From: Pirellulales bacterium
Lineage (GTDB): Bacteria; Planctomycetota; Planctomycetia; Pirellulales; UBA1268
Assembly: GCA_032117045.1 (NCBI GenBank)
Contig: JAUMAF010000032.1
Span: 1 to 58,797 of the forward strand
Reading direction: 5' to 3'
DNA: 58,797 nucleotides
In this document: piece by piece, positions 1 through 58,797 of the stretch
Numbering within the stretch: position 1 is the first letter of the stretch
Layout: each line of letters opens with the position of its first letter
Program-made: the position numbers and the translations under genes
The notes under the pieces: model-generated
Seen by the model: only the letters and a program-made list of their open reading frames with translations
Database searches by the model: none
Told to the model about the DNA's origin: nothing

Positions 1-2487
1 GGCGTGTCGGTCGTCGACGGCACGGGCATCCTGCGGGGTTCGTACGACGCCAACTACGGCAGCATCGGGCAGATCACGGGGCAGGGGGGCGCGAAGAGCG
101 GTTTCGGCGTCTCGGGAGCCCGCTTCCAGGCCACCGACCTCGACGAGGAAAACGCCGGTCATGGACGGATCGCGGGCATGACGGTCACCGCCAATGCCAA
201 CGGACAGGACGCCTTCTTCGACACGAAGGTGCATGCCGGCGCGATCGGCCCGATCTCGGCCACCGTGCACGGCGGCCCCGACGGCAACGGCATGGTCGAC
301 GGCGAGATCCGGACCTTCAGGGGCGGAATCGATTCGATCACCGTCGACGTGCGGTCGCTCAACGGCATCGGGATCCAGAACGCGAAGATCCAGGCCTCAG
401 GCGACATCGGGCCGCTGACCGTGAAGGCCTTCAACAACACCGCGATATTCGGTGGCGAGTTCCAGTCGCGAGGCAACTTCGGGGCGATCTACGCGGAGGC
501 CACCAAGGGAGGCGTTGCCATTGAGGGGGCCATCTTCACCGCCCCTGGCCGCATCGAGCTTCTGGCGCCGTCCGATCCGCCGCCCGACGTGGAGGCGTTC
601 GATCCCAAGGGCAACTTCTCCACGATCACGGCCGTGGCCGGCGGCACGAGCATCCTCTCGTCGGCCATCATGGGCGCGACCTTCACCGCCATCGGGGACA
701 TCGGGCTGGTGACGGCCACAAGCAAGGGAGCCGGCGGCATCGTGGACTCGATCTTCACGGCCGACTCCGACGGCGACTACACGCCGCAACCGGTCGGCTC
801 GCTCCGCCCCTGGCTCGCGGCGGGCACCATCGACGGGATCACGGTCGTCGCGGCCGGCCGGAACCTCGAAGACTCCAGCGGCATCGTCGACAGCGAGTTC
901 GCGGCGGCGAACATCGGCAACCTGTTCGTCGACGTGCAGACGGTCGAGGGGGGCAACGCGATCTTCGGCTCCACGTTCACCGCGAAGACGGAGGTGTACG
1001 ACGGCCGGGGCAACTTCGACAATACCGGCTCGATCGGCAGCATCCGGGTCCGGAACCGCAGCCAGTCCCTGGCCGGCGTCGGCACCGGCATCGAGCAGTC
1101 GAGCTTTTTGGCCGGCGCCGCCGGGGCGATCGGCGACGTGTCGGTGCGAACCAGCGGCGCCAGCGGCATCACGCTGAGCACGTTCCTGGCGGATGTCCCC
1201 GACCTCGACCAGAACCGGTTCACGTCGACGATCGGCGCCATCACGGTGAACACGGGCCGCTCACTGAACTTCACGCTCGTTCCCGCCGGCATCAACACCT
1301 CGTCGTTTATCTCGGCGGCGGGCATCGGGGCGATCACCGTCGACTCGGTCGGCGCCGGCATCACGGCGTCGTTCTTCACGGCCGACTTCGACTGGTTCGC
1401 CACCGTCGGCGACATCCGGCCGGGCCCGATCGCGTCGATCACTGTTCGCGTGCCCGGTCGCAACGCCAGCGGCATCACGGGCTCGGCGTTCCTCGGCTCG
1501 AGCATCGGCGACATCAGCGTCCGCCTCGAGCAGGACGCCGTTCGGGGCATCAACGCGGTCGCCCTGAGCACCTTCACCGCCAGGACGGGCTCGATCGGCA
1601 ACGTCACCGTGGTCAACGCCCAGTCCGCCCTGCCCACGCCGCCGAACTACGGATACGCCATCCTCACGTCCACTTGGACGGCCGCGACCGGCATCGGGTC
1701 GATCACGATCGTGGGTGCGACGCTGGGCGCGGTGTTCGTCGTGGGCGGCCAGCCGGTCGTCGTCCGATCGCCGGCGGCGCGGGCTGCCGCCGTTCCCGGC
1801 ATCGGGCCGGTGACTGTGACGGGCGCCTCGACGCTCGATCTCACGCTCGACGCCCCCGGCGGGGCACTCGGCGGGTTCAGCTACCTGGATGCTCCGGCCG
1901 GCGCGGCGGTCACGCTGATCGCGACCGCCGCCAGCATGGGATCGATCACGCTGGGATCCCCCGGCTCCGCGGTGGCCAGCCTGGCCCTCACGGCCCAGGT
2001 GCCGACCGTCGGCAACGTCATCGTCGACGGCAACCTCAACCTCCAGGGATCCGCGACGCGGACGCTCGGCGACGTGACCGTCGGTGGCAACGCGACCCTG
2101 GCGACGGCGGCCCTGACCACGCTCGGCAACCTGGGAGTGGGCGGGGCGCTGTCGCTCGTCGGCGGCCTGCCGGCCCTGACCAAGGCCGGCAGTTTCACCG
2201 TCGGCTCGCTGCCGGGACTCTCGAAGAGCGTTTCGATCGGCTCCCGGTCGGTCCGTGGATCTTCGATCGGCGCGGTCTCGATCGGATCCGTCACCCGCAC
2301 GAAGCAGCAGAAGGGAACGTATGACTTCGCCTTCTCCACGTGGCAGGGCACACCGAACGCGGTGGTCGCCGGCCGGGGCGTGAAGGCGTCGAAGAACGGC
2401 GCCGCGAGCGGCGGCGTGAAGCTGTTCCTCACGCCCGGGGGCGTCACCCTGAGCAGCTCACCGCAGGCCAAAAAGAAGCAACGCTGA
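1..2487 (+). CDS. C-terminal part of a large secreted repeat (beta-solenoid-like) protein; the 5' end lies outside the window
   Basis: Frame 1 is open from base 1 to TGA at 2485-2487. About 20 degenerate 40-50 aa repeats each carry a G-x-I-G-x-[IV]-x-[VI] strand (GAIGPISATV, GDIGPLTVKA, GSIGSIRVRN, AGIGAITVDS, SSIGDISVRL, TGIGSITIVG). Third-position GC bias is strong. No catalytic motif recognised. Confidence 0.6.
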   Translation, partial: GVSVVDGTGILRGSYDANYGSIGQITGQGGAKSGFGVSGARFQATDLDEENAGHGRIAGMTVTANANGQDAFFDTKVHAGAIGPISATVHGGPDGNGMVDGEIRTFRGGIDSITVDVRSLNGIGIQNAKIQASGDIGPLTVKAFNNTAIFGGEFQSRGNFGAIYAEATKGGVAIEGAIFTAPGRIELLAPSDPPPDVEAFDPKGNFSTITAVAGGTSILSSAIMGATFTAIGDIGLVTATSKGAGGIVDSIFTADSDGDYTPQPVGSLRPWLAAGTIDGITVVAAGRNLEDSSGIVDSEFAAANIGNLFVDVQTVEGGNAIFGSTFTAKTEVYDGRGNFDNTGSIGSIRVRNRSQSLAGVGTGIEQSSFLAGAAGAIGDVSVRTSGASGITLSTFLADVPDLDQNRFTSTIGAITVNTGRSLNFTLVPAGINTSSFISAAGIGAITVDSVGAGITASFFTADFDWFATVGDIRPGPIASITVRVPGRNASGITGSAFLGSSIGDISVRLEQDAVRGINAVALSTFTARTGSIGNVTVVNAQSALPTPPNYGYAILTSTWTAATGIGSITIVGATLGAVFVVGGQPVVVRSPAARAAAVPGIGPVTVTGASTLDLTLDAPGGALGGFSYLDAPAGAAVTLIATAASMGSITLGSPGSAVASLALTAQVPTVGNVIVDGNLNLQGSATRTLGDVTVGGNATLATAALTTLGNLGVGGALSLVGGLPALTKAGSFTVGSLPGLSKSVSIGSRSVRGSSIGAVSIGSVTRTKQQKGTYDFAFSTWQGTPNAVVAGRGVKASKNGAASGGVKLFLTPGGVTLSSSPQAKKKQR

Positions 2488-2498
2488 CGAGACCGAGC

Positions 2499-4526
2499 AT
2501 GCGGCGACGAACCGTGCGACGTGTAGCCGAAGCGGCATTCGAGCGCCTCGAGCGTCGGCAGCCGCTCGCCGGCGACCTGATGCCCATCCCGACGGCTCCG
2601 TGGACGCCGGCCGTCGCCTCACCCCCCGCCGGCATCCGAGCCGTGACCGTGTCGGCGAGCTCCGCCCCGGCGCTCCTGGCCACGGTCGTGCCCTACGCCG
2701 ACGCGCTGTTCGGTGACACCCAGGCTGTGGCGACCGATACCCGGGTCGTGACCCGCGATTTCGCGGCCGTGGGCCGCGGTTTCCGCACCGAACTGCCGAT
2801 CGCCGTGGGCAACGTGCCGCTGGGCGCGACGGTGCAGCTCGAGGTGCTCAGCGGCCTCACAACCTGGAACGGACGAGGCGCGGTTCCGACCTTCCGCCCC
2901 GTGGCCCGGGACCTCGAACTGAACCTGCAGCTGGGTGGAGTGCCGGTGGCGGGGCTCGATCTGCGGGTCGGTGAACGGACCAACCTGGCCGTGCCGCCGC
3001 AGCGGGGCGAGATCCGCCGCACCATGCCGCTCGCCGCCTCCGACGGCCAGCCACTCGAGCGGCGGCTCGCCGTCACGATCGGCAGCGGCGGCACGGGCCA
3101 TCGGTTCACGAAGCCGGGTGCGTCGCCGGGCCTGTATGCCTTCACGGGCCTCGTCTCCATCGGCGGCATCGAGACCGTCCGTTCGTCGCGGCCGGTGACG
3201 TTCGTGTTCAGGATCGGCCCAGTCTCCGATGCGGCCGTGCAGGCCGCCGCGGCTGCGTTCTCCTCGCCGACGACCGGGCCATCGGCCGTGCTCGCCGTGG
3301 CGGGCCGCTCAGCCGGCATCGACCGGCCGTTCAGCAACGCGATCCTGGTCACGGTCGACTACTCCGAGCCGGTCACCGTGTCGCGGCAGTCGCCGCAGCT
3401 GCCGATCTTCATCGGAGGCGTGCGTCGGCTGGCGACGCTGCCGGTCGATGCCCCGCGGACGAACGTCCGGCAGCTGACGTTCTCCTATCCGCTCCCCGTC
3501 GAGCTCCAGGAAGGCTCGCTGCTCGACATCGGCGCGTCGCTGATTCTTCCCGCCGGCGCCTCGATCCGAACCGCGGGCGGCACGCCGGCGATCACGAGCC
3601 TGCCCACCGCGGGCAGCCGGGGCATTCCGCTCGAGTACCAGGGTGCCATCGAGCACGTGTCCGCCGACATCACCCGCGACACGAGGTTCCGGGCTGGGAC
3701 CACGTACGTTATCACGGCGGAAGTCCATGTCACGGCGAGCACGACGCTCACGATCGATGACGGCGTCCGGGTGCTGATCCGCAATGGCTCCGTGAACGGG
3801 CGGAATCTGACGGCCGCGGCGCTGGTGTTCGATACGGGGTCGCGGCTGCGGGCTCAGACCGTTTCCTTCACAGCATCCGACGCGAGCGACAGGCCGGCCA
3901 CCCAGGCTCTCAATGGCGGAGTGTTCTTCTGCGGCTCCTTCCGCAAAGGGACCAAGGACAACATCTCGAGCCACACCGGCTTCGGGTTCCGCAGTTCGAG
4001 GTTTATCGCGAACCGGATCGAATGCTCCTATCTCGGCCGTCCAGATCCGGTTCCCGGGGACGGGGCGGACCGCGACGACATCGACGCCATCTCGCTGATC
4101 GGCGTCGGGCCGAACGAGTGGAAGGTGGCAAGCGTCTCCAGCACGAACTCGGGCGATGACGGCTTCGACGTGACCAACTCGAGCATCGCCATGGCCTCAC
4201 TGACCATCGTGAATCCGTTCGAGGACGGGATGAACGTGACGAGCAGTCTGGTCGAGGTGACCGCGAGCTGTACGATCAGCATGTCGCGGAGCACCGCCCC
4301 CGACCGGGAGCTGTTCGACCTCGAGACCGACGCCGGTACGGCGCAGATCGTGTTCCAGCGGCTGGCGGCGCTCGACCTCCGAGGCTACTGGGGCGACCGC
4401 TACGACGAAGCGCGGCTCGCCTCCTCCGACATGCCGCAGCCGAATCCGCTCGTCAAGGAATGGTACGAGTTCGTCGGCATCCTCCGCCGCGGCCCGGCGA
4501 AGGTGTATTCGATCAAGGCGGACTGA
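2499..4526 (+). CDS. Secreted hypothetical protein with an N-terminal FERLERRQPLAGDL motif and a probable C-terminal parallel beta-helix
   Basis: ATG at 2499 is in frame with ORF 2340..4526 and lies 12 nt after the upstream stop. The N-terminus MRRRTVRRVAEAAFERLERRQPLAGDL matches the F-E-x-L-E-x-R-x-x-L leader common in planctomycete extracellular proteins. The C-terminal half (ITAEVHVTASTTLTIDDGVRVLIRNGS ... SGDDGFDVTNSSI ... FEDGMNVTSSLVEV) looks like a pectate-lyase-type beta-helix. Confidence 0.6.
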   Translation: MRRRTVRRVAEAAFERLERRQPLAGDLMPIPTAPWTPAVASPPAGIRAVTVSASSAPALLATVVPYADALFGDTQAVATDTRVVTRDFAAVGRGFRTELPIAVGNVPLGATVQLEVLSGLTTWNGRGAVPTFRPVARDLELNLQLGGVPVAGLDLRVGERTNLAVPPQRGEIRRTMPLAASDGQPLERRLAVTIGSGGTGHRFTKPGASPGLYAFTGLVSIGGIETVRSSRPVTFVFRIGPVSDAAVQAAAAAFSSPTTGPSAVLAVAGRSAGIDRPFSNAILVTVDYSEPVTVSRQSPQLPIFIGGVRRLATLPVDAPRTNVRQLTFSYPLPVELQEGSLLDIGASLILPAGASIRTAGGTPAITSLPTAGSRGIPLEYQGAIEHVSADITRDTRFRAGTTYVITAEVHVTASTTLTIDDGVRVLIRNGSVNGRNLTAAALVFDTGSRLRAQTVSFTASDASDRPATQALNGGVFFCGSFRKGTKDNISSHTGFGFRSSRFIANRIECSYLGRPDPVPGDGADRDDIDAISLIGVGPNEWKVASVSSTNSGDDGFDVTNSSIAMASLTIVNPFEDGMNVTSSLVEVTASCTISMSRSTAPDRELFDLETDAGTAQIVFQRLAALDLRGYWGDRYDEARLASSDMPQPNPLVKEWYEFVGILRRGPAKVYSIKAD

Positions 4527-4528
4527 AT

Positions 4529-4650
4529 TCACGACTGCACGGCCATCCTGGCCCGTGCAGCCTGAACAGCGCGGCATCCTGCCGCGAACTCACGACTGCA
4601 CGGCCATCCTGGCCCGTGCAGCCTGAACAGCGCGGCATCCTGCCGCGAAC
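4529..4650. repeat. Perfect tandem duplication of a 61-bp unit; each unit holds two GC-rich hairpins
   Basis: Unit tcacgactgcacggccatcctggcccgtgcagcctgaacagcgcggcatcctgccgcgaac occurs at 4529-4589 and 4590-4650, 61/61 identical. Hairpin H1 is ctgcacgg..ccgtgcag (4535-4560). Hairpin H2 is cgcggca-tcc-tgccgcg (4570-4586). A partial third copy (4651-4666) coincides with the end of the IS remnant. Confidence 0.95.
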
Positions 4651-4655
4651 TCTCG

Positions 4656-5290
4656 GCTGCACGAGGGCGCCATCAAGCCCAACGCCGTGATGCGTCGGCC
4701 GCGAACCACCCGGGACGCCCAGATCGGCCTCGGCTCTGTGATGAACGCAATGAGTCGGATGTCTCCGTCTCACCCCGGGCACGCAAGCGAAGACTCCTCA
4801 AGCACCAGAGCCATGAGCTTGGCCCGGGCAAACCGCTAGGTGACACGGGCAGATGGCTAGCCATTTGAATCGCCGCCGGCCGCGGAATGTCCGTGCACCG
4901 CATGCCCCGCCGGTCCCGGCATTGCCGCGCTCAGCGACGAACCCGAGAGCGAGTGCCGTGACGGCGGACCTGAGTTTGCGATTCGGAGCGAACATCCCGT
5001 GATACCGGTGCCGGTGCTTCCGCGGTAACGGCACGGGATCGGCCAGCCCGTCCAAGAAGTCAAGCGGCAAGGATTCGACGACGCCGTGGGCTCCCCGCCC
5101 CGTGGGCTCCCGCCCACGACCTGGGCCATCGACAGCCTTCACAAGACCTTCAACATCAGGAGCGCAGCAAGCATGGTCTGCGCCGGCTCGCGACGCTTCC
5201 AAGCAATCGTAGCCGGGGATCGCGCCGGGGACGTAGCCGCGGCGTCCATATGGAGTCCTCGGGTCGCTTGCTCAAAGGCCCCTCAACTGC
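4656..5290 (-). pseudogene. IS91-family (Y2 HUH rolling-circle) transposase, decayed C-terminal remnant
   Basis: The minus-strand translation gives PLDFLDGLADPVPLPRKHRHRYHGMFAPNRKLRSAVTA, which resembles the conserved PLEFL..LA.LVP.PR.H..RYHGVLAPN block. About 70 codons later, in a different frame, it gives ACPG*DGDIRLIAFITEP, a CxxC zinc motif interrupted by TGA. So there is at least one frameshift and one in-frame stop. The N-terminal catalytic part is absent. Confidence 0.6.
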
Positions 5291-5350
5291 GTATCGTGAT
5301 CAATTCGTGAAAACCCTTCCTTGCTCCGTTTTTTTAGGGGAGATCCCACC

Positions 5351-6685
5351 ATGAAACGAGCCTCACTCGTACCGCTCGTGGTCATCCTCGTGTTAGTCGT
5401 CACGATGTCTGGTGAGTCCCATGGCGAGCCCGTCGCTCCGGCGTCGGCCAGTTCCGTAGTGCTCGTGGCTGGGAACGTCTGGGACGGTCTCGCCGATGCG
5501 GCTCTCGGTCCGATGGAGATCCTCGTTCAGGGCGGTCGGATTGCAGGCATGGGCAAGACGGTCGAGCGTCCCGTCGGGGCCCAAATCGTCGATCTCTCTG
5601 AGCACACCGTGACCCCCGGTTTCATCGACTGTCATGTCCACATCACGATGCGGCCGGAAGACGAGGGAGCGATCTGGGCACTTTCCCCCGCCGACAAGGC
5701 CGTGCTCGGCGTGCAGGCACTTCGCGTCCTGCTGGACCGCGGATTCACGACGGTTCGCGACCTCTGCGACATGGACTTCGGCGGCTATACCACGGTGTCG
5801 CTCCAGCGGGCCGTGGAGAAGGGACTCGTTGCCGGCCCCCGCATGATCGTGGCAGCGCACCTCGTGTCAACGAGCGGTGGTCACGGCGACGCGCGTCCCC
5901 TCGAGGCGGCGCAGACTCCGGTCACCCAGATCAACTTGGCGGACGGTGTTGATGAGATCCGCCGGGTCGTCCGCACCGAGGTGAGCCGGGGCTCGCAGTG
6001 GATCAAGTTCGGTGCGACCGGCGGATTCGCTAGTCCGGCCGATGATCCATCGCAGGTGCCTTACAGTCAGGCGGAGATTGACGCGATCGTCTCGACGGCC
6101 CGTGACCTTGGCGTCCCCTGCACGCCTCACGCCTACGGCGACGAGGGCATTCGCCGCTCGATCATGGCGGGCGTTCGAAGTGTCGAGCACGGCAGCATGG
6201 CATCGCTCGAGACGTTGAAACTTATGGAGACTCGCGGCGTTTATCTGGTACCCACGCAGATCGCCGTCGTGCGGTTTGCGCGGCTCATTGATGACGATGC
6301 CTTCTGGAAAGCGGTCAATGAGCCACCTCATGTTCGGGCGAAGTATCGCAAACACGCGAAGGCTATTGTCGAGAGCGCTCGCAACCTTTCCACCTGCGGC
6401 GTGAAGATAGCCCTCGGCAGCGATTTTGGCACATTCCCACTGGAGCAGAGCAATGCAGCCGAGTTCACCGAACTGGTGGCCAACGGGCTGTCGATTCCTC
6501 GCGCCCTACGAGCCGGAACGAGCGTGGCGGCCGAACTATTGATGCGAGATGACATCGGCGTACTCGCGGTTGGCAAGGCCGCCGATATCGTCGCCATGCC
6601 GGGCGATCCGTTTAAGGACATCACTGTCACCGAACGGGTCGATTTCGTGATGAAGGGCGGCGTGGTCGCAAAAAGCTGTCGGTGA
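5351..6685 (+). CDS. Secreted metal-dependent amidohydrolase (COG1228 imidazolonepropionase / Xaa-Pro dipeptidase-like family)
   Basis: ATG 5351 is preceded by AGGGGAG. Signal-like N-terminus MKRASLVPLVVILVLVV. HxH motif TPGFIDCHVHI, later metal ligands CTPHAYGD, SVEHGS, ALGSDFG. Codon usage is visibly less GC3-biased than in neighbouring genes. Confidence 0.85.
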   Translation: MKRASLVPLVVILVLVVTMSGESHGEPVAPASASSVVLVAGNVWDGLADAALGPMEILVQGGRIAGMGKTVERPVGAQIVDLSEHTVTPGFIDCHVHITMRPEDEGAIWALSPADKAVLGVQALRVLLDRGFTTVRDLCDMDFGGYTTVSLQRAVEKGLVAGPRMIVAAHLVSTSGGHGDARPLEAAQTPVTQINLADGVDEIRRVVRTEVSRGSQWIKFGATGGFASPADDPSQVPYSQAEIDAIVSTARDLGVPCTPHAYGDEGIRRSIMAGVRSVEHGSMASLETLKLMETRGVYLVPTQIAVVRFARLIDDDAFWKAVNEPPHVRAKYRKHAKAIVESARNLSTCGVKIALGSDFGTFPLEQSNAAEFTELVANGLSIPRALRAGTSVAAELLMRDDIGVLAVGKAADIVAMPGDPFKDITVTERVDFVMKGGVVAKSCR

Positions 6686-6740
6686 GTACGCTTCGGTCGC
6701 CGTGTGGAGCCTGCGCCGCGGAAAGCTCCGGATAGAGCGA

Positions 6741-6961
6741 CGGTGATTCAAATGGCAAGCCCCGCTCCCATGACACCTCGTGGCCTGCGCGGGCTAGGCT
6801 CATGGCTTGGATGGGTGAGAAGTTTTTGCTTGCGTGCCCGGGGTGCGGCGGCGACATCCGACTCTTTGCGTTCATCACAGAGCCGAGGCGGATCTGGGCG
6901 TCCCGGGTGGTTCGCGTCCCACGCCTTACGGCGTTGGGCTTGGATGGGGGCCTCGTGCAGC
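6741..6961 (+). pseudogene. Second, shorter IS91-family transposase C-terminal remnant, inverted relative to 4656-4875
   Basis: The reverse complement aligns by hand to 4656-4875 at roughly 80% identity. It translates to LLACPGCGGDIRLFAFITEPRRI (CxxC intact). No upstream transposase sequence remains. It ends with the same hairpin and terminal cctcgtgcagc as the left copy. Confidence 0.6.
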
Positions 6962-7073
6962 GTGGATGGAGTCGACGTCGTGTCGCCCTGTCGGGCGGTC
7001 CGCATCGCTGACGCGATTGCGGCTTCCTTATGGTCCCTGCAAGCGCCACCGCATGAGCAAAACGACTCCCCGC

Positions 7074-7146
7074 GGCACGAACTCAGCGAGGGGCGGCCCG
7101 TGCCACCCCGAGCCACGCAAACGTCCTGCGACGGAGCATGGGCTCC
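7074..7146 (+). repeat. Degenerate / internally deleted copy of the long structured intergenic element
   Basis: ggcacgaactcagcgaggggcggcccgtgcc matches the 5' arm of the element. accccgagcc and aacgtcctgcgacggagcatgggc match its 3' arm. The central ~100 nt are missing. Confidence 0.6.
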
Positions 7147-7313
7147 TTCGAGACATACGACCGTCGGCCGCCGAGGCGCGGGCATTGCCGCAGCATGATG
7201 GCAGGCCGTGTCGAGCGTGCCATCCGGGATGCCGTCGCTCGCGCTCCGCGCTTCCCCCCGGCTGCTCAGGCGCTCTGCTAATCTGTGGCGGAACCCCGCA
7301 GGAAGGAGCCGCT

Positions 7314-9176
7314 GTGGCCGGGCAGTTTGAGACCGACGACGCGAGCCCGCTCGACGCGCGGATCGCGGAAGTGCTCTCGCGATGGTGGGGCTTCGACACC
7401 CTCCGGCCGCTGCAGGCCGAGGCGATCGCCGCCGCCCTCGACGGCCGCGACTCGCTCGTCGTGATGCCGACCGGCGGTGGCAAGAGCCTCTGCTACCAGC
7501 TGCCTCCCCTGGTTGGCGAATCGACCGACGTCGTCCTCTCACCGCTCGTCGCCCTGATGAAGGATCAGGTCGATGCCCTCGAGGCCATCGGCTACCCTGC
7601 GGCGGCGCTCCACGGCGGCATGTCGCAAGACGAGCGAGGGGGCGTTCGCGATCGGCTGGCCGCAGGTGAACTCCGGCTCCTGTTCGTGGCGCCCGAACGC
7701 CTCGTCAACACCGGCCTGCTTGATCAGCTCGCCCAGGTGGGCGTGAAGCGTTTCGCCATCGACGAGGCCCACTGCATCAGCCACTGGGGCCATGACTTCA
7801 GACCGGAATACCGGCAGCTCGCCCTGCTCCGCGAACGGTTTCCCTCGGCTAGCATCCATGCCTTCACGGCCACCGCCACGCCCCGGGTACGGGACGACAT
7901 CGCGCGGCAGTTGAATCTCCGGGATCCGGCGCGGCTCGTGGGCACCTTCGACCGGCCAAATCTGGTCTACCGGGTGGTGCCGAGAACCGACCGTGTCGCC
8001 CAGACCCTCGCGATCCTCGGCCGTCACAAAGGCGAGGCCTCGATCGTCTACTGCATCTCGCGAAAGGAGACGGAGCGGCTGGCCGAGCGGCTCGCCGCCG
8101 AAGGCATTCTTGCCCGCCCCTACCATGCCGGCCTCGACGCCCGGGAGCGTCACAAGACGCAGGAGGCCTTCGCCCGGGAGACGATCGACGTCGTGGTGGC
8201 CACCGTCGCCTTCGGCATGGGCATCGACCGCTCCGACGTCCGGCTCGTGCTCCACACCTCGCTGCCCAAGAGCCTGGAGGCCTATCAACAGGAAACGGGC
8301 CGTGCCGGCCGGGATGGCCTCGCGGCGGAGTGCGTGCTTCTCTACTCCTCGGCCGACGTCTTCAGCTGGGAATCCCTCGTCCGCAAAAGCGCGGCCGAAT
8401 CAGAACTCGAACCCGACGAGCAGGAGCGACTCATCGCCTCGCAGGCCGAACACCTGCATGCCATGCGCCGCTACGCGCAGGCCGCCCGCTGCCGGCATGC
8501 GGCGCTCTCGGAGTATTTCGGGCAGGCGTATCCCGCCGAGAACTGCGGCGCCTGCGACGTGTGCCTGGGCGAGACGGAGAGCCTGCCCGACGCGACGGTG
8601 ATGGCCCAGAAGATCATTTCCTGCGTGGCCCGCGTGCAGGAGCGCTTCGGCGTGCGGCACGTCTGCGAGGTGCTCCGCGGCGCGAAGACGGACGGCATCG
8701 TGCGGCACGGCCACGACCGGCTCTCCACGTTCGGCCTGCTCCCAACCCTCGATCAGCGGGCGGCGGAAAACCTCGTTCATCAGCTACTCGATCAGGAACT
8801 CCTCTCCCGCACCGCCGGCGACCGTCCTGTCGTGACGCTCAACGAGCGTTCCTGGGAGGTCTTGCGGGGTCAACGATCCGTGGTGCTGCTGGAGCCCCGT
8901 GCAGGCAGGGCGAAGTCCACCAAGGCCGACACCGACGACTGGCAGGGCGTCGATCGCGACCTGTTCGAGCGGCTGCGGAAGTGGCGGCGGCGGATCGCGG
9001 AAGCGCGAGGCAAGCCCGCCTGGACGATCCTCGACGACAAGGCCCTGCGGGCGATCGCGCGCGAGAAGCCTGCCTCACCCGCCGCCCTGCTCCGCTGCAA
9101 GGGCATCGGCGAAAAAAGGCTCGCCGACTTCGGTGCCGAACTGCTCAATCTCGTCGCCGGCCAAGCGGCCGAGTAA
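7314..9176 (+). CDS. recQ: ATP-dependent DNA helicase RecQ
   Basis: GTG 7314 is preceded by GGAAGGAG (7301-7308). Motif I TGGGKSLCYQLP, DEAH box FAIDEAHCISHWGHDFRPEY, Zn-binding cysteines CRHAALSEYFG...CGACDVC, C-terminal HRDC domain (WRRRIAEARGKPAWTILDDKALRAIA..GIGEKRL). The ORF-track start at 6834 runs through IS and repeat debris and is rejected. Confidence 0.95.
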   Translation: MAGQFETDDASPLDARIAEVLSRWWGFDTLRPLQAEAIAAALDGRDSLVVMPTGGGKSLCYQLPPLVGESTDVVLSPLVALMKDQVDALEAIGYPAAALHGGMSQDERGGVRDRLAAGELRLLFVAPERLVNTGLLDQLAQVGVKRFAIDEAHCISHWGHDFRPEYRQLALLRERFPSASIHAFTATATPRVRDDIARQLNLRDPARLVGTFDRPNLVYRVVPRTDRVAQTLAILGRHKGEASIVYCISRKETERLAERLAAEGILARPYHAGLDARERHKTQEAFARETIDVVVATVAFGMGIDRSDVRLVLHTSLPKSLEAYQQETGRAGRDGLAAECVLLYSSADVFSWESLVRKSAAESELEPDEQERLIASQAEHLHAMRRYAQAARCRHAALSEYFGQAYPAENCGACDVCLGETESLPDATVMAQKIISCVARVQERFGVRHVCEVLRGAKTDGIVRHGHDRLSTFGLLPTLDQRAAENLVHQLLDQELLSRTAGDRPVVTLNERSWEVLRGQRSVVLLEPRAGRAKSTKADTDDWQGVDRDLFERLRKWRRRIAEARGKPAWTILDDKALRAIAREKPASPAALLRCKGIGEKRLADFGAELLNLVAGQAAE

Positions 9177-9187
9177 TGCGCGTGTGC

Positions 9188-9213
9188 AAGCCGACCGGCT
9201 GTAGGGCCGCGGG
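9188..9213 (-). repeat. Decayed copy of short hairpin repeat, subfamily R1
   Basis: aagccgaccggctgtagggccgcggg compared with the R1 consensus reverse complement aagccgaccggccgtgaggccgcgg. It lies 12 nt after the recQ stop. Confidence 0.7.
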
Positions 9214-9246
9214 CAAACCGCTCTGAATCCGGGCCCAACCCTGGTG

Positions 9247-9347
9247 CACCCGACGCCTCACGGCGTTGGGCTTGTACCGTTCACCCCACGCCTCACGGCG
9301 TTGGGCTTGTACCGTTCACCCCACGCCTCACGGCGTTGGGCTTGTAC
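9247..9347 (+). repeat. Tandem array (35-bp period, 2.9 copies) of short hairpin repeat subfamily R2
   Basis: Units at 9247-9281, 9282-9316 and 9317-9347: cac-cccacgcc-tcac-ggcgttggg-cttgtaccgtt. Each unit folds as CCC-ACGCC / GGCGU-(U)-GGG with a UCAC loop (GUGA on the other strand). Confidence 0.95.
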
Positions 9348-9436
9348 AGGCGGACGCGTGCAACTCGAGGAGAAGCCGTATGATTTGGGTTGCCGCGACC
9401 GAATCCGTCGGGCTGCCTCCTGGGTCAGGATCACCG

Positions 9437-10510
9437 ATGAACGCACCGACTGCCGCCCTGCACCGCCTCGGCCAGAGCCTCTGGCTCGACAACATCACGC
9501 GGACGATGCTCGACGACGGCACGCTCGCCCGCTACATCGCCGACTTTTCCGTGACCGGCCTCACGAGCAACCCCACGATTTACAACCTGGCCGTGAAGAC
9601 CGGATCGGCCTACGACACCGCGATCACGGCCAAGAAGCGGCAGGGGCTCGGTGGCGAGCGGCTGTTCTTCGACCTGGCGGTCGAGGATCTGACACGGGCG
9701 GCCGATCTCTTCCGACCGGTCTTCGATCGTAGCGGCGGTGTCGATGGCTGGGTGTCGCTCGAGGTCTCGCCGCATCTGGCGTACGACGCGGCGGCCACGC
9801 TCGCCGCGGCCCGCGATCTGTTCGCCAGAGCGGACCGCCCCAATCTGTTCATCAAGATTCCGGGCACGCCCGCCGGCCTGCCGGCGATCGAGGAGGCGAT
9901 CTTCGCCGGCGTGCCGGTGAACGTGACCCTGCTCTTCACGCCGGAGCAGTATCTCGCGGCGGCCGAAGCCTATTGCCGCGGCATCGAGCGACGGCTCGAT
10001 GCGGGGCTTTCGCCCCGAGTCTGCTCCGTCGCCTCGCTGTTCATCAGCCGCTGGGACGCGGCCTCCACGCCCCACCTGCCCGAGCACCTCAAGAACAGGC
10101 TCGGCATCACGATCGGCGAACGGTGCTACAGGGTCTACCGCGATCTGCTCGGCTCCGACCGGGCCCAGCGGCTGGCCAACGGCGGGGCCCTGCCCCAGCG
10201 GTTGCTCTGGGCCAGCACCGGCACCAAGGATCCGGCGCTCAGCGACCACCTCTATATTCGCGCTCTGGCCGCTGCCCATACCGTCAACACGATGCCCGAG
10301 GCCACGCTTCTCGCCTTCGCCGACCACGGCACCCTCAGCGGGACGCTTTCGGCGGGCGGAGGCATGGCGGAGCGGACCCTGTACGAGATCGAGCGGGCTG
10401 GGGTCGACGTCACGACGCTCGGCGACCAACTCCAGTCCCAAGGGGCCGCGGCCTTCGTGAAGAGCTGGGACGACCTCCTCACCGTGATCGAAGCGAAGGC
10501 CCGCGGCTAA
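9437..10510 (+). CDS. tal: Transaldolase (long actinobacterial-type Tal)
   Basis: Begins MNAPTAALHRLGQSLWLDNITR. Contains TGLTSNPTI and the Schiff-base lysine context NLFIKIPGT, plus VNVTLLF. The ORF-track start at 9266 would read through the tandem hairpin array and is rejected. Confidence 0.9.
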   Translation: MNAPTAALHRLGQSLWLDNITRTMLDDGTLARYIADFSVTGLTSNPTIYNLAVKTGSAYDTAITAKKRQGLGGERLFFDLAVEDLTRAADLFRPVFDRSGGVDGWVSLEVSPHLAYDAAATLAAARDLFARADRPNLFIKIPGTPAGLPAIEEAIFAGVPVNVTLLFTPEQYLAAAEAYCRGIERRLDAGLSPRVCSVASLFISRWDAASTPHLPEHLKNRLGITIGERCYRVYRDLLGSDRAQRLANGGALPQRLLWASTGTKDPALSDHLYIRALAAAHTVNTMPEATLLAFADHGTLSGTLSAGGGMAERTLYEIERAGVDVTTLGDQLQSQGAAAFVKSWDDLLTVIEAKARG

Positions 10511-10517
10511 AGAACCG

Positions 10518-10594
10518 CGTCCGGCGACAGGGCACGGGCAGCCCCGAGCCGCGCACCATTCCATCCCGCGGCCTCACGGCCGGTCGGCTTTCAC
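10518..10594 (+). repeat. 3'-terminal partial copy of the long structured element, including an R1 hairpin
   Basis: cgtccggcgacagggcacgggcagccccgagccgcgc...cccgcggcctcacggccggtcggctttcac matches 21485-21560 of the full copy. It lies between the convergent tal and AraC genes. Confidence 0.85.
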
Positions 10595-10627
10595 GAGCCC
10601 GTGTGCCGAACAGGAGCCAGACGGGGC

Positions 10628-11524
10628 TCACCTGGCCCGCAACGTGTCGGAGGGAGACTCGCCAAACTGACGGCGATAACTGCCGGCGAAGCGGCCGAGT
10701 TCCCAGATTCCATGCCGCGTGAGGATCCGCGCAACCGTGTCGGCGGCCGGGTCTCCTTGCCGCAGCGACCGCCGCACCGCGTGGAGCGTTCTCAGTCGCA
10801 GGTAGTGCCGTGGGGCCACGCCGAACGTGTCGTGAAAGACGCGGGACAGCGTTCGCTCATTGACCCCCACCACGTCGGCCAGGCCGGCGATGGAGCGATG
10901 GTTCACGGGATCGGTCTCCAGCGTGTCGAGCACACGACGCACCACCTCTCGGCGATCGATTTTCGGCCTGCCCACCGCCGCCCCGCGCACATCGGGCGGA
11001 GCAAGGCATGCCGTGGCGGCGCTCACCAATCGGGCGGCAGCATCAGCGCGGGAGGTCGCGGAGAGTTCGGCGAAGCCGGCCGCAGTGGCCACCTGAGACA
11101 CGAGGTGCCGTAATCGATGAACACGGAGAGGGTCGGCATGGAGCACATGGCTTCCCGCCCCCTGCGGCATGACGGCGACGCCTTTCGGCAGTGCGATCGA
11201 GCACCAGGCATGGGCCCGCTGCCGCACACGAATGCAGAAATCACCCCCCGACGGTATGACCAGCAGCGAGCCGTCGCCGCAGCTCTCGCCATTCGCCGAC
11301 TGCTGCTGCGGTTCGCCCAGCGGCATCCAGAGAATCGTGCCCACATGGGTGTTACCGCCGTAGCAGAGGTTGCCGCCCCCCTCATGCCCCAGTTGGAGCA
11401 CGACCGTTTCCACCTGTCGCACGGCGAGCTGCCAATTCCGCGTTTCGACCCCATCGCACACCATGCGAAGGTTGGCGCCACGAACGGCATCGGCCCAGGC
11501 GTCGAAGTCGTCAAATGTCATCAT
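10628..11524 (-). CDS. AraC-family transcriptional regulator
   Basis: C-terminal double HTH: IAGLADVVGVNERTLSRVFHDTFGVAPRHYLRLRTLHAVRRSL ... ILTRHGIWELGRFAGSYRRQFGESPSDTL. Divergent from the sulfatase gene. Confidence 0.9.
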   Translation of the reverse strand: MMTFDDFDAWADAVRGANLRMVCDGVETRNWQLAVRQVETVVLQLGHEGGGNLCYGGNTHVGTILWMPLGEPQQQSANGESCGDGSLLVIPSGGDFCIRVRQRAHAWCSIALPKGVAVMPQGAGSHVLHADPLRVHRLRHLVSQVATAAGFAELSATSRADAAARLVSAATACLAPPDVRGAAVGRPKIDRREVVRRVLDTLETDPVNHRSIAGLADVVGVNERTLSRVFHDTFGVAPRHYLRLRTLHAVRRSLRQGDPAADTVARILTRHGIWELGRFAGSYRRQFGESPSDTLRAR

Positions 11525-11853
11525 GATCCGCTGCCACTATTGGAATCGATCCTCAATGGGCGATGGATTCTGTCTGATACCGCATTGCCGAGAAGCCGCC
11601 ACCCATTGATAAAGCCCCGTCATCTTGTCGCAGGCTGTCATGGTGACGCAGGCAGTGGGAACTCTGCAAGGGGTTACCTCGTCCGATACCATGTCGTGCC
11701 TGAGTTCCGGATGGCATCGGCGGCCCGTCGATTGCCGACCCCGCTTCGTTTTTGAACTCGACGCTTCACCGCACCGCGAATCACTCCATCACAGCCCAAT
11801 CACCGTTCTTGTTCCGCATCCATCTTGTTCCCAGACCGTCTGGAGCCTGCCAC

Positions 11854-13407
11854 GTGAACACTCCTCGCCCGCTGTTCGTGATCGCCGTCCTGATGGCCCT
11901 GCTGACGAGCGCCGCCGCCCACCATGCAATCGCGGAATCCGGGCGACCGCCCAATATCCTCGTCATCTGGGGCGATGACATCGGTCAGTTCAACGTCGGG
12001 GCCTACAACCTCGGCATGATGGGCTACAAGACGCCGAACATCGATCGGATCGCTCGTGATGGCTGCCTGTTCACCGATTGGTACGGCCAACAGAGCTGCA
12101 CCGCAGGCCGCGCCGCCTTCATCACCGGCCAATCACCAATCCGGACGGGGCTCACCAAGGTGGGCCTCCCCGGGGCGCCGGAGGGCATGAAGAAGGAGGA
12201 TCCGACCATCGCCACGCTCCTTCGGGCACGAGGCTACATGACCGGCCAGTTCGGGAAAAACCATCTCGGTGACCGTGACGACATGCTGCCCACGGCGCAC
12301 GGCTTCGACGAGTTTTATGGCAATCTGTATCACCTCAATGCGGAGGAAGAGCCGGAGCATCCCGACTACCCGAGAGACCCGGCGTTCAAGAAGAAGTTCG
12401 GACCACGCGGTGTGATTCACAGTTTCGCCGACGGCCGGATCACCGACACCGGCCCGCTCACGAAAAAGCGCATGGAGACGATTGACGAAGAGGTCAACGC
12501 CAAAGCCATCGACTTCATGGAGCGGGCCAAGAAGTCTGACAAGCCGTTCTTCATGTGGTGGAACTCCACCAAGATGCACATCTTCACGCACCTCAAGGAT
12601 GGCATTGCGGGCAAGACCGGCCTCGGCATCTACGCTGACGGCATGGTCGAGCATGACCGCCAGGTCGGCGAGATGCTCGCAAAACTCGCGGAACTGGGGC
12701 TCGACGAGAACACGATCGTGATGTATTCGACCGACAACGGCGCCGAGGCCTTCACCTGGCCCGACGGCGGCAGCACGATGTTTCGCGGCGAGAAGAACAC
12801 GCAGTGGGAGGGGGGCTATCGCGTGCCCTGTGCGATCAAGTGGCCGGGCGTCATCAAGCCCGGCACCGTGGTCAACGACATCGCTGCCCACGAGGACATG
12901 CTCACGACGCTCGTGGCCGCCGCCGGCGATACGACGGCCAAGGAGGATCTGAAGAAGGGCCGTCGAATCGGTGATCGTACCTACAAGGTGCACCTCGATG
13001 GCTACGACCTCGGGCCAGCTCTCCGGGGCCAGGCTGAATGGCCGCGCAAGGAGTTCATCTACTGGACCGACGACGGCAGCGTCGCGGCGCTCCGCTACGG
13101 CAACTGGAAGGCCACGTTCCTCAAGCAGCCGGCCCACGGCATGCACGTCTGGCAGCAGCCGTTCGAGGAACTACGGGCGCCGACGCTCGTCAACCTGCGG
13201 ATGGATCCCTTTGAGCTCGCACAGGATATCGGTATGGACTACCAGCGGTGGTATCTCGAGCACATGTTCATGATCGCGCCGGCCGGGGCTTACGTGGGGC
13301 AGTGGCTGCAGAGTTTTCGGGAGTTTCCACCCCGGCAGAGGCCGGGCAGCTTCAACCTCGACCGCGTGATGGAAGCAGTCACGGCCGGCCAGGGTTCGGG
13401 CCGGTAG
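11854..13407 (+). CDS. Arylsulfatase (formylglycine-dependent type I sulfatase)
   Basis: PNILVIWGDDIG, formylglycine motif QQSCTAGRAAFITGQSP, GKNHLGD, YSTDNGAE. GTG 11854 gives a signal-like VNTPRPLFVIAVLMALLTSAAA. The start is uncertain (ORF open from 11752). Confidence 0.85.
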   Translation: MNTPRPLFVIAVLMALLTSAAAHHAIAESGRPPNILVIWGDDIGQFNVGAYNLGMMGYKTPNIDRIARDGCLFTDWYGQQSCTAGRAAFITGQSPIRTGLTKVGLPGAPEGMKKEDPTIATLLRARGYMTGQFGKNHLGDRDDMLPTAHGFDEFYGNLYHLNAEEEPEHPDYPRDPAFKKKFGPRGVIHSFADGRITDTGPLTKKRMETIDEEVNAKAIDFMERAKKSDKPFFMWWNSTKMHIFTHLKDGIAGKTGLGIYADGMVEHDRQVGEMLAKLAELGLDENTIVMYSTDNGAEAFTWPDGGSTMFRGEKNTQWEGGYRVPCAIKWPGVIKPGTVVNDIAAHEDMLTTLVAAAGDTTAKEDLKKGRRIGDRTYKVHLDGYDLGPALRGQAEWPRKEFIYWTDDGSVAALRYGNWKATFLKQPAHGMHVWQQPFEELRAPTLVNLRMDPFELAQDIGMDYQRWYLEHMFMIAPAGAYVGQWLQSFREFPPRQRPGSFNLDRVMEAVTAGQGSGR

Positions 13408-13423
13408 TCCGAGTGCAGCTGCG

Positions 13424-14140
13424 TCAGCCTTCGCCGAGATAGGCGTCGCGGACGCGACGGTCGGCGGCGAGATCGGAGCCGGTGCCGGAGAGGGTGACCC
13501 GCCCCGTTTCGAGTACATACCCCCGGGTGGCGAGCTTGAGGGCCGCCCGGGCGTTTTGCTCCACGATCATGACGGTGATGCCCCGCGTCGCCAGCGATCC
13601 GATCACGTCGAAGACCTTCGCCACGATCAAGGGGGCGAGCCCCAGTGACGGCTCGTCGAGCAGGAGGAGCTTCGGCCGCCCCACGAGGGCCCGGCCGATC
13701 GCCAGCATCTGCTGCTCACCGCCGGAGAGCGTGCCCCCCGCCTGATCCATCCGCTCCCCGAGCACAGGAAACAGGCCACAGGCCTCGTCGATGTCGGCCC
13801 GCAACCGAACTGGATCCTTCTGCGTGAAGCCACCGAGCTCCAGATTCTCACGCACAGTCAGTCGCGGAAAGATGCGGCGACCTTCGGGCGCCTGGCCGAT
13901 GCCCAGCCGCATGATCTCGTGCGGCGGCAGCCCGGTGAGCGACCTGCCCGCAAAGCGAATCAGGCCGCCCCGGACAGGCACCACGCCCGAGATCGCCATC
14001 AGCAGCGTCGTCTTGCCGGCCCCGTTGGCGCCGATCAGCGCCACGAGCTCTCCCTCGGCGACATCGAGCGACACTCGATCGACCGCCCGGATGGGGCCGT
14101 AGCCCGCCTCGAGATCACGGATTTCCAACAGCGGCGTCAT
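13424..14140 (-). CDS. livF: Branched-chain amino acid ABC transporter ATP-binding protein LivF
   Basis: Walker A GANGAGKTT, signature LSGGEQQMLAIGRAL, Walker B LLLLDEPSLGLAP. Last gene of the liv-like operon. Confidence 0.92.
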   Translation of the reverse strand: MTPLLEIRDLEAGYGPIRAVDRVSLDVAEGELVALIGANGAGKTTLLMAISGVVPVRGGLIRFAGRSLTGLPPHEIMRLGIGQAPEGRRIFPRLTVRENLELGGFTQKDPVRLRADIDEACGLFPVLGERMDQAGGTLSGGEQQMLAIGRALVGRPKLLLLDEPSLGLAPLIVAKVFDVIGSLATRGITVMIVEQNARAALKLATRGYVLETGRVTLSGTGSDLAADRRVRDAYLGEG

Positions 14141-14145
14141 GTCGC

Positions 14146-15495
14146 TCAGCCCTCCCCGCCGAGGTAGGCTTCGATCACCTTCTCGTCGCGCCGCACTTCC
14201 GCGGGCGTGCCCTCGGCGATCTTCACGCCGTGGTCGAGCACGGCCACCCGGTCACTGACCCGCATCACGACGTTCATGTGATGCTCGATGAGCAGCACGG
14301 TGACACCCTTGGCCTTGATCCGCTCAACCAGGGCGGCGAGATCGGCCGTCTCCGCGGGATTCATGCCCGCGGCGGGCTCGTCGAGAAGGATCAGCGTGGC
14401 GCCCGTGGCGAGCGCCCGAGCGATCTCCAACCGCCGCTGATCCCCATACGGCAGCTGGCCCGCGATGCGGTTGGCATCACCCGCGAGACCGACGAAATCG
14501 AGCGCCTCGAGCGCCTTTCCTTGGGCAGCCGACTCGGCCCGCCGATTGGCCGGCGTGCGAAACAGCATCGACGGCACGCCGCCGGGAATGGTCCGGTCGA
14601 GGCCGATGAGGACGTTCTCGAGCACCGTCATGTTGGAAAACAGCCGGATGTTCTGAAACGTGCGGGCGATGCCGGCCTGCGCCACCACGTGAGGCGATCG
14701 GCGGCCCCGCCGCCAGACGGCGATCGTGCCGGCGGTTCCGAGGATCGAGCCGAAGAGCAGGCCTGCGATGCCCCGCCACCGGATCCGCGACTTGCCGGCC
14801 GCGAGGCGATCCAGCACGGCCTCCTTGATCGCGAGCTTCTCAGGGGTCGAGGTCGTCCCGGTCCGCTCCGAATCGGTCGCGTCGGGTATGGTTCCCGGCC
14901 CCGCCCGTCGGGCCGTGACGGCCGCCTGCAACTCGTTCCTGACGGCACGCGCCTCGTCGAGGCTTCGCTTGATTGCCAGTACGTCGGACCCATCGGCACT
15001 GACCACTCGCCACTTGCCCGCCATTTGATCGATGGCGAGTTCGGCCCGAAAGTAGCCGCGGAGCCGCTCGATGGCCCCCGAGGCGGTGAACGGCTCGCCG
15101 GTGATCATCCCGCGTTTCACCACCGCCAGCCAGAGCCGATCGATATCGACCGCGGCCGCGGCAAACAAGAGACCGGTGAGGAGGCCGAGCCCGAGGGCCG
15201 ACCAGAACACCCGTGGGGTGAACGCCCGCTCCAGCCGCCGGCCATGAAACCGCACCGTGCCGTTCGTCGGCTCGTAGATGCCGCTGATGCAGTTGAAGGC
15301 CGTTGTCTTGCCGGCGCCGTTGGGACCGATCACCGACACGACCGATCCCGCCGGCACCTCGAGATCGAACTCCGAGACGGCCACGAGCCCGCCGAACCGG
15401 ATGGTGAGCCGGTCGATGTCGAGCAACGGATGCTCGCCCATCAGCGACGAAGTGTCGCTCGCACCGCTCTGGCTGATGAACTCCGGCCGGCTCAT
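14146..15495 (-). CDS. livG: LivG-type ABC ATP-binding protein carrying a ~180-aa insertion with two hydrophobic helices
   Basis: The ATG at 15495 overlaps the livM stop (ATGA). Walker A GPNGAGKTT, Q-loop ARTFQNIRLF, LPYGDQRRLEIARAL, LILLDEPAAGMNP. The ORF-track start at 15672 lies inside livM and is rejected. Confidence 0.88.
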   Translation of the reverse strand: MSRPEFISQSGASDTSSLMGEHPLLDIDRLTIRFGGLVAVSEFDLEVPAGSVVSVIGPNGAGKTTAFNCISGIYEPTNGTVRFHGRRLERAFTPRVFWSALGLGLLTGLLFAAAAVDIDRLWLAVVKRGMITGEPFTASGAIERLRGYFRAELAIDQMAGKWRVVSADGSDVLAIKRSLDEARAVRNELQAAVTARRAGPGTIPDATDSERTGTTSTPEKLAIKEAVLDRLAAGKSRIRWRGIAGLLFGSILGTAGTIAVWRRGRRSPHVVAQAGIARTFQNIRLFSNMTVLENVLIGLDRTIPGGVPSMLFRTPANRRAESAAQGKALEALDFVGLAGDANRIAGQLPYGDQRRLEIARALATGATLILLDEPAAGMNPAETADLAALVERIKAKGVTVLLIEHHMNVVMRVSDRVAVLDHGVKIAEGTPAEVRRDEKVIEAYLGGEG

Positions 15496-16601
15496 GGATG
15501 GCCCTCGTGGAGTTCGGCGGCCAGCCGCCGCGAAGGCACCAGCCCTTCGGGACGGTATCGCATCACGAGCACGAGCGCCACGCCGAAGATCGCCAGCCGC
15601 CAGCCACTGAAGGAGAGCAGACTCGATCCGGTGGGATTGATGTTCCACTGCTGGATCGCGGAATCCGCCCATGGGGCCAGGACGGTATCGAAGCCGACAA
15701 GGAGCGCTACGCCGAGCAGCGTGCCCGGAATGCTTCCCAGGCCGCCGAGGATCACGGCACAGAGCACCATGATCGAGCGGTTGAAGTCGTAGGCGTTGGG
15801 ATCGGCCGTGGTCGACAGGCTCGCCGCGTAGAGGCAGCCAGCCAGCCCGGCCACGGCCGATGACATGGCAAACGCGGAGAGTTTGACGCGCGTCGCCGAG
15901 ATGCCCATCGCTGAGGCGGCAAGCTCATCTTCGCGAACAGCCACCCAGGCGCGGCCCAGCCGGGAATTCTCGAGTCGCCGCATGGCCACGACCACGGCGG
16001 CCAGCGCCATCAGCGCCAGATAGTAAAACCACCGGGGGTCGATCGCGAAGGCGAGGCCGAGATCGGTGCCCCAGACCTTCACGCCGGCTCCTGGCGGGGG
16101 CACTGGGTTGAGCCCCTTCATGCCCCCCGTGATCTGCTCGAGATTCCGCAGCGTCACCTTGACGACCTCGCCGAAACCGAGCGTGACGATTGCAAGGTAG
16201 TCGCCCCGCAGCCGCAGCGTCGGCGCCCCCAGGGCGAGTCCGATGCCGGCCGTGCCGAGCACGGCCACGGCCGCCGCCGTCACGAACCGCATCTGAAACG
16301 GATACATCGGCACCGTCAGGATCGCGAACAGGTACGCGCCGATGCCAAAGAACGCGGCGATTCCCAGGTGCACGAGGCCGGTGTAGCCGACCATCACGTT
16401 GAGGCCGAGCGCCAGAATGCAGTAGATGAAGAGGGTGGTCACCTGACCGCCGAGCGCTCCCCCGAGGGCCGGCACGACGAGCGGCGCCACCGCCAGCACG
16501 ACGAGCGCGACGAGATCCCAGCGTTCGCGGAGAAACGCCAGGACCCGGCCACGAAGCGGCGCAGCCCCCGTCACGTCGTGCGTTTTCGGATCGTGCGTCA
16601 T
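15492..16601 (-). CDS. livM: Branched-chain amino acid ABC transporter permease LivM
   Basis: Polytopic membrane protein. The conserved GYTGLVHLGIAAFFGIGAY block is typical of LivM. Position in the operon is consistent. Confidence 0.88.
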   Translation of the reverse strand: MTHDPKTHDVTGAAPLRGRVLAFLRERWDLVALVVLAVAPLVVPALGGALGGQVTTLFIYCILALGLNVMVGYTGLVHLGIAAFFGIGAYLFAILTVPMYPFQMRFVTAAAVAVLGTAGIGLALGAPTLRLRGDYLAIVTLGFGEVVKVTLRNLEQITGGMKGLNPVPPPGAGVKVWGTDLGLAFAIDPRWFYYLALMALAAVVVAMRRLENSRLGRAWVAVREDELAASAMGISATRVKLSAFAMSSAVAGLAGCLYAASLSTTADPNAYDFNRSIMVLCAVILGGLGSIPGTLLGVALLVGFDTVLAPWADSAIQQWNINPTGSSLLSFSGWRLAIFGVALVLVMRYRPEGLVPSRRLAAELHEGHP

Positions 16602-16605
16602 CGTG

Positions 16606-17517
16606 TCATACCTTCTCCTTCGTGCCCCGGCCGAGCAGGCCTTCGGGGCGGAACACGAGGATCACGATCAGGATCGCGAACACGATCGCACCCGTCCACC
16701 GCTCGCCCATGTAGGCGCTCGATAAAGCCCGCACGAGGCCGATCACGAGCCCGCCGACGACGGCGCCCGGGATGCTCCCGATGCCGCCCAGCACCGCCGC
16801 CGTGAAGGCGTAGAGACCGTTCTGAAACCCCATCTGGAAGCCGATGGTGTTGATGTACAGGCCGTAGATCACGCTGGCGGCGCCCCCGAGGAATCCGCCC
16901 ACGAAAAACGTGAACGCGATCACCCGATCGACATCGATGCCGACGAGGGCTGCGGCTGTCGGATCCTGGGACACCGCCCGCATCGCTTTCCCCAGCCGTG
17001 TCGACTTGACCAGCAGCGACAGTCCGATCATCAGCGGCACCACCACCACCAGCACGAGCAGATCCTTGGCGGTGAACTGTAGCCCCTCGCCTCCGAGCAG
17101 GTTTCTGGCCGGCAGCAGCTCCGGGAAGGAGCGGTCGGCCGGCCCCAGCCAGAAGAGACCGATGTTCATGAAGATGAAGGAGACGCCGATCGCCGAGACC
17201 AGCGGCGCCAGTTTCGGGGCGTTGCGAAGCGGCCGATAGACGATGCGATCGACCGCCACGTTGAGCCCGCCGCAGAACAGTCCACAGAGGACCACGAGCA
17301 GGGCCACGCCAAACCAGGTCGCCGCGGGCTCCGCCCCGGCGAGCCCCAGGCCCGAGACCAGCGTGAGCGCGAGGCACGCCCCGAGCATGATCAGGTCGCC
17401 ATGGGCGAAGTTGATCAGCCGGATGATGCCATACACCATCGTGTAGCCGAGCGCCACGAGCGCCATGAGGGCGCCGTTGGTGATCCCGATCAGGCATTGC
17501 TGGAGAAAAAACTGCAT
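16606..17517 (-). CDS. livH: Branched-chain amino acid ABC transporter permease LivH
   Basis: MQFFLQQCLIGITNGALMALVALGYTMVYGIIRLINFAHGD is the classic LivH N-terminus. 303 aa, polytopic. Confidence 0.9.
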   Translation of the reverse strand: MQFFLQQCLIGITNGALMALVALGYTMVYGIIRLINFAHGDLIMLGACLALTLVSGLGLAGAEPAATWFGVALLVVLCGLFCGGLNVAVDRIVYRPLRNAPKLAPLVSAIGVSFIFMNIGLFWLGPADRSFPELLPARNLLGGEGLQFTAKDLLVLVVVVPLMIGLSLLVKSTRLGKAMRAVSQDPTAAALVGIDVDRVIAFTFFVGGFLGGAASVIYGLYINTIGFQMGFQNGLYAFTAAVLGGIGSIPGAVVGGLVIGLVRALSSAYMGERWTGAIVFAILIVILVFRPEGLLGRGTKEKV

Positions 17518-17535
17518 GCGAAAAAGGCCGGGGGC

Positions 17536-18792
17536 TCATGAGCCGGCGGGGGTCGCCGGGGGCTGCGCGTCGACATCCTCCTCGGCGGCGGCGTCGAGGA
17601 TTTCTTCGAACTCGAACTTTCCATCCTTGACCACGCTCACCGTGAGCGTTCGCATCGTCGTGTCGCCGTTGTCGTCGAAGCCCCACTGTCCTAGGGCGCC
17701 ATCAAAGTCGCGGATCGCCAGGGCCTTGTCGGTGATGACACGGCGATCCTTCGTGCCGGCCTCGCGAATCGCCCGCAGGGCCACGCAGGCCGCCTCGTAT
17801 CCATACACGGCATAGGCCTCCGGCAGTTCGCCGAACTTCTTGCGGTAGCGTTCCACGAACTCGCTCCCCTTCCCCGTCAACTTTTCCGGCGGCAGGCCGC
17901 CGAAGGTGACGAAGCACCGGCCCTCGAGATTGCCCGCACCAGCGGAGTCGATGAACACCTGCTCGCGACAGCCATCCGGCACCATCAAAATCGCCGCAAT
18001 GCCGGCGCTGGCCATGTCCTTGGCGAGCTGCCCGCCCTTGCTCTGCGTGGTGCCGCCGAAGTAGACGAGATCGGGGTTGGCCGCCTTGACGCTGGCCATC
18101 AGCGACTTGAACTCCTGCGCCTTGGCATCGATGGAATCGTGGCCCACCACCTCGATCCCGATCTCGCGGCACCTTTCATCGAACAGATCCGCGATGCCTT
18201 TGCCATAAACCTCGTTGTCGTCGAGGATGTAGACGCTCGTCACGCCCCGCTTCTTGGCCCAATCGGCCGAGAGCGGCCCCTGGAGGTCGTCGGCCGGCAC
18301 CACCCGCACGTAGTTGAGCCGGCCCATCGGCTGATAGACCTTCGGTTCGCCGGGAGCCCCGAGCCCTGGCTTCGTCAGACCCACGGCCGTGTTGGCCGGT
18401 GACACCATCAGCAGATCGCCGAGATTCAGAATCGGCATCGAAACCTTCGCCGCCCCGGAGTTGAAGGTGCCAATGTAGGCGACGACGTCCGGATCCTGGA
18501 GCGCCCGCCGCGCGTTGGCCGCCTCGGCCTCGCTCGTCCACTGACCGGCGGCAGCCGTCGAATCGTCGAGATCGAGGTATTCGATCCGGAAGGGCCCGAC
18601 GGTGCCTTCGGCTTCCTCGATCGCCATGCGGATACCGCGAACGATGGTGTCGGACTGCTGCTTGGCGCTGCCGGTCCGCGGCAGGCTCGACACGATCTTC
18701 ACGAGCGTCGGATCGGCCGGCCGGCATCCCGCTGCGGCAAGCAGGCAGACCGCCACCGTCCGAAAGGCCCAGTTCCAAGAGTTCATGGGCAT
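17536..18792 (-). CDS. Periplasmic Leu/Ile/Val-type substrate-binding lipoprotein of the ABC transporter
   Basis: Lipobox LLAAAGC after a signal peptide. Size and alpha/beta pattern fit a type-I periplasmic binding protein. First gene of the liv-like operon. Confidence 0.8.
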   Translation of the reverse strand: MPMNSWNWAFRTVAVCLLAAAGCRPADPTLVKIVSSLPRTGSAKQQSDTIVRGIRMAIEEAEGTVGPFRIEYLDLDDSTAAAGQWTSEAEAANARRALQDPDVVAYIGTFNSGAAKVSMPILNLGDLLMVSPANTAVGLTKPGLGAPGEPKVYQPMGRLNYVRVVPADDLQGPLSADWAKKRGVTSVYILDDNEVYGKGIADLFDERCREIGIEVVGHDSIDAKAQEFKSLMASVKAANPDLVYFGGTTQSKGGQLAKDMASAGIAAILMVPDGCREQVFIDSAGAGNLEGRCFVTFGGLPPEKLTGKGSEFVERYRKKFGELPEAYAVYGYEAACVALRAIREAGTKDRRVITDKALAIRDFDGALGQWGFDDNGDTTMRTLTVSVVKDGKFEFEEILDAAAEEDVDAQPPATPAGS

Positions 18793-18819
18793 GAATGTAG
18801 GAGTCGCGGCAAAACCGCG

Positions 18820-21261
18820 TCAAACCGGCCGCTTCGCCACCATCCGCCAGGCACGGTGGATGCGCTCGTTGCGGAAGTCCTCGGGAATCGTCCGATTGGT
18901 GATCTCGCGAACCGCGTACAGCGGTTCGAGCCGATCGGACGCCAGGTGAAAACGGCGGAAGTTGGTGGAGAAATAGACGATGCCACCAGGCGCGAGATTT
19001 CTCGCCACGAGATCCAACAGCTCGGCATGATCGTGCTCCACGTCCCACGGCGTCTCACTGCGTGCCGACCGGGAGAAGGTTGGCGGATCCACGACGACGA
19101 GATCGAAGGGCGGCTCGCCGCGGCGGGCCCGATGCTCGAGAAACGCCCGTGACTCGTCCCGCACGGTCCGATGCCGCCCCGCGTCCTTGAAGCCGTTTCT
19201 GGCGAGGTTGGTCCTGGTCCAGTCAAGATAGGTGTTGGAGAGATCGACGCTCGTCGTCTCGCTCGCGCCGCCGGCCGCCGCATACACCGAGAAGCTGCCC
19301 GTGTAGGCGAAGAGATTGAGGAACCGCTTGCCCGTGGCCTCGTCACGAACCATGCTCCGCGTCTGACGATGGTCGAGAAAGAGGCCGGTGTCGAGGTAAT
19401 CAGAGAGATTCACCTCGAACTGAAGACCACCTTCCTTGACGGTCAGCGCCGCCTTCCGGGCATCGACCTTCTCGTACTGATCGTTCCCGCGCTGCCGCTT
19501 CCGGACCTTGAGAAACGTCTGATTCGGCGGCACGCCGAGTTCGCTCGCGGCCGCCTCGATCATTCGATCGAGCCAGACGTCGTGCTCGATCTCCGTCCGC
19601 TCGTGCGGCCGGTCGTATTCCGCCGCGTGGAGCCAGCCGGCGTACCAGTCGATCACGAGGGGGATCTCGGGGATGTCGCGGTCGTAGACGCGGAAGGCCT
19701 CGATGCCCTGACGACGGGCCCACTTGGCCAGATGCTTGAATCGCTTCGCGAGCCGGCGGCGGAAGTCGCCGATCTGGTCGGCGGTCGTGCGGCCGCGGGG
19801 CCGGCCGTGACGCGGGGAGTCGAACGCGTTGTCGGCAGGAATGTCATCTTCGCCGGCGGCGGAGAGGGCATCAGCCATCTCGATACCAGTGCAGAGGGCG
19901 TCCGCGGGTGCGGCGTCAGTGGGGGAAGCGTCGGGGTGTCTGGCGTCGTCGCACCCGGGAACCGCGACGACGCTGGCCTCAGGAGGGTGGGGGGTGGCCC
20001 GCTGCCGGATCGTGACTTCGAGGAGCCGACAGGGAATCGGGCCGTTCATCAAGGGGATGCGATGCGTGGGGCGGAGGCCGAGCTGCGCGGCGGCGGGGGT
20101 GTCGGCGGCGAGAATCGCAGCCCGCCATCCGCTCCCCTGCGGAGCACCGCTCCGCGAGAACTCGGCGACGAGCCAGTCTCCCAGCCGGCGAAAGAGCGCG
20201 CCAGCGCGGGGCAGCGGCAGACGCTCGCCGTAGGGTGGATTGGTGACCACGAGGCCCGAGTCTCCGATCGGGCGGGCCTGCTCGAAATGCTTCTGCTCGA
20301 TCGTCATGAATCCAGCCACGCCGGCCGCCTCGGCGCACGCCCGCGCCGCCTCCACCGCCTTCTGATCAAGATCACTGGCGGCGAACAAGCCTGTCGGCGC
20401 ACCGACGCGGGCCTCGAGATCGGCCAGGATCTGGTCGGAAAGAGGCTTGTCGCAGTCGCGAAACCGGAGGAAGCCGTGGGCCTGTCGCCGCGCCCGCCAG
20501 AGCCCCGGCGCCATGCCGGCGGCGATCGTCGCCGCCTCGATCGCCAGGGTGCCCGAGCCGCACATCGGGTCGAGGATCGGCTCGCCCGTGGTCGCGTCAC
20601 CGGCGACTCCCGGCCGCCACCAGCCCGCAATGGCAAGGATTCCGGCGGCCAGCACCTCCGAGAGCGGCGCCTCCACTTCGCCCATCCGCCAGCCGCGCTG
20701 GTGGAGCGACCGGCCGGCAGCGTCGCGAAAGATGGTGGCCACGTCACCGACGAGATGGAGCGCCAGTCGCAGGGAAGCCCCGCGGAGCTGCACGCTCGGC
20801 CGCCGGCCACTGGGCGTGCGGAGCTGGTCCACGACGGCATCCTTGACGATCTGCGCCGCGTAGAGCGAATGCGTGAGAAACGTGTCATGGATCGCGGCAT
20901 CGACCCGCAGCGTGTCCGACACCTTCAACTGCTCGGTCCAGTCGACTTCCTGCATGGCGCGGTAGAGGCTGTCGGGCGAATCGACGCGAAATCGACCCAG
21001 CGGCTCCAACACGCGGATCGCCGTCCGGCTCTCGAGGACGGCCCGGTAGAGCGTCTCCCGTTCGACGCCCGGCGCGGCGGAAAACTCGATCGTGCGCCGG
21101 CCGATCCGCAGGTCGCGGCCGCCAATGGCCGCGAGCTCCTCCGCCAGCACCCACTCCAGTCCCTCGAGCGTCCGCGCAGTCAGGCGGGGTGGCTCATCGA
21201 CGATCGGCGCCGGGAGGGGACGAGGAACGACCGGCACGGCAGGGAAGACGGCATCACTCAT
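18820..21261 (-). CDS. rlmL: Bifunctional 23S rRNA methyltransferase RlmKL (m2G2445/m7G2069)
   Basis: N-terminal THUMP-like region. SAM motif ILDPMCGSGTLAIEAA, catalytic VTNPPYGERL, second MTase FLNLFAYTGSFSVYAA and VVDPPTFS. A long Ala/Pro/Asp-rich linker separates the halves. Confidence 0.88.
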   Translation of the reverse strand: MSDAVFPAVPVVPRPLPAPIVDEPPRLTARTLEGLEWVLAEELAAIGGRDLRIGRRTIEFSAAPGVERETLYRAVLESRTAIRVLEPLGRFRVDSPDSLYRAMQEVDWTEQLKVSDTLRVDAAIHDTFLTHSLYAAQIVKDAVVDQLRTPSGRRPSVQLRGASLRLALHLVGDVATIFRDAAGRSLHQRGWRMGEVEAPLSEVLAAGILAIAGWWRPGVAGDATTGEPILDPMCGSGTLAIEAATIAAGMAPGLWRARRQAHGFLRFRDCDKPLSDQILADLEARVGAPTGLFAASDLDQKAVEAARACAEAAGVAGFMTIEQKHFEQARPIGDSGLVVTNPPYGERLPLPRAGALFRRLGDWLVAEFSRSGAPQGSGWRAAILAADTPAAAQLGLRPTHRIPLMNGPIPCRLLEVTIRQRATPHPPEASVVAVPGCDDARHPDASPTDAAPADALCTGIEMADALSAAGEDDIPADNAFDSPRHGRPRGRTTADQIGDFRRRLAKRFKHLAKWARRQGIEAFRVYDRDIPEIPLVIDWYAGWLHAAEYDRPHERTEIEHDVWLDRMIEAAASELGVPPNQTFLKVRKRQRGNDQYEKVDARKAALTVKEGGLQFEVNLSDYLDTGLFLDHRQTRSMVRDEATGKRFLNLFAYTGSFSVYAAAGGASETTSVDLSNTYLDWTRTNLARNGFKDAGRHRTVRDESRAFLEHRARRGEPPFDLVVVDPPTFSRSARSETPWDVEHDHAELLDLVARNLAPGGIVYFSTNFRRFHLASDRLEPLYAVREITNRTIPEDFRNERIHRAWRMVAKRPV

Positions 21262-21366
21262 GTCCTGCCACCGACTCTACCCGCAAAACACCCGAGCCGC
21301 GAGAGCCGTGTCCAAAGCGATCCACATTCCCCCGATCTCGCAATCGGGGGCTTCCACGAAAACGGT

Positions 21367-21600
21367 GCGAACTCAGCGAGGGGCTGCCCGTGCCCCGGAG
21401 CCGGCGTATGCCGCCAAGCGCAGCCAGGATGGCGGAGCGCAGGCGGCATCCGAGTGAGCGAAGGACAGGATGTCCGCAGCGAACGTCCGGCGACGGGGCA
21501 TGGGCAGCCCCGAGCCGCGCGCCAGGTCAGCCCGCGGCCTCACGGCCGGTCGGCTTTCACACGGGCACGAACTCAGCGAGCTGCCTGTGCCCCGGAGCCG
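21367..21600 (+). repeat. Long structured intergenic element, full copy 1, followed by the start of a second tandem unit
   Basis: The core is bounded by the inverted repeat ggggctgcccgtgcccc (21380-21396) / ggggcatgggcagcccc (21495-21511). R1 hairpin at 21532-21560. The unit restarts at 21561 (acgggcacgaactcagcgagctgcctgtgccccggagccgg). Confidence 0.9.
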
Positions 21601-24600
21601 GATCTCTCGGTTCGGGCCGGTTCGGGAAAACGATCCTGAATCGGCTGCACGGTGAGCAGTTCCGTGCGCATGCCCTCCATCGCCCGCACGCAGGCCTCGG
21701 CCGCCGGCAGCGTCGTGATGCAGGGCACGCCGTAGAGCACGCTCGCCGCCCGAATCCTGCCCTCGTCAGTCCTGGCGCCTTTGCCACGGGGCGTGTTGAA
21801 GATCAGCTGCACGCGACCGTCGATCAGGTGATCGATCAGGTTCGGATGCCCTTCCTGCAGTTTCTTCACGACCTCGACCGGGATCCCGGCGGCCGAGAGC
21901 TCTCGCGCCGTGCCCGACGTGGCGATCAGTTCGAAGCCGAGGGCCGCGAGCCTCCGGGCCAGCACCACCATGGCCTCCTTTGCCTGGGCACTCGCGACGC
22001 TGAGAAAGATGCGGCCCTTCTCCGGCAGGAGGATGCCCGCGGCAATCTGGCTCTTGGCGAAGGCGATGCTGAAGCGGTCGCTCACGCCCATCACTTCGCC
22101 CGTGCTCCGCATCTCGGGGCCCAGGGCGATGTCGACGCCGGCGAACTTCACGAACGGAAACACACTCTCCTTCACGCTCACGTGCCCTGGCACCGGGTCG
22201 GCCAGGATGCCCTGCTCCGCGAGGCTCCGCCCCGCCATCACCTTCACCGCCACCTTGGCCACCGGCAGCCCGGTGGCCTTGGCCACGAACGGCACCGTGC
22301 GGCTGGCTCGTGGATTGACCTCGATGACATACAGCGACTGGCCGCTCGCGCCGTCGGAGCCGGCCTCCTTCTTGACAGCGAACTGCACGTTCATGAGCCC
22401 CACCACGCCCAAGCTCTTCGCGAGCCCCGTTGCCGCCGTCTTGATCTCGGCGATCATTTCGGTCGACAGGCTGTGGGGCGGGATGCAGCAGGCGGAGTCG
22501 CCGGAATGAACGCCCGCCTCCTCGATATGCTCCATCACCCCCGCCACGATCACGTCCTTGCCGTCGCAGATGCAGTCGACGTCGACCTCGATCGCATCTT
22601 CGAGGAAGCGGTCGATGAGGACCGGCTGCCCCTGGGCAACAATGAAGGCCTCGGCGACATACCGCTCGAACTGGGTCTGGTCGTAGCAGATCTCCATCGC
22701 CCGGCCACCGAGCACGAAACTTGGCCGCACCAGGCTCGGGTAGCCGATCCGGGCCACCTCACGGCGGGCCTGCTCGAGCGTCCGCGCGATCCCACTGGCG
22801 GGCTGCTTGAGGCCGAGTCGGTCCAGGAGTTCGCGAAATTGCTCGCGGTCCTCCGCCATTTCGATCGTGTCGACGCTCGTGCCGATGATCGGCAGGCCGG
22901 CGGAGAGGAGGGCGCGGGCGAGGTTGAGCGGCGTCTGCCCGCCCAACTGCACGATCACGCCGTCGGGCTCGATGCGGTCGGCGATGTTGAGCACATCTTC
23001 GCAGGTGAGCGGCTCGAAGAAGAGCATGTCGCTCGTGTCGTAGTCGGTGCTGACGGTCTCGGGATTCGAGTTGACCATCACGCTCTCGATGCCCATCTCG
23101 CGGAGGGCAAAACTGGCGTGGCAGCAGCAGTAGTCAAACTCGATGCCCTGGCCGATCCGGTTGGGACCACCGCCGAGGATCATCACCCGCTTCTTGCCGG
23201 GCTCCTTTGGCCGTGTCTCGTCTTCGTCTTCCCAGGTCGAGTAGTAGTAGGGAGTCTGGGCCTCGAACTCGGCCGCGCAGGTATCGACCGACTTGTACGT
23301 CGCGACGATGCCCCTTCGCTTCCGCTCAGCCCGCACCTCGAGTTCCGAGGATTCGAGCATCACCGCCAGTTGCCGGTCGGAGAAGCCCGCCTGCTTTGCC
23401 ATCCGAAGCAGGCCGTCGTCGACGGCCGCGATCGAGCCCACCGTGCGGAGCAGGCTTTCGATCTCGACGATCTGCTGCAGCTGATCGAGGAACCAGCGGT
23501 CGATTGCGGTGATCTCATGAATCTCTTCGACGGTGAGCCCCGCCTTGATCGCATACCGCAGATACCAGACACGGTCGGGGTCGGGGGTCGCGATCCGGGC
23601 GCGGATGTCGTCGAGCGATGGCTCGGCAGGCGTGGCCCAGAGATCCTTCGAGTCGCTCCCGAAGCCGAAACTTCCCACCTCCAGGCCACGCAGCGCCTTC
23701 TGGAAGGCCTCCTTGAAGGTCCGTCCGATCGCCATGGTCTCTCCCACGCTCTTCATCTGCGTGGTGAGCCGGTTGTCGGCCTCGGGAAACTTCTCGAACG
23801 CGAATCTCGGCACCTTGACCACGACATAGTCGATCGAGGGCTCGAAGCAGGCCTTCGTCTTCCGCGTGATGTCGTTGGGGAGTTCGTGCAGCCGCCAGCC
23901 CACCGCCAGCTTGGCGGCGATCTTGGCGATGGGAAAACCGGTGGCCTTGCTGGCGAGCGCCGATGAGCGGCTGACCCGCGGATTCATCTCGATCACGATC
24001 ATGCGGCCAGTCGCGGGCTCGACGGCAAACTGGATGTTCGATCCGCCGGTCTCGACGCCGATCGCGCGGATCACGGCAAAACTGGCGTCCCGCATCCGCT
24101 GGTATTGCTTGTCGGTGAGCGTCATCGCCGGGGCGACGGTGATCGAGTCGCCGGTATGCACGCCGCAGGGGTCGAAATTCTCGATGGAGCAGATCACGAC
24201 GGCGTTGTCGTCGACGTCGCGCATCACCTCCATCTCGTATTCCTTCCAGCCGAGGATCGATTCCTCGACCAGCACCTCGCCGACGGGGGAGAGATCGAGC
24301 CCCCGTTGCACCTTGTGGTCGAACTCCTCGCGGTTGTAGGCCACGCCCGAGCCCGAGCCGCCGAGCGTGAAGCTCGGACGGATGACCGCCGGCAGGCCAA
24401 CCTCCGTGAGCACCTCCCGGGCCTCGGCGAGGCTCCTGACGATCCGGCCGCGGCAGGTCTCGAGGCCGATCTTCTGCATCGTGGCCTTGAAGATTTCGCG
24501 GTCTTCACCGCGGCGGATCGCCTCGGCCTTCGCTCCGATCATCTCCACGCCGTGCTTCGCGAGAACGCCGTGCTTCTCCAGTTCCATCGCCAGGTTCAGG

Positions 24601-24884
24601 GCCGTCTGACCGCCGAGCGTCGGAAGCACGGCGTCGGGCTTCTCGACCTCGATGACCTTCTCGAGCGTCTGCCAGGTGAGCGGCTCGATGTACGTGCGGT
24701 CGGCCGTGCCCGGATCGGTCATGATCGTGGCCGGATTCGAGTTGACGAGCACCACGCGGTAGCCATCCTCGCGGAGGGCCTTGCAGGCCTGGGTGCCGGA
24801 ATAGTCGAACTCGCAGGCCTGCCCGATGACGATGGGGCCGGACCCGATCAGGAGAATCGTCTTGAGATCGTCTCGGCGGGGCAT
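21573..24884 (-). CDS. carB: Carbamoyl-phosphate synthase large subunit
   Basis: [28 protein letters not shown] and [24 protein letters not shown] (duplicated ATP-grasp halves) plus a C-terminal MGS-like domain. 1103 aa. No carA is adjacent. Confidence 0.97.
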
Positions 24885-24906
24885 GAACGTGCTCTACGGG
24901 GCAGGC

Positions 24907-24950
24907 AAAAAAATCTCCCGAGAGTAGCATCCGTCCCGGCCATTCATCAA
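24907..24950 (-). promoter_or_regulatory. Candidate sigma70-type carB promoter with a T7 tract at the predicted start site
   Basis: Minus strand reads TTGATG (24950-24945), an 18-nt spacer, TACTCT (24926-24921), then cgggag-A-TTTTTTT-GCC (T-run 24913-24907). The carB ATG is at 24884. Confidence 0.4.
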
Positions 24951-25014
24951 TGAACGGCTACAATCCCCGGGCTTCTCCCGCCTTCACATTCACATGCTGC
25001 CGGAGTGACTGCCG

Positions 25015-25551
25015 ATGTCCATCGCCACACCCGCCCTCGACGCCTGCCGTGAGACGCTGCCCGATGAACTCAAGGACATTCGCCTCAATCTGGCCGCAGT
25101 GCTGACGGGGGAGAACCTCCAGCCGGCACAATCCCTGGGCACGGCCCTGGCTGCGGCGGCATTCGTGAAGTGTCACAGACTTGTCGATGCCCTCGAGTCA
25201 GACATCCGGGCCGGCCTCGGCGAGGCCGGCCCGGCCGTGATTTCAGACGCCGTCGCAGCCGCCGGCCTGATGGCGATGAACACCGTCTACTACCGGTTTC
25301 GGCACATGCTCGGCAAGGAGAGCTACGAGGCCCGGCCACCGCGGCTGCGGATGAGCCGCATGGCCCAGCCCGCCACGAGCAAGCTCGACTTCGAACTGAT
25401 GAGCCTCGCCTGCGGCGCGCTTGCCGGCTGCGAGCTCTGCATCAAGAACCACGAGGCGAGCCTCCTCCATCTCGGCGCGAGCGAGGATGCCTGCCACGAC
25501 GCCGTCCGCATCGCCGCCGTGATCAATGCCGCCGCCTGCGGCCTCGGCTAG
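25015..25551 (+). CDS. AhpD-like alkylhydroperoxidase (carboxymuconolactone decarboxylase family)
   Basis: 178 aa. The CMD-family CxxC motif ALAGCELCIKNHEASL is followed by AVRIAAVINA. Confidence 0.8.
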   Translation: MSIATPALDACRETLPDELKDIRLNLAAVLTGENLQPAQSLGTALAAAAFVKCHRLVDALESDIRAGLGEAGPAVISDAVAAAGLMAMNTVYYRFRHMLGKESYEARPPRLRMSRMAQPATSKLDFELMSLACGALAGCELCIKNHEASLLHLGASEDACHDAVRIAAVINAAACGLG

Positions 25552-25593
25552 AGCGCATCCCCCGTGACCCTCGGGCTCGAGTGCCCGGTGGAT

Positions 25594-25620
25594 GAAAGCC
25601 GACCGGCCGTGAGGCCGCGG
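25594..25620 (-). repeat. Short hairpin repeat R1 (stand-alone copy)
   Basis: gaaagccgaccggccgtgaggccgcgg, 43 nt downstream of the AhpD-like stop. It reads CGGCC-GUGA-GGCCG on the plus strand. Confidence 0.9.
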
Positions 25621-25657
25621 GCATACCGCAGCCGGGTTCATGCGGCACGCAACTCCA

Positions 25658-25682
25658 CCCTACGCCTCACGGCGTTGGGCTT
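25658..25682 (+). repeat. Short hairpin repeat R2 (stand-alone copy)
   Basis: ccctacgcctcacggcgttgggctt. It overlaps the last 5 codons and the stop of the minus-strand DUF971 gene. Confidence 0.9.
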
Positions 25683-26026
25683 CCTGGAGCCGTGGCGGCC
25701 AACTCGCGGAGATACTCGAGCGTATAGATGCCGCTCGAGTGGCCGTCGGAAAACTCGATCGAGTAGGCATATTGCCCCACCGGCTGCATGCCCATGATCT
25801 CGAGCGGGGCCACCTCCGCGGCCGTCAGCACCGGCAGCAGCGCCGGCTGCAGCGCCGGGGTCGCCGGGGCGGCCCGCTTCTCGCGGCAGGTCGCGCAGGG
25901 GCAGGCGTCGCGGAGCAGTCTGGCGGTGGAGACGGCCGCGAGGCCGTCGCTCCACACGATCTCGATGGCGGCTGTTGATCGTCCGTCGGCCACCCGGCGG
26001 ATTGTCGTCGGCACAGGCAGGGTCAT
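25667..26026 (-). CDS. DUF971 domain protein (gamma-butyrobetaine hydroxylase N-terminal-like, Cys-rich)
   Basis: IEIVWSDGLAAVSTARLLRDACPCATCREKR ... VGQYAYSIEFSDGHSSGIYTLEYLRELA is the typical DUF971 pattern. Its ATG overlaps the upstream stop (ATGA at 26023-26026). Confidence 0.8.
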   Translation of the reverse strand: MTLPVPTTIRRVADGRSTAAIEIVWSDGLAAVSTARLLRDACPCATCREKRAAPATPALQPALLPVLTAAEVAPLEIMGMQPVGQYAYSIEFSDGHSSGIYTLEYLRELAATAPGSPTP

Positions 26027-27327
26027 GCGTTTCCTTTCGGCTGGTCGCGAAGGTCGATGATGCGGCGGCCCTTCCCCTCGAACCGTGGCAGGCTGCCGAT
26101 GGGCACCACTTTCACGGTCACGCGGAGTCCGAGACGAATCTGGAGTTCGCGGGCCACACGGCCGGGATCATCGAGCCGGTCCTCGATGGCCAGGGACAGT
26201 TCATCGAGGCTCTCGCGAGTCGAGACCGTGAGCTGGTGCTCGACCACTTCGGGGAAGCCCCTCACGATCTCGTCGATCGCATGCGGAAACACGTTGACAC
26301 CGCGGACGACGAGCATGTCATCGGTGCGGCCGAGGATCCCTCCTGCGAGACGAGCCCAGGGGCTGGCACCCGCGGCCACGTCGGCATCGGTCGCCCAGGT
26401 GGGCCGCACCAGGTCGCCGGTGCGATAGCGGATCAGGGGGCCGCCAGCGCGGCCGAGCGTGGTCAGCACGAGTTCGGAGAGTTCCCCCGGCTCCGCCGGT
26501 CCTCCGCTCGCGAGCGAGAGAAACTCGGGATGAAACCATTCCTCGATCACGTCGATGCCGTCGCCGTGGAGATCACCGACGCCCCAGGGCCCCACCTCGG
26601 TGGCCCCGGCATGATCGAGCACGTCGGCATTCCAGGCCTCCGCGATCCGGCCCCTGGTGGTGCGGACCGATCCGCCCGGCTCGCCCGCCACGATCACGAG
26701 CCGAATGCCAAGCCGTCGCGTGTCAATCTTGTTGTCGGCGGCGACCTCGGCGAGGTGGAGGGCATAGCTCGGCGTGGCCAGCAGCACCGTCGCGGTCAGG
26801 CTGCGGATCAAGTCCAGCCGGGCGAGGCTCGTGAGGCCCCCGGTCGGAATCGCCATCGCCCCGCGGCCGAGCGCCGCCTCGAAGCCGCTCCAGAAGCCGA
26901 CATAGGGCCCGAACGACGAGGCCACGAGCATCCGATCGCCAGGCACCACGCCGCCCCGGTCGAGGATCGTCCTCCAGCAGTCCATCCACCACGCCCAGTC
27001 GTCCGCGGTGTCAAACACAGGCAGTGGCCGGCCGTGGGTGCCGCTGGTCTGGTGATACCGGACATAGCGGCCCGGCTCCCACGTGAGGTTCGCCGGCCTT
27101 CCGCTCGCCGCTGCGGCCTCGACGAGTTCATCCTTGTAGGTGAAGGGCCAGTCGGCGAGGTCGTCGAGCGAGGTGATCCGAGCCGCGTTCGGAAACCGCG
27201 CCAGTTTTGCTGCGTAGAAGGCGTTGTGCGGGAGGATCTCGCGCAGCAGGCTGCGGAGCCTGTCGAGCTTCAGCGACTCGACGGGCAGTCGCGCGGGAGG
27301 ATTCTCGGGGCGATGGGCTCTGGGCAT
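26023..27327 (-). CDS. Phenylacetate-CoA ligase / coenzyme F390 synthetase-like adenylate-forming enzyme
   Basis: The ATG at 27327 gives MPRAHRPENPPARLPVESLKLDRLRSLLREILPHNAFYAAKL. Motifs YHQTSGTHGRPL (AMP-binding P-loop variant), VIVAGEPG and LIRYRTGDLVR. The upstream 86 codons of the ORF track overlap the PEGA gene and are rejected. Confidence 0.8.
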   Translation of the reverse strand: MPRAHRPENPPARLPVESLKLDRLRSLLREILPHNAFYAAKLARFPNAARITSLDDLADWPFTYKDELVEAAAASGRPANLTWEPGRYVRYHQTSGTHGRPLPVFDTADDWAWWMDCWRTILDRGGVVPGDRMLVASSFGPYVGFWSGFEAALGRGAMAIPTGGLTSLARLDLIRSLTATVLLATPSYALHLAEVAADNKIDTRRLGIRLVIVAGEPGGSVRTTRGRIAEAWNADVLDHAGATEVGPWGVGDLHGDGIDVIEEWFHPEFLSLASGGPAEPGELSELVLTTLGRAGGPLIRYRTGDLVRPTWATDADVAAGASPWARLAGGILGRTDDMLVVRGVNVFPHAIDEIVRGFPEVVEHQLTVSTRESLDELSLAIEDRLDDPGRVARELQIRLGLRVTVKVVPIGSLPRFEGKGRRIIDLRDQPKGNA

Positions 27328-27334
27328 GCCGCGA

Positions 27335-28006
27335 TTATGGCATGCCCAGCGAGGGAATGCCCTGCGACGGCGCGTTCTGTCGCGGAGCCTGCAGCCCCTC
27401 CATCCCCTGCGACGGAGGAGGTAGCACGAGCGCGGGCTGGCCCAGGGGCGGGAGTGGCTGCGGGGAGAACGGCTGGCCCGGGGGCGGAGCCGGGGTCGGC
27501 TGTGGGATGGATGGCAGGGGCGGTGGCCCAGACGGTGGAGCCGCCGGCGGCAGGCTTCCCGCCGCCAGCCGCACCTGCTCGGCACGGGCCACGACGAGTT
27601 CCGGCGGCATCGACGACGCGGGCTGCATCGCCAGCTCGACGACGCGCTCGTCGCGGACCTCCCACGGGATCAGGTTCTCGGTGACGAAGTCGAGCGGAAA
27701 GATCTCGTACCAGGGTACCGGAAACGGCTGTCGCACGGTGAGCGTCTCGTAACCGTCTTTCACCAGCCGAATCTTCCGCGTGCCGTAGTAGACAAAGTCG
27801 TGCGACACGGGCGTGGTGCCGAGTTGGTAGTCGTCCACATAGACGAGCGCGCCGGGCGGGTTGCTGCGGATCGTCATGCGGCGTTGCACGCACCCTGTCG
27901 CGGCCATGGCGATGCCGACGACCAGGATGGTCATGGCGGCGAGGGTGACCGGTCCCGCACGCCTGTGGCAGCGGCCCGAACAACGGGTGGAAGAGGCACT
28001 TCGCAT
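27335..28006 (-). CDS. PEGA-domain lipoprotein with a proline-rich C-terminal tail
   Basis: Lipobox VVGIAMAATGC. PEGA-like IRSNPPGALVYVDDYQLGTTPV...GTRKIRLVKDGYETL. The tail is PPAAPPSGPPPLPSIPQPTPAPPPGQPFSPQPLPPLGQP. Alternative start at 27934 (MTILVV). Confidence 0.7.
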   Translation of the reverse strand: MRSASSTRCSGRCHRRAGPVTLAAMTILVVGIAMAATGCVQRRMTIRSNPPGALVYVDDYQLGTTPVSHDFVYYGTRKIRLVKDGYETLTVRQPFPVPWYEIFPLDFVTENLIPWEVRDERVVELAMQPASSMPPELVVARAEQVRLAAGSLPPAAPPSGPPPLPSIPQPTPAPPPGQPFSPQPLPPLGQPALVLPPPSQGMEGLQAPRQNAPSQGIPSLGMP

Positions 28007-28168
28007 GGGGGCGAACGATAGAAACCGGGCTCGGCCGCCGCCAGAGCAGCGGACTCGCCACCAGCTTGCCCACCCCCTCCAGGTCGCGATGCCGCGGCCG
28101 GCTGGCTAGACTTTGGAGTCTTCCCCTTTCGCCCCGCCTCCTTCCTGACCGCTCTACGGAGTCCGCGC

Positions 28169-29500
28169 GTGGGATCAGGCACCAGCCTCGACTACTGCGA
28201 ACTGACGGACATCGGGCGGCGGCGCGCGAACAATCAGGATTCAAAGGCGGTGCTCGCACCCTTGAGCGGCGAGCAGTTTCGCCGGCGGGGCTGGCTGTTC
28301 ATCGTCGCGGACGGGATGGGAGCGCATGCCGCCGGCGAGAAAGCCAGCGCCCTGGCCGTGGAACACGTGCCCCTGGCCTACGAGAAGCTGGCGGCCCGGT
28401 CGCCCCCGCTGGCGCTCAGGACCAGCATCGAGCATGCCAACTCGGAGATCCACGCCCGCGGCGAAAACGCCATCGATCTGATGGGCATGGGCACCACGTG
28501 CACGGCCCTGGCCCTCGTGCCGCGGGGCGCGGTGATCGGCCATGTTGGCGATAGCCGGGCCTACCGCATCCGCGGCGACAGGATCGAACAGTGGTCGGCG
28601 GATCACTCGCTGGCCTGGGAGTGGGAGGCAGGACGGCTCCCGGGCATGGGTGAGCCACAGAAGAACATCATCACGCGGTCGATGGGCCCGCATCCGCAGG
28701 TTGCCGTCGATCTCGAGGGCCCCTTCGCCGTCGAAGCAGGCGATGTGCTTCTCCTCTGCAGCGACGGGCTGTCAGGGCAGGTCGCCGATGAGGAGATCGG
28801 GCTGTTGGCGGGCAGGCTGCCCCCACGAGAGGCCGCCGAGGCGTTGCTGGGGCTGGCGCTTGTCCGCGGTGCTCCCGACAACGTGACCCTGATCGTCGCC
28901 CGCGTCGGCGAGAAGGAGGCGTCGAAGGTCGGTTCGGCGGATCAACCATGGCCGCTCTCCGAGGAAGCGCCTGCCACGGCCGACCCGCAGCCGGTGCCCT
29001 GGAAGCTGCTCGCCCTGGCGGCTGCCAGCCTGCTCGTCGCCCTGCTGTCCAATCCTTGGAGTAGCCTGATGCAGGCAGACGGGCCGATCGGCGGCATGCT
29101 CGGGCCGGCGCTCGCACCGGCGATGGCGTTTGTCCTGTCGGTCGCGATGGCCCTGCTCTTTATCGGCTCGCTGTTGGCCGCGGTGCTCGCCTGCTTCGTG
29201 TCGTCGGCCGGGGACGGTCGTGTCCTTGCGGTCGGCGCTCGACTGGGCGGCGGTCCCTACCGCAGGTATGACTGCGCGGCCTCTGAGCCGCTTCTCGAAG
29301 GCATCGTGGCCAGCGTTGAATCAGCGGCTGACGGCCTTTCCACGCAACACCGAGAGCAGCTGCTCGACGCAGTGGCGGCCGCCCGCCGCCCGATGGCGAA
29401 TCAGGATCTCCCGGCAGCGATTCCCGCCGCAGCGGCGGCGATCGCGATCTACCGCCGGATCGTCGACGCATCCCGCAACGACGACACCGCCCACGGCTGA
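28169..29500 (+). CDS. Membrane-anchored PP2C-family Ser/Thr protein phosphatase
   Basis: GTG 28169 follows GGAG. Motifs RRANNQDS, FIVADGMGAHAAGEKAS, VGDSRAY, LLLCSDGLSG, GAPDNVTLIV. The C-terminal half has 2-3 hydrophobic helices. Confidence 0.9.
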   Translation: MGSGTSLDYCELTDIGRRRANNQDSKAVLAPLSGEQFRRRGWLFIVADGMGAHAAGEKASALAVEHVPLAYEKLAARSPPLALRTSIEHANSEIHARGENAIDLMGMGTTCTALALVPRGAVIGHVGDSRAYRIRGDRIEQWSADHSLAWEWEAGRLPGMGEPQKNIITRSMGPHPQVAVDLEGPFAVEAGDVLLLCSDGLSGQVADEEIGLLAGRLPPREAAEALLGLALVRGAPDNVTLIVARVGEKEASKVGSADQPWPLSEEAPATADPQPVPWKLLALAAASLLVALLSNPWSSLMQADGPIGGMLGPALAPAMAFVLSVAMALLFIGSLLAAVLACFVSSAGDGRVLAVGARLGGGPYRRYDCAASEPLLEGIVASVESAADGLSTQHREQLLDAVAAARRPMANQDLPAAIPAAAAAIAIYRRIVDASRNDDTAHG

Positions 29501-30099
29501 CGCCGGCTTCTCGAGCGGGCGAGCGCGGCGATCCCGACGCCCGCGATGGCGAGGACGACGGACGGTTCGGCGGAGTGGCCGCGGCGAACTCCCGAGAAAC
29601 AGCGGGCACGACACAAATGGGCCTCCCGCCCACTGCCGCGCAAGCGCGCAGCCCGTTTACAGCGCTGCCCGACAGGAGGGCAGGCCTCGCCCATGCAGGG
29701 TATGCCGCTCAAAGTAGGATTTTTGAAACAGATCAGGTTCGTCAGCACCTTCGCGACGAATCCTGACAATTTTTTCAGGGCAGCCCGGCGCCGTGGCACG
29801 CCATTCGCTTTCTTCTCGTGTGAGTGGTCGTTCCACTTGCTCGTCGCTCGTCAAAAACGAGCGGCAGCCTCACGAAAGGCTCACAGACGAAGTGCATCGT
29901 ATCGACGCCGTGGAGAGCCTGACGGACCGCGGCGAGCGAGTGACGGGCCCGCGTGGATGAAGCGGGCAGGGTTCGATTCCGCGGCTGCGACGCCGCAGTC
30001 GAACCACAAGACGCAAGACCCGCCGATGCCTGCCGCCGGATTGGCGGGCATCCGCACGAGGCGAGGTGCCACATGGTCGTTGACTGCGGACCGTTCGGG

Positions 30100-31875
30100 A
30101 TGAATGCGTGGAAAACGAAGCGCATGAGGGCAATCCACATTCGTTTGCTTCTTCTAGCGTTCTGCTCCGTGTTCGCCGGCGCGCATGCTTCTCGGGGCGC
30201 CACGTGGTCGTATGACTTCGGCACGACAACCGGGACGTGGACCAGCGGCACGTCGAGTTCGTTTCTGCCGTCTCCTCCAAGCGGTACAAGCTACGTCCGC
30301 GTCGGGACCGGCGGTGGCAGCGTCGCGTTGGTGAACCCGGGCAGCGCATCGCTCGGAACGGGCTCCGAGTTCGTGCTGACCGCGCCGACGGCGACTTCCA
30401 TCAACAAGTTTTCCGTCTTCGATTATGCCGGGGCGAATGTCTACTCGCTCTCCTTCTCCACGATCATCTCCGGCAACTCCGGCGTCTTTTCGTTTTTTAC
30501 AGGAAATGGCGCGTCGTTCAGTAACGCGAATGCTTTCGCGGGTTCCGAGTCTGCAGCGAGCCTTCGATTTGGGCTCGGAGCGTCCACCATCAGTGGTTCC
30601 TACCGCAGCGTGTCGACGTGGACGGCATTGTCCTCGCTACCTCTATCGAAAGACTCGGTGATGGATTTTGCGATCTATGGAAACAACGACGCATCGTCCA
30701 CGTCCTATTACCGCGGCGGCACCACCTACTCACTTCCTGCTGGCACATGGGATCTCTGGCTTGGGAACACTCTCTCCGGCACCAACCTCAACAAGGCCCA
30801 ACTCGCCACGGGCCCCGTCGATTCGTTCATGATCTACGGCGAATCATCGACCGGTAACGTGGGGACGGTGCAGCTCGACAATATTGTGTACGGCAACGAA
30901 CTGCCCGCGGCCCCGCCCGCAGGCAACTACTGGGCCCCGGCATCGGGGGGCGGCGGCTCGGGCACGTGGTCGCCGACCGGCGTGGTGTGGGCTACGACAT
31001 CCGGCACGATCGGCAGCGGCACGCAAGCGGCCTCGGGCGCGATCGTGTTTGGCGACAACGCGGGCACCGTCACCGTGTCGGGCTCCGTCGCGGCGCCGGC
31101 GGGACTGACGATCTCAACCGACGGCTACCAGTTCACGAGCGGGACGATCGCCCTCACCGGAGCCAGCGCCGCCGCGAACACGATCACGGTCGACCCGGGC
31201 GTCACCGGCACGTTCACCTCGATCCTGGCCGGATCCACAGGCATGACGAAAGCCGGAACCGGCAGCCTCTCGCTCGGCGGAGCGACCACGATCTCCGGCG
31301 GCATCACCGTGGCGGCCGGCAGGCTCAAGGTCGACGGCGTAATCGGGTCTGGGCCGCTCTCGGTCGCCGCGGCCGCCTGGCTGATGGGCACCGGCACCGT
31401 CAATGGCCCCGTCACCGTCAGCGGCACCTTCTCTCCCGGCTCGAGCCCCGGCGTGATCACGCTCGGCTCGCTCACGCTGACCAGCACAAGCACGACGTTG
31501 ATCGAGGTCACCGGCAATGCCCGCGGCACTGACTACGACGGCATCGATATCGCCACCGCAAGCGGCCTGACCTACGGCGGCATCCTCTCGCTCCAGTTCG
31601 GCGGCTCAGCGCTGCCGGAGGGCACCTACGACATCTTCAACTTCGCCGGCACGAGCAGCGGCTCGTTCGCCAGCCTGGACTCGACGGGCTTCTACGCCGG
31701 CACCTGGACCGACAACGCCAACGGCTCCTACACGCTCGTCAAGGATGCCCAGACGCTGACCTTCACTCAGTCGACTGGTGACATCATCATCGTGCCGGAG
31801 CCCTCGACGCTGGCCCTGGCCGCCGCCGGAGTGACGGTTGCGGGCATGGTCGCCCGTCGCCGAAAAGCTGGGTAG
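30100..31875 (+). CDS. PEP-CTERM-anchored surface protein with autotransporter-associated beta-strand repeats
   Basis: Signal peptide MRAIHIRLLLLAFCSVFAGAHA (alternative start 30124). Contains GTGSLSLGGATTISGGITVAAGRLKVDG. The C-terminus is IIVPEPSTLALAAAGVTVAGMVARRRKAG (PEP motif + TM helix + basic tail). Confidence 0.85.
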   Translation: MNAWKTKRMRAIHIRLLLLAFCSVFAGAHASRGATWSYDFGTTTGTWTSGTSSSFLPSPPSGTSYVRVGTGGGSVALVNPGSASLGTGSEFVLTAPTATSINKFSVFDYAGANVYSLSFSTIISGNSGVFSFFTGNGASFSNANAFAGSESAASLRFGLGASTISGSYRSVSTWTALSSLPLSKDSVMDFAIYGNNDASSTSYYRGGTTYSLPAGTWDLWLGNTLSGTNLNKAQLATGPVDSFMIYGESSTGNVGTVQLDNIVYGNELPAAPPAGNYWAPASGGGGSGTWSPTGVVWATTSGTIGSGTQAASGAIVFGDNAGTVTVSGSVAAPAGLTISTDGYQFTSGTIALTGASAAANTITVDPGVTGTFTSILAGSTGMTKAGTGSLSLGGATTISGGITVAAGRLKVDGVIGSGPLSVAAAAWLMGTGTVNGPVTVSGTFSPGSSPGVITLGSLTLTSTSTTLIEVTGNARGTDYDGIDIATASGLTYGGILSLQFGGSALPEGTYDIFNFAGTSSGSFASLDSTGFYAGTWTDNANGSYTLVKDAQTLTFTQSTGDIIIVPEPSTLALAAAGVTVAGMVARRRKAG

Positions 31876-31885
31876 CCCAGGCTGA

Positions 31886-31911
31886 GTCTGCCGCCTGAGC
31901 AGGCGACGGAC
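31886..31911 (+). terminator. Stem-loop 11 nt after the PEP-CTERM gene stop (no U-tract)
   Basis: gtctgccgcct-gagc-aggcgacggac forms an 11-bp stem with one mismatch and one G-U pair. No T-run follows, so it may be a stabiliser or a factor-dependent site. Confidence 0.3.
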
Positions 31912-32011
31912 TCCACGCGACACGCCCCTCCACCGAGAGTTGCGATCAAGCCCGCCTGCCGCGGCCGTCGATCGCCTCCTCTGGGATCAGCAACCCGCGG
32001 GGGCGGAACCG

Positions 32012-32878
32012 ATGGCGAGCACGACGGCTTTGCAGCACCACGGGATCGATGCCCAGGCAACCGCGCGGCCGCGGCCAGCGATGTTTCGGGCGCTCGGCCA
32101 CGCCGAACCCCCGGAGGCGATCGACCTCGCCGGCGAGACCTTCCGCCGCGTCGAGATTCTCAAGCACGATTCCTGGGCCGCGACGGCCGTCTATCGTTCG
32201 GCCACCCGTATGGCGAAGTGCAAGTTCAATCGCACGCAGGCCGTCGCCGTGGTGCCGATGGCCTGGCTCGGCCGGTACCTCGCCGCGCGGGAACGCTGGT
32301 TCATGGACCGGCTGGCCGGCATCGAGGGCATCCCCGTTTCGCTCGGCGAGATGCGGATCGATGGCCACCCTCTGCCCAACGCCATCGCCCACGAGTGGAT
32401 CGAAGGCCACGCGCTGGCCGAGAAGGAGCGGGTGGACGACTGGTTTTTCCCGCAACTCGCCGACATCCTTGCCGAGGCGCATCGTCGCGGCGTGGCTCAC
32501 GTCGACCTTCACAAGCGGGAAAATATCCTCGTCGACGAGCAGGGGCGGCCCTATCTCATCGACTACCAAATCTCGTTCGGGCTGCCGTCCGGCAGGCTGG
32601 CCGCCTTCCTGCTTGGCGGCGTGCTCCGCCTCCTGCAGCGATGCGACGACTACCACCTGCTCAAGCATCGCGTGAAACACCGGCCCGACCAGGTCGGCCT
32701 GAGCCTCGCCGACATTCAGCGAATGCGGCCCTGGTGGATCAGGGCTCACCGCTGCGTGGCCATTCCCTTCCGAACCGTCCGCCGCCGGCTTTTGACGGGC
32801 CTCGGCATCCGCTCGAAAAGCGGCCATGCCTTCAGTGAGGCGTTCCCCGAAGTCGCCCACCGCCGCGCGGCCGCGTGA
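32012..32878 (+). CDS. Kdo/WaaP-like (RIO-like) lipopolysaccharide kinase family protein
   Basis: Catalytic loop RRGVAHVDLHKRENILVDEQGRPYLIDYQ (HxDLHxxN and a D-x-Q equivalent of DFG). Lies immediately upstream of an LptF/G permease gene. Confidence 0.7.
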   Translation: MASTTALQHHGIDAQATARPRPAMFRALGHAEPPEAIDLAGETFRRVEILKHDSWAATAVYRSATRMAKCKFNRTQAVAVVPMAWLGRYLAARERWFMDRLAGIEGIPVSLGEMRIDGHPLPNAIAHEWIEGHALAEKERVDDWFFPQLADILAEAHRRGVAHVDLHKRENILVDEQGRPYLIDYQISFGLPSGRLAAFLLGGVLRLLQRCDDYHLLKHRVKHRPDQVGLSLADIQRMRPWWIRAHRCVAIPFRTVRRRLLTGLGIRSKSGHAFSEAFPEVAHRRAAA

Positions 32879-32948
32879 CCCAGGCCCCCTGTGGCGGCCG
32901 AAATCGGCCTGCCGCCGACCGGGCCACCGCCGCTACACTCCCGCGGCC

Positions 32949-34133
32949 ATGAAGATCATCTCGCGATATGTGCTCTGGGAACTGCTCCAGGTGTTCCTGG
33001 TGGCCCTGACGGCGCTCACCATCTTCATGCTCGTCGTGGGCCTGGTGCGGGAGGCCCAGCAGCAGGGCCTCGGCCTCGTGCAGATCCTGCTGTTGATCCC
33101 GTATGTGCTTCCGGAGGCAATGCGGTTCGCGGTTCCGGGCACGATGCTGTTTGCGGTCGCCAGCGTCTTCGGCCGCATGTCGGCCTCCAACGAGATCATC
33201 GCGCTCAAGGCGGCGGGAATCTCACCGATGGCGACGATCTGGCCCGCTGCCGCCCTGGCGCTCATCGTGAGCTTCGTGTCCGTGTGGCTCAACGACGTCG
33301 CCGTGTCGTGGGGCCGCGATGGCGTCCGCCGCGTCGTGGTCAGCAGCGTCGAACAGATTATCTACGGACGACTTCGGCAGCAGCGGTCCTACAGCACGCC
33401 GCAGGTCTCGATCAACGTGAAGGCCGTCGACGGGAAGCGGCTCCTCCGCCCCACCCTCTCCTTCCAGTCCGGCCCCAATGGTCAGCCCGCCACCATCTCC
33501 GCGGCCGAGGCCGAACTCGCCGCCAACGCCGCCAACGGCACGCTCGTGGTCACCTTCCGCGACGGCACACTGCACATGGGCGACTACACGGCCTCGTTTC
33601 CCGACAGCATCGTCCGCGAAGTGCCTCTCGACGCCGTGAGCCGCAAGAGCGCCGTATCGACGAGTCCCTCGGAAATCGCCATGGCGCAGTTCGCCACGGC
33701 CCGCGTGGAGCAGACTGGCCGAATCGACCGGATCGAACAGCTCGCCGCCGGCAAGACCGCGATGAGCATCCTCACGGGTCGCATGGAAATGACCACCCCA
33801 CGGCAGGTGGCCCACGAGCAGGAACTGCTGCGAGCCGAACAGAGCCGGCTCAATCGAATCATCATGGAGCCGTGGCGGCGCTGGGCCAACGGCTTCAGCT
33901 GTCTGTGCTTCGTGCTGGTGGGCGCCCCGATGGCGATCAGGATGCGCAACGCCGACTTCCTCACCAGTTTCTTCCTCTGCTTCCTGCCGATCCTGATCGT
34001 CTACTATCCGATCTTCATGCTGGGCGTCGATCAGGCGAAGCGCGGAGCCGTCCCGCCCGTGGCGGTGTGGATGGGCAACCTTCTGATCACGCTCTGGGGC
34101 TGGTGGCTCCTGAGGCAGGTCGTGCGGCAGTAG
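32949..34133 (+). CDS. LptF/LptG-family (YjgP/YjgQ) LPS export permease
   Basis: [36 protein letters not shown] is the family-typical N-terminus. Three TM helices, a large periplasmic loop, then three TM helices. Confidence 0.8.
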
Positions 34134-34252
34134 CCCGGCGGCGCATGCCGCCCCCGGCGATTCCGCGGCTGTTGCTCGCTCGGGCGAATCTGGCACAATC
34201 GCAGACGTCGTCCCGGGATCGTTTCACGCCTTCGCCACGGAGCCCTCGTCGC

Positions 34253-35251
34253 ATGCCCCGTCCCGTCACGCTCTTCACCGGCCAGTGGGCCGATCTGCCC
34301 CTTGAAAACCTGGCCCGCAAGGCCCGTGAGTTTGGCTACCAGGGCCTCGAACTCGCCTGCTGGGGCGACCACTTCGACGTCACCAGGGCGGTCGAGGAGA
34401 GCGGCTACTGCGCCGCCAAGCGCGACACGCTGGAGCGTCACGATCTCTCGGTCTATGCGATCTCCAACCATCTCGTCGGCCAGGCCGTCTGCGACCGGAT
34501 CGACGAACGGCACAAGTCGATTCTCCCGCCGCATGTCTGGGGCGATGGCGACCCAGCGGGCGTCAACAAGCGGGCGGCAGAGGAGATGAAGCGCACGGCC
34601 CGGGCCGCCCAGAAGCTCGGCGTGTCGGTCGTCAATGGCTTCACGGGATCCTCGATCTGGCACCTTCTCTACTCGTTTCCGCCGGTCACCGACGCGATGA
34701 TCGACGCGGGCTTCGCCGAGTTTGCCGACCGGTGGCACCCGATTCTCGACGTGTTCGCCGAGTGCGGCGTACGGTTCGCCCTGGAGGTGCATCCCACGGA
34801 GATCGCCTTCGACATCTTCACCGCCCAACGGGCCCTCGAGGCCCTCGGCCGTCGTGAGGAGTTTGGCTTCAACTTCGACCCCAGCCATCTGCACTGGCAG
34901 GGGGTGAACTCCGTGGAGTTCATCCGCTCGTTCCACGACCGCATCTATCACGTCCACGTCAAGGATGCGATCGTCACGCTCAACGGCCGCACCGGCATCC
35001 TCGGTAGCCACATCAACTTCGGCGATCCCCGCCGCGGCTGGGATTTCCGTTCGCCGGGCCGTGGCGGTGTCGACTTCGAGGAGATCATCCGCGCGCTCAA
35101 TCAGGCCAACTACGAGGGCCCGCTGTCGGTCGAGTGGGAGGATTGCGGGATGGACCGCGAGCATGGCGCCGCCGAAGCGGCGCGATTCGTGAAGAACCTC
35201 GATTTCTCACCGAGCAATCGGCAGTTCGACTCGGCCTTCGCGGAGTCTTGA
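34253..35251 (+). CDS. Sugar phosphate isomerase/epimerase (xylose isomerase-like TIM barrel)
   Basis: The ATG at 34253 is in frame with ORF 32891..35251. Motifs [46 protein letters not shown]. Confidence 0.8.
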
Positions 35252-35277
35252 GCGGCGGCGTGCGGCAGGAGGCCGTG

Positions 35278-36897
35278 ATGCGGCGACATGATCAGCGGTG
35301 CGTGGTGCGTCAGGCGATCGCCCGCGGGAGGGTCGCTGCCGCGATCACGATTGCGACGCTCGCGTCTGTCGGCAGCCCGCTGTCGGCCGCCGCGGATCCT
35401 GCGAAGGCTCGCCCCACGACGAGCCTCGCCGATCTCGACGACGCCTTCGCGACCGCGGCCCGCGGACTCTCGCAACGGGCCAGAGCCGGTGGTGACGACG
35501 ACCTGGCAGCGGTGATCGCGGAGTGGAGCCTGCCTGAACAGGTCGGTCGGCAACTCGTGGCGACGATTCCGCCACGACTCGAGAAGCCGCCGCTGGTCGA
35601 CACGCCCGCAGAGGAGTCGATCTGGAATGATTTCTGCGCGGCCCGCCGCAGCCGAGCGGCGGGGCTGTTCGAGCACGCGTTGGCTGCCGCGCGGGCCCAT
35701 GACCGAATCCCCACCCGCGACGAACTGGCGAACGCCATCGATGGGGATGCACCACCGCTGCCGCAGCAGTCGTGCGAGGCGGTGCGACTGCTGTTTCTCG
35801 CGCTGCGGGATGATCCCGATCACGAGCGGGCCCGCGCGGCGGGAGGCTTCGTCAAGCGGGGCGACGACTGGCTCGGGCCGGAGGCGGCGCGGCGGCTCGA
35901 CAAGGGCGAAGCGTATGACCCAGCCTTCGGCTGGATGCCGAAGGCGAAGCTGGAGCGATACCGTCGGGGAGAGCGGCTGGATCGGGGCCGCTGGATCACG
36001 ACCGCGGCCGATGATGCCGAGCCGCGGGACTTGAAGCACCCCAGGGAGTTTCACTCCGATCACTGGGAGATCGTCAGCACCGCCCGCCTCGCGGATGCCG
36101 CCGCACTGGCCGGTTGCCTGGAGGAAACCCACGCCGTCTGGCAGCAGATCTTCGGGGCCTTCGCCTTCGAACCGCAGGATCTCGAGAAACGGCTGGCGGG
36201 CCGGGGCCGCACGGCCCCACGCACGCCCCACGCGGCGATCCTCTGCGCCAATCGCGGCCAATACGTCAAGGAACTCGAACCGCTCGAGCCGCTGATCGGG
36301 AAGACCGACGGCATCTACTGGACGCCGACCAAGACGATCTGGTGTTATGCCCGGCCGTCGGCGGCGGGGACCGATGACGGCGACGATCCGACACGCCCCG
36401 ATACCACGCGTTTCGATCCGATCACGGTGCATCACGAGGCCACGCACCAGCTGTTTGGTGAAGCGCGGCCCGACGTGGCAAAGGCGCGGCAGCTCGCGGG
36501 AGAGCGGTGCGGATTCTGGGCGATCGAGGCTGCGGCTTGCTACATGGAAACGCTCCGGCCGACACCCTTCGGCTGGACGGTGGGCGGCCGAGACGCGGGG
36601 CGTGTGCCGGCGGCGAAGGAACGGCTCGACGACGGCTTTTTCGTGCCGCTCGAGGAGCTCTGCGGCCTGGGCCGGAAAGCGTTTCAGGCCGATGACCGGC
36701 TGCCGCAGATCTACAGCCAGATTGCGGGCCTCGCCGATTTCTTTATGAACGGCGCGGAGGGCCGCTACCGCGAGCCGTTCGTGGAGTACCTCGTTCGCGT
36801 CTACTCGGGCACCGCCGATCCCGATACGCTCGTCCGCCTCTGTAAGCGAAGCTTCGCCGACCTCGATGCCGACTACCGCCGCCACCTCTCCCGGTGA
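35278..36897 (+). CDS. Secreted hypothetical protein with an HExxH motif (possibly DUF1570 / peptidase-MA-like)
   Basis: AGGAGG precedes the ATG at 35278. Signal-like AAITIATLASVGSPLSAAADP. Single zinc-metallopeptidase-like motif ITVHHEATHQLF. The family assignment is unverified. Confidence 0.5.
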   Translation: MRRHDQRCVVRQAIARGRVAAAITIATLASVGSPLSAAADPAKARPTTSLADLDDAFATAARGLSQRARAGGDDDLAAVIAEWSLPEQVGRQLVATIPPRLEKPPLVDTPAEESIWNDFCAARRSRAAGLFEHALAAARAHDRIPTRDELANAIDGDAPPLPQQSCEAVRLLFLALRDDPDHERARAAGGFVKRGDDWLGPEAARRLDKGEAYDPAFGWMPKAKLERYRRGERLDRGRWITTAADDAEPRDLKHPREFHSDHWEIVSTARLADAAALAGCLEETHAVWQQIFGAFAFEPQDLEKRLAGRGRTAPRTPHAAILCANRGQYVKELEPLEPLIGKTDGIYWTPTKTIWCYARPSAAGTDDGDDPTRPDTTRFDPITVHHEATHQLFGEARPDVAKARQLAGERCGFWAIEAAACYMETLRPTPFGWTVGGRDAGRVPAAKERLDDGFFVPLEELCGLGRKAFQADDRLPQIYSQIAGLADFFMNGAEGRYREPFVEYLVRVYSGTADPDTLVRLCKRSFADLDADYRRHLSR

Positions 36898-36916
36898 CGT
36901 CTCTTTCCAGGGCGGC

Positions 36917-37168
36917 CCGCGGCCTCACGACCGCTCGGCTTGTACCGGATGGAACTCAACGAGGGGCTGCCCGTGCCCCGGAGCCGGCGTATGCCGCCCA
37001 GCGCAGGCACGATGCCGAAGCGCCGGCGGCATCCGAGTGAGCGCAGGACAGGATGTCCGTAGCGAACGTCCGGCGACGGGGCATGGGCAGCCCCGAGCCG
37101 CAGGAGCCCTTGTCGCGAGGCGAGCCGCATTGGCCCGCGGCCTCACGGCCGGTCGGCTTGTACCGGAT
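36917..37168 (+). repeat. Long structured intergenic element, full copy 2, flanked by 34-bp direct repeats containing R1 hairpins
   Basis: R1 + gtaccggat at 36917-36950 and again at 37135-37168 (2 mismatches). Core inverted repeat at 36963-36979 / 37078-37094, outer span 132 bp as in copy 1. Confidence 0.92.
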
Positions 37169-37206
37169 CCCGCGGCCAACCCATGGCCGCCGCGGGCGGG
37201 TCACGT

Positions 37207-37236
37207 TTGACGGCCGTTTCCCTGCACTTCTACACT
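37207..37236 (+). promoter_or_regulatory. Candidate sigma70-type promoter of tkt
   Basis: TTGACG (37207-37212), 18-nt spacer, TACACT (37231-37236). RBS GAAGGAG at 37259-37265, ATG at 37271. Confidence 0.35.
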
Positions 37237-37270
37237 CCCCGCGTTCGTCCAACGCCCCGAAGGAGCCTTC

Positions 37271-39322
<2,052 letters not shown>

Positions 39323-39337
39323 CGGTTTTCCGCCATC

Positions 39338-40435
39338 TCACGGCTGGTGATGCGAGTCGCCGATCACGGCGTCGTCGGGATCCTTGCCGGCGCGAATCTC
39401 GCCGTCGTGATTGCGGTAGATATGGTCGTCCTGATGCAGGGCATCGGGCATTCGTTTCGTGACGTGGCCATCCTCGTAGAGCAGGTGGTGAACGCCTTCA
39501 GGATGATTGTCGCTTTGTTCGCCGCTCTCATCGGGCGCGTCAGCCAGCAGCGGATGGTGGGCCCGACGCAGATTGCGATTGGGCTGGAGGATGCCCGCGG
39601 CATCGCGGTGCCCGAGCGTGTAGCCGTAGTCGCCTCCCATCGACCGCACGAGCTCCTCGAACTTGGGAGTGCCGACGGATTCGCGGAGCTCCTCGAGGGA
39701 CGGCACGCGGAAATCGCCCCGCCGGGAGAGGGCCGAGTCGGGGCAGAGCACCGTGCCGTCGTCGGCGACCAAACGATGCTCCGACACGAGCGTCGGTGCG
39801 TAGAGCCCGGCGCGGGAGAGCGGACCCTCACGCGGGGGCGAGGGATACATGCCCTTCGATTCCGCGTAGCCCTGCAGCGAGCCGGCGAGCCGCTGGAGGT
39901 TCCGCTGGGCGCGGCGGGAGCGGGCGTCGGCAATTGACTCGAGCAGGAGCGGAGCCACGAGGATGCAGGCCGCCAGCGCCGTGGCCGCGATCATCACGCG
40001 ATCGATCCAGCGGCGGGCCGACGTTCCCCGCCAACCGTCCTCATCAGCATCCGCGGCCCGCTCCGGCTGAAACACCGTCGGCCGGGCGGCCGGCGTAGGC
40101 ATCGGCTGCGTGCCCTGAGTTCCGTGACTTTCCGGGGATCCCTGGGCCGCCACGAATGCCAGGGTTCTCGCCGCCAGCCCGGGCGGGGCGCCGGTCGGGG
40201 CCCGATCAAACTCCAACGGCCGCATCGCCTGCCGCACGAGATCAAGATCGCGCCGCAGGGCCACCCCTCCGGCCGGATCGCCGAGGGCGGTCTCGAACGT
40301 GCGCATCTCGCCCTCGTCGAGGGCGCCGAGACAGTAGCCGATCAGCTCGTGTTCGCGGTCACACATGATGGCGCCTCGACTGGAGTCTCGCATCGACACA
40401 CATGATTTCACGCATGGTTCACAGCCTCTCCTCAC
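39338..40435 (-). CDS. Anti-sigma factor with one TM helix and a DUF1559 / pseudopilin-like extracytoplasmic domain
   Basis: The GTG at 40435 overlaps the sigma gene stop (GTGA); alternative ATGs at 40393 and 40366. N-terminal anti-sigma-like HELIGYCLGALDEGEMRTFETAL. TM helix VMIAATALAACILVAPLLL. Then ARSRRAQRNLQRLAGSLQGYAE and a tail SDNHPEGVHHLLYEDGHV. Confidence 0.6.
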   Translation of the reverse strand: MRRGCEPCVKSCVSMRDSSRGAIMCDREHELIGYCLGALDEGEMRTFETALGDPAGGVALRRDLDLVRQAMRPLEFDRAPTGAPPGLAARTLAFVAAQGSPESHGTQGTQPMPTPAARPTVFQPERAADADEDGWRGTSARRWIDRVMIAATALAACILVAPLLLESIADARSRRAQRNLQRLAGSLQGYAESKGMYPSPPREGPLSRAGLYAPTLVSEHRLVADDGTVLCPDSALSRRGDFRVPSLEELRESVGTPKFEELVRSMGGDYGYTLGHRDAAGILQPNRNLRRAHHPLLADAPDESGEQSDNHPEGVHHLLYEDGHVTKRMPDALHQDDHIYRNHDGEIRAGKDPDDAVIGDSHHQP

Positions 40436-41193
40436 TCGTTTCCGTCACTGCCGTCACCGGGCAAGGATCGTCCGCTCTGCCGCCATGATTCGTTGAGCTT
40501 CAAGAGCGCCGAATGGAGCCGACTCTTCACCGTGCCCACGGGAATGCCGAGCACGTCGGCTGCCTCTCGATACTTCATCCCTTGGTGATAGACCAACATC
40601 AGTGCGCCCTTGAGCGATTCCGGGAGATCGTTGACGGCCGAACGGACCCAGTCGCGGGCCTCCTCCGCTTCCATCTCCGCGTCGGCCGTCTGCCCATTGC
40701 CCGCCAGCATCTCCACAAGCGAGCCCACATCGCTCTCACCACCGGTGCGGTGGTCGAGGCTCACCATGCGGTGCCGGCGGTTTCGCCGCTGGGCATCGAT
40801 GGCTTGATTGGTGGCGATCGTGTAGAGCCAGGGCCGAAACCGACGGCCTTCCTCGAACTGCTCCCTCTTGAGGTGTACCTGCAGAAACGTCGCCTGAAAC
40901 ACGTCATCCGCCATCTCGGCATTCCCGAGATACCTGCGGAGATAACTGAACAACTCGTTTTCGTACCGATGCACGAGCGACTCGAACGCCGCCGAGTCAC
41001 CATTCACGCGGCAGCGCCGGAGCAACTCCTCGTCGGTGTGACCCTCGGGAAGCACCCCGGCCACCGACCCGCCCCCTTGTTCCGGGGAAGGACCGTCATG
41101 GCGGCCGCCTGAACGTGAATCGTGCAAATCCATCAGTGGTACGTCGGCGGGGTCGAAAGAGTTCGGGGCTCCCGGAGGGAGGCTCGACTCCAT
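40432..41193 (-). CDS. ECF (group 4) sigma-70 family RNA polymerase sigma factor
   Basis: AGGAGG lies upstream of the ATG at 41193. Region 2 FESLVHRYENELFSYLRRYLGNAEMADDVFQATFLQVH...RPWLYTIATNQAIDAQR. Region 4 LPESLKGALMLVYHQGMKYREAADVLGIPVGTVKSRLHSAL. Confidence 0.9.
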   Translation of the reverse strand: MESSLPPGAPNSFDPADVPLMDLHDSRSGGRHDGPSPEQGGGSVAGVLPEGHTDEELLRRCRVNGDSAAFESLVHRYENELFSYLRRYLGNAEMADDVFQATFLQVHLKREQFEEGRRFRPWLYTIATNQAIDAQRRNRRHRMVSLDHRTGGESDVGSLVEMLAGNGQTADAEMEAEEARDWVRSAVNDLPESLKGALMLVYHQGMKYREAADVLGIPVGTVKSRLHSALLKLNESWRQSGRSLPGDGSDGNE

Positions 41194-41375
41194 GCGTCCG
41201 CCCGCCTCCTGTGTCAGCGACTCAAGCCTGTTTTGCTGGCCTGGCAGCACGTGCCCCGAAGCTCCGAGTATAGCCATGGAGCCCCGAAAAGCAGGTTTTG
41301 AACCGACGGCCGCCAAAACCCTCCGCTCCCGCTGTTTGACATCCTGCCGTGAAACCCCGACATTTCGCGGCAGTC

Positions 41376-43004
41376 ATGGACCGACACACCTCCTACCGCT
41401 GGGCCGCTCCGGGCGATCTCAACGCCTTTTTCGGGCTGTCGATCGATAACCTCGCGGTCCTCGTGCTCACGGTCTCGCTCCTCGCGACCGTCTTCGGCTA
41501 CCCCGTCGATTTCGCCCTCTCCCACCTCGTGCCGGGCACTGCGGCAGGGGTCGTGGTGGGCGATCTGATCTTCACCTGGATGGCCTTCCGCCTCGCCAGG
41601 CGAACCGGACGGACCGACGTCACCGCCATGCCGCTGGGGCTCGACACACCGAGCACGTTCGGCATGGTGTTCTTCGTGATCGGCCCGGCCTTCGCGGCGG
41701 CAGTGGCCGACGGCATGGACAAAGAGGCTGCCGCCCGCCATGCCTGGCACATCGGGATGTGCGCCATCGTCGCCAGCGGCATCTTCAAGATCGCCTGCGC
41801 GTTCGTGGCCGGGCCGATCCGCCGGCTCGTTCCGCGGGCGGCCCTGCTCGGCAGCCTGACGGCGATCGCCCTAGCCTTGATCACGTTCCTGCCACTGCTC
41901 GAGATTTTCGCGTCGCCGCTTGCCGGACTCGTGGCTTTGGGCATCATCCTCGCGAGCCTCACGTCGCACCTGCCTGTGCCCGGCAGGATCCCGGGCGCGC
42001 TTGCCGCGCTCGCAGTGGGGGGCTTGATCCAGTTTGTCGGGCTGCGGGCGGGCTGGATTCCCGAGGCCGCCCACATGGCGATCGATCCCGCCGCGGCCCT
42101 CTGGCCCACCGAATGGCTCGCCGCCTTTCGATGCGAGTGGCTGGATGCCTGGCCCGACACTCTGAAGTACCTGCCGATCGTGATTCCCTTCGCGCTCGGC
42201 ACGGTCGTCGGGGGCATCGACTGCACGGAGAGCGCCGCGGCTGCCGGTGACGAATATGACACGGGGAAGGTCATCGGCGTCGAGGCGATTGCCACGATCA
42301 TCGCCGGCGCCTGCGGCGGCGTGATCCAGACCACGCCCTACATCGGCCATCCGGCCTACAAGGCGATGGGGGGCCGCGCGGCCTACACGCTGATGACGGC
42401 CATCTTCATCGGCTTTGCCGGACTCACGGGCACGTTTGCCTACCTCTATGAGATTCTTCCCGCGCCGGCGCTCGTGCCGATCCTCGTATTCGTCGGCCTG
42501 GAGATCACGTCGCAGAGTTTTCATGCGACACCGCAGAGGCACTATCCGGCGGTGGCGCTCGCCTGCGTGCCGGCGTTGGCGGCACTCGCCAAGATCGAGA
42601 CCGACAAAGTGCTGGCGGCGGGAGCCCGCCCCGACGCGGCCCTCGCCCGGGAGCTCTTCTCGCTGCAGATCATCTCCGCCGGCTTCATTGTCACGAGCGT
42701 GCTCTGGGCCGGCATGCTCACAGCGCTGTTGGACCGCCGGCTCCGACTGGCCGCCGGCTGGTGCTTCGCGGCCGCCGCGTGCACGCTCTGCGGCGTGATC
42801 CACTCACCCTGTAAGGATGGCAGTCTGTTCGTGCCCTGGGCGATCGCCACGTTGCCGCCGGAGGCCGCGGGCCGCGGGCCACTGCACCTGGCGGCCGCCT
42901 ACGGGCTGATGGCGATCCTCTTCCTCGGCTGGTCGGCGTGGCTGGCGGTTTCGGGGAGAGCGCCGGTCGCGGAGCACGACGACCGCGACGCGGGTATGCT
43001 CTGA
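41376..43004 (+). CDS. NCS2/AzgA-like (xanthine/uracil/vitamin C permease superfamily) transporter
   Basis: GDLNAFFGLSIDNLAVLVL ... DVTAMPLGLDTPSTFGMVF resembles COG2252-type permeases. About 12 or more TM segments. Start could be GTG 41349. Confidence 0.55.
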   Translation: MDRHTSYRWAAPGDLNAFFGLSIDNLAVLVLTVSLLATVFGYPVDFALSHLVPGTAAGVVVGDLIFTWMAFRLARRTGRTDVTAMPLGLDTPSTFGMVFFVIGPAFAAAVADGMDKEAAARHAWHIGMCAIVASGIFKIACAFVAGPIRRLVPRAALLGSLTAIALALITFLPLLEIFASPLAGLVALGIILASLTSHLPVPGRIPGALAALAVGGLIQFVGLRAGWIPEAAHMAIDPAAALWPTEWLAAFRCEWLDAWPDTLKYLPIVIPFALGTVVGGIDCTESAAAAGDEYDTGKVIGVEAIATIIAGACGGVIQTTPYIGHPAYKAMGGRAAYTLMTAIFIGFAGLTGTFAYLYEILPAPALVPILVFVGLEITSQSFHATPQRHYPAVALACVPALAALAKIETDKVLAAGARPDAALARELFSLQIISAGFIVTSVLWAGMLTALLDRRLRLAAGWCFAAAACTLCGVIHSPCKDGSLFVPWAIATLPPEAAGRGPLHLAAAYGLMAILFLGWSAWLAVSGRAPVAEHDDRDAGML

Positions 43005-43020
43005 GAAATCCCCCGGCAGG

Positions 43021-44073
43021 ATGGCGGCCCGATCCGAGGGTAATTCGCACTCCCCGCGATACACCATGCCCGTCGTCCAGCCGTCCCTGCCCCGCCTCGC
43101 CTTCGGCAACGCGACTGCCCAGACCAGCAGCGACCTCGACGCCTTCACGGCCGCGCAGCGGGCGGTGATGCCCGCCGTGACCAGCTACGAGCCCCTCACG
43201 GGCCGCACGGCGTTTCGGCATCTCTCGGCGACCGTTTGCCTCGGCGACATCCGGCTCGTTGCGAGCGCGTCGACCCCCTTGGCGATGGCCGCCGTTGACT
43301 CCCGCGAAACAACGCTCCTGATTCCGTTTCACGGCTGGAGCACGACCGTCATCGAACTCCGCGAGCACCGCTGGCAGGCAGGGGGCTCGGCGATGCTCCT
43401 GCCCGGCACGGCACGGACGGGCGAGAGCGGCGTCCGCTCGAACCTCGGCATCACCTTCAACCCCCAGCGACTCCAGGCCGTGGCAGAGGCCATGCTCCCG
43501 TCACGTGGCCGCGGCAGCCTCGACCTCGGAATGCGCAGGCCCCGCGTGATCCCGCTCACCGCATCGCGATCGCCGGGCATGGCGCTGCTCAAGCAGGTGC
43601 TGCCGCTGATCGATCTCGGCGGCTGTAGCGCGGCGAATCTCCGCATGCTCGGCGTCGACGACATGCTCTACCGGCTCGTCGCCGTGATGCTCGCGCCGGA
43701 GGCTCTTGCGCCGTCGTTCGCGAAAGGCCCAGAGACCGCCTCGTCCACCGCCATCAGCCGGGTGACGGAGTACATCGTCGGCCATCTCGACCAGCCGATC
43801 ACGCTCAGCGACCTGGAGCGGGTGAGCGGGCTTTCGGCTCGCACGCTGCAGGTTGCGTTTCGCAGGCTCCATGGATGTTCGCCCCGGGAGTGGATCCGGC
43901 GGCGGCGGCTCCTGGTGGCCCGTGAACGACTCCTCGCTGCTGGCAATAAAACGACGGTCGCCCAGGTGACCCTGGCGAGCGGCTTCACCCGACCCAGTAC
44001 CTTCGCCGCCGCCTACACGCAGCGGTTTGGAGAGTCGCCCTCCGCCACGCTCGCCCGCGCCCGACGCGGCTGA
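43021..44073 (+). CDS. AraC-family transcriptional regulator
   Basis: C-terminal HTH ISRVTEYIVGHLDQPITLSDLERVSGLSARTLQVAFRRLHGCSPREWIRRRRL...VAQVTLASGFTRPSTFAAAYTQRFGESPSATL. Alternative start at 43066. Confidence 0.88.
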   Translation: MAARSEGNSHSPRYTMPVVQPSLPRLAFGNATAQTSSDLDAFTAAQRAVMPAVTSYEPLTGRTAFRHLSATVCLGDIRLVASASTPLAMAAVDSRETTLLIPFHGWSTTVIELREHRWQAGGSAMLLPGTARTGESGVRSNLGITFNPQRLQAVAEAMLPSRGRGSLDLGMRRPRVIPLTASRSPGMALLKQVLPLIDLGGCSAANLRMLGVDDMLYRLVAVMLAPEALAPSFAKGPETASSTAISRVTEYIVGHLDQPITLSDLERVSGLSARTLQVAFRRLHGCSPREWIRRRRLLVARERLLAAGNKTTVAQVTLASGFTRPSTFAAAYTQRFGESPSATLARARRG

Positions 44074-44075
44074 CC

Positions 44076-44104
44076 GTGAAAGCCGACCGGCCATGAGGCC
44101 GCAG
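44076..44104 (-). repeat. Short hairpin repeat R1 (stand-alone, loop variant AUGA)
   Basis: gtgaaagccgaccggccatgaggccgcag begins 3 nt after the AraC stop. Confidence 0.85.
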
Positions 44105-44325
44105 CGCCGTCGAGATGTCCGCACGCACGATTCACGTGCAGGCTGACAACCCGCATCCAGGCACACATCGCCGCGCCCGCTCCTCGGCATTCATGCCGAC
44201 CACAGCGACGCCTGCCGCGACCGTCGGGAGTTGGCCAGGCCGGGACCGATCGGTCGCTTCCACAGCCGTGACGAAACCGCTTTGACGCCGTAGACTCTCG
44301 TCTTCCGTCTTCCCGGAGAAAACCC

Positions 44326-45081
44326 GTGTCCCGTTGTCCTTCGGTCCTCCCGGCACTCCTGGCCTGCCTGGTCGCCTCGGCCGTCGCCATGGGCCAAACC
44401 TATGACTACGCCGACACGACCGACTTCACGATTTCGCTCTTTCCAAGCGGCACCACTCCCAAGCAGTTCGCCTTTCCGGCCGCCGGTGGGCCGATCGACA
44501 TGACCCGCACCACGACCGTGGGCACGGGCATCTCGCTCACCACGAGGACGGTCACCTACTCGGGTTCGGCGCCCTTCAACAATCCCGACTGGATCACCGG
44601 CACGCGGCGCTTCTACGGGCTCGTCGACAGCGGCACCGGGTCGAGCCCTGTGGTCACGTTCACGAGCTCGTTCACGTCGCCGCTGCAGACCAGCGCCTAT
44701 CTCGTGTTCACCGACGTTGAGTTCGGCGAGAAGATCTACGTGAAGGCCTACAACGGGGCGAGCCTGATCTCCTTCGCCGACCTGGCGTTCACCAAGTGGA
44801 ACGGCAACTCGTCGAGCGGCACGAGCGTGAACACCACATGGAACGTGGAAGCGGGTTATTCCGGGCTCCTGCTCAGCGGCACCCCGTTCGGGTTCTCGAA
44901 TCCGGTAGCCACGCTCCAGTCGGCCCAGCCGATCAGCAGCGTCGAATACACGATCGACATGGGTTCGGCAGCCAACAGCCTGGGCTTCAACTTCGCCGTG
45001 CCCGTGCCGGAACCGACCACGCTCGCGCTCGTGGCAGCGGCCGGTCTCGGCGGCCTCATGGCCAGAGCCTGCCGCCGCTGA
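44326..45081 (+). CDS. Small PEP-CTERM-anchored secreted protein
   Basis: GGAG precedes GTG 44326. Signal peptide CPSVLPALLACLVASAVAMG. C-terminus VPVPEPTTLALVAAAGLGGLMARACRR. Confidence 0.8.
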   Translation: MSRCPSVLPALLACLVASAVAMGQTYDYADTTDFTISLFPSGTTPKQFAFPAAGGPIDMTRTTTVGTGISLTTRTVTYSGSAPFNNPDWITGTRRFYGLVDSGTGSSPVVTFTSSFTSPLQTSAYLVFTDVEFGEKIYVKAYNGASLISFADLAFTKWNGNSSSGTSVNTTWNVEAGYSGLLLSGTPFGFSNPVATLQSAQPISSVEYTIDMGSAANSLGFNFAVPVPEPTTLALVAAAGLGGLMARACRR

Positions 45082-45260
45082 CCGGCGCCATGCAGCGCCT
45101 GATCCTCCTTGTGCCAGCAGCCGTGTGAGCTTCTCGTGAGGACGCTGCACCAAGGCCCTGATCCAAAGGATGCGGGCCATCTGCTGCTATGAGCCGGCCA
45201 ATGATCGCCGTCGCTGACACTTTCGGCGCTGCCGACCAAGGCTAATTCGATGCCCATTCT

Positions 45261-45289
45261 TTGACAGACCGTGTGCCACACGGTAGGTT
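45261..45289 (+). promoter_or_regulatory. Candidate sigma70 promoter with a perfect 15-bp palindrome in the spacer
   Basis: TTGACA (45261-45266), 17-nt spacer, TAGGTT (45284-89). The spacer contains ccgtgtg-c-cacacgg (45269-45283). It sits in a local low-GC patch. Confidence 0.4.
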
Positions 45290-45398
45290 TCGAACTTCGA
45301 TTCTCTCCTTCATTTTCAAGGATCCGCTGCTGCTCGCACCCGTCGTCGGCGCCATCACGGCTCGATGGCCCTCTCTCGGCAGCGCGGATTCCTGGATG

Positions 45399-45441
45399 GC
45401 CCCGGCCTGATGCAGGCCGGGGCACATCAGAGGATTTTTTT
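45399..45441 (+). terminator. Intrinsic-terminator-like hairpin plus T7 tract in the leader of the giant PEP-CTERM gene
   Basis: gccccggcc-tgatgca-ggccggggc (9-bp GC stem), then acatcagagga, then ttttttt (45435-45441). An alternative pairing ctgatg/catcag overlaps the stem. Confidence 0.5.
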
Positions 45442-45551
45442 CGTCTTCTCATGCGAGGCGATTCTGCGCGCCGAGTCGAGGCCTGAGGCCGTGATGGGGA
45501 TCCGTTGATGATCGGTTCGGCAGCCGTGCAAGCCCCACGGAAAATCTGCTC

Positions 45552-48500
45552 ATGACTTGCTGCCACCGGAGGCGGCCCGCCGATCGCGGGGCCGCTGTTC
45601 GTGTTGTGATCGTGCTGGCCCTCGCCGCCCTCGTGGGATCTCGCTCTCACGCCGAGGTTCTTCTCTACAACTACCTGCAGAACAGCACGGCAAGCTTCAC
45701 CGGCTCCGGCTACACCTACAACGCCTACGACTTCCGAGACAACCGTGAGGCGCTGGCCGAGCGGTTCGTCACCCAGGTGGGCGGCAACGTCATCACCGAC
45801 GTCAAGGTGAATCTCTGGACCGGACTCCCCAACGCGGGAACATTCACGGTCAGCCTCTACTCCGACAGCTCGAACGCCGTTGGCACGAGAGTTGCCACCC
45901 TGGGCACCCGCGACCTTTCCACAATCTATGCCGCAGCCCCTGGGACCCTGACTTCCACCACCTTCAGCGGCCTGAGCCTCGGCCTGACGCCCACCACCTC
46001 CTACTGGATCGTGGTGGAGAACAGTTCCGGCGTCGTCGGCAGTGGGATGTACTGGGGCCTCGGCGGCACCGGCTCCAGCGCCTACGTGTCGCCGAACCCC
46101 ACGTCCGCGGCGAGGTTCAACTTCTATACCACTCCCCAATGGTCGAATGTCAGCGTGCCGGCGCTCGGCATGCAGGTCACCGCCGTGCCCGAGCCGGCAG
46201 CCGGAGACGTCACCTGGAACGTCCCCTCGGGCAACTGGAATGTGGGCAGCAACTGGTCGGGTGGACTCACGCCCTTCGCCAGCGGCACCGCGATCATCGA
46301 TGGCGGCCGGACGGCGCTGCTGGGGAGCGGCGGCGTCGGCACGGCGTCCAGGGCCATCGTCGCGAACACCTCCACCGGCACGATGAGCCTCTCCGGCGGG
46401 CAGTTGACGGCCACTTCGAGCATCGTGGGCATGAGCCAAGGGTCGAACGGCACCGTGACCATCAGCAGCGGCTCCTGGACGAACAGCGGCGATCTCGAGC
46501 TTGGCCGTTCCGGCACCGCGACGATGCAGATCTCCGGCGGCAGGGTGAGCAATGCCACCGGCTACCTCGGCAACTACTACGTGACCGTTGGAGCACAGTC
46601 CAGAGGAAGCGCGACCGTCACCGGCGGCACCTGGGCCAATACAGGCGACCTCTACGTGGGCTGGTCGGGCGTGGGATCGCTCACCGTCAACGGCGGCAAC
46701 GTGACCAATGCCAACGGCATCATCGCCCACCTGCAGGGCTCCAGCGGCAGCGCCACGATCACGGGAGGCACGTGGGCCACGGCCGGCAGCATGGTCGTCG
46801 GTGGCTCCGGCAGCGCGACGATGACCCTCACCGGTGGTGCGGTGCGGGTGAACAGCGGCACGGGAATCCTCACGCTGGCTTCGGCGGCCGGGTCAGTCGG
46901 CACGCTGAACCTCGGAACCGGCACGACGGTGGGCACGCTCGTCACGAGCACGATCACGGGCGGCGCGGGCACCGGCACGGTGAACGTCAACGTCCCGGGC
47001 ACCTACACTCTATCGACGCCGCTCACCGGCACGCTCGCGGTGAACCAGGCCGGCAGCGGCATCATGATCCTCCGCGGCAGCAACACCTACGCTGGCACCA
47101 CCAGCGTGACCGCGGGCTCTCTGCAGGTCGACTCGAATGCCCGCATGGGCTCGAGCGCGCTGACGCTCAACGGCGGTAGATTCCGCTTCGGAGCGGCCTT
47201 CAACGACCTGCGTGCGATCACGCTTGGCACGAACAGCGGCACGCTCGATACGAACGGATTCTCCGTAGCCTCCTCGTCGGTGATCACCGGTAGCGGCGGC
47301 CTGACGAAAACGGGGTTCGGGGGTCTCACGCTTTCGGCGTCGAACAGTTACAGCGGGGGCACCACCATCACCACCGGCAAGGTGACGGTGACCAGCGGCG
47401 GTTCGATCAACCACGCCGCCAATGCCGTGACGATCGCCTTCGGTTCGACGGACGCGGCCGCCCTCGGGATTTCAGGAGGCAGCGTGACCTCCAGCACCGG
47501 ATTTCTGGGCGCTGCCGCGGGCTCGAGCGGCGGTGCCACGGTCACAAGCGGCACCTGGGCCAGCGTGAGCGATCTGTATGTCGGGTATTCGGGCACGGGC
47601 GCGCTGGTCATCGACGGAGGCCGCGTGTCCAACGTGCATGGCTTCGTGGCCAACAACGCGGGCTCCAGCGGATCCGTCACGGTCACGAGCGGCACCTGGG
47701 CCAACAGCGGGAACCTCGAGGTTGGATCGAGCGGCAACGGCTCCCTGGTCGTCAGTGGCGGGAGCGTGACCAACACCACCGGATACGTCGGCAGCGGCGG
47801 GGCCAGCACGGCGACGATCAGCGGCGGCACCTGGGCGAACAGTACCGCGCTCTTCATCGGGCTTGCCACCAACGGCACGCTCAACCTCACGGGGAGCGGC
47901 GCGGTGACCGTGGGCGCCGGGAGCGGGACCGTGACGCTTGCCCGCTACTCGGGAGCCAGTGCCACGCTGAACATAGGAACCGGCGGCGCGGCAGGCACGC
48001 TCACCGCGGGGATCGTCACGGGCTCCCGAGCCGGGGCGGCCGTGAACTTCAACCACACGGGCGACACCACCTTCGCACCGGCGATGATCGGCACGCTTGC
48101 CGTCACCAAGGCCGGTCCCGGCACGACGACCCTGAGCGGCATTAACACCTTCACGGGCACCACGACGGTCTCGGCCGGTCTGTTGCAGATCGACGCCGAC
48201 TCGAGACTCGGTGCGAGCACGCTCACGCTCACCGGCGGTGGCATCCGCTACGGCGCGGCGTTCAACGATCTCCGCGCCGCCACCCTGAGCGGCAGCGGCG
48301 GCACCTTCGACACCAACGGTTTCACCGTCTCGAATGCCTTGGCCCTCTCCGGCACCGGCGGGGTGACGAAGACGGGGCTTGGCTCGCTCACCCTGGCTGG
48401 CAACAAGAGCTACAGCGGCGGGACCACGATCACGCAGGGCACGCTCGTCGCCGGCGCCGCCGGCGCATTTGGCAGCAGTGGAATCATCGTATCCGGCGCG

Positions 48501-49220
48501 GGCACGCTCGATCTTGGCGGATATGCGGTGACCAACGTGATCACCAACGCCGGCGGATCGATTGTCAATGCCGCCGCGTACGGCGGGAGCCAGTCAGTGA
48601 CGGGCACCGTCTCGATAACCGGCACGATCGGGGGGACGGTGACCGTCACGGCTGCTGGTGAACTCAAAGGCAACCAGACCGTGTTTAACGGCCCGGTGTC
48701 GCTGGCGGCCGGGGCGCGGCATTCCCCGGGAACTTCACCGGGCACCCAGAGCTTCACGTCCGGACTCTCCTACGACGCCGGATCGATCCTCACCTGGGAA
48801 CTGGTCGCCAACTCCGGCACGGGGGCCGGCACGAATTACGACTTCCTGAGCGTCACCGGGGGAAGCCTGTCGATCGCAGACGGAGCGACGCTGGACCTCG
48901 TCTTCGATGGCGGCGGCTCGAGTGTTGCTTGGAACGATCCCTTCTGGAACGCCGGCCATTCTTGGACGATCATCGACATCTCGGGCTCGGCGTCGAGCAC
49001 GGGCGACTTCACGCTGGGAATGATCGGCAACGATGCCGTCGGGCAGTCGCTGCTCTCGGTGCGGCCGCTCGCCTCGTTCGAGATCGACCGCAGCGGCTCC
49101 GACGTGCTCGTCACCTACGTTGTTCCAGAGCCCTCGACGCTCACGACGGCAGTCCTGGGCCTGGCCTTTGGCTGGAGCGCCCTGCTCCGGCGGCGCGGCT
49201 GCCGCTACTCGAGTCCGTAG
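45552..49220 (+). CDS. Giant PEP-CTERM-anchored surface protein built of autotransporter-associated beta-strand repeats
   Basis: Signal-like AAVRVVIVLALAALVGSRSHA. Reiterated G-rich beta-strand repeats (ISGGxVSNxxGxxG, TGGTWANxG). C-terminus VVPEPSTLTTAVLGLAFGWSALLRRRG. Confidence 0.88.
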   Translation: MTCCHRRRPADRGAAVRVVIVLALAALVGSRSHAEVLLYNYLQNSTASFTGSGYTYNAYDFRDNREALAERFVTQVGGNVITDVKVNLWTGLPNAGTFTVSLYSDSSNAVGTRVATLGTRDLSTIYAAAPGTLTSTTFSGLSLGLTPTTSYWIVVENSSGVVGSGMYWGLGGTGSSAYVSPNPTSAARFNFYTTPQWSNVSVPALGMQVTAVPEPAAGDVTWNVPSGNWNVGSNWSGGLTPFASGTAIIDGGRTALLGSGGVGTASRAIVANTSTGTMSLSGGQLTATSSIVGMSQGSNGTVTISSGSWTNSGDLELGRSGTATMQISGGRVSNATGYLGNYYVTVGAQSRGSATVTGGTWANTGDLYVGWSGVGSLTVNGGNVTNANGIIAHLQGSSGSATITGGTWATAGSMVVGGSGSATMTLTGGAVRVNSGTGILTLASAAGSVGTLNLGTGTTVGTLVTSTITGGAGTGTVNVNVPGTYTLSTPLTGTLAVNQAGSGIMILRGSNTYAGTTSVTAGSLQVDSNARMGSSALTLNGGRFRFGAAFNDLRAITLGTNSGTLDTNGFSVASSSVITGSGGLTKTGFGGLTLSASNSYSGGTTITTGKVTVTSGGSINHAANAVTIAFGSTDAAALGISGGSVTSSTGFLGAAAGSSGGATVTSGTWASVSDLYVGYSGTGALVIDGGRVSNVHGFVANNAGSSGSVTVTSGTWANSGNLEVGSSGNGSLVVSGGSVTNTTGYVGSGGASTATISGGTWANSTALFIGLATNGTLNLTGSGAVTVGAGSGTVTLARYSGASATLNIGTGGAAGTLTAGIVTGSRAGAAVNFNHTGDTTFAPAMIGTLAVTKAGPGTTTLSGINTFTGTTTVSAGLLQIDADSRLGASTLTLTGGGIRYGAAFNDLRAATLSGSGGTFDTNGFTVSNALALSGTGGVTKTGLGSLTLAGNKSYSGGTTITQGTLVAGAAGAFGSSGIIVSGAGTLDLGGYAVTNVITNAGGSIVNAAAYGGSQSVTGTVSITGTIGGTVTVTAAGELKGNQTVFNGPVSLAAGARHSPGTSPGTQSFTSGLSYDAGSILTWELVANSGTGAGTNYDFLSVTGGSLSIADGATLDLVFDGGGSSVAWNDPFWNAGHSWTIIDISGSASSTGDFTLGMIGNDAVGQSLLSVRPLASFEIDRSGSDVLVTYVVPEPSTLTTAVLGLAFGWSALLRRRGCRYSSP

Positions 49221-52200
49221 GCGCCGGCGACCGGGATGTCGATGCCGGAGCGGCTGGCGAACTGCGTCCGCGAGAGGAACCGCGGCTCGAGGTTGAAGGT
49301 CACGCCGACGTTGTTGCGGCTGTAATCGACGTTGAAGCCAAACGTCATCAAGAAGGCCTCGCCGATCCGCACCAGCTGAAAGTTCTGGCCGATGTTGCGG
49401 CCGGTCAGGTCGATCGCCGATCCGAAGGAGCTCGCCCACTTTGGGCTCATGCGATAGGTGTAGGAGCCGGTCAAAACCGAGGCGCTGATCGGCCCGCCAA
49501 ACTGGTTGAAGCCGATGTAGAAGCTGCCCCGCGGTGTGCGATTGAGGAGTGCGCCAAGCGTGTAGAGCTGCTGGCCGCCGTTGAAGAAATCGACGTCAGC
49601 CGTGGAGAGCACCGCCGTGCGGTCGCCAACGTGCCAGCGGAAGTCGTACTGCCAGAGGCCCATCGCCTGGCCGAAGTTTTGGCTGTCGACCGGAAACAGT
49701 TCGCCGTCGATGTCGAGCGTGATCCAGTCAATGATCCTGCGGTTGCCGATCGGACCCCGCTTCGTCTGCCACCGCTGCCGCGCCGCCAGCCGAAACACCG
49801 ACAGGTCGTTGGCGATTTCGGTGGGTCCGGTCACCCAGCTACCGAGGCCGCGGCGAACCGCATAGCTCCTGGGGTCATATTTGTTGTCGGGTCCAAAAAT
49901 GAAGGGCGCCGACAGGGGAGTCGGATACCCGCCCCCCCGTGGAGCATTGAAATCCCAGTAGGGAATGTTGCGGCGATACTGGTTGATCGCGTCGTCGTCG
50001 ATCTGATCGTAGAGCGGCAACTCGTCGATGTTCTGCGTGGAGTTGGCGTAGGAGAACTCGGCCTCAAACACGACCTTGTGGGCGAGCCCGTGGAGGTTCC
50101 AGAGCTGGCTCTCGACCGTGTTGTCGGCGGACCACATCGGCATACTCGACCGGATGCCCACCTGGCCGTAGGCACGGTCGAGGGGAGAGCCGTCGAGGGC
50201 CTCGCCCCAGTGCGCGAGTTCGCCGAGCGCGTAGGGAACAACCTTGACCGCCCCCGCCTGGAACGGCAGATCGAGCTCCTGCCGAGTGGCCACCCGCTCG
50301 CCGAGCACGTTGCTCTCGTAGGGAAGCAGCGTCCAGATGTTTCGGCCTTGGCCTTTCGTCGGCGTCTGGGGCACGCTCTGCCGCGCATAAGCGAGGCTCG
50401 AGTGCTCGTACCACGAGACCGCGTCGCGGAGCAGCGGCTGACCCATGAAGTAGTGGTCGAGCCTGGGCCACCACTCAGTCTGCGTCAGGAAGGGATTCAG
50501 CCGCACGCTGGAGAGCAGTCGCAGTTCGCGGTTTTCAACCGGCCGCCTGAGATCGAGCCACGTCCGCTGCTCGTAGCCTTCCTCCCATTCGGCCTCGTAG
50601 TATTCCTCGAGGAAGTTCATGTCGCTGATCCAGCCGGCGGTGCCGCGGGCCTGCCAGCCGCCGAAGATGCTGTCGGTGGTGCCCCCGAGATCCTGGCGAT
50701 GCCGCCAGAAGGAACGGCCGCGGAAGGTGCGGTCCGGATAGCCGGGGTAGGTGAAGTCGCGCCGCTCGTAGCCGAGGTTGTCCTTGCCCACGTCGCCGAT
50801 GAACCAGGCGTCGAGGTCGCCGCTGGCGGGAGTGCCGAGCCCCAGGAACGAGGGGCGGTTGTAGAGCAACGACGTGCCCCCGCCCGGGCCGCGAAGGCTC
50901 AGGTAGTCGACATCGAAATCCCAATCGACGCCGTCGGGTGGCCGCTGCCAGCCGAAGACCTGGAAGGCGTCCCAGCCGGTGAGGATCTGAGTGCCGAAGA
51001 TCTGGTCGTTCTTGAGCTGCAGGTCGTTGATATAGAAAGTCGGCTTCTTGGCATTCGTGGCCAGGATCGGCCACCAGAGCACGGGCACCCCACCGAGCGT
51101 GACCGTGTTGCCACGGCTGGTGATGAACTGCTGGTGTTCGACCGAGGGCTCACCGGTCGCTGGATCGATCGCGGGCTGACCGAAGGGGCCGGCGAGGGGA
51201 ACCTGCTCGTCGGTGAACTCGAGCTCGCGCGACCGGAACTCCCACGTCGGCACTCCCAACCGGCTCGACGTCAGGCCCGTCTTCTGGGCGACGAACCGGC
51301 TGCGATCCACCTGGCGGAGCACGTCGGCGCGAAGCCGCACGGCTCCGGAGTAGTTGTCGACCGGCGTGAGCACGGTCGCGCCGGTGATCACACCGCTCGA
51401 CCTGGGCACGTCGTAAAACATATTCGCCGCCTCGACGACCCGCTGCCCCTGACGGAAGACGACGTTGCCCTCCATGTAGAGTTCGAGCGGCACGTCGGCG
51501 GCCTGGCCCGCGGTGCCGTCGAGATCGGGCTGGGCCGAGCCACGGGTCCAGATCACGAGCCGGTCGGAGGAGATGTCGAGCGGCCCGGCCGGGTCGACGC
51601 CGTCGATCACGAGATTCACGCCCGAGGTGATCACGGCAATCCACTCGTTGCCCGACGGGCTCGGCAGCCACTTGATGTCGAGGGGCACACTCGACCGCGG
51701 GAAGGCACGCAGCCGGCGGACCGGCGCTGCGGCGGTCACCGGCGGCGCGGCCGGCGCGCCGAACTCGCTGAACTGAGTCTGCTCGATCGGCGACTCCTCG
51801 AAGGCCGCCTGTTCGACTCCCGAAGCCTCTGCCGCCTGGGCCTTGACCCCGATGGCTGACGGCTCGACAGGCTGCTCGTAGAGCGGAGGGGTGCCGGTGG
51901 TGCCGACCACGCTGGCGAAGTCGAGCCGCGGATCGCGGAGCGTCCAGAAGCGGCCCGCCCATCGCGGCCCACGAACGGTCCCGGCTGCGGAGTCGCCGAC
52001 GGCCCGCGACGTCACCGTCACGTCGCCGGCCATGCGGACAAGCATGCTCCGCACGCGTGGCGCTGAGGGGGCGTCGCCCTCGCTCTCTCCTGTTTCAGCG
52101 TCCGTCGGCGACGGCTGCTCGATCCAAACGACGGCTTCATGAGCCGCTGCTTCGGTCGATCCCTGCACGATCGTGACTCCTCCCGTGAGATGCCAGACCT

Positions 52201-52534
52201 CATAGGCGCCTTCGGTCCATCGCGCCGCCTGCGTCGCCCGCACGGTCAGCGGCTCGGCGGGATCGGCCGCCGGCACCTCGATGCGACCTGCTTCGGCGAT
52301 CGCCGCGGCCAGGCCGCGAGCCGGCAGCGCTACGAGCGCGCCGGCGCTCGCCTCTGGGGTGAAGACCGTGTCATCTGCCCACGTGGGCCATGCCATCACT
52401 CCACCTGCGATCACCAGCGCGAGCATCGCGGCAAGGAGCCTCGGCGACGAGCCGCGCGCAGAAGGGCTCACGGGGCCCGCGCGAAGGCGCGGACTGCGGT
52501 GATGACGTGCCGATAGGGTGGCGCGGTGCTGCAC
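49205..52534 (-). CDS. LptD/OstA-like outer-membrane LPS-assembly protein
   Basis: Signal LLAAMLALVIAGGVMAWPTWA. OstA-like N-terminal segments (VRATQAARWTEGAYEVWHLTGGVTIVQG; ELYMEGNVVFRQGQRVVEAANMFYD). A long aromatic-rich C-terminal beta-barrel-like region. Assignment is by pattern only. Confidence 0.55.
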   Translation of the reverse strand: MQHRATLSARHHRSPRLRAGPVSPSARGSSPRLLAAMLALVIAGGVMAWPTWADDTVFTPEASAGALVALPARGLAAAIAEAGRIEVPAADPAEPLTVRATQAARWTEGAYEVWHLTGGVTIVQGSTEAAAHEAVVWIEQPSPTDAETGESEGDAPSAPRVRSMLVRMAGDVTVTSRAVGDSAAGTVRGPRWAGRFWTLRDPRLDFASVVGTTGTPPLYEQPVEPSAIGVKAQAAEASGVEQAAFEESPIEQTQFSEFGAPAAPPVTAAAPVRRLRAFPRSSVPLDIKWLPSPSGNEWIAVITSGVNLVIDGVDPAGPLDISSDRLVIWTRGSAQPDLDGTAGQAADVPLELYMEGNVVFRQGQRVVEAANMFYDVPRSSGVITGATVLTPVDNYSGAVRLRADVLRQVDRSRFVAQKTGLTSSRLGVPTWEFRSRELEFTDEQVPLAGPFGQPAIDPATGEPSVEHQQFITSRGNTVTLGGVPVLWWPILATNAKKPTFYINDLQLKNDQIFGTQILTGWDAFQVFGWQRPPDGVDWDFDVDYLSLRGPGGGTSLLYNRPSFLGLGTPASGDLDAWFIGDVGKDNLGYERRDFTYPGYPDRTFRGRSFWRHRQDLGGTTDSIFGGWQARGTAGWISDMNFLEEYYEAEWEEGYEQRTWLDLRRPVENRELRLLSSVRLNPFLTQTEWWPRLDHYFMGQPLLRDAVSWYEHSSLAYARQSVPQTPTKGQGRNIWTLLPYESNVLGERVATRQELDLPFQAGAVKVVPYALGELAHWGEALDGSPLDRAYGQVGIRSSMPMWSADNTVESQLWNLHGLAHKVVFEAEFSYANSTQNIDELPLYDQIDDDAINQYRRNIPYWDFNAPRGGGYPTPLSAPFIFGPDNKYDPRSYAVRRGLGSWVTGPTEIANDLSVFRLAARQRWQTKRGPIGNRRIIDWITLDIDGELFPVDSQNFGQAMGLWQYDFRWHVGDRTAVLSTADVDFFNGGQQLYTLGALLNRTPRGSFYIGFNQFGGPISASVLTGSYTYRMSPKWASSFGSAIDLTGRNIGQNFQLVRIGEAFLMTFGFNVDYSRNNVGVTFNLEPRFLSRTQFASRSGIDIPVAGAYGLE

Positions 52535-52831
52535 TCGGGCTGTCCGCTCGGGGCGGGAATGCTCTCGGGACCGGGAAAATCGCGGGTTTATAGGGGTGTT
52601 CGCGAACGCGGGTCAAGGCATCGCGACCGCCGGGTTGCGTCTGCAAGTCATGGCGGCGCGGGGGGTTACCGATGCGGCCGAAGGCCATGATCTTGGGAGG
52701 CAGAACGCCACTGACGCGCGACGCCTCGAAAGCAGTCGGGGAGGTCCGAGCAACCGGGGAAGGATCCGCCACGGCAGACCGGGAAAAATGCCGCCCCGAC
52801 ATGGAAGGCTCGGTAAGATGGCGTCTTTTGT

Positions 52832-55249
52832 GTGGTCGCATCGCGCAGCCCCCGCCCTCCGAGCGAGTCGCCGACCTTGTCCGTTCCGCCACAGACCGCT
52901 TCAACCGCCCAAAGCCCTGCGGCCTCGTCGTTTGCCGCTCGGATCACGAACTGGCTGATTTTCCACCGCACCAGACTCGCCGCGGTGGCCTTGATCCTGA
53001 CCGCCGTCTCTGTCGAGCGGTCGCAGCACCTCCAGTTCTCCCGGTCGATCGACACCATGTTCGATCGCAGCGACCCCGCGCTCGCCCCCTACGAGCGGAT
53101 GACGCGTGCCTTCGGCTCCAACGAAGTGGTGCTCGCCGCCTATGACGATCCGGAGCTGTTCACGCCGGCCGGGATCGCCCGGCTCCGAGGGCTCACCGCC
53201 GAACTCGGTTCGCTGCCCGGCATCGCCTCCACGACCAGCCTCGCCAGCACACCGCTGGGCGACTCGATCATCGACCTCGACGACGGCTTCACCGCCGGCT
53301 GGGCGCGGCGGCTGGTCTCGCTGCTGGAGGGATATGTCGTAGGGGCCGACCATCGCACGGCTGGCATCGCCTGCGCCCTCGCGCCGCATGCCGCCGACAT
53401 CTCCACGCCCCGGGCACAGGCGGTCTCCCGCGGCGGCACGATCGAGCAACTGCGGGCCCGCATGAAGATCCTCCCGATGGGCACCGTGGCCGGCGAGCCG
53501 GCCATGCTCCATGACGGATTCACGATGCTCACGCGCGACGGCAACCTCCTGGGCACAGGCAGCGGCCTCCTTGCCGGCGGCGTACTGCTCGCCTCGTTCC
53601 GTAGCCTTCGGTGGCTGGTCGTGCCGCTGGCGGTGGTGCTCCTCGCCCTCTGGACCACCCGTGGCCTGCTCGCCGTCGCCGGGCTCAAGCTCACGATGGT
53701 CTCGACCATGCTCTCCGCGATGGTGACCGTGGTCGGGATCGCCACGGTGACCCACGTGATCGTGGAGTTCCGGCGACAGCGGGCGGCAGGCCTCAACCCC
53801 ACCGAGGCGTTGCGGGAGGCGATCACCCTGCTCTTCTGGCCCATCCTCGGGGCGATCGCGACCGATGTGATCGGGTTCGGCTCGCTCGCGGCCAGCAGCG
53901 TCGGGCCGGTCCACGATTTCGGCATCATGACGTCGCTCGGCGCCGGAATGGTGCTCGTGTCGGCGGCGCTCGTGGTGCCGTTTCTGGCGCTCGCCGGACG
54001 CTTCGATTCCGACCCGCAGATGGCCTGGGGCGAGGGGTCGCTCGAACTGGGCCTCGACCAGCTCGTGCAGCGGATCGTGCGACATCCGCTCCCCATTCTC
54101 GCCCTCACGACCGCGGGCGTCGTGGCGGCGATGACGGGCATGCGGTGGCTCACCGTCGAGACCGATTTCACCAAGAACTTTCGCGATTCGAGCCCCACCG
54201 TGGCCTCGTATGACATGGTTGAGTCGCGGCTCGGAGGCGCCGGCGTGTGGGACGTGCTCGTGCCCGCCCGAGAGCCGATCGACGCAGCGCAACTCGAGGC
54301 TGTCGATCACCTGGCCGAACGGCTGCGACACGAGGTCTTGGTGCCCGCTGCCGATGGCCGCATGGTGCCGGCGCTCACGAAGGTGATGAGCATCGCCGAC
54401 GTGCTCTCGGCCGCTCCACTCGTGCCGCGCCGGCTGCAGGCCTTGATGGTGAATGCCATGCTCCGGAAGGATGGCACCGATCAGCCGGCCTTTGTGCGAG
54501 CCCTCGTCGGCCATGACCCTCAGGACGACACGACCTGGTTACGGGTGATGCTCCGCGCCCGCGAGCGGCAGCCTGCCGCCGCCAAGCAGGCCATCATCCG
54601 CCAGGTCCGGCAGATGGCCGCCGAGGCGTATCCCGCCAGCGCCGGCACCCCCGGGGCGGAGGTCACCGGCTTCTTCGTACTCCTGTCACAACTCGTGGAC
54701 CGCATGCTCTCGGATCAGTGGCTCACGTTTCTGATCGCCGCCGCCGGGATCTTTCTCCTTCTGGCCGTCGCCTTTCAGAGTCCGCTCCTGGCAGCCATCG
54801 CGATCATTCCCAACGGCCTGCCGATCTTCGTCGTGCTGGGGCTGATGGGCTGGGCAGGGGAGCGGATCAACATGGGAACGGCGATGATCGCGGCCGTATC
54901 CATGGGACTGTCGGTCGACAGCTCCATCCATTACATCACCGCGTTTCGCCGCCGGCTCGGGGTGGGATCGACCACGGCCGCCCTCGAGGTCGCCCACCAG
55001 ACGGCAGGCCGCGCGATGATCTTCTCAACGCTCGCGCTGGCGATCGGATTCCTGGCGCTTACCACGAGCGGATTCATGCCGACCGTTTCCTTCGGCTGGC
55101 TCTCCTGCCTCACCCTGCTCGGCGGGCTCGTCGGCAACCTCGTGGTGCTGCCGGTGCTGCTGGCCCTGCTGGCCGGATCGCTCGCCCCCGCCTCCGCAGC
55201 AGCTGCGAAACAGGTACAACATCGCCTCCCTCGGAGCCCCCACCCATGA
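52832..55249 (+). CDS. MMPL/RND-superfamily exporter
   Basis: Two blocks of 5-6 TM helices each follow a large soluble loop, the topology of MMPL/HpnN-like RND exporters. The start (GTG 52832) is uncertain. Confidence 0.7.
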   Translation: MVASRSPRPPSESPTLSVPPQTASTAQSPAASSFAARITNWLIFHRTRLAAVALILTAVSVERSQHLQFSRSIDTMFDRSDPALAPYERMTRAFGSNEVVLAAYDDPELFTPAGIARLRGLTAELGSLPGIASTTSLASTPLGDSIIDLDDGFTAGWARRLVSLLEGYVVGADHRTAGIACALAPHAADISTPRAQAVSRGGTIEQLRARMKILPMGTVAGEPAMLHDGFTMLTRDGNLLGTGSGLLAGGVLLASFRSLRWLVVPLAVVLLALWTTRGLLAVAGLKLTMVSTMLSAMVTVVGIATVTHVIVEFRRQRAAGLNPTEALREAITLLFWPILGAIATDVIGFGSLAASSVGPVHDFGIMTSLGAGMVLVSAALVVPFLALAGRFDSDPQMAWGEGSLELGLDQLVQRIVRHPLPILALTTAGVVAAMTGMRWLTVETDFTKNFRDSSPTVASYDMVESRLGGAGVWDVLVPAREPIDAAQLEAVDHLAERLRHEVLVPAADGRMVPALTKVMSIADVLSAAPLVPRRLQALMVNAMLRKDGTDQPAFVRALVGHDPQDDTTWLRVMLRARERQPAAAKQAIIRQVRQMAAEAYPASAGTPGAEVTGFFVLLSQLVDRMLSDQWLTFLIAAAGIFLLLAVAFQSPLLAAIAIIPNGLPIFVVLGLMGWAGERINMGTAMIAAVSMGLSVDSSIHYITAFRRRLGVGSTTAALEVAHQTAGRAMIFSTLALAIGFLALTTSGFMPTVSFGWLSCLTLLGGLVGNLVVLPVLLALLAGSLAPASAAAAKQVQHRLPRSPHP

Positions 55250-56763
55250 CCCGCGAGTTTCTCCCCGCCGCCACTACCGGCATCGTCTGCGAACCGTCCG
55301 CCCGCCCCCACGCGATCGAGGCCGATGCCGTCGTATTGTTCCTTGCAGAGGGAGGCATCGGCTCAGGAGCAGCCGCCGAACTCGATGCCGCCACCAGCGG
55401 GCTGCTCGGTCGGCTCGCCGCAGCCGGCGAGATCAGCGGCCGACGATACGAGTGCGTGCCGGTGCTCGCCGCCCCGGGGCTGCGTGCCGGGCAACTGGTC
55501 GTGGTTGGCCTCGGCAAACGGGAGACGGTCGACGCGGGTGTGCTGTATCGCGCCGCGGCCACCGCAGCCCGGCATCTTGCGGGCCGGCCGCGGAGCCGAG
55601 TCGTCTTCGTAGCCGATGGCTCGTGGACCACTCGGCAGATGGAGCAGGCGGTGGCAGGGGCCGCGGTGGGGATGGTCGGCCAGGATCTCTACCGCGCCGA
55701 GCCCAAGCGCACGCGATTCGGCACAACCATCTGGGCCGGCGCGCCGGTCGAGGCAGTCGAGCGGGGCACGATCATCGCTGACGGCGTCAATCTTGCCAGG
55801 CGGCTGGTCAACACGTCGCCCGACGACATCTACCCACAGTCGTTCGCCGACGAGTGCGCCACCATTGCGGGCCGCACCGGCCTCGAGATCGAGATCTGGG
55901 ACGAGGAACGGCTGGCCCGCGAACGCTGCCAGGCGATCCTGGCCGTCGGCCGTGGCAGTTCGCGGCCACCGCGAATCGTGATCCTCCGCTATCGCGGCAT
56001 GGGACGAACGGGGCAGCGACTTCCTTCTTCCTCGGAGCCGCCGTCGCTCGCCCTCGTAGGCAAGGGCGTGACCTTCGACTCCGGCGGCCTCTCGCTCAAG
56101 CCCTCGGAGGGCATGCTGACGATGAAGTGCGACATGTCGGGCGCCGCAGCCGTGCTCGGCGCGGCCGCCACGATCGCGTCGCTCAAGCTGCCAATCGACA
56201 TCGTGGCCGGCATCGGCCTCGTTGAAAACATGACCGGTCCGGCGGCCTACAAGCTCGGCGACGTGATCACGGCCCGAAGCGGAACGACGATCGAGGTGCA
56301 CAACACCGACGCCGAGGGCCGGATCGTGCTGGCCGACGTGCTCGACGTGATCAAGGGGGAGCATCCGCGACAGATCGTCGATCTCGCCACGCTCACCGGA
56401 GCCTGTGTCGTGGCCCTCGGCCAGGATGTCGCCGGGCTGTTCACCAATAACCAACCCTGCTGCGACGCCGTCGCGGCAGCTGCCCGCGAGATGGGCGAGT
56501 ACGTCTGGCAACTGCCGATGTATGCCGACTACGACGAGCAGATCAAGAGCGAGGTCGCCGACATCAAGAACGTGGGCGACGGCCGCTGGGGGGGCGCGAT
56601 CACTGCGGCAAAATTCCTGGAGCGATTCGTGGGGGGCATCCCCTGGACCCACGTCGACATCGCCGGCCCGGCCTTCTCAGAGAAGAGCCGGCCGTGGACG
56701 GATGGCGGGGCGACGGGCTCCATGGTGCGGCCGCTCGTCGAACTCGCCCGCGCGGGTGGTTGA
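55246..56763 (+). CDS. pepA: Leucyl aminopeptidase (M17)
   Basis: The ATG at 55246 overlaps the MMPL stop (ATGA). Motifs VGKGVTFDSGGLSLKP and the M17 signature NTDAEGRIVLADVL. Confidence 0.93.
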   Translation: MTREFLPAATTGIVCEPSARPHAIEADAVVLFLAEGGIGSGAAAELDAATSGLLGRLAAAGEISGRRYECVPVLAAPGLRAGQLVVVGLGKRETVDAGVLYRAAATAARHLAGRPRSRVVFVADGSWTTRQMEQAVAGAAVGMVGQDLYRAEPKRTRFGTTIWAGAPVEAVERGTIIADGVNLARRLVNTSPDDIYPQSFADECATIAGRTGLEIEIWDEERLARERCQAILAVGRGSSRPPRIVILRYRGMGRTGQRLPSSSEPPSLALVGKGVTFDSGGLSLKPSEGMLTMKCDMSGAAAVLGAAATIASLKLPIDIVAGIGLVENMTGPAAYKLGDVITARSGTTIEVHNTDAEGRIVLADVLDVIKGEHPRQIVDLATLTGACVVALGQDVAGLFTNNQPCCDAVAAAAREMGEYVWQLPMYADYDEQIKSEVADIKNVGDGRWGGAITAAKFLERFVGGIPWTHVDIAGPAFSEKSRPWTDGGATGSMVRPLVELARAGG

Positions 56764-56780
56764 ACATGACGGATCAAGGC

Positions 56781-56960
56781 GCGGGTCTGCCCATGCCCTA
56801 TCGCTGGACGTTCGCGGATGCCATCGTGGCATCCGCTCACTCGGATGCCGCCTGCACTTCGCCATCCTGGCTTCGTTTGGCGTCATACGCCGGCTCGCGG
56901 GCACGGGCAGCCCCTCGCTGAGTTTATGCCCGTACAAGCCGACCGGCCGTGAGGCCGCGG
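56781..56960 (-). repeat. Long structured intergenic element, full copy 3 (inverted orientation) with a terminal R1 hairpin
   Basis: Arms gggtctgcccatgccct (56783-56799) and gggcacgggcagcccc (56899-56914), outer span 132 bp. R1 at 56932-56960. Lies between the convergent pepA and pepF genes. Confidence 0.9.
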
Positions 56961-56975
56961 GCTCTGTCGTCTGGC

Positions 56976-58784
56976 TCAGAGGATCGTGCCGAGTTCGTCG
57001 ACGAGCTCCCCGAACCGGGTGAGGGCCGTGGCGACGGGCTCAGGTTTCTCGAGATCCACGCCCGCGTCGCGGAGGAGATCGAGTGGCCATTTCGACGAGC
57101 CCCCCCGGAGAAAGGCGAGGTAGGCGGCCAGCGCCCCGGGCTCGCCCTCGGCCACCTTCTTTGCCAGCGTGATCGCGGCCGCCAGGCCCGTCGCATACTT
57201 GTAGACGTAGAAAGCGTTGTAGAAGTGCGGAATACGGAGGCATTCGAGCTCGAGTTGCGTGTCGATCGCGAACCTCGGGCCGAAATAAGCGTCGAGCAAC
57301 TCCCGATGGATGCTCCGCAGCCGCTCGAGCGTCAGCGGCTCGCCCGCTTCCGCCGAGGCGTGACTCTTGCGCTCGAACTCGGCAAACATCGTCTGCCGCA
57401 CGATCGTGGCCCGAATCGAGTCGATCTCGCGGGAAATGATCGCGGCCCGCTCCTTGGGCGACGAGGCCCGCTGGAGCAAGAGCCGGGTCAGGAGTTGCTC
57501 GTTGAACGTGCTGGCCACCTCGGCCACGAAGATCGTGTAGCCCGAGTATTGATAGGGCTGGGCCTCGGCAGAACACCGCGTGTGCATCGAGTGGCCCGCC
57601 TCATGCGTGAGCGTGAAGACATGCTCGATCACGTCTTCCTGGAAGTTCATGAGGATGTAGGGATCCGAGTCGTACGTGCCCGAACTGAAGGCACCCGATC
57701 GCTTGCCGGCATTGGGGTAGCGGTCGCACCACCGGCCACGGAGCCCCTGCTCCAGTCGGCTGCAATAGTCGCTGCCCAGCGGCGCCAGCGACTCAACCAC
57801 CACGTCGACGGCCTGCTCCCAGGTATGCCGCTTCTCGAGCTCCGGCACGAGGGGCACATAGCAGTCGTAGTGGTGGATCTCGTCGAGGCCGAGGATCCGC
57901 TTCCGCAGGTCGTAGTAACGATGCACCGCCGGCAGATGGTCGCGGACCGCCTGCACCAACTGGTCATAGACGGCCAGCGGCACGTGATCGGCGAACAGGG
58001 CCGATTCGACGGCCGATGGATAGTTTCTCACCCGCGCCGCGTAGACATCGCGCTCGTTCGAACCGGAGAGCGTGGCCGCCAGGGCGTTGGCGTGGGCCTC
58101 GTACTGGTCGTAGAACTGGTGGAATGCCTTCTTTCGCACGTCCCGCGACGTGTCGTGCAGGAAGGTCGTGAAGTTCGCGTTCGAGAGTTCGATCTGCTCG
58201 CCCTCGCCGTTCGTCACGCTCCCAAACCTCAGATCGGCATCGGTGAGTTGCCGAAACACCTTCGCGGCCGTGCCCGCAAACGTGCCCTGCATCGCCAGCA
58301 GCTTTTCCTCGGGTTCCGAGAGGGTGTGAGCCCGCGTGCGAACGATCCGTTCGAGCAGGAGCCGATAGGGGGCAAGTAGCGGCAGATCCAGCCAGCCGGC
58401 GAGCGTGGCGGAGGGAATCGCCATGATCTCGGGCCGCAGAAAACTCGCCGCCTCGCCCGCCCGCGTCGACACGTGCTGAAACCGCCCGACCATCCGCTGC
58501 GGCTCGGCCGCCCCCTGGTCCTCGCTTGCCCGCAGCTGGGCATACGTCGCGAGCCGATCTCCTTCGCGGTCGTAGGCAAGATCGTGCGCGAGACACTCGG
58601 CCAGGCGTTCCACCGACGACCCGAGCGTGCCGACGAAGGCCGCGAACTCAGGAATCCGTGCCTCCCACGCCGCCAGCGCCGCTTCCCATTCCGCATCGGA
58701 GCGAAACAGGCTCGCCAGATCCCACGTATCCCCGACGGCCACGTCTTTCCGGGCCGGCAGCGTCTTCACGGCACCATCGCTCAT
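56976..58784 (-). CDS. pepF: Oligoendopeptidase F (M3B)
   Basis: 602 aa. Zinc motif THEAGHSMH. Start MSDGAVKTLPARKD at 58784. Confidence 0.92.
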   Translation of the reverse strand: MSDGAVKTLPARKDVAVGDTWDLASLFRSDAEWEAALAAWEARIPEFAAFVGTLGSSVERLAECLAHDLAYDREGDRLATYAQLRASEDQGAAEPQRMVGRFQHVSTRAGEAASFLRPEIMAIPSATLAGWLDLPLLAPYRLLLERIVRTRAHTLSEPEEKLLAMQGTFAGTAAKVFRQLTDADLRFGSVTNGEGEQIELSNANFTTFLHDTSRDVRKKAFHQFYDQYEAHANALAATLSGSNERDVYAARVRNYPSAVESALFADHVPLAVYDQLVQAVRDHLPAVHRYYDLRKRILGLDEIHHYDCYVPLVPELEKRHTWEQAVDVVVESLAPLGSDYCSRLEQGLRGRWCDRYPNAGKRSGAFSSGTYDSDPYILMNFQEDVIEHVFTLTHEAGHSMHTRCSAEAQPYQYSGYTIFVAEVASTFNEQLLTRLLLQRASSPKERAAIISREIDSIRATIVRQTMFAEFERKSHASAEAGEPLTLERLRSIHRELLDAYFGPRFAIDTQLELECLRIPHFYNAFYVYKYATGLAAAITLAKKVAEGEPGALAAYLAFLRGGSSKWPLDLLRDAGVDLEKPEPVATALTRFGELVDELGTIL

Positions 58785-58797
58785 CTCGTTGTTCCTG

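Follow-up and report, generated by a model that had tools for sequence, protein, structure and literature searches.

What are the small GC-rich hairpins that fill the spacer between recQ and tal in a Pirellulales bacterium, and how did they come to lie directly behind a stop codon? The question was pursued in the window, that is, the whole stretch of 58,797 nt that was analysed (67% G+C), and in related DNA from other genomes and metagenomes. The reading favoured here, to which we give a probability of roughly 0.7, is that the hairpins (R1 and R2) are the conserved core of non-coding, extragenic mobile repeats of freshwater Planctomycetota, which would be moved in trans in a MITE-like manner.

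Copies in the window were located with the patterns CCGCGGCCTCACGGCCGGTCGGCTT for R1 and CCCACGCCTCACGGCGTTGGGCTTG for R2, each with up to 3 mismatches. The 14 hairpins of the preliminary description were all recovered as eight R1 and six R2, and neither pattern matched in any of 100 dinucleotide-preserving shuffles of the window. Positions first given for the minus-strand copies were off by 2-4 nt, because a 4-nt tail had been counted. The 35-bp triple array that had been described is likewise present, being reported by Tandem Repeats Finder at 9247-9347 with a period of 35, 2.9 copies and 98% matches.

In an unbiased scan that took any tetraloop closed by a perfect 5-bp stem, TCAC/GTGA ranked first in the window and the related loci. 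Around this loop the scan resolved just two discrete stem types, R1 (CCGCGGCC..GGCCG[GT]CGG) and R2 (CCCACGCC..GGCGT[T]GGG), plus a rare third (CCGAGGCC..GGCCT[T]CGG), in agreement with the initial proposal of one hairpin family with two subfamilies. The GC stem around TCAC also appears in the folds, where R1 and R2, as DNA and as RNA and on both strands, form a 5-bp upper stem and a 3-bp lower stem with a bulge. The common hairpin therefore has an 8-bp bulged stem, a TCAC/GTGA loop and a GGCTT-NNAC tail; in the NNAC that follows GGCTT the A is conserved at 83% and the C at 80-90%, and the complement reads GT-NN-AAGCC-stem. One orientation gives a GNRA-type GUGA loop. In a structure-aware alignment of 36 distinct variants, with an N inserted by hand in the R2 bulge, paired cells amounted to 94.8% versus 77.6% in shuffles, and three of the eight stem pairs were changed on both sides between R1 and R2. 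These compensatory differences indicate that pairing has been kept, the evolutionary events behind them being few, and the variants were too few for any call on strand preference through G:U pairs. R1 and R2 are thus stem variants of one imperfect palindrome of about 25 nt. Rfam gave no match in the window at gathering scores, and none at 9150-9450 up to E = 1.

Three familiar classes of structured DNA were considered and rejected. Intrinsic terminators do not fit the tails (CTTTCAC/CTTGTAC), and a terminator scan of 4000-11000 flagged no copy. A CRISPR array is incompatible with 10/11-nt spacers that are identical, and the window is without cas domains. The attC core of integrons has the consensus GTTRRRY, which the GTTGGGC/GCCCAAC of R2 fits, but housekeeping genes (recQ, tal, carB, tkt) surround the copies, and the window has no integrase. 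Pfam searches of the window found no transposase, integrase or cas genes.

The copies and their surroundings are as follows, E1, E2 and E3 being larger elements that are treated further below.

4674-4698, minus strand: R2 hairpin that caps, on the outer side, the left copy of the 205-nt inverted repeat E3.
6918-6942, plus strand: R2 hairpin with a TTAC loop, which caps the right E3 copy on the outer side; recQ lies downstream.
9177-9380, no strand assigned: element inserted between recQ and tal, flanked by TAA at 9174-9176 (the recQ stop) and TGA at 9381-9383.
9188-9212, minus strand: decayed R1 in the left part of that insertion, with a short arm of 11 nt on its outer side and a 37-nt linker on its inner side.
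9250-9274, 9285-9309 and 9320-9344, plus strand: the three R2 units of the insertion, in the 35-nt tandem 9247-9347.
Right end of the same insertion: R2 arm of 36 nt, terminating in CCGTA.
10518-10594, plus strand: right terminal repeat of E2, R1 at 10566-10590 and a TCAC tail, in the spacer where the tal and AraC-type genes converge.
21363-21560, plus strand: E2 module, then R1 at 21532-21556, between the carB stop and the start of an rlmL-like gene.
25552-25683, no strand assigned: E1-type doublet, with R1 arm at 25552-25595 (44 nt), R1 on the minus strand at 25596-25620, a 38-nt linker and R2 on the plus strand at 25659-25683.
36915-37163, plus strand: R1 at 36917-36941, E2 core, R1 at 37135-37159 and a GTAC tail, with the transketolase gene downstream.
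44080-44104, minus strand: single R1 with 2 mismatches, between two convergent genes and 7 nt past the end of the AraC-type ORF (44073).
56778-56962, minus strand: E2 module and R1 at 56936-56960, filling the convergent pepA-like/pepF-like spacer.

The genes that flank these hairpins are ordinary chromosomal genes, with Pfam matches to recQ, transaldolase, an AraC-type regulator, carB, a CMD-family protein, DUF971, transketolase, and M17 and M3 peptidases. By the ORF list and the Pfam matches, the 14 copies occupy nine spacers, five tandem and four convergent, and none of the six divergent ones. It had been stated that all copies lie between genes or just after stop codons; this applies to 13 of the 14, which are outside Pfam-supported gene bodies, but not to the R2 at 25659, which sits at a gene edge, overlaps the last codons of the DUF971 gene and provides that gene's stop codon as the TGA of its hairpin loop. 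On the other side of this doublet, the R1 arm adjoins the TAG stop (25549-25551) of the CMD-family gene. A possible R2 arm at 25684-25727 was rejected, as this stretch is the genuine C-terminus of the DUF971 protein, and so was the idea that CCGTATGA supplies the tal start codon, the conserved tal start being at 9437. Elsewhere in the window, and unrelated to the hairpins, the direct-repeat families D1, D5 and D6 are explained by the repeated PATR (passenger-associated transport repeat) units of a 1222-aa protein encoded at 45552-49220.

Beyond the window, the exact R1 23-mer was found in at least 85 stretches, many of them matched at contig ends, with about 12 species-level MAGs among the matches listed; the MAGs are labelled Pirellulales, Planctomycetaceae or Planctomycetota and come mostly from lakes. 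The exact R2 23-mer was found in at least 120 stretches from JGI lake metagenomes, and neither 23-mer occurred in viral contigs (IMG/VR). As far as sampled, the family is confined to one freshwater planctomycete lineage. In the literature searched, no paper contains the R1/R2 sequences, in keeping with the preliminary description, which knew of no account of this family.

The related DNA comprises about 1.3 Mb from at least 12 freshwater Planctomycetota/Pirellulales MAGs and from lake metagenomes, in a first set of 519 kb with loci picked by R1 and a second set of 813 kb picked by R2. With up to 5 mismatches, the census gave 128 R1 and 77 R2 in the first set and 142 R1 and 268 R2 in the second, densities that are biased by the selection of the loci for the presence of R1/R2. 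The reversed-sequence control of these loci gave 0 hits, so that, together with the shuffled window, enrichment is upheld.

Gene calls in the related loci were GC3-based and made for the present analysis. They place 186 of 219 copies in the first set and 330 of 410 in the second outside any ORF, with called ORFs covering 83% and 75% of bases, respectively; most of the overlapping copies only touch ambiguous 5' ORF extensions or the stop codon. Of the convergent spacers 45% are occupied, of the tandem ones 17% and of the divergent ones 9%, and repeat-free spacers are very short (median 22-32 nt). Hairpins downstream of genes lie at a median of 48 nt from the stop codon, and their orientation relative to the upstream gene is unbiased (76 versus 90 in the first set). 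The extragenic location and the occurrence of both orientations noted at the outset therefore hold across the related genomes.

The copies are arranged by a small number of fixed spacings. Back-to-back pairs with a 38-nt linker number 57 in the first set and 121 (88 R2/R1 and 33 R2/R2) in the second, all of them at 36-40 nt, and it is to this class that the R1(-)/R2(+) arrangement after recQ belongs, its gap of 37 nt matching the canonical spacing. In face-to-face pairs the linker measures about 15 nt. Direct tandems, formed by R1 as well as R2 (e.g., three-fold in L141), have 10/11-nt linkers, which gives the 35-nt period, and the 38-nt and 15-nt linker classes together make up arrays with a period of about 103 nt, which reach five units (L164, L165). 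This layout is the architecture of BIMEs and REPINs, and the BIME-like alternation suggested for the recQ site is thereby seen to recur in other genomes.

Hairpins placed so regularly behind genes might be taken for immobile host elements, such as terminators, 3'-end stabilisers or protein-binding sites, that selection keeps alike as conserved cis signals. The median of 48 nt past the stop and the enrichment of convergent spacers are in keeping with this, as are the maintained stem pairing, the GNRA-type GUGA loop in one orientation and the very high conservation of the hairpins across species whose genes are 75-95% identical. However, the stem is not followed by a T run and the terminator scan flags none of the copies, orientation is not biased with respect to the upstream gene, and contigs often break at the repeats. 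Orthologous sites in relatives also bear on immobility.

Syntenic contigs were reached via transaldolase homologues. In relatives with Tal 84-89% identical (L091, L092, L090, L086 and L088), the recQ-tal spacer is empty, with 52-72 nt and no repeat, compared with 260 nt in the window. The alignment reads GGA-TAA-TCT in the relatives and GAG-TAA-(9177-9380, 204 nt)-TGA-TTT in the window, with colinear flanks. A TAA in the relatives against TAA...TGA in the window means that the recQ stop codon was duplicated, with one later change. Furthermore, about 88 kb of syntenic DNA from these 84-89% relatives contains zero copies of R1/R2.

Closer relatives differ in the size and content of the insertions. 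L093 (Tal 98% identical) carries the same recQ-tal insertion with two R2 units versus three in the window, and the contig of a 97% relative begins inside R2 at this site. The tal-AraC spacer is empty in L091 and has three alleles among 97-100% relatives, namely the right end of E2 with R1 in the window, a full E2 core with R1 in L093 and a partly deleted version in L094. Other orthologous sites hold one versus at least two units and differ by one unit of about 103 nt. The comparisons L034/L084 and L019/L022 were too diverged for empty sites to be called or showed synteny on one side only. R1/R2 repeats are thus gained, lost and resized on short time scales. Empty sites, repeat-free syntenic DNA, unit numbers and module contents that vary among 97-100% relatives, and the target-site duplications described next make it very unlikely that the hairpins are immobile signals, and a host role may have been gained by them after insertion.

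The form in which the repeats insert emerged when 41 doublets were aligned. The usual unit is an inverted, back-to-back R2/R1 doublet with the 38-nt linker, and with two inverted arms (about 31-44 nt) it makes up E1, a non-coding palindromic element of 168 nt. Its layout is T-N-A / TACGGRTY..(31 nt)..R2(-)..38..R1(+)..(39 nt)..RAYCCGTA / T-N-A, where the slashes stand for the element ends. Major-allele conservation is 0.97 in R2, 0.73 in the linker, 0.56-0.62 in the arms and 0.36 in the flanks, measured on a set in whose ascertainment R2 played no part. A full copy (L028:2280-2458) folds as one long imperfect hairpin with -44 kcal/mol and z = -3.6.

The flanking 3-bp repeat is direct in 14 cases and inverted in one, with 8 direct versus 1 inverted in the first set and 6 versus 0 in the second, independent set (TTA/TTA included). 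A search by the end motifs only, which is independent of the hairpins, returned 11 pairs, of which 10 span 172-174 nt and 10 have identical triplets. The duplications follow T-N-A (TCA, TGA and TTA, and TAA/TGA at recQ). A TA duplication of the IS630-like kind was rejected, since alignment of the flank beyond the element starts at T[G/A]A and not at TA.

In many copies the duplicated T-N-A is the stop codon of the adjacent gene. The distance from R1 to a convergent stop has a sharp peak at 44 nt (first set, 9 copies; second set, 6), and that from R2 peaks as sharply at 37 nt (4 in the first set, two of them with recognisable arms, and 6 in the second). In the peak copies it is the arm's outer triplet that serves as the stop codon, mostly TGA and sometimes TAA. 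The termini of REPs often supply stop codons (PMC3733652), so that the supply of stop codons by R1/R2 elements is no new trait. A T-N-A target combined with selection against gene disruption would be enough to explain the preference for stop codons.

The recQ-tal feature is one such insertion, at the recQ stop codon, that was later expanded to three R2 units. The element would have been moved in trans by some transposase, with a DDE-type, MITE-like reaction suggested by the terminal inverted arms and the 3-bp duplication. Insertions would build up at stops, given that spacers are very short and that the T-N-A duplication regenerates a TGA or TAA stop, which would make such insertions harmless. 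Since the hairpins are better conserved than the arms and their pairing is kept, they would be recognised by the mobilising protein or else be kept by the host, as 3'-end RNA hairpins for instance. The doublet hairpins are in any case not stand-alone units, being the core of E1 and of mosaics with other modules.

Several observations count against this explanation. Both recognisable arms are kept in only about one quarter of the doublets. Conservation is lower in the arms than in the internal hairpins, whereas in a DDE-type MITE the ends are usually better conserved than the interior. At recQ-tal the left arm measures just 11 nt, even though the duplicated stop directly adjoins it, and the duplicated triplet is imperfect there (TAA/TGA).

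The mosaics involve companion modules, one of which is E2 (in the window at 21363-21531, 36942-37131, 56778-56935 in reverse complement, and a partial copy at 7063-7184). E2 has a core of about 170-180 nt with terminal inverted repeats of about 30 nt (GGGGCTGCCCRTGCCCCG..GCCGG) and AGGAT-loop hairpins. It is always trailed and often preceded by R1 in direct orientation, is sometimes in tandem, and also occurs in relatives (L020, L055, L072, L084, L031 and L093), with 78-85% identity between genomes. The left part of E2 shares homology with the R1 arm of E1; it terminates in CGTATGA.

Hairpins of the form NNN(C)AGGAT(G)NNN have a constant loop and covarying stems (GCCC/GGGC, GGCC, GGAC/GTCC and others). 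They number 37 in the window and loci versus 3-12 for most control loops, and lie in E2 cores and in a 61-nt x2.3 tandem repeat; sites include 4525-4663 (-), 21463-21475 (+) and 37046-37058 (+) as well as related loci. Their AGGAT(G) loop matches RGGAUG, the core of CsrA binding sites, and the AGGAUG-loop hairpins of the E2 cores and 61-nt repeats resemble such sites. Rfam gave a weak match to RsmW (21.8 bits, E = 0.15), and CsrA genes are present in the clade (L064:1886-2173 and L116:832-1194).

The third element, E3, is a 205-nt inverted repeat (4699-5130 on the minus strand and 6736-6917 on the plus strand) that flanks an amidohydrolase gene at 5351-6685. It consists of frameshifted 3' fragments of a transposase pseudogene of the IS91/ISCR family (HUH Y2), which phmmer matched in the window at E = 9e-19 and 2e-11; half an E1 linker and R2 are attached to each fragment. 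It is 75-76% identical in DNA to L095:8552-8977, where the fragment matches ISCR_clade_Ia at E = 1.7e-9. The same ISCR-like pseudogene is broken up in L060 (1424-1760) by a complete E1 that has a TGA duplication; judged by eye against L095, the flanks place this insertion at a TGA some 20 nt away from the E3 junction of the window. This position would suggest that pseudogene and E1 already formed one unit before these genomes diverged. The amidohydrolase gene, whose 85-91% identical homologues occur in four gene neighbourhoods, looks like a mobile passenger. It is not found between the orthologues of gene 2 and recQ in L090. Its next-best homologues, at 64-71%, include proteins that their sources name as Competibacteraceae and Aestuariivirga; Methanoregula and actinomycetes are among those at about 50-55%.

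These junctions raise the possibility that the hairpins are end signals, similar to oriIS/terIS, of a rolling-circle element of the IS91/ISCR type, with its degraded transposase gene beside R2. The R2 copies at 4674 and 6918 directly follow the transposase fragments, L060 has a similar junction, and the adjacent amidohydrolase gene appears in four different contexts. In addition, R2 terminates in GCTTG, and IS91 targets CTTG/GTTC. However, the junctions are within the transposase reading frame rather than past its end, the pseudogene of L060 is interrupted by a complete E1, the better-preserved pseudogene of L095 has no R1/R2 within about 4 kb, and hundreds of R1/R2 copies have no such neighbour. 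An origin of the hairpins as IS91/ISCR end signals is accordingly extremely improbable.

A RAYT is another candidate for an enzyme acting on REP-like hairpins. RAYT and IS200 genes were sought by phmmer with YafM and IS608 TnpA queries, the YafM query agreeing with the alignment of PDB 4ER8. The window and 85 loci contained none, and the metagenome set contained one, at L119:6478-7071(-), which was identified by NCBIfam REP_Tyr_transpos (NF047646; 76.2 bits, E = 2e-21), by the TnpArep of PDB 4ER8 (E = 0.002), and by an HCH motif and the string YVEWNPVKAGL. This gene is adjoined by seven GTAG-tagged REPs of another family, R4, and a cluster of R1/R2 lies 3.5 kb away on the same contig. No second RAYT was found in about 1.5 Mb of clade DNA sampled around repeats.

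R4 (GTAGC[GA][TC]AGGTTTTCAACCTG..) is AT-richer than R1/R2 (GTAGCACAGGTTTTCAACCTGTGC and variants), with 41 copies in the first set, 82 in the second and none in the window. Besides the group with the RAYT at L119:6260-7071, it occurs in L007, L013, L022, L042, L162, L216 and other loci.

In the classical REP/REPIN view, R1/R2 doublets would be copied as single-stranded hairpins by a once-per-genome RAYT that is flanked by the same hairpins, and it was such a mechanism that the preliminary description implied. Much in the form of the repeats agrees with it: they are short imperfect palindromes in which the bulge and an unpaired GT-NN tail are conserved, their inverted doublets of fixed spacing fold as one long hairpin, their arrays resemble BIMEs, and the hairpins are the best-conserved part. 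The clade also encodes a RAYT, and R1/R2 are scarce in divergent spacers, as are REPs (PMC3733652). Nevertheless, the proposed check for a RAYT or HUH gene flanked by R1/R2 led only to the gene in L119, the sole RAYT in about 1.5 Mb, which is flanked by the seven R4 REPs even though its contig carries an R1/R2 cluster. The R1/R2 tail (GT-NN-AAGCC) is neither GTAG nor CGTC, and inverted arms with a 3-bp duplication are the footprint of a MITE.

Y1 HUH transposition, the chemistry of IS200/IS605 and RAYT, makes no target-site duplication, whereas R1/R2 elements show 14 direct against 1 inverted triplets and an empty site. A RAYT flanked by R4 and a 3-bp duplication at R1/R2 therefore likely move the R1/R2 mechanism away from RAYT, and copying by a RAYT is unlikely.

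A gene that would fit the MITE-like reading was also sought. No transposase with matching ends was found in the window or in the roughly 1.5 Mb of related DNA, sampled only around repeats, which weighs against that reading, and the window has no HUH or DDE gene. Recurrent neighbours of the repeats are only ordinary planctomycete families, DUF1501, sulfatases and DUF1559. Element ends spaced 0.26-4 kb apart, as might bound an autonomous partner, gave four pairs; in the one interior examined, the ORFs were judged by eye to be CTP synthase and DAHP synthase.

There is a further and quite doubtful reading, in which R1/R2 would be a hybrid: a REPIN-like hairpin replicator, with two covarying stem types, BIME-like arrays and hairpins that outdo the ends in conservation, yet with a 3-bp T-N-A duplication and a preference for stop codons, moved by a kind of transposase so far unlinked to REP-like repeats. 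Its companion modules with AGGAUG loops could then spread sites of post-transcriptional control, and if this were true, the mosaic could carry such sites to the 3' ends of genes.

The repeats add a well-characterised extragenic repeat family to a phylum, and to an uncultured freshwater lineage, in which such elements have barely been described, and they explain why the assemblies of these genomes break at particular sites. The rapid change in unit number makes them potential strain markers in lake metagenomes. Furthermore, a family with REP-like form and MITE-like footprint that lives beside a classical GTAG-REP/RAYT system is a natural case for studying what mobilises REP-like repeats.

GTAG- and CGTC-tagged super-families of REPs are known from many phyla, including Rhodopirellula baltica and Opitutus terrae (Di Nocera et al., 2013; PMC3733652). 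REPs are defined by a conserved GTAG or CGTC tetranucleotide at one end and are rare between divergent genes (PMC3733652). R1/R2 resemble REPs, BIMEs and REPINs as imperfect palindromes in the 20-40 nt range with an unpaired conserved tail, in having several discrete stem types per genome, in forming inverted doublets with fixed linkers and tandem clusters, and in hairpins that are better conserved than linkers. Their extragenic position near the 3' ends of genes, where they sometimes supply the stop, and their rarity in divergent spacers are shared as well. The likeness to the BIMEs of E. coli extends to two alternating types, distinct linkers (38 and about 15 nt) and tandem reiteration to five units. 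In contrast to REPs and REPINs, the tail is GT-NN-AAGCC instead of GTAG/CGTC, complete units have inverted arms of about 31-44 nt and a 3-bp T-N-A duplication, and the sole RAYT seen in the clade is flanked by another, GTAG-tagged REP family. That family, R4, shares genomes and often contigs with R1/R2 and is likewise extragenic and clustered, but differs in its AT-richer sequence, its canonical GTAG tag, its place beside the RAYT gene and its absence from the window.

Bacterial MITEs that fold as long hairpins include Correia/NEMIS of Neisseria, ERIC/IRU and RUP. E1 is similar to these in being non-coding, about 170 nt long and adjacent to genes, with terminal inverted repeats, a short target duplication of fixed length, a fold in which the whole element is one hairpin, and presence or absence that varies by strain. 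It differs in that the internal hairpins, not the termini, are most conserved, in that R1/R2 modules also occur alone, in 35-nt and roughly 103-nt arrays and in mosaics, and in that no parent insertion sequence was found in the approximately 1.5 Mb sampled around repeats. R1/R2 thus have the features of MITEs except for a known parent element, and depart from REPs in the tag and in the duplication. They contradict nothing in the current understanding of bacterial interspersed repeats: R1/R2 are a new sequence family of a known general kind, the small mobile intergenic repeats, and this family is REP-like in form and MITE-like in its insertion footprint.

Follow-up and report, generated by a model that had tools for sequence, protein, structure and literature searches.

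A family of structured interspersed repeats with a three-way-junction fold in freshwater Pirellulales

The spacer downstream of a 587-aa gene in a Pirellulales bacterium contains a sequence that recurs elsewhere on the same contig, raising the question of whether it is a mobile DNA module, a structured RNA, or both. The window considered here is the whole contig JAUMAF010000032.1 (58,797 nt; G+C of 65-70%), and the closest relative, as judged by carB identity (99%), is the MAG JBPCTA ("Pirellulales bacterium S1Ck117"). A preliminary description had recognized no known RNA family in the sequence, in agreement with a search of the whole window against Rfam 15, which returned no match above the gathering thresholds. 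Even at E <= 10, the region 36850-37250 gave three chance-level matches with 9-15 bits compared to thresholds of 40-45. Furthermore, a full-text literature search with four diagnostic words did not reveal any matching paper.

Full copies, solo arms and R1 hairpins in the window

The three full copies that had been proposed were all recovered, with boundaries lying outside the 17-nt inverted repeat (GCGA.../...GAGC; the sequence of the arm module is GGGGCTGCCCGTGCCCC). Copy 1 (21369-21518, +; 156 bits in the covariance model introduced below) is antisense to the flanking carB and rlmL-like genes. Copy 2 (36952-37101, +; 148.7 bits), which includes a GAACTCA leader at 36952-36958, is located between the stop codon of the 587-aa gene and a conserved tkt promoter (37207-37236). 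Copy 3 (56778-56927, -; 153 bits) lies between a convergent gene pair coding for a pepA-like (+) and an oligoendopeptidase F-like (-) protein. On the opposite strand, the model assigned only 25-29 bits to these copies, compared to 149-156 bits on the element strand. The 17-nt arms are found at 21380-21396 and 21495-21511 in copy 1, 36963-36979 and 37078-37094 in copy 2, and 56898-56914 and 56783-56799 in copy 3, and their outer span is exactly 132 bp in all three, as had been noted. The size conservation suggested by this span does not extend to the family as a whole, in which variants of approximately 179 nt and 115 nt occur. Matches to an arm 19-mer with up to 3 mismatches were found 8 times in the window (0.14 expected), and a 19-mer from the center of the element gave 3 exact matches and 4 matches with up to 3 mismatches (0.07 expected).

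Besides the full copies, the window contains partial ones. Two of these had been listed before and proved to be real: an internally deleted copy at 7074-7146 (+), which has retained both arms and lost the core (18.5 bits), and a solo 3' arm module at 10518-10548 (+), with an R1 hairpin just beyond it at 10563-10599. A solo 5' arm module (GAACTCAGCGAGCTGCCTGTGCCCCGGAGCCGG) at 21565-21603 (+) had been overlooked; on the complementary strand, this module provides the final 9-11 codons and the stop codon of carB, the C-terminus of which has been lengthened by 11 residues out of this arm.

Copy 2 is bracketed by direct repeats (36914-36950 and 37132-37168, both +), which had been described correctly, measure 34-37 nt, and are 95% identical to each other. 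Each of them constitutes a REP-like hairpin, R1 (family D7). One further R1 hairpin separates copy 1 from the solo 5' arm (21529-21565, +), and another lies at the 5' side of copy 3 (56927-56963, -). These hairpins exist in two stem variants with a common loop and tail, and the loop reads GUGA on the opposite strand. Across the family, a TCAC-loop hairpin was found within 80-100 nt of only about 7-13% of copies, and a constant association of R1 with the element was therefore rejected; where both occur together, they are nearly always co-oriented (35 vs 4). Solo arms as well as tandemly repeated arms occur. In addition, a 61-nt tandem repeat at 4525-4646 holds hairpins with the same CAGGAUG loop as the element.

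A Y-shaped fold supported by covariation

The element does not form one long hairpin enclosing a central hairpin; instead, the copies adopt the form of a three-way junction that is fully paired, consisting of a terminal stem, P1, that is formed by the inverted arms, and two hairpins, P2 and P3, the loops of which both read CA(G/C)GAUG. For copy 2, the predicted RNA fold has a free energy of -98.7 kcal/mol (z = -6.6). Its arms pair into a stem of about 30 bp, which comprises approximately 22 pairs of P1 and 5 bp contributed by the GCCGG/CCGGC extension and has two internal loops of the tandem G.A type. The 5' strand of P1 (36959-36980, +) pairs with 37077-37098 (columns 10-31 with 131-152 of alignment A2), and 15 of the 22 pairs change on both sides in alignment A6. 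It had been stated that a G opposite T is the single non-Watson-Crick position in this stem, which is correct for copies 1 and 2 and has to be limited to these, since the terminal stem of copy 3 has two further mismatches. The proposed stem extension beyond a 2-nt internal loop is indeed present as P1b, with GCCGG at 36983-36987 (+) pairing with CCGGC at 37070-37074. The intervening loop (36981-36982/37075-37076) is a tandem G.A motif in copy 2 and is closed by Watson-Crick pairs at loci L083, L044, and L034.

The second arm, P2 (36988-37035, +), has the form CG(U)AUGCCGCC ... GGCGGCAU(C)CG, with an inner G.A-type internal loop and a tip hairpin, P2b (GGCACGATGCC at 37006-37016, +; GCCA-GGA-UGGC). 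GGCATCC, which had been considered the basis of a central hairpin, is thus assigned to the 3' strand of P2 instead. The third arm, P3 (37036-37069, +), contains a 10-bp hairpin (37041-37063) with the loop CAGGAUG, which is lengthened in copy 2 by the pairing of AGUGA (37036-37040) with GAACGU (37064-37069). In this helix (helix 6), changes at both partners were found for 9 pairs.

The structured nature of the element, which had been proposed, is supported by covariation. In the 57 copies from which the covariance model was built, both partners have changed in 21 of 54 pairs, compared to 10.6 +/- 1.5 after shuffling and at most 10 when partners were slid. With the refined structure and 102 copies, this applies to 33 of 58 pairs, compared to 12.5 +/- 1.8 after shuffling and at most 14 after sliding. 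Among seven orthologous copies between ruvA and ruvB alone, 6 pairs covary (at most 1 when slid).

Since the search words mask variation in P2 and the junction, the most informative copies are those that were found by the model only. Compensated P2 variants that lack the search 19-mer were identified at L040 (position 1051), L025 (6745), and L029 (3969 and 5289). The copy at L040 1051-1202 has a wholly different, yet fully complementary P2 (AGGUGAC/GUCACCU) and, furthermore, contains UCAC in place of GAAC, by which the tandem G.A is converted into Watson-Crick pairs. Within the P3 extension, a U-to-C change in AGUGA is compensated by an A-to-G change in GAACGU (L029 5289 and L077 5442). The CG...CG at the base of P2 is swapped for GC...GC in L086, L038, and L080, and a subfamily with GCU-AUG..CAU-GC backs the two outer P2 pairs. 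After these variant copies had been read, the junction register suggested by RNAalifold (GGCGU/ACGUC, "P1c") was replaced by the P2 extension and the AGUGA/GAACGU pairing. The tip of P2 is variable: many copies in JBJTQP carry an inserted 26-nt hairpin (about 179 nt in total), L009 holds other hairpins at this position, and L071 is devoid of P2 (115 nt). In most copies, CAGGAUG is the sequence of both loops; GGA is replaced by CGA in 26-30% of cases, and changes in the two loops are independent of each other, with CGA in both loops of 11 copies compared to 14 expected.

The fold favors one strand. In 169 of 183 copies, RNA of the + strand folds more stably than that of the complementary strand, with a mean difference of 7.8 kcal/mol, and the + strand is more stable as DNA in all three full copies of the window. 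In line with this, G.U pairs outnumber A.C pairs (119 vs 61) and G.A mismatches outnumber C.U mismatches (267 vs 12), although many of these were inherited and the counts do not represent independent events. The direction of both biases is consistent across helices, and the purine-rich tandem G.A motifs are confined to one strand. This strand preference fits RNA and single-stranded DNA alike and does not separate the two.

Distribution, genomic context and turnover of the family

In an exact scan for the central 19-mer, at least 97 stretches were found in 185,579 species-representative genomes. Among the matches listed, at least 89 represent true copies from 16 Pirellulales/Planctomycetota MAG assemblies (at least 26 in JBJTQP, at least 15 in CAIKWU, at least 14 in JBPCTA, with smaller numbers in the rest), and 8 are chance matches in unrelated phyla. 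Using a different word pair, at least 120 further loci were identified in JGI metagenomes. The covariance model recovered 102 and 126 copies in the genome and JGI sets, respectively, including some without the search words. Many copies are located at contig ends, indicating that the family breaks assemblies. No match was found among IMG/VR viral contigs, PLSDB plasmids, and GenBank phages.

The position of the copies relative to genes, based on gene calls from a crude caller that uses GC content by codon position, is biased. For the 72 copies with both neighbors called, 34 spacers are convergent, 34 co-directional, and only 4 divergent, i.e., copies are found at gene 3' ends and are depleted in divergent promoter regions. 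Gene ends lie opposite the element's 3' end in 115 of 148 cases (median distance 45 nt) and opposite its 5' end in 84 of 120 cases (median distance 86 nt). Within co-directional spacers, 22 copies are antisense and 12 sense. Head-to-head pairs are common, with 5-30 nt between the elements. It should be noted that 67 of 91 copies are flanked by sequence with a negative GC skew, which is uninformative with respect to the replication strand because the GC3 skew follows the coding strand.

The neighborhood was also inspected for a recurrent protein family, transposase or other, and only housekeeping genes were found to recur, which revealed orthologous sites. Several of these are filled in multiple genomes: the site of copy 1 at the 3' end of carB (in the window, L103, L041, and L054; empty in L102), the site of copy 3 within the convergent pepF/pepA pair (orthologous to L013 2900-3053), the ruvA-ruvB site (seven loci), and a site at a gene for a metallo-beta-lactamase-fold protein (six loci). 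Elements at orthologous sites are 79-95% identical compared to 54-72% at fourfold-degenerate sites of the flanking genes, with the caveat that copies were gathered by exact conserved words, so that copies in decay are under-represented and the identity values too high. Moreover, gene conversion between copies could mimic purifying selection.

Other sites document turnover. In relatives with a 93% identical transketolase, the spacer at the tkt site is 105 nt long, compared to 373 nt in the window, and the whole block of R1, element, spacer, and R1 is absent. On the same contig of a relative (carB 96% identical), the site downstream of carB is empty as well, and no arms were detected in its 34 kb. 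The close relative JBPCTA carries the element at the carB site, with adjoining modules that differ from those of the window. At the ruvA-ruvB site, 5 copies are in sense and 2 in antisense orientation, which could be caused by recombination between the inverted arms.

The conserved one-strand fold, together with a rate of change slower than that of silent sites, leads us to conclude that this is a real and previously undescribed family of structured interspersed repeats. The family is restricted to one clade of Pirellulales from fresh water.

Mobile repeat or functional RNA

The explanation that we consider best, while our confidence in it stays somewhat short of even, is a REPIN/BIME-like repeat that works via its one-strand fold and would have an effect at the RNA level where it is transcribed. 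At the DNA level, the element would multiply and be rearranged without duplicating its target, through an enzyme acting in trans that would recognize the folded single strand; the candidate with the best precedent is an HUH tyrosine transposase of the RAYT or TIRYT type. Where read-through transcription covers the element, the same, very stable fold would form a barrier or a processing site on the RNA, either in a 3' UTR or between two cistrons, a role also played by REP/BIME elements. Our tentative rating reflects the fact that the element has the properties of REP, REPIN, and BIME repeats except for three misfits, i.e., the three-way-junction core, the lack of GTAG, and the absence of a transposase from the loci searched.

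In common with REPINs, the element has two inverted arms within a long one-strand hairpin, numerous extragenic copies, remnant-like solo arms, no target duplication, and persistence at orthologous sites. Each arm has self-complementary GGGGC...GCCCC ends. In contrast to REPINs, the spacer of about 90 nt contains two covarying hairpins and a core that is conserved at least as well as the arms, whereas the spacer is the less conserved part of a REPIN. Furthermore, the arms begin with GCGAGGGG and do not contain GTAG; CGTC does occur in the 3' arm module, within GAACGTCC at its inner end, and is absent from the 5' arm. REPINs also differ in their link to RAYT genes, none of which was found next to a copy or elsewhere in about 1.5 Mb of related loci; this negative is weak, as the tblastn search of all loci with two Y1 transposase sequences, which gave nothing at E < 0.4, used approximate queries. 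As in BIMEs, arms, core, and R1 hairpins form a variable and in part tandem mosaic at gene 3' ends and between cistrons. BIMEs, however, consist of simple palindromes of 35-40 nt with linkers, do not have a conserved three-way junction, and are unrelated in sequence.

A system from the same order has been described in Rhodopirellula baltica, which has many tyrosine-transposase genes with flanking repeat families (PMC3733652), and the TIR repeats of TIRYTs are reported as single units, as dimers, and in clusters (Di Nocera et al. 2013, PMC3733652). The elements studied here share with these the order Pirellulales, inverted repeats beginning with GGGG, and the occurrence as singles, dimers, and clusters, but differ in the motif (GGGGWSAS compared to GGGGCTGC in the element arms) and in that no linked transposase gene was found here. 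BOX elements of Streptococcus pneumoniae are likewise modular and intergenic, with end modules that pair, a tandem module, a length of approximately 100-200 nt, and a stable predicted RNA; they differ in phylum and sequence, in repeating the internal boxB rather than the arm modules, and with respect to the three-way junction in the element core. ERIC (IRU) and Correia (NEMIS) elements are imperfect palindromes of approximately 125-155 bp that are located in transcribed intergenic regions, fold as RNA, and affect mRNA processing. However, both form a single long hairpin lacking a conserved branched core with covarying hairpins, and Correia elements have TA duplications.

A less likely, though serious, alternative to the REPIN/BIME-like repeat is that the RNA itself is under selection, with the element serving the host as a structured RNA that acts in cis, be it in a 3' UTR or between cistrons. 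Putative roles could include an exonuclease barrier, a terminator or attenuator, or the docking of a dimeric protein on the CA(G/C)GAUG loops, and the many copies would have arisen by duplication with no dedicated transposase. This is consistent with the covariation in all helices, the conservation of loops and junction, the acceptance of an inserted hairpin at the P2 tip and even of the complete loss of P2, the restriction of the tandem G.A motifs to one strand, and the occupation of the same sites across species (ruvA-ruvB, carB 3' end, and pepF/pepA) with fewer changes than at fourfold-degenerate positions. In addition, copy 2 is placed between a stop codon and the promoter of the next gene, so that read-through would yield a sense transcript of the element, and the group II intron in one copy (L219) has the orientation of the element, which indirectly hints at transcription of the + strand at that locus. 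However, the orientation relative to neighboring genes is not fixed, neither in co-directional spacers nor between ruvA and ruvB; presence/absence polymorphism as well as solo and tandem arms indicate turnover at the DNA level; and approximately 30% of the hairpins carry CGA in place of the loop GGA, with the two loops varying independently. Should it hold, the element may define a new RNA class, a possible but doubtful case, in which a fully paired, Y-shaped junction (about 140 nt) with a pair of identical, putatively protein-docking loops would be under purifying selection at dozens of conserved sites per genome, such as ruvA-ruvB and the carB 3' end, and would yet have spread like a mobile element through a clade of freshwater Planctomycetes.

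A classic MITE, i.e., an internally deleted DDE-type insertion sequence that is moved by cut-and-paste and has no host role, is unlikely. While terminal inverted repeats of 17-21 bp in every full copy, the size of approximately 150 bp, the large number of intergenic copies, and the empty sites in relatives resemble a MITE, no target-site duplication was detected in 196 copies (k = 2-9, offsets 0-9), including the range of 3-9 bp; the only excess was a single 2-mer that could be traced to genome-specific flanks. Moreover, no transposase with matching ends was found in about 1.5 Mb of related loci, where housekeeping genes and a single group II intron are what lies between inverted arms. The covariation of the internal hairpins, the conserved core, and old orthologous copies that have not decayed likewise argue against a MITE. 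Therefore, of the two kinds of mobile module that had initially been suggested, the mosaic behavior of REP/BIME repeats is retained, whereas a strict MITE is not.

Rather improbable, too, is a multi-copy family of independent, promoter-driven sRNA genes acting in trans, e.g., as a protein sponge. The strand-specific fold and the conserved size would agree with this, as would the two GGA-bearing loops, which resemble CsrA-type sites according to the SELEX consensus. However, the 70 nt upstream of 204 copies contain nothing conserved, neither a sigma-70-like site nor a U-tract terminator was found at copies 1 and 2, and the spacing of head-to-head pairs is as short as 5-30 nt. The GGA motif is unprotected as well: selection for at least one GGA loop, as the CsrA idea implies, was not seen in the number of double-CGA copies. 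A hammerhead-like self-cleaving ribozyme borne by the repeat can be dismissed as very improbable, since the three-way junction, the tandem G.A pairs that extend one helix, and CCGAGUGA ... GAAC, which loosely resembles the hammerhead core (CUGAUGA ... GAAA), are outweighed by the lack of any Rfam ribozyme match even at E < 10, by the unmet U4, A15.1-U16.1 pair (C-G at 15.1-16.1), and core spacing, by junction strands that pair with each other, and by the GC...GC swap in L086, L038, and L080, which supports pairing between the CG dinucleotides on either side of P2 and thereby excludes the RNAalifold register and, with it, the helix III register that a hammerhead would need.

Planctomycetes are little explored for non-coding elements, and the family described here offers hundreds of sequenced copies and rich covariation. 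It may thus serve as a test case for whether REP/REPIN-type repeats are selfish DNA or structures of benefit to the host, a question that becomes testable because the same copies can be traced from species to species at orthologous positions, where they change more slowly than at the neutral rate. Should the fold bind a protein as RNA, or be recognized by a new HUH enzyme as its substrate, either finding would be of broad interest.

The family also affects its surroundings, as it alters coding ends, exemplified by the C-terminal extension of carB, and serves as a landing site for a group II intron. In L219, the intron is inserted within the element exactly between GAACGUC and CGGCGAC. An intron 95% identical to it is located 6 nt past an R1-type hairpin in L071, and the positions of both fit those of stem-loop-targeting introns.

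Repeated arms and an intron within the element

Arms of the element were also found apart from full copies, 163 of them in total among the fetched loci. Tandem arm modules with a period of approximately 40 nt adjoin full elements, either as 3' arms (L021, L023, L026, L029, L032, which has three units, L034, L036, L051, L067, and L083) or as 5' arms (L013, L022, L023, L034, and L095). Furthermore, in many copies of the element (L005, L020, L037, L045, L056, L077, L027, L041, L047, and others), a separate small hairpin (CCCGGGCACCGATCCGCC...GGCGGATTGGTCGGG) was inserted at the tip of hairpin arm P2 or had replaced it, and this hairpin looks like a mobile module in itself.

A group II intron in locus L219 (3319-5316) interrupts a copy of the element in sense orientation, with GAACGTC on one side of the insertion and CGGCGAC on the other. 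The intron matches the Rfam families RF02001 and RF00029, and a reverse transcriptase/maturase is encoded within it (3759-5228). The 5' end of an intron 95% identical to that of L219 was found in another MAG (L071, 6822-6944), 6 nt downstream of an R1-type GUGA hairpin. This behavior fits that of introns targeting stem-loops.

R1 units and CAGGAUG-loop hairpins

R1 is a REP-like hairpin repeat with a unit of 35 nt, and its units were located in the window on the plus strand at 10568-10590, 21534-21556, 36919-36941, and 37137-37159, as well as on the minus strand at 9188-9210, 25596-25618, 44080-44102, and 56936-56958. A variant occurs at 6918-6942, 25659-25683, and 4666-4698 (reverse complement), and as three tandem units with a period of 35 nt at 9250-9344. 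The two stem variants, GCGGCC...GGCCGGTCGG and CCCACGCC...GGCGTTGGG, have an identical TCAC loop and CTTGTAC tail, so that the differences fall on both sides of the stem. Read on the other strand, the loop is GUGA and thus a GNRA tetraloop. Solo R1 units closely follow stop codons, and other genomes harbor R1 stem variants of their own.

R1-variant hairpins were also observed at the outer ends of two 205-nt inverted repeats (4674-4878 and 6738-6942; 83% complementary), between which an amidohydrolase gene (5321-6685) is located.

A 61-nt unit is present twice in tandem at 4525-4646, and the first copy begins with the stop codon that terminates a gene at 4526. On the minus strand, each unit contains the hairpins GGCCAGGATGGCC and GCGGCAGGATGCCGC, whose loop, CAGGAUG, is that of the element's two hairpins; altogether, 12 hairpins with this loop were found in the window vs. 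approximately 1 expected. Beyond the known copies, the covariance model of the element yielded weak matches (E ~0.002) at 53663-53792 (minus strand, 25 bits) and 25198-25245 (minus strand, 24 bits), which are probably G+C-rich hairpins.

Genes and sequence flanking the repeats

The gene carB (21573-24884, minus strand) encodes 11 additional C-terminal residues (21573-21605), for which a solo 5' arm of the element, in reverse complement, supplies the reading frame. Where a relative with 96% carB identity has the native stop codon TAG, the window has GAG. In the 99% identical relative JBPCTA, the C-terminus of carB is different again and adjoins R1 units.

A sigma-70-like promoter (37207-37236; TTGACG, 18 nt, TACACT) precedes the transketolase gene and is also kept in relatives without the element; the insertion of the repeat block took place on the upstream side of this promoter.

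In the 5 kb flanking the element, GC skew taken in the orientation of the element was negative for 67 of 91 copies (L001-L103 and the window; p ~2e-6); since third-position skew tracks the coding strand, this gives no link to the replication strand.

Repeated coding-like units of two families, D1 and D5, were also observed at 45552-49220, with start-to-start distances of approximately 135-156 nt. They lie within a long ORF, whose strand is ambiguous given the crude gene calls.
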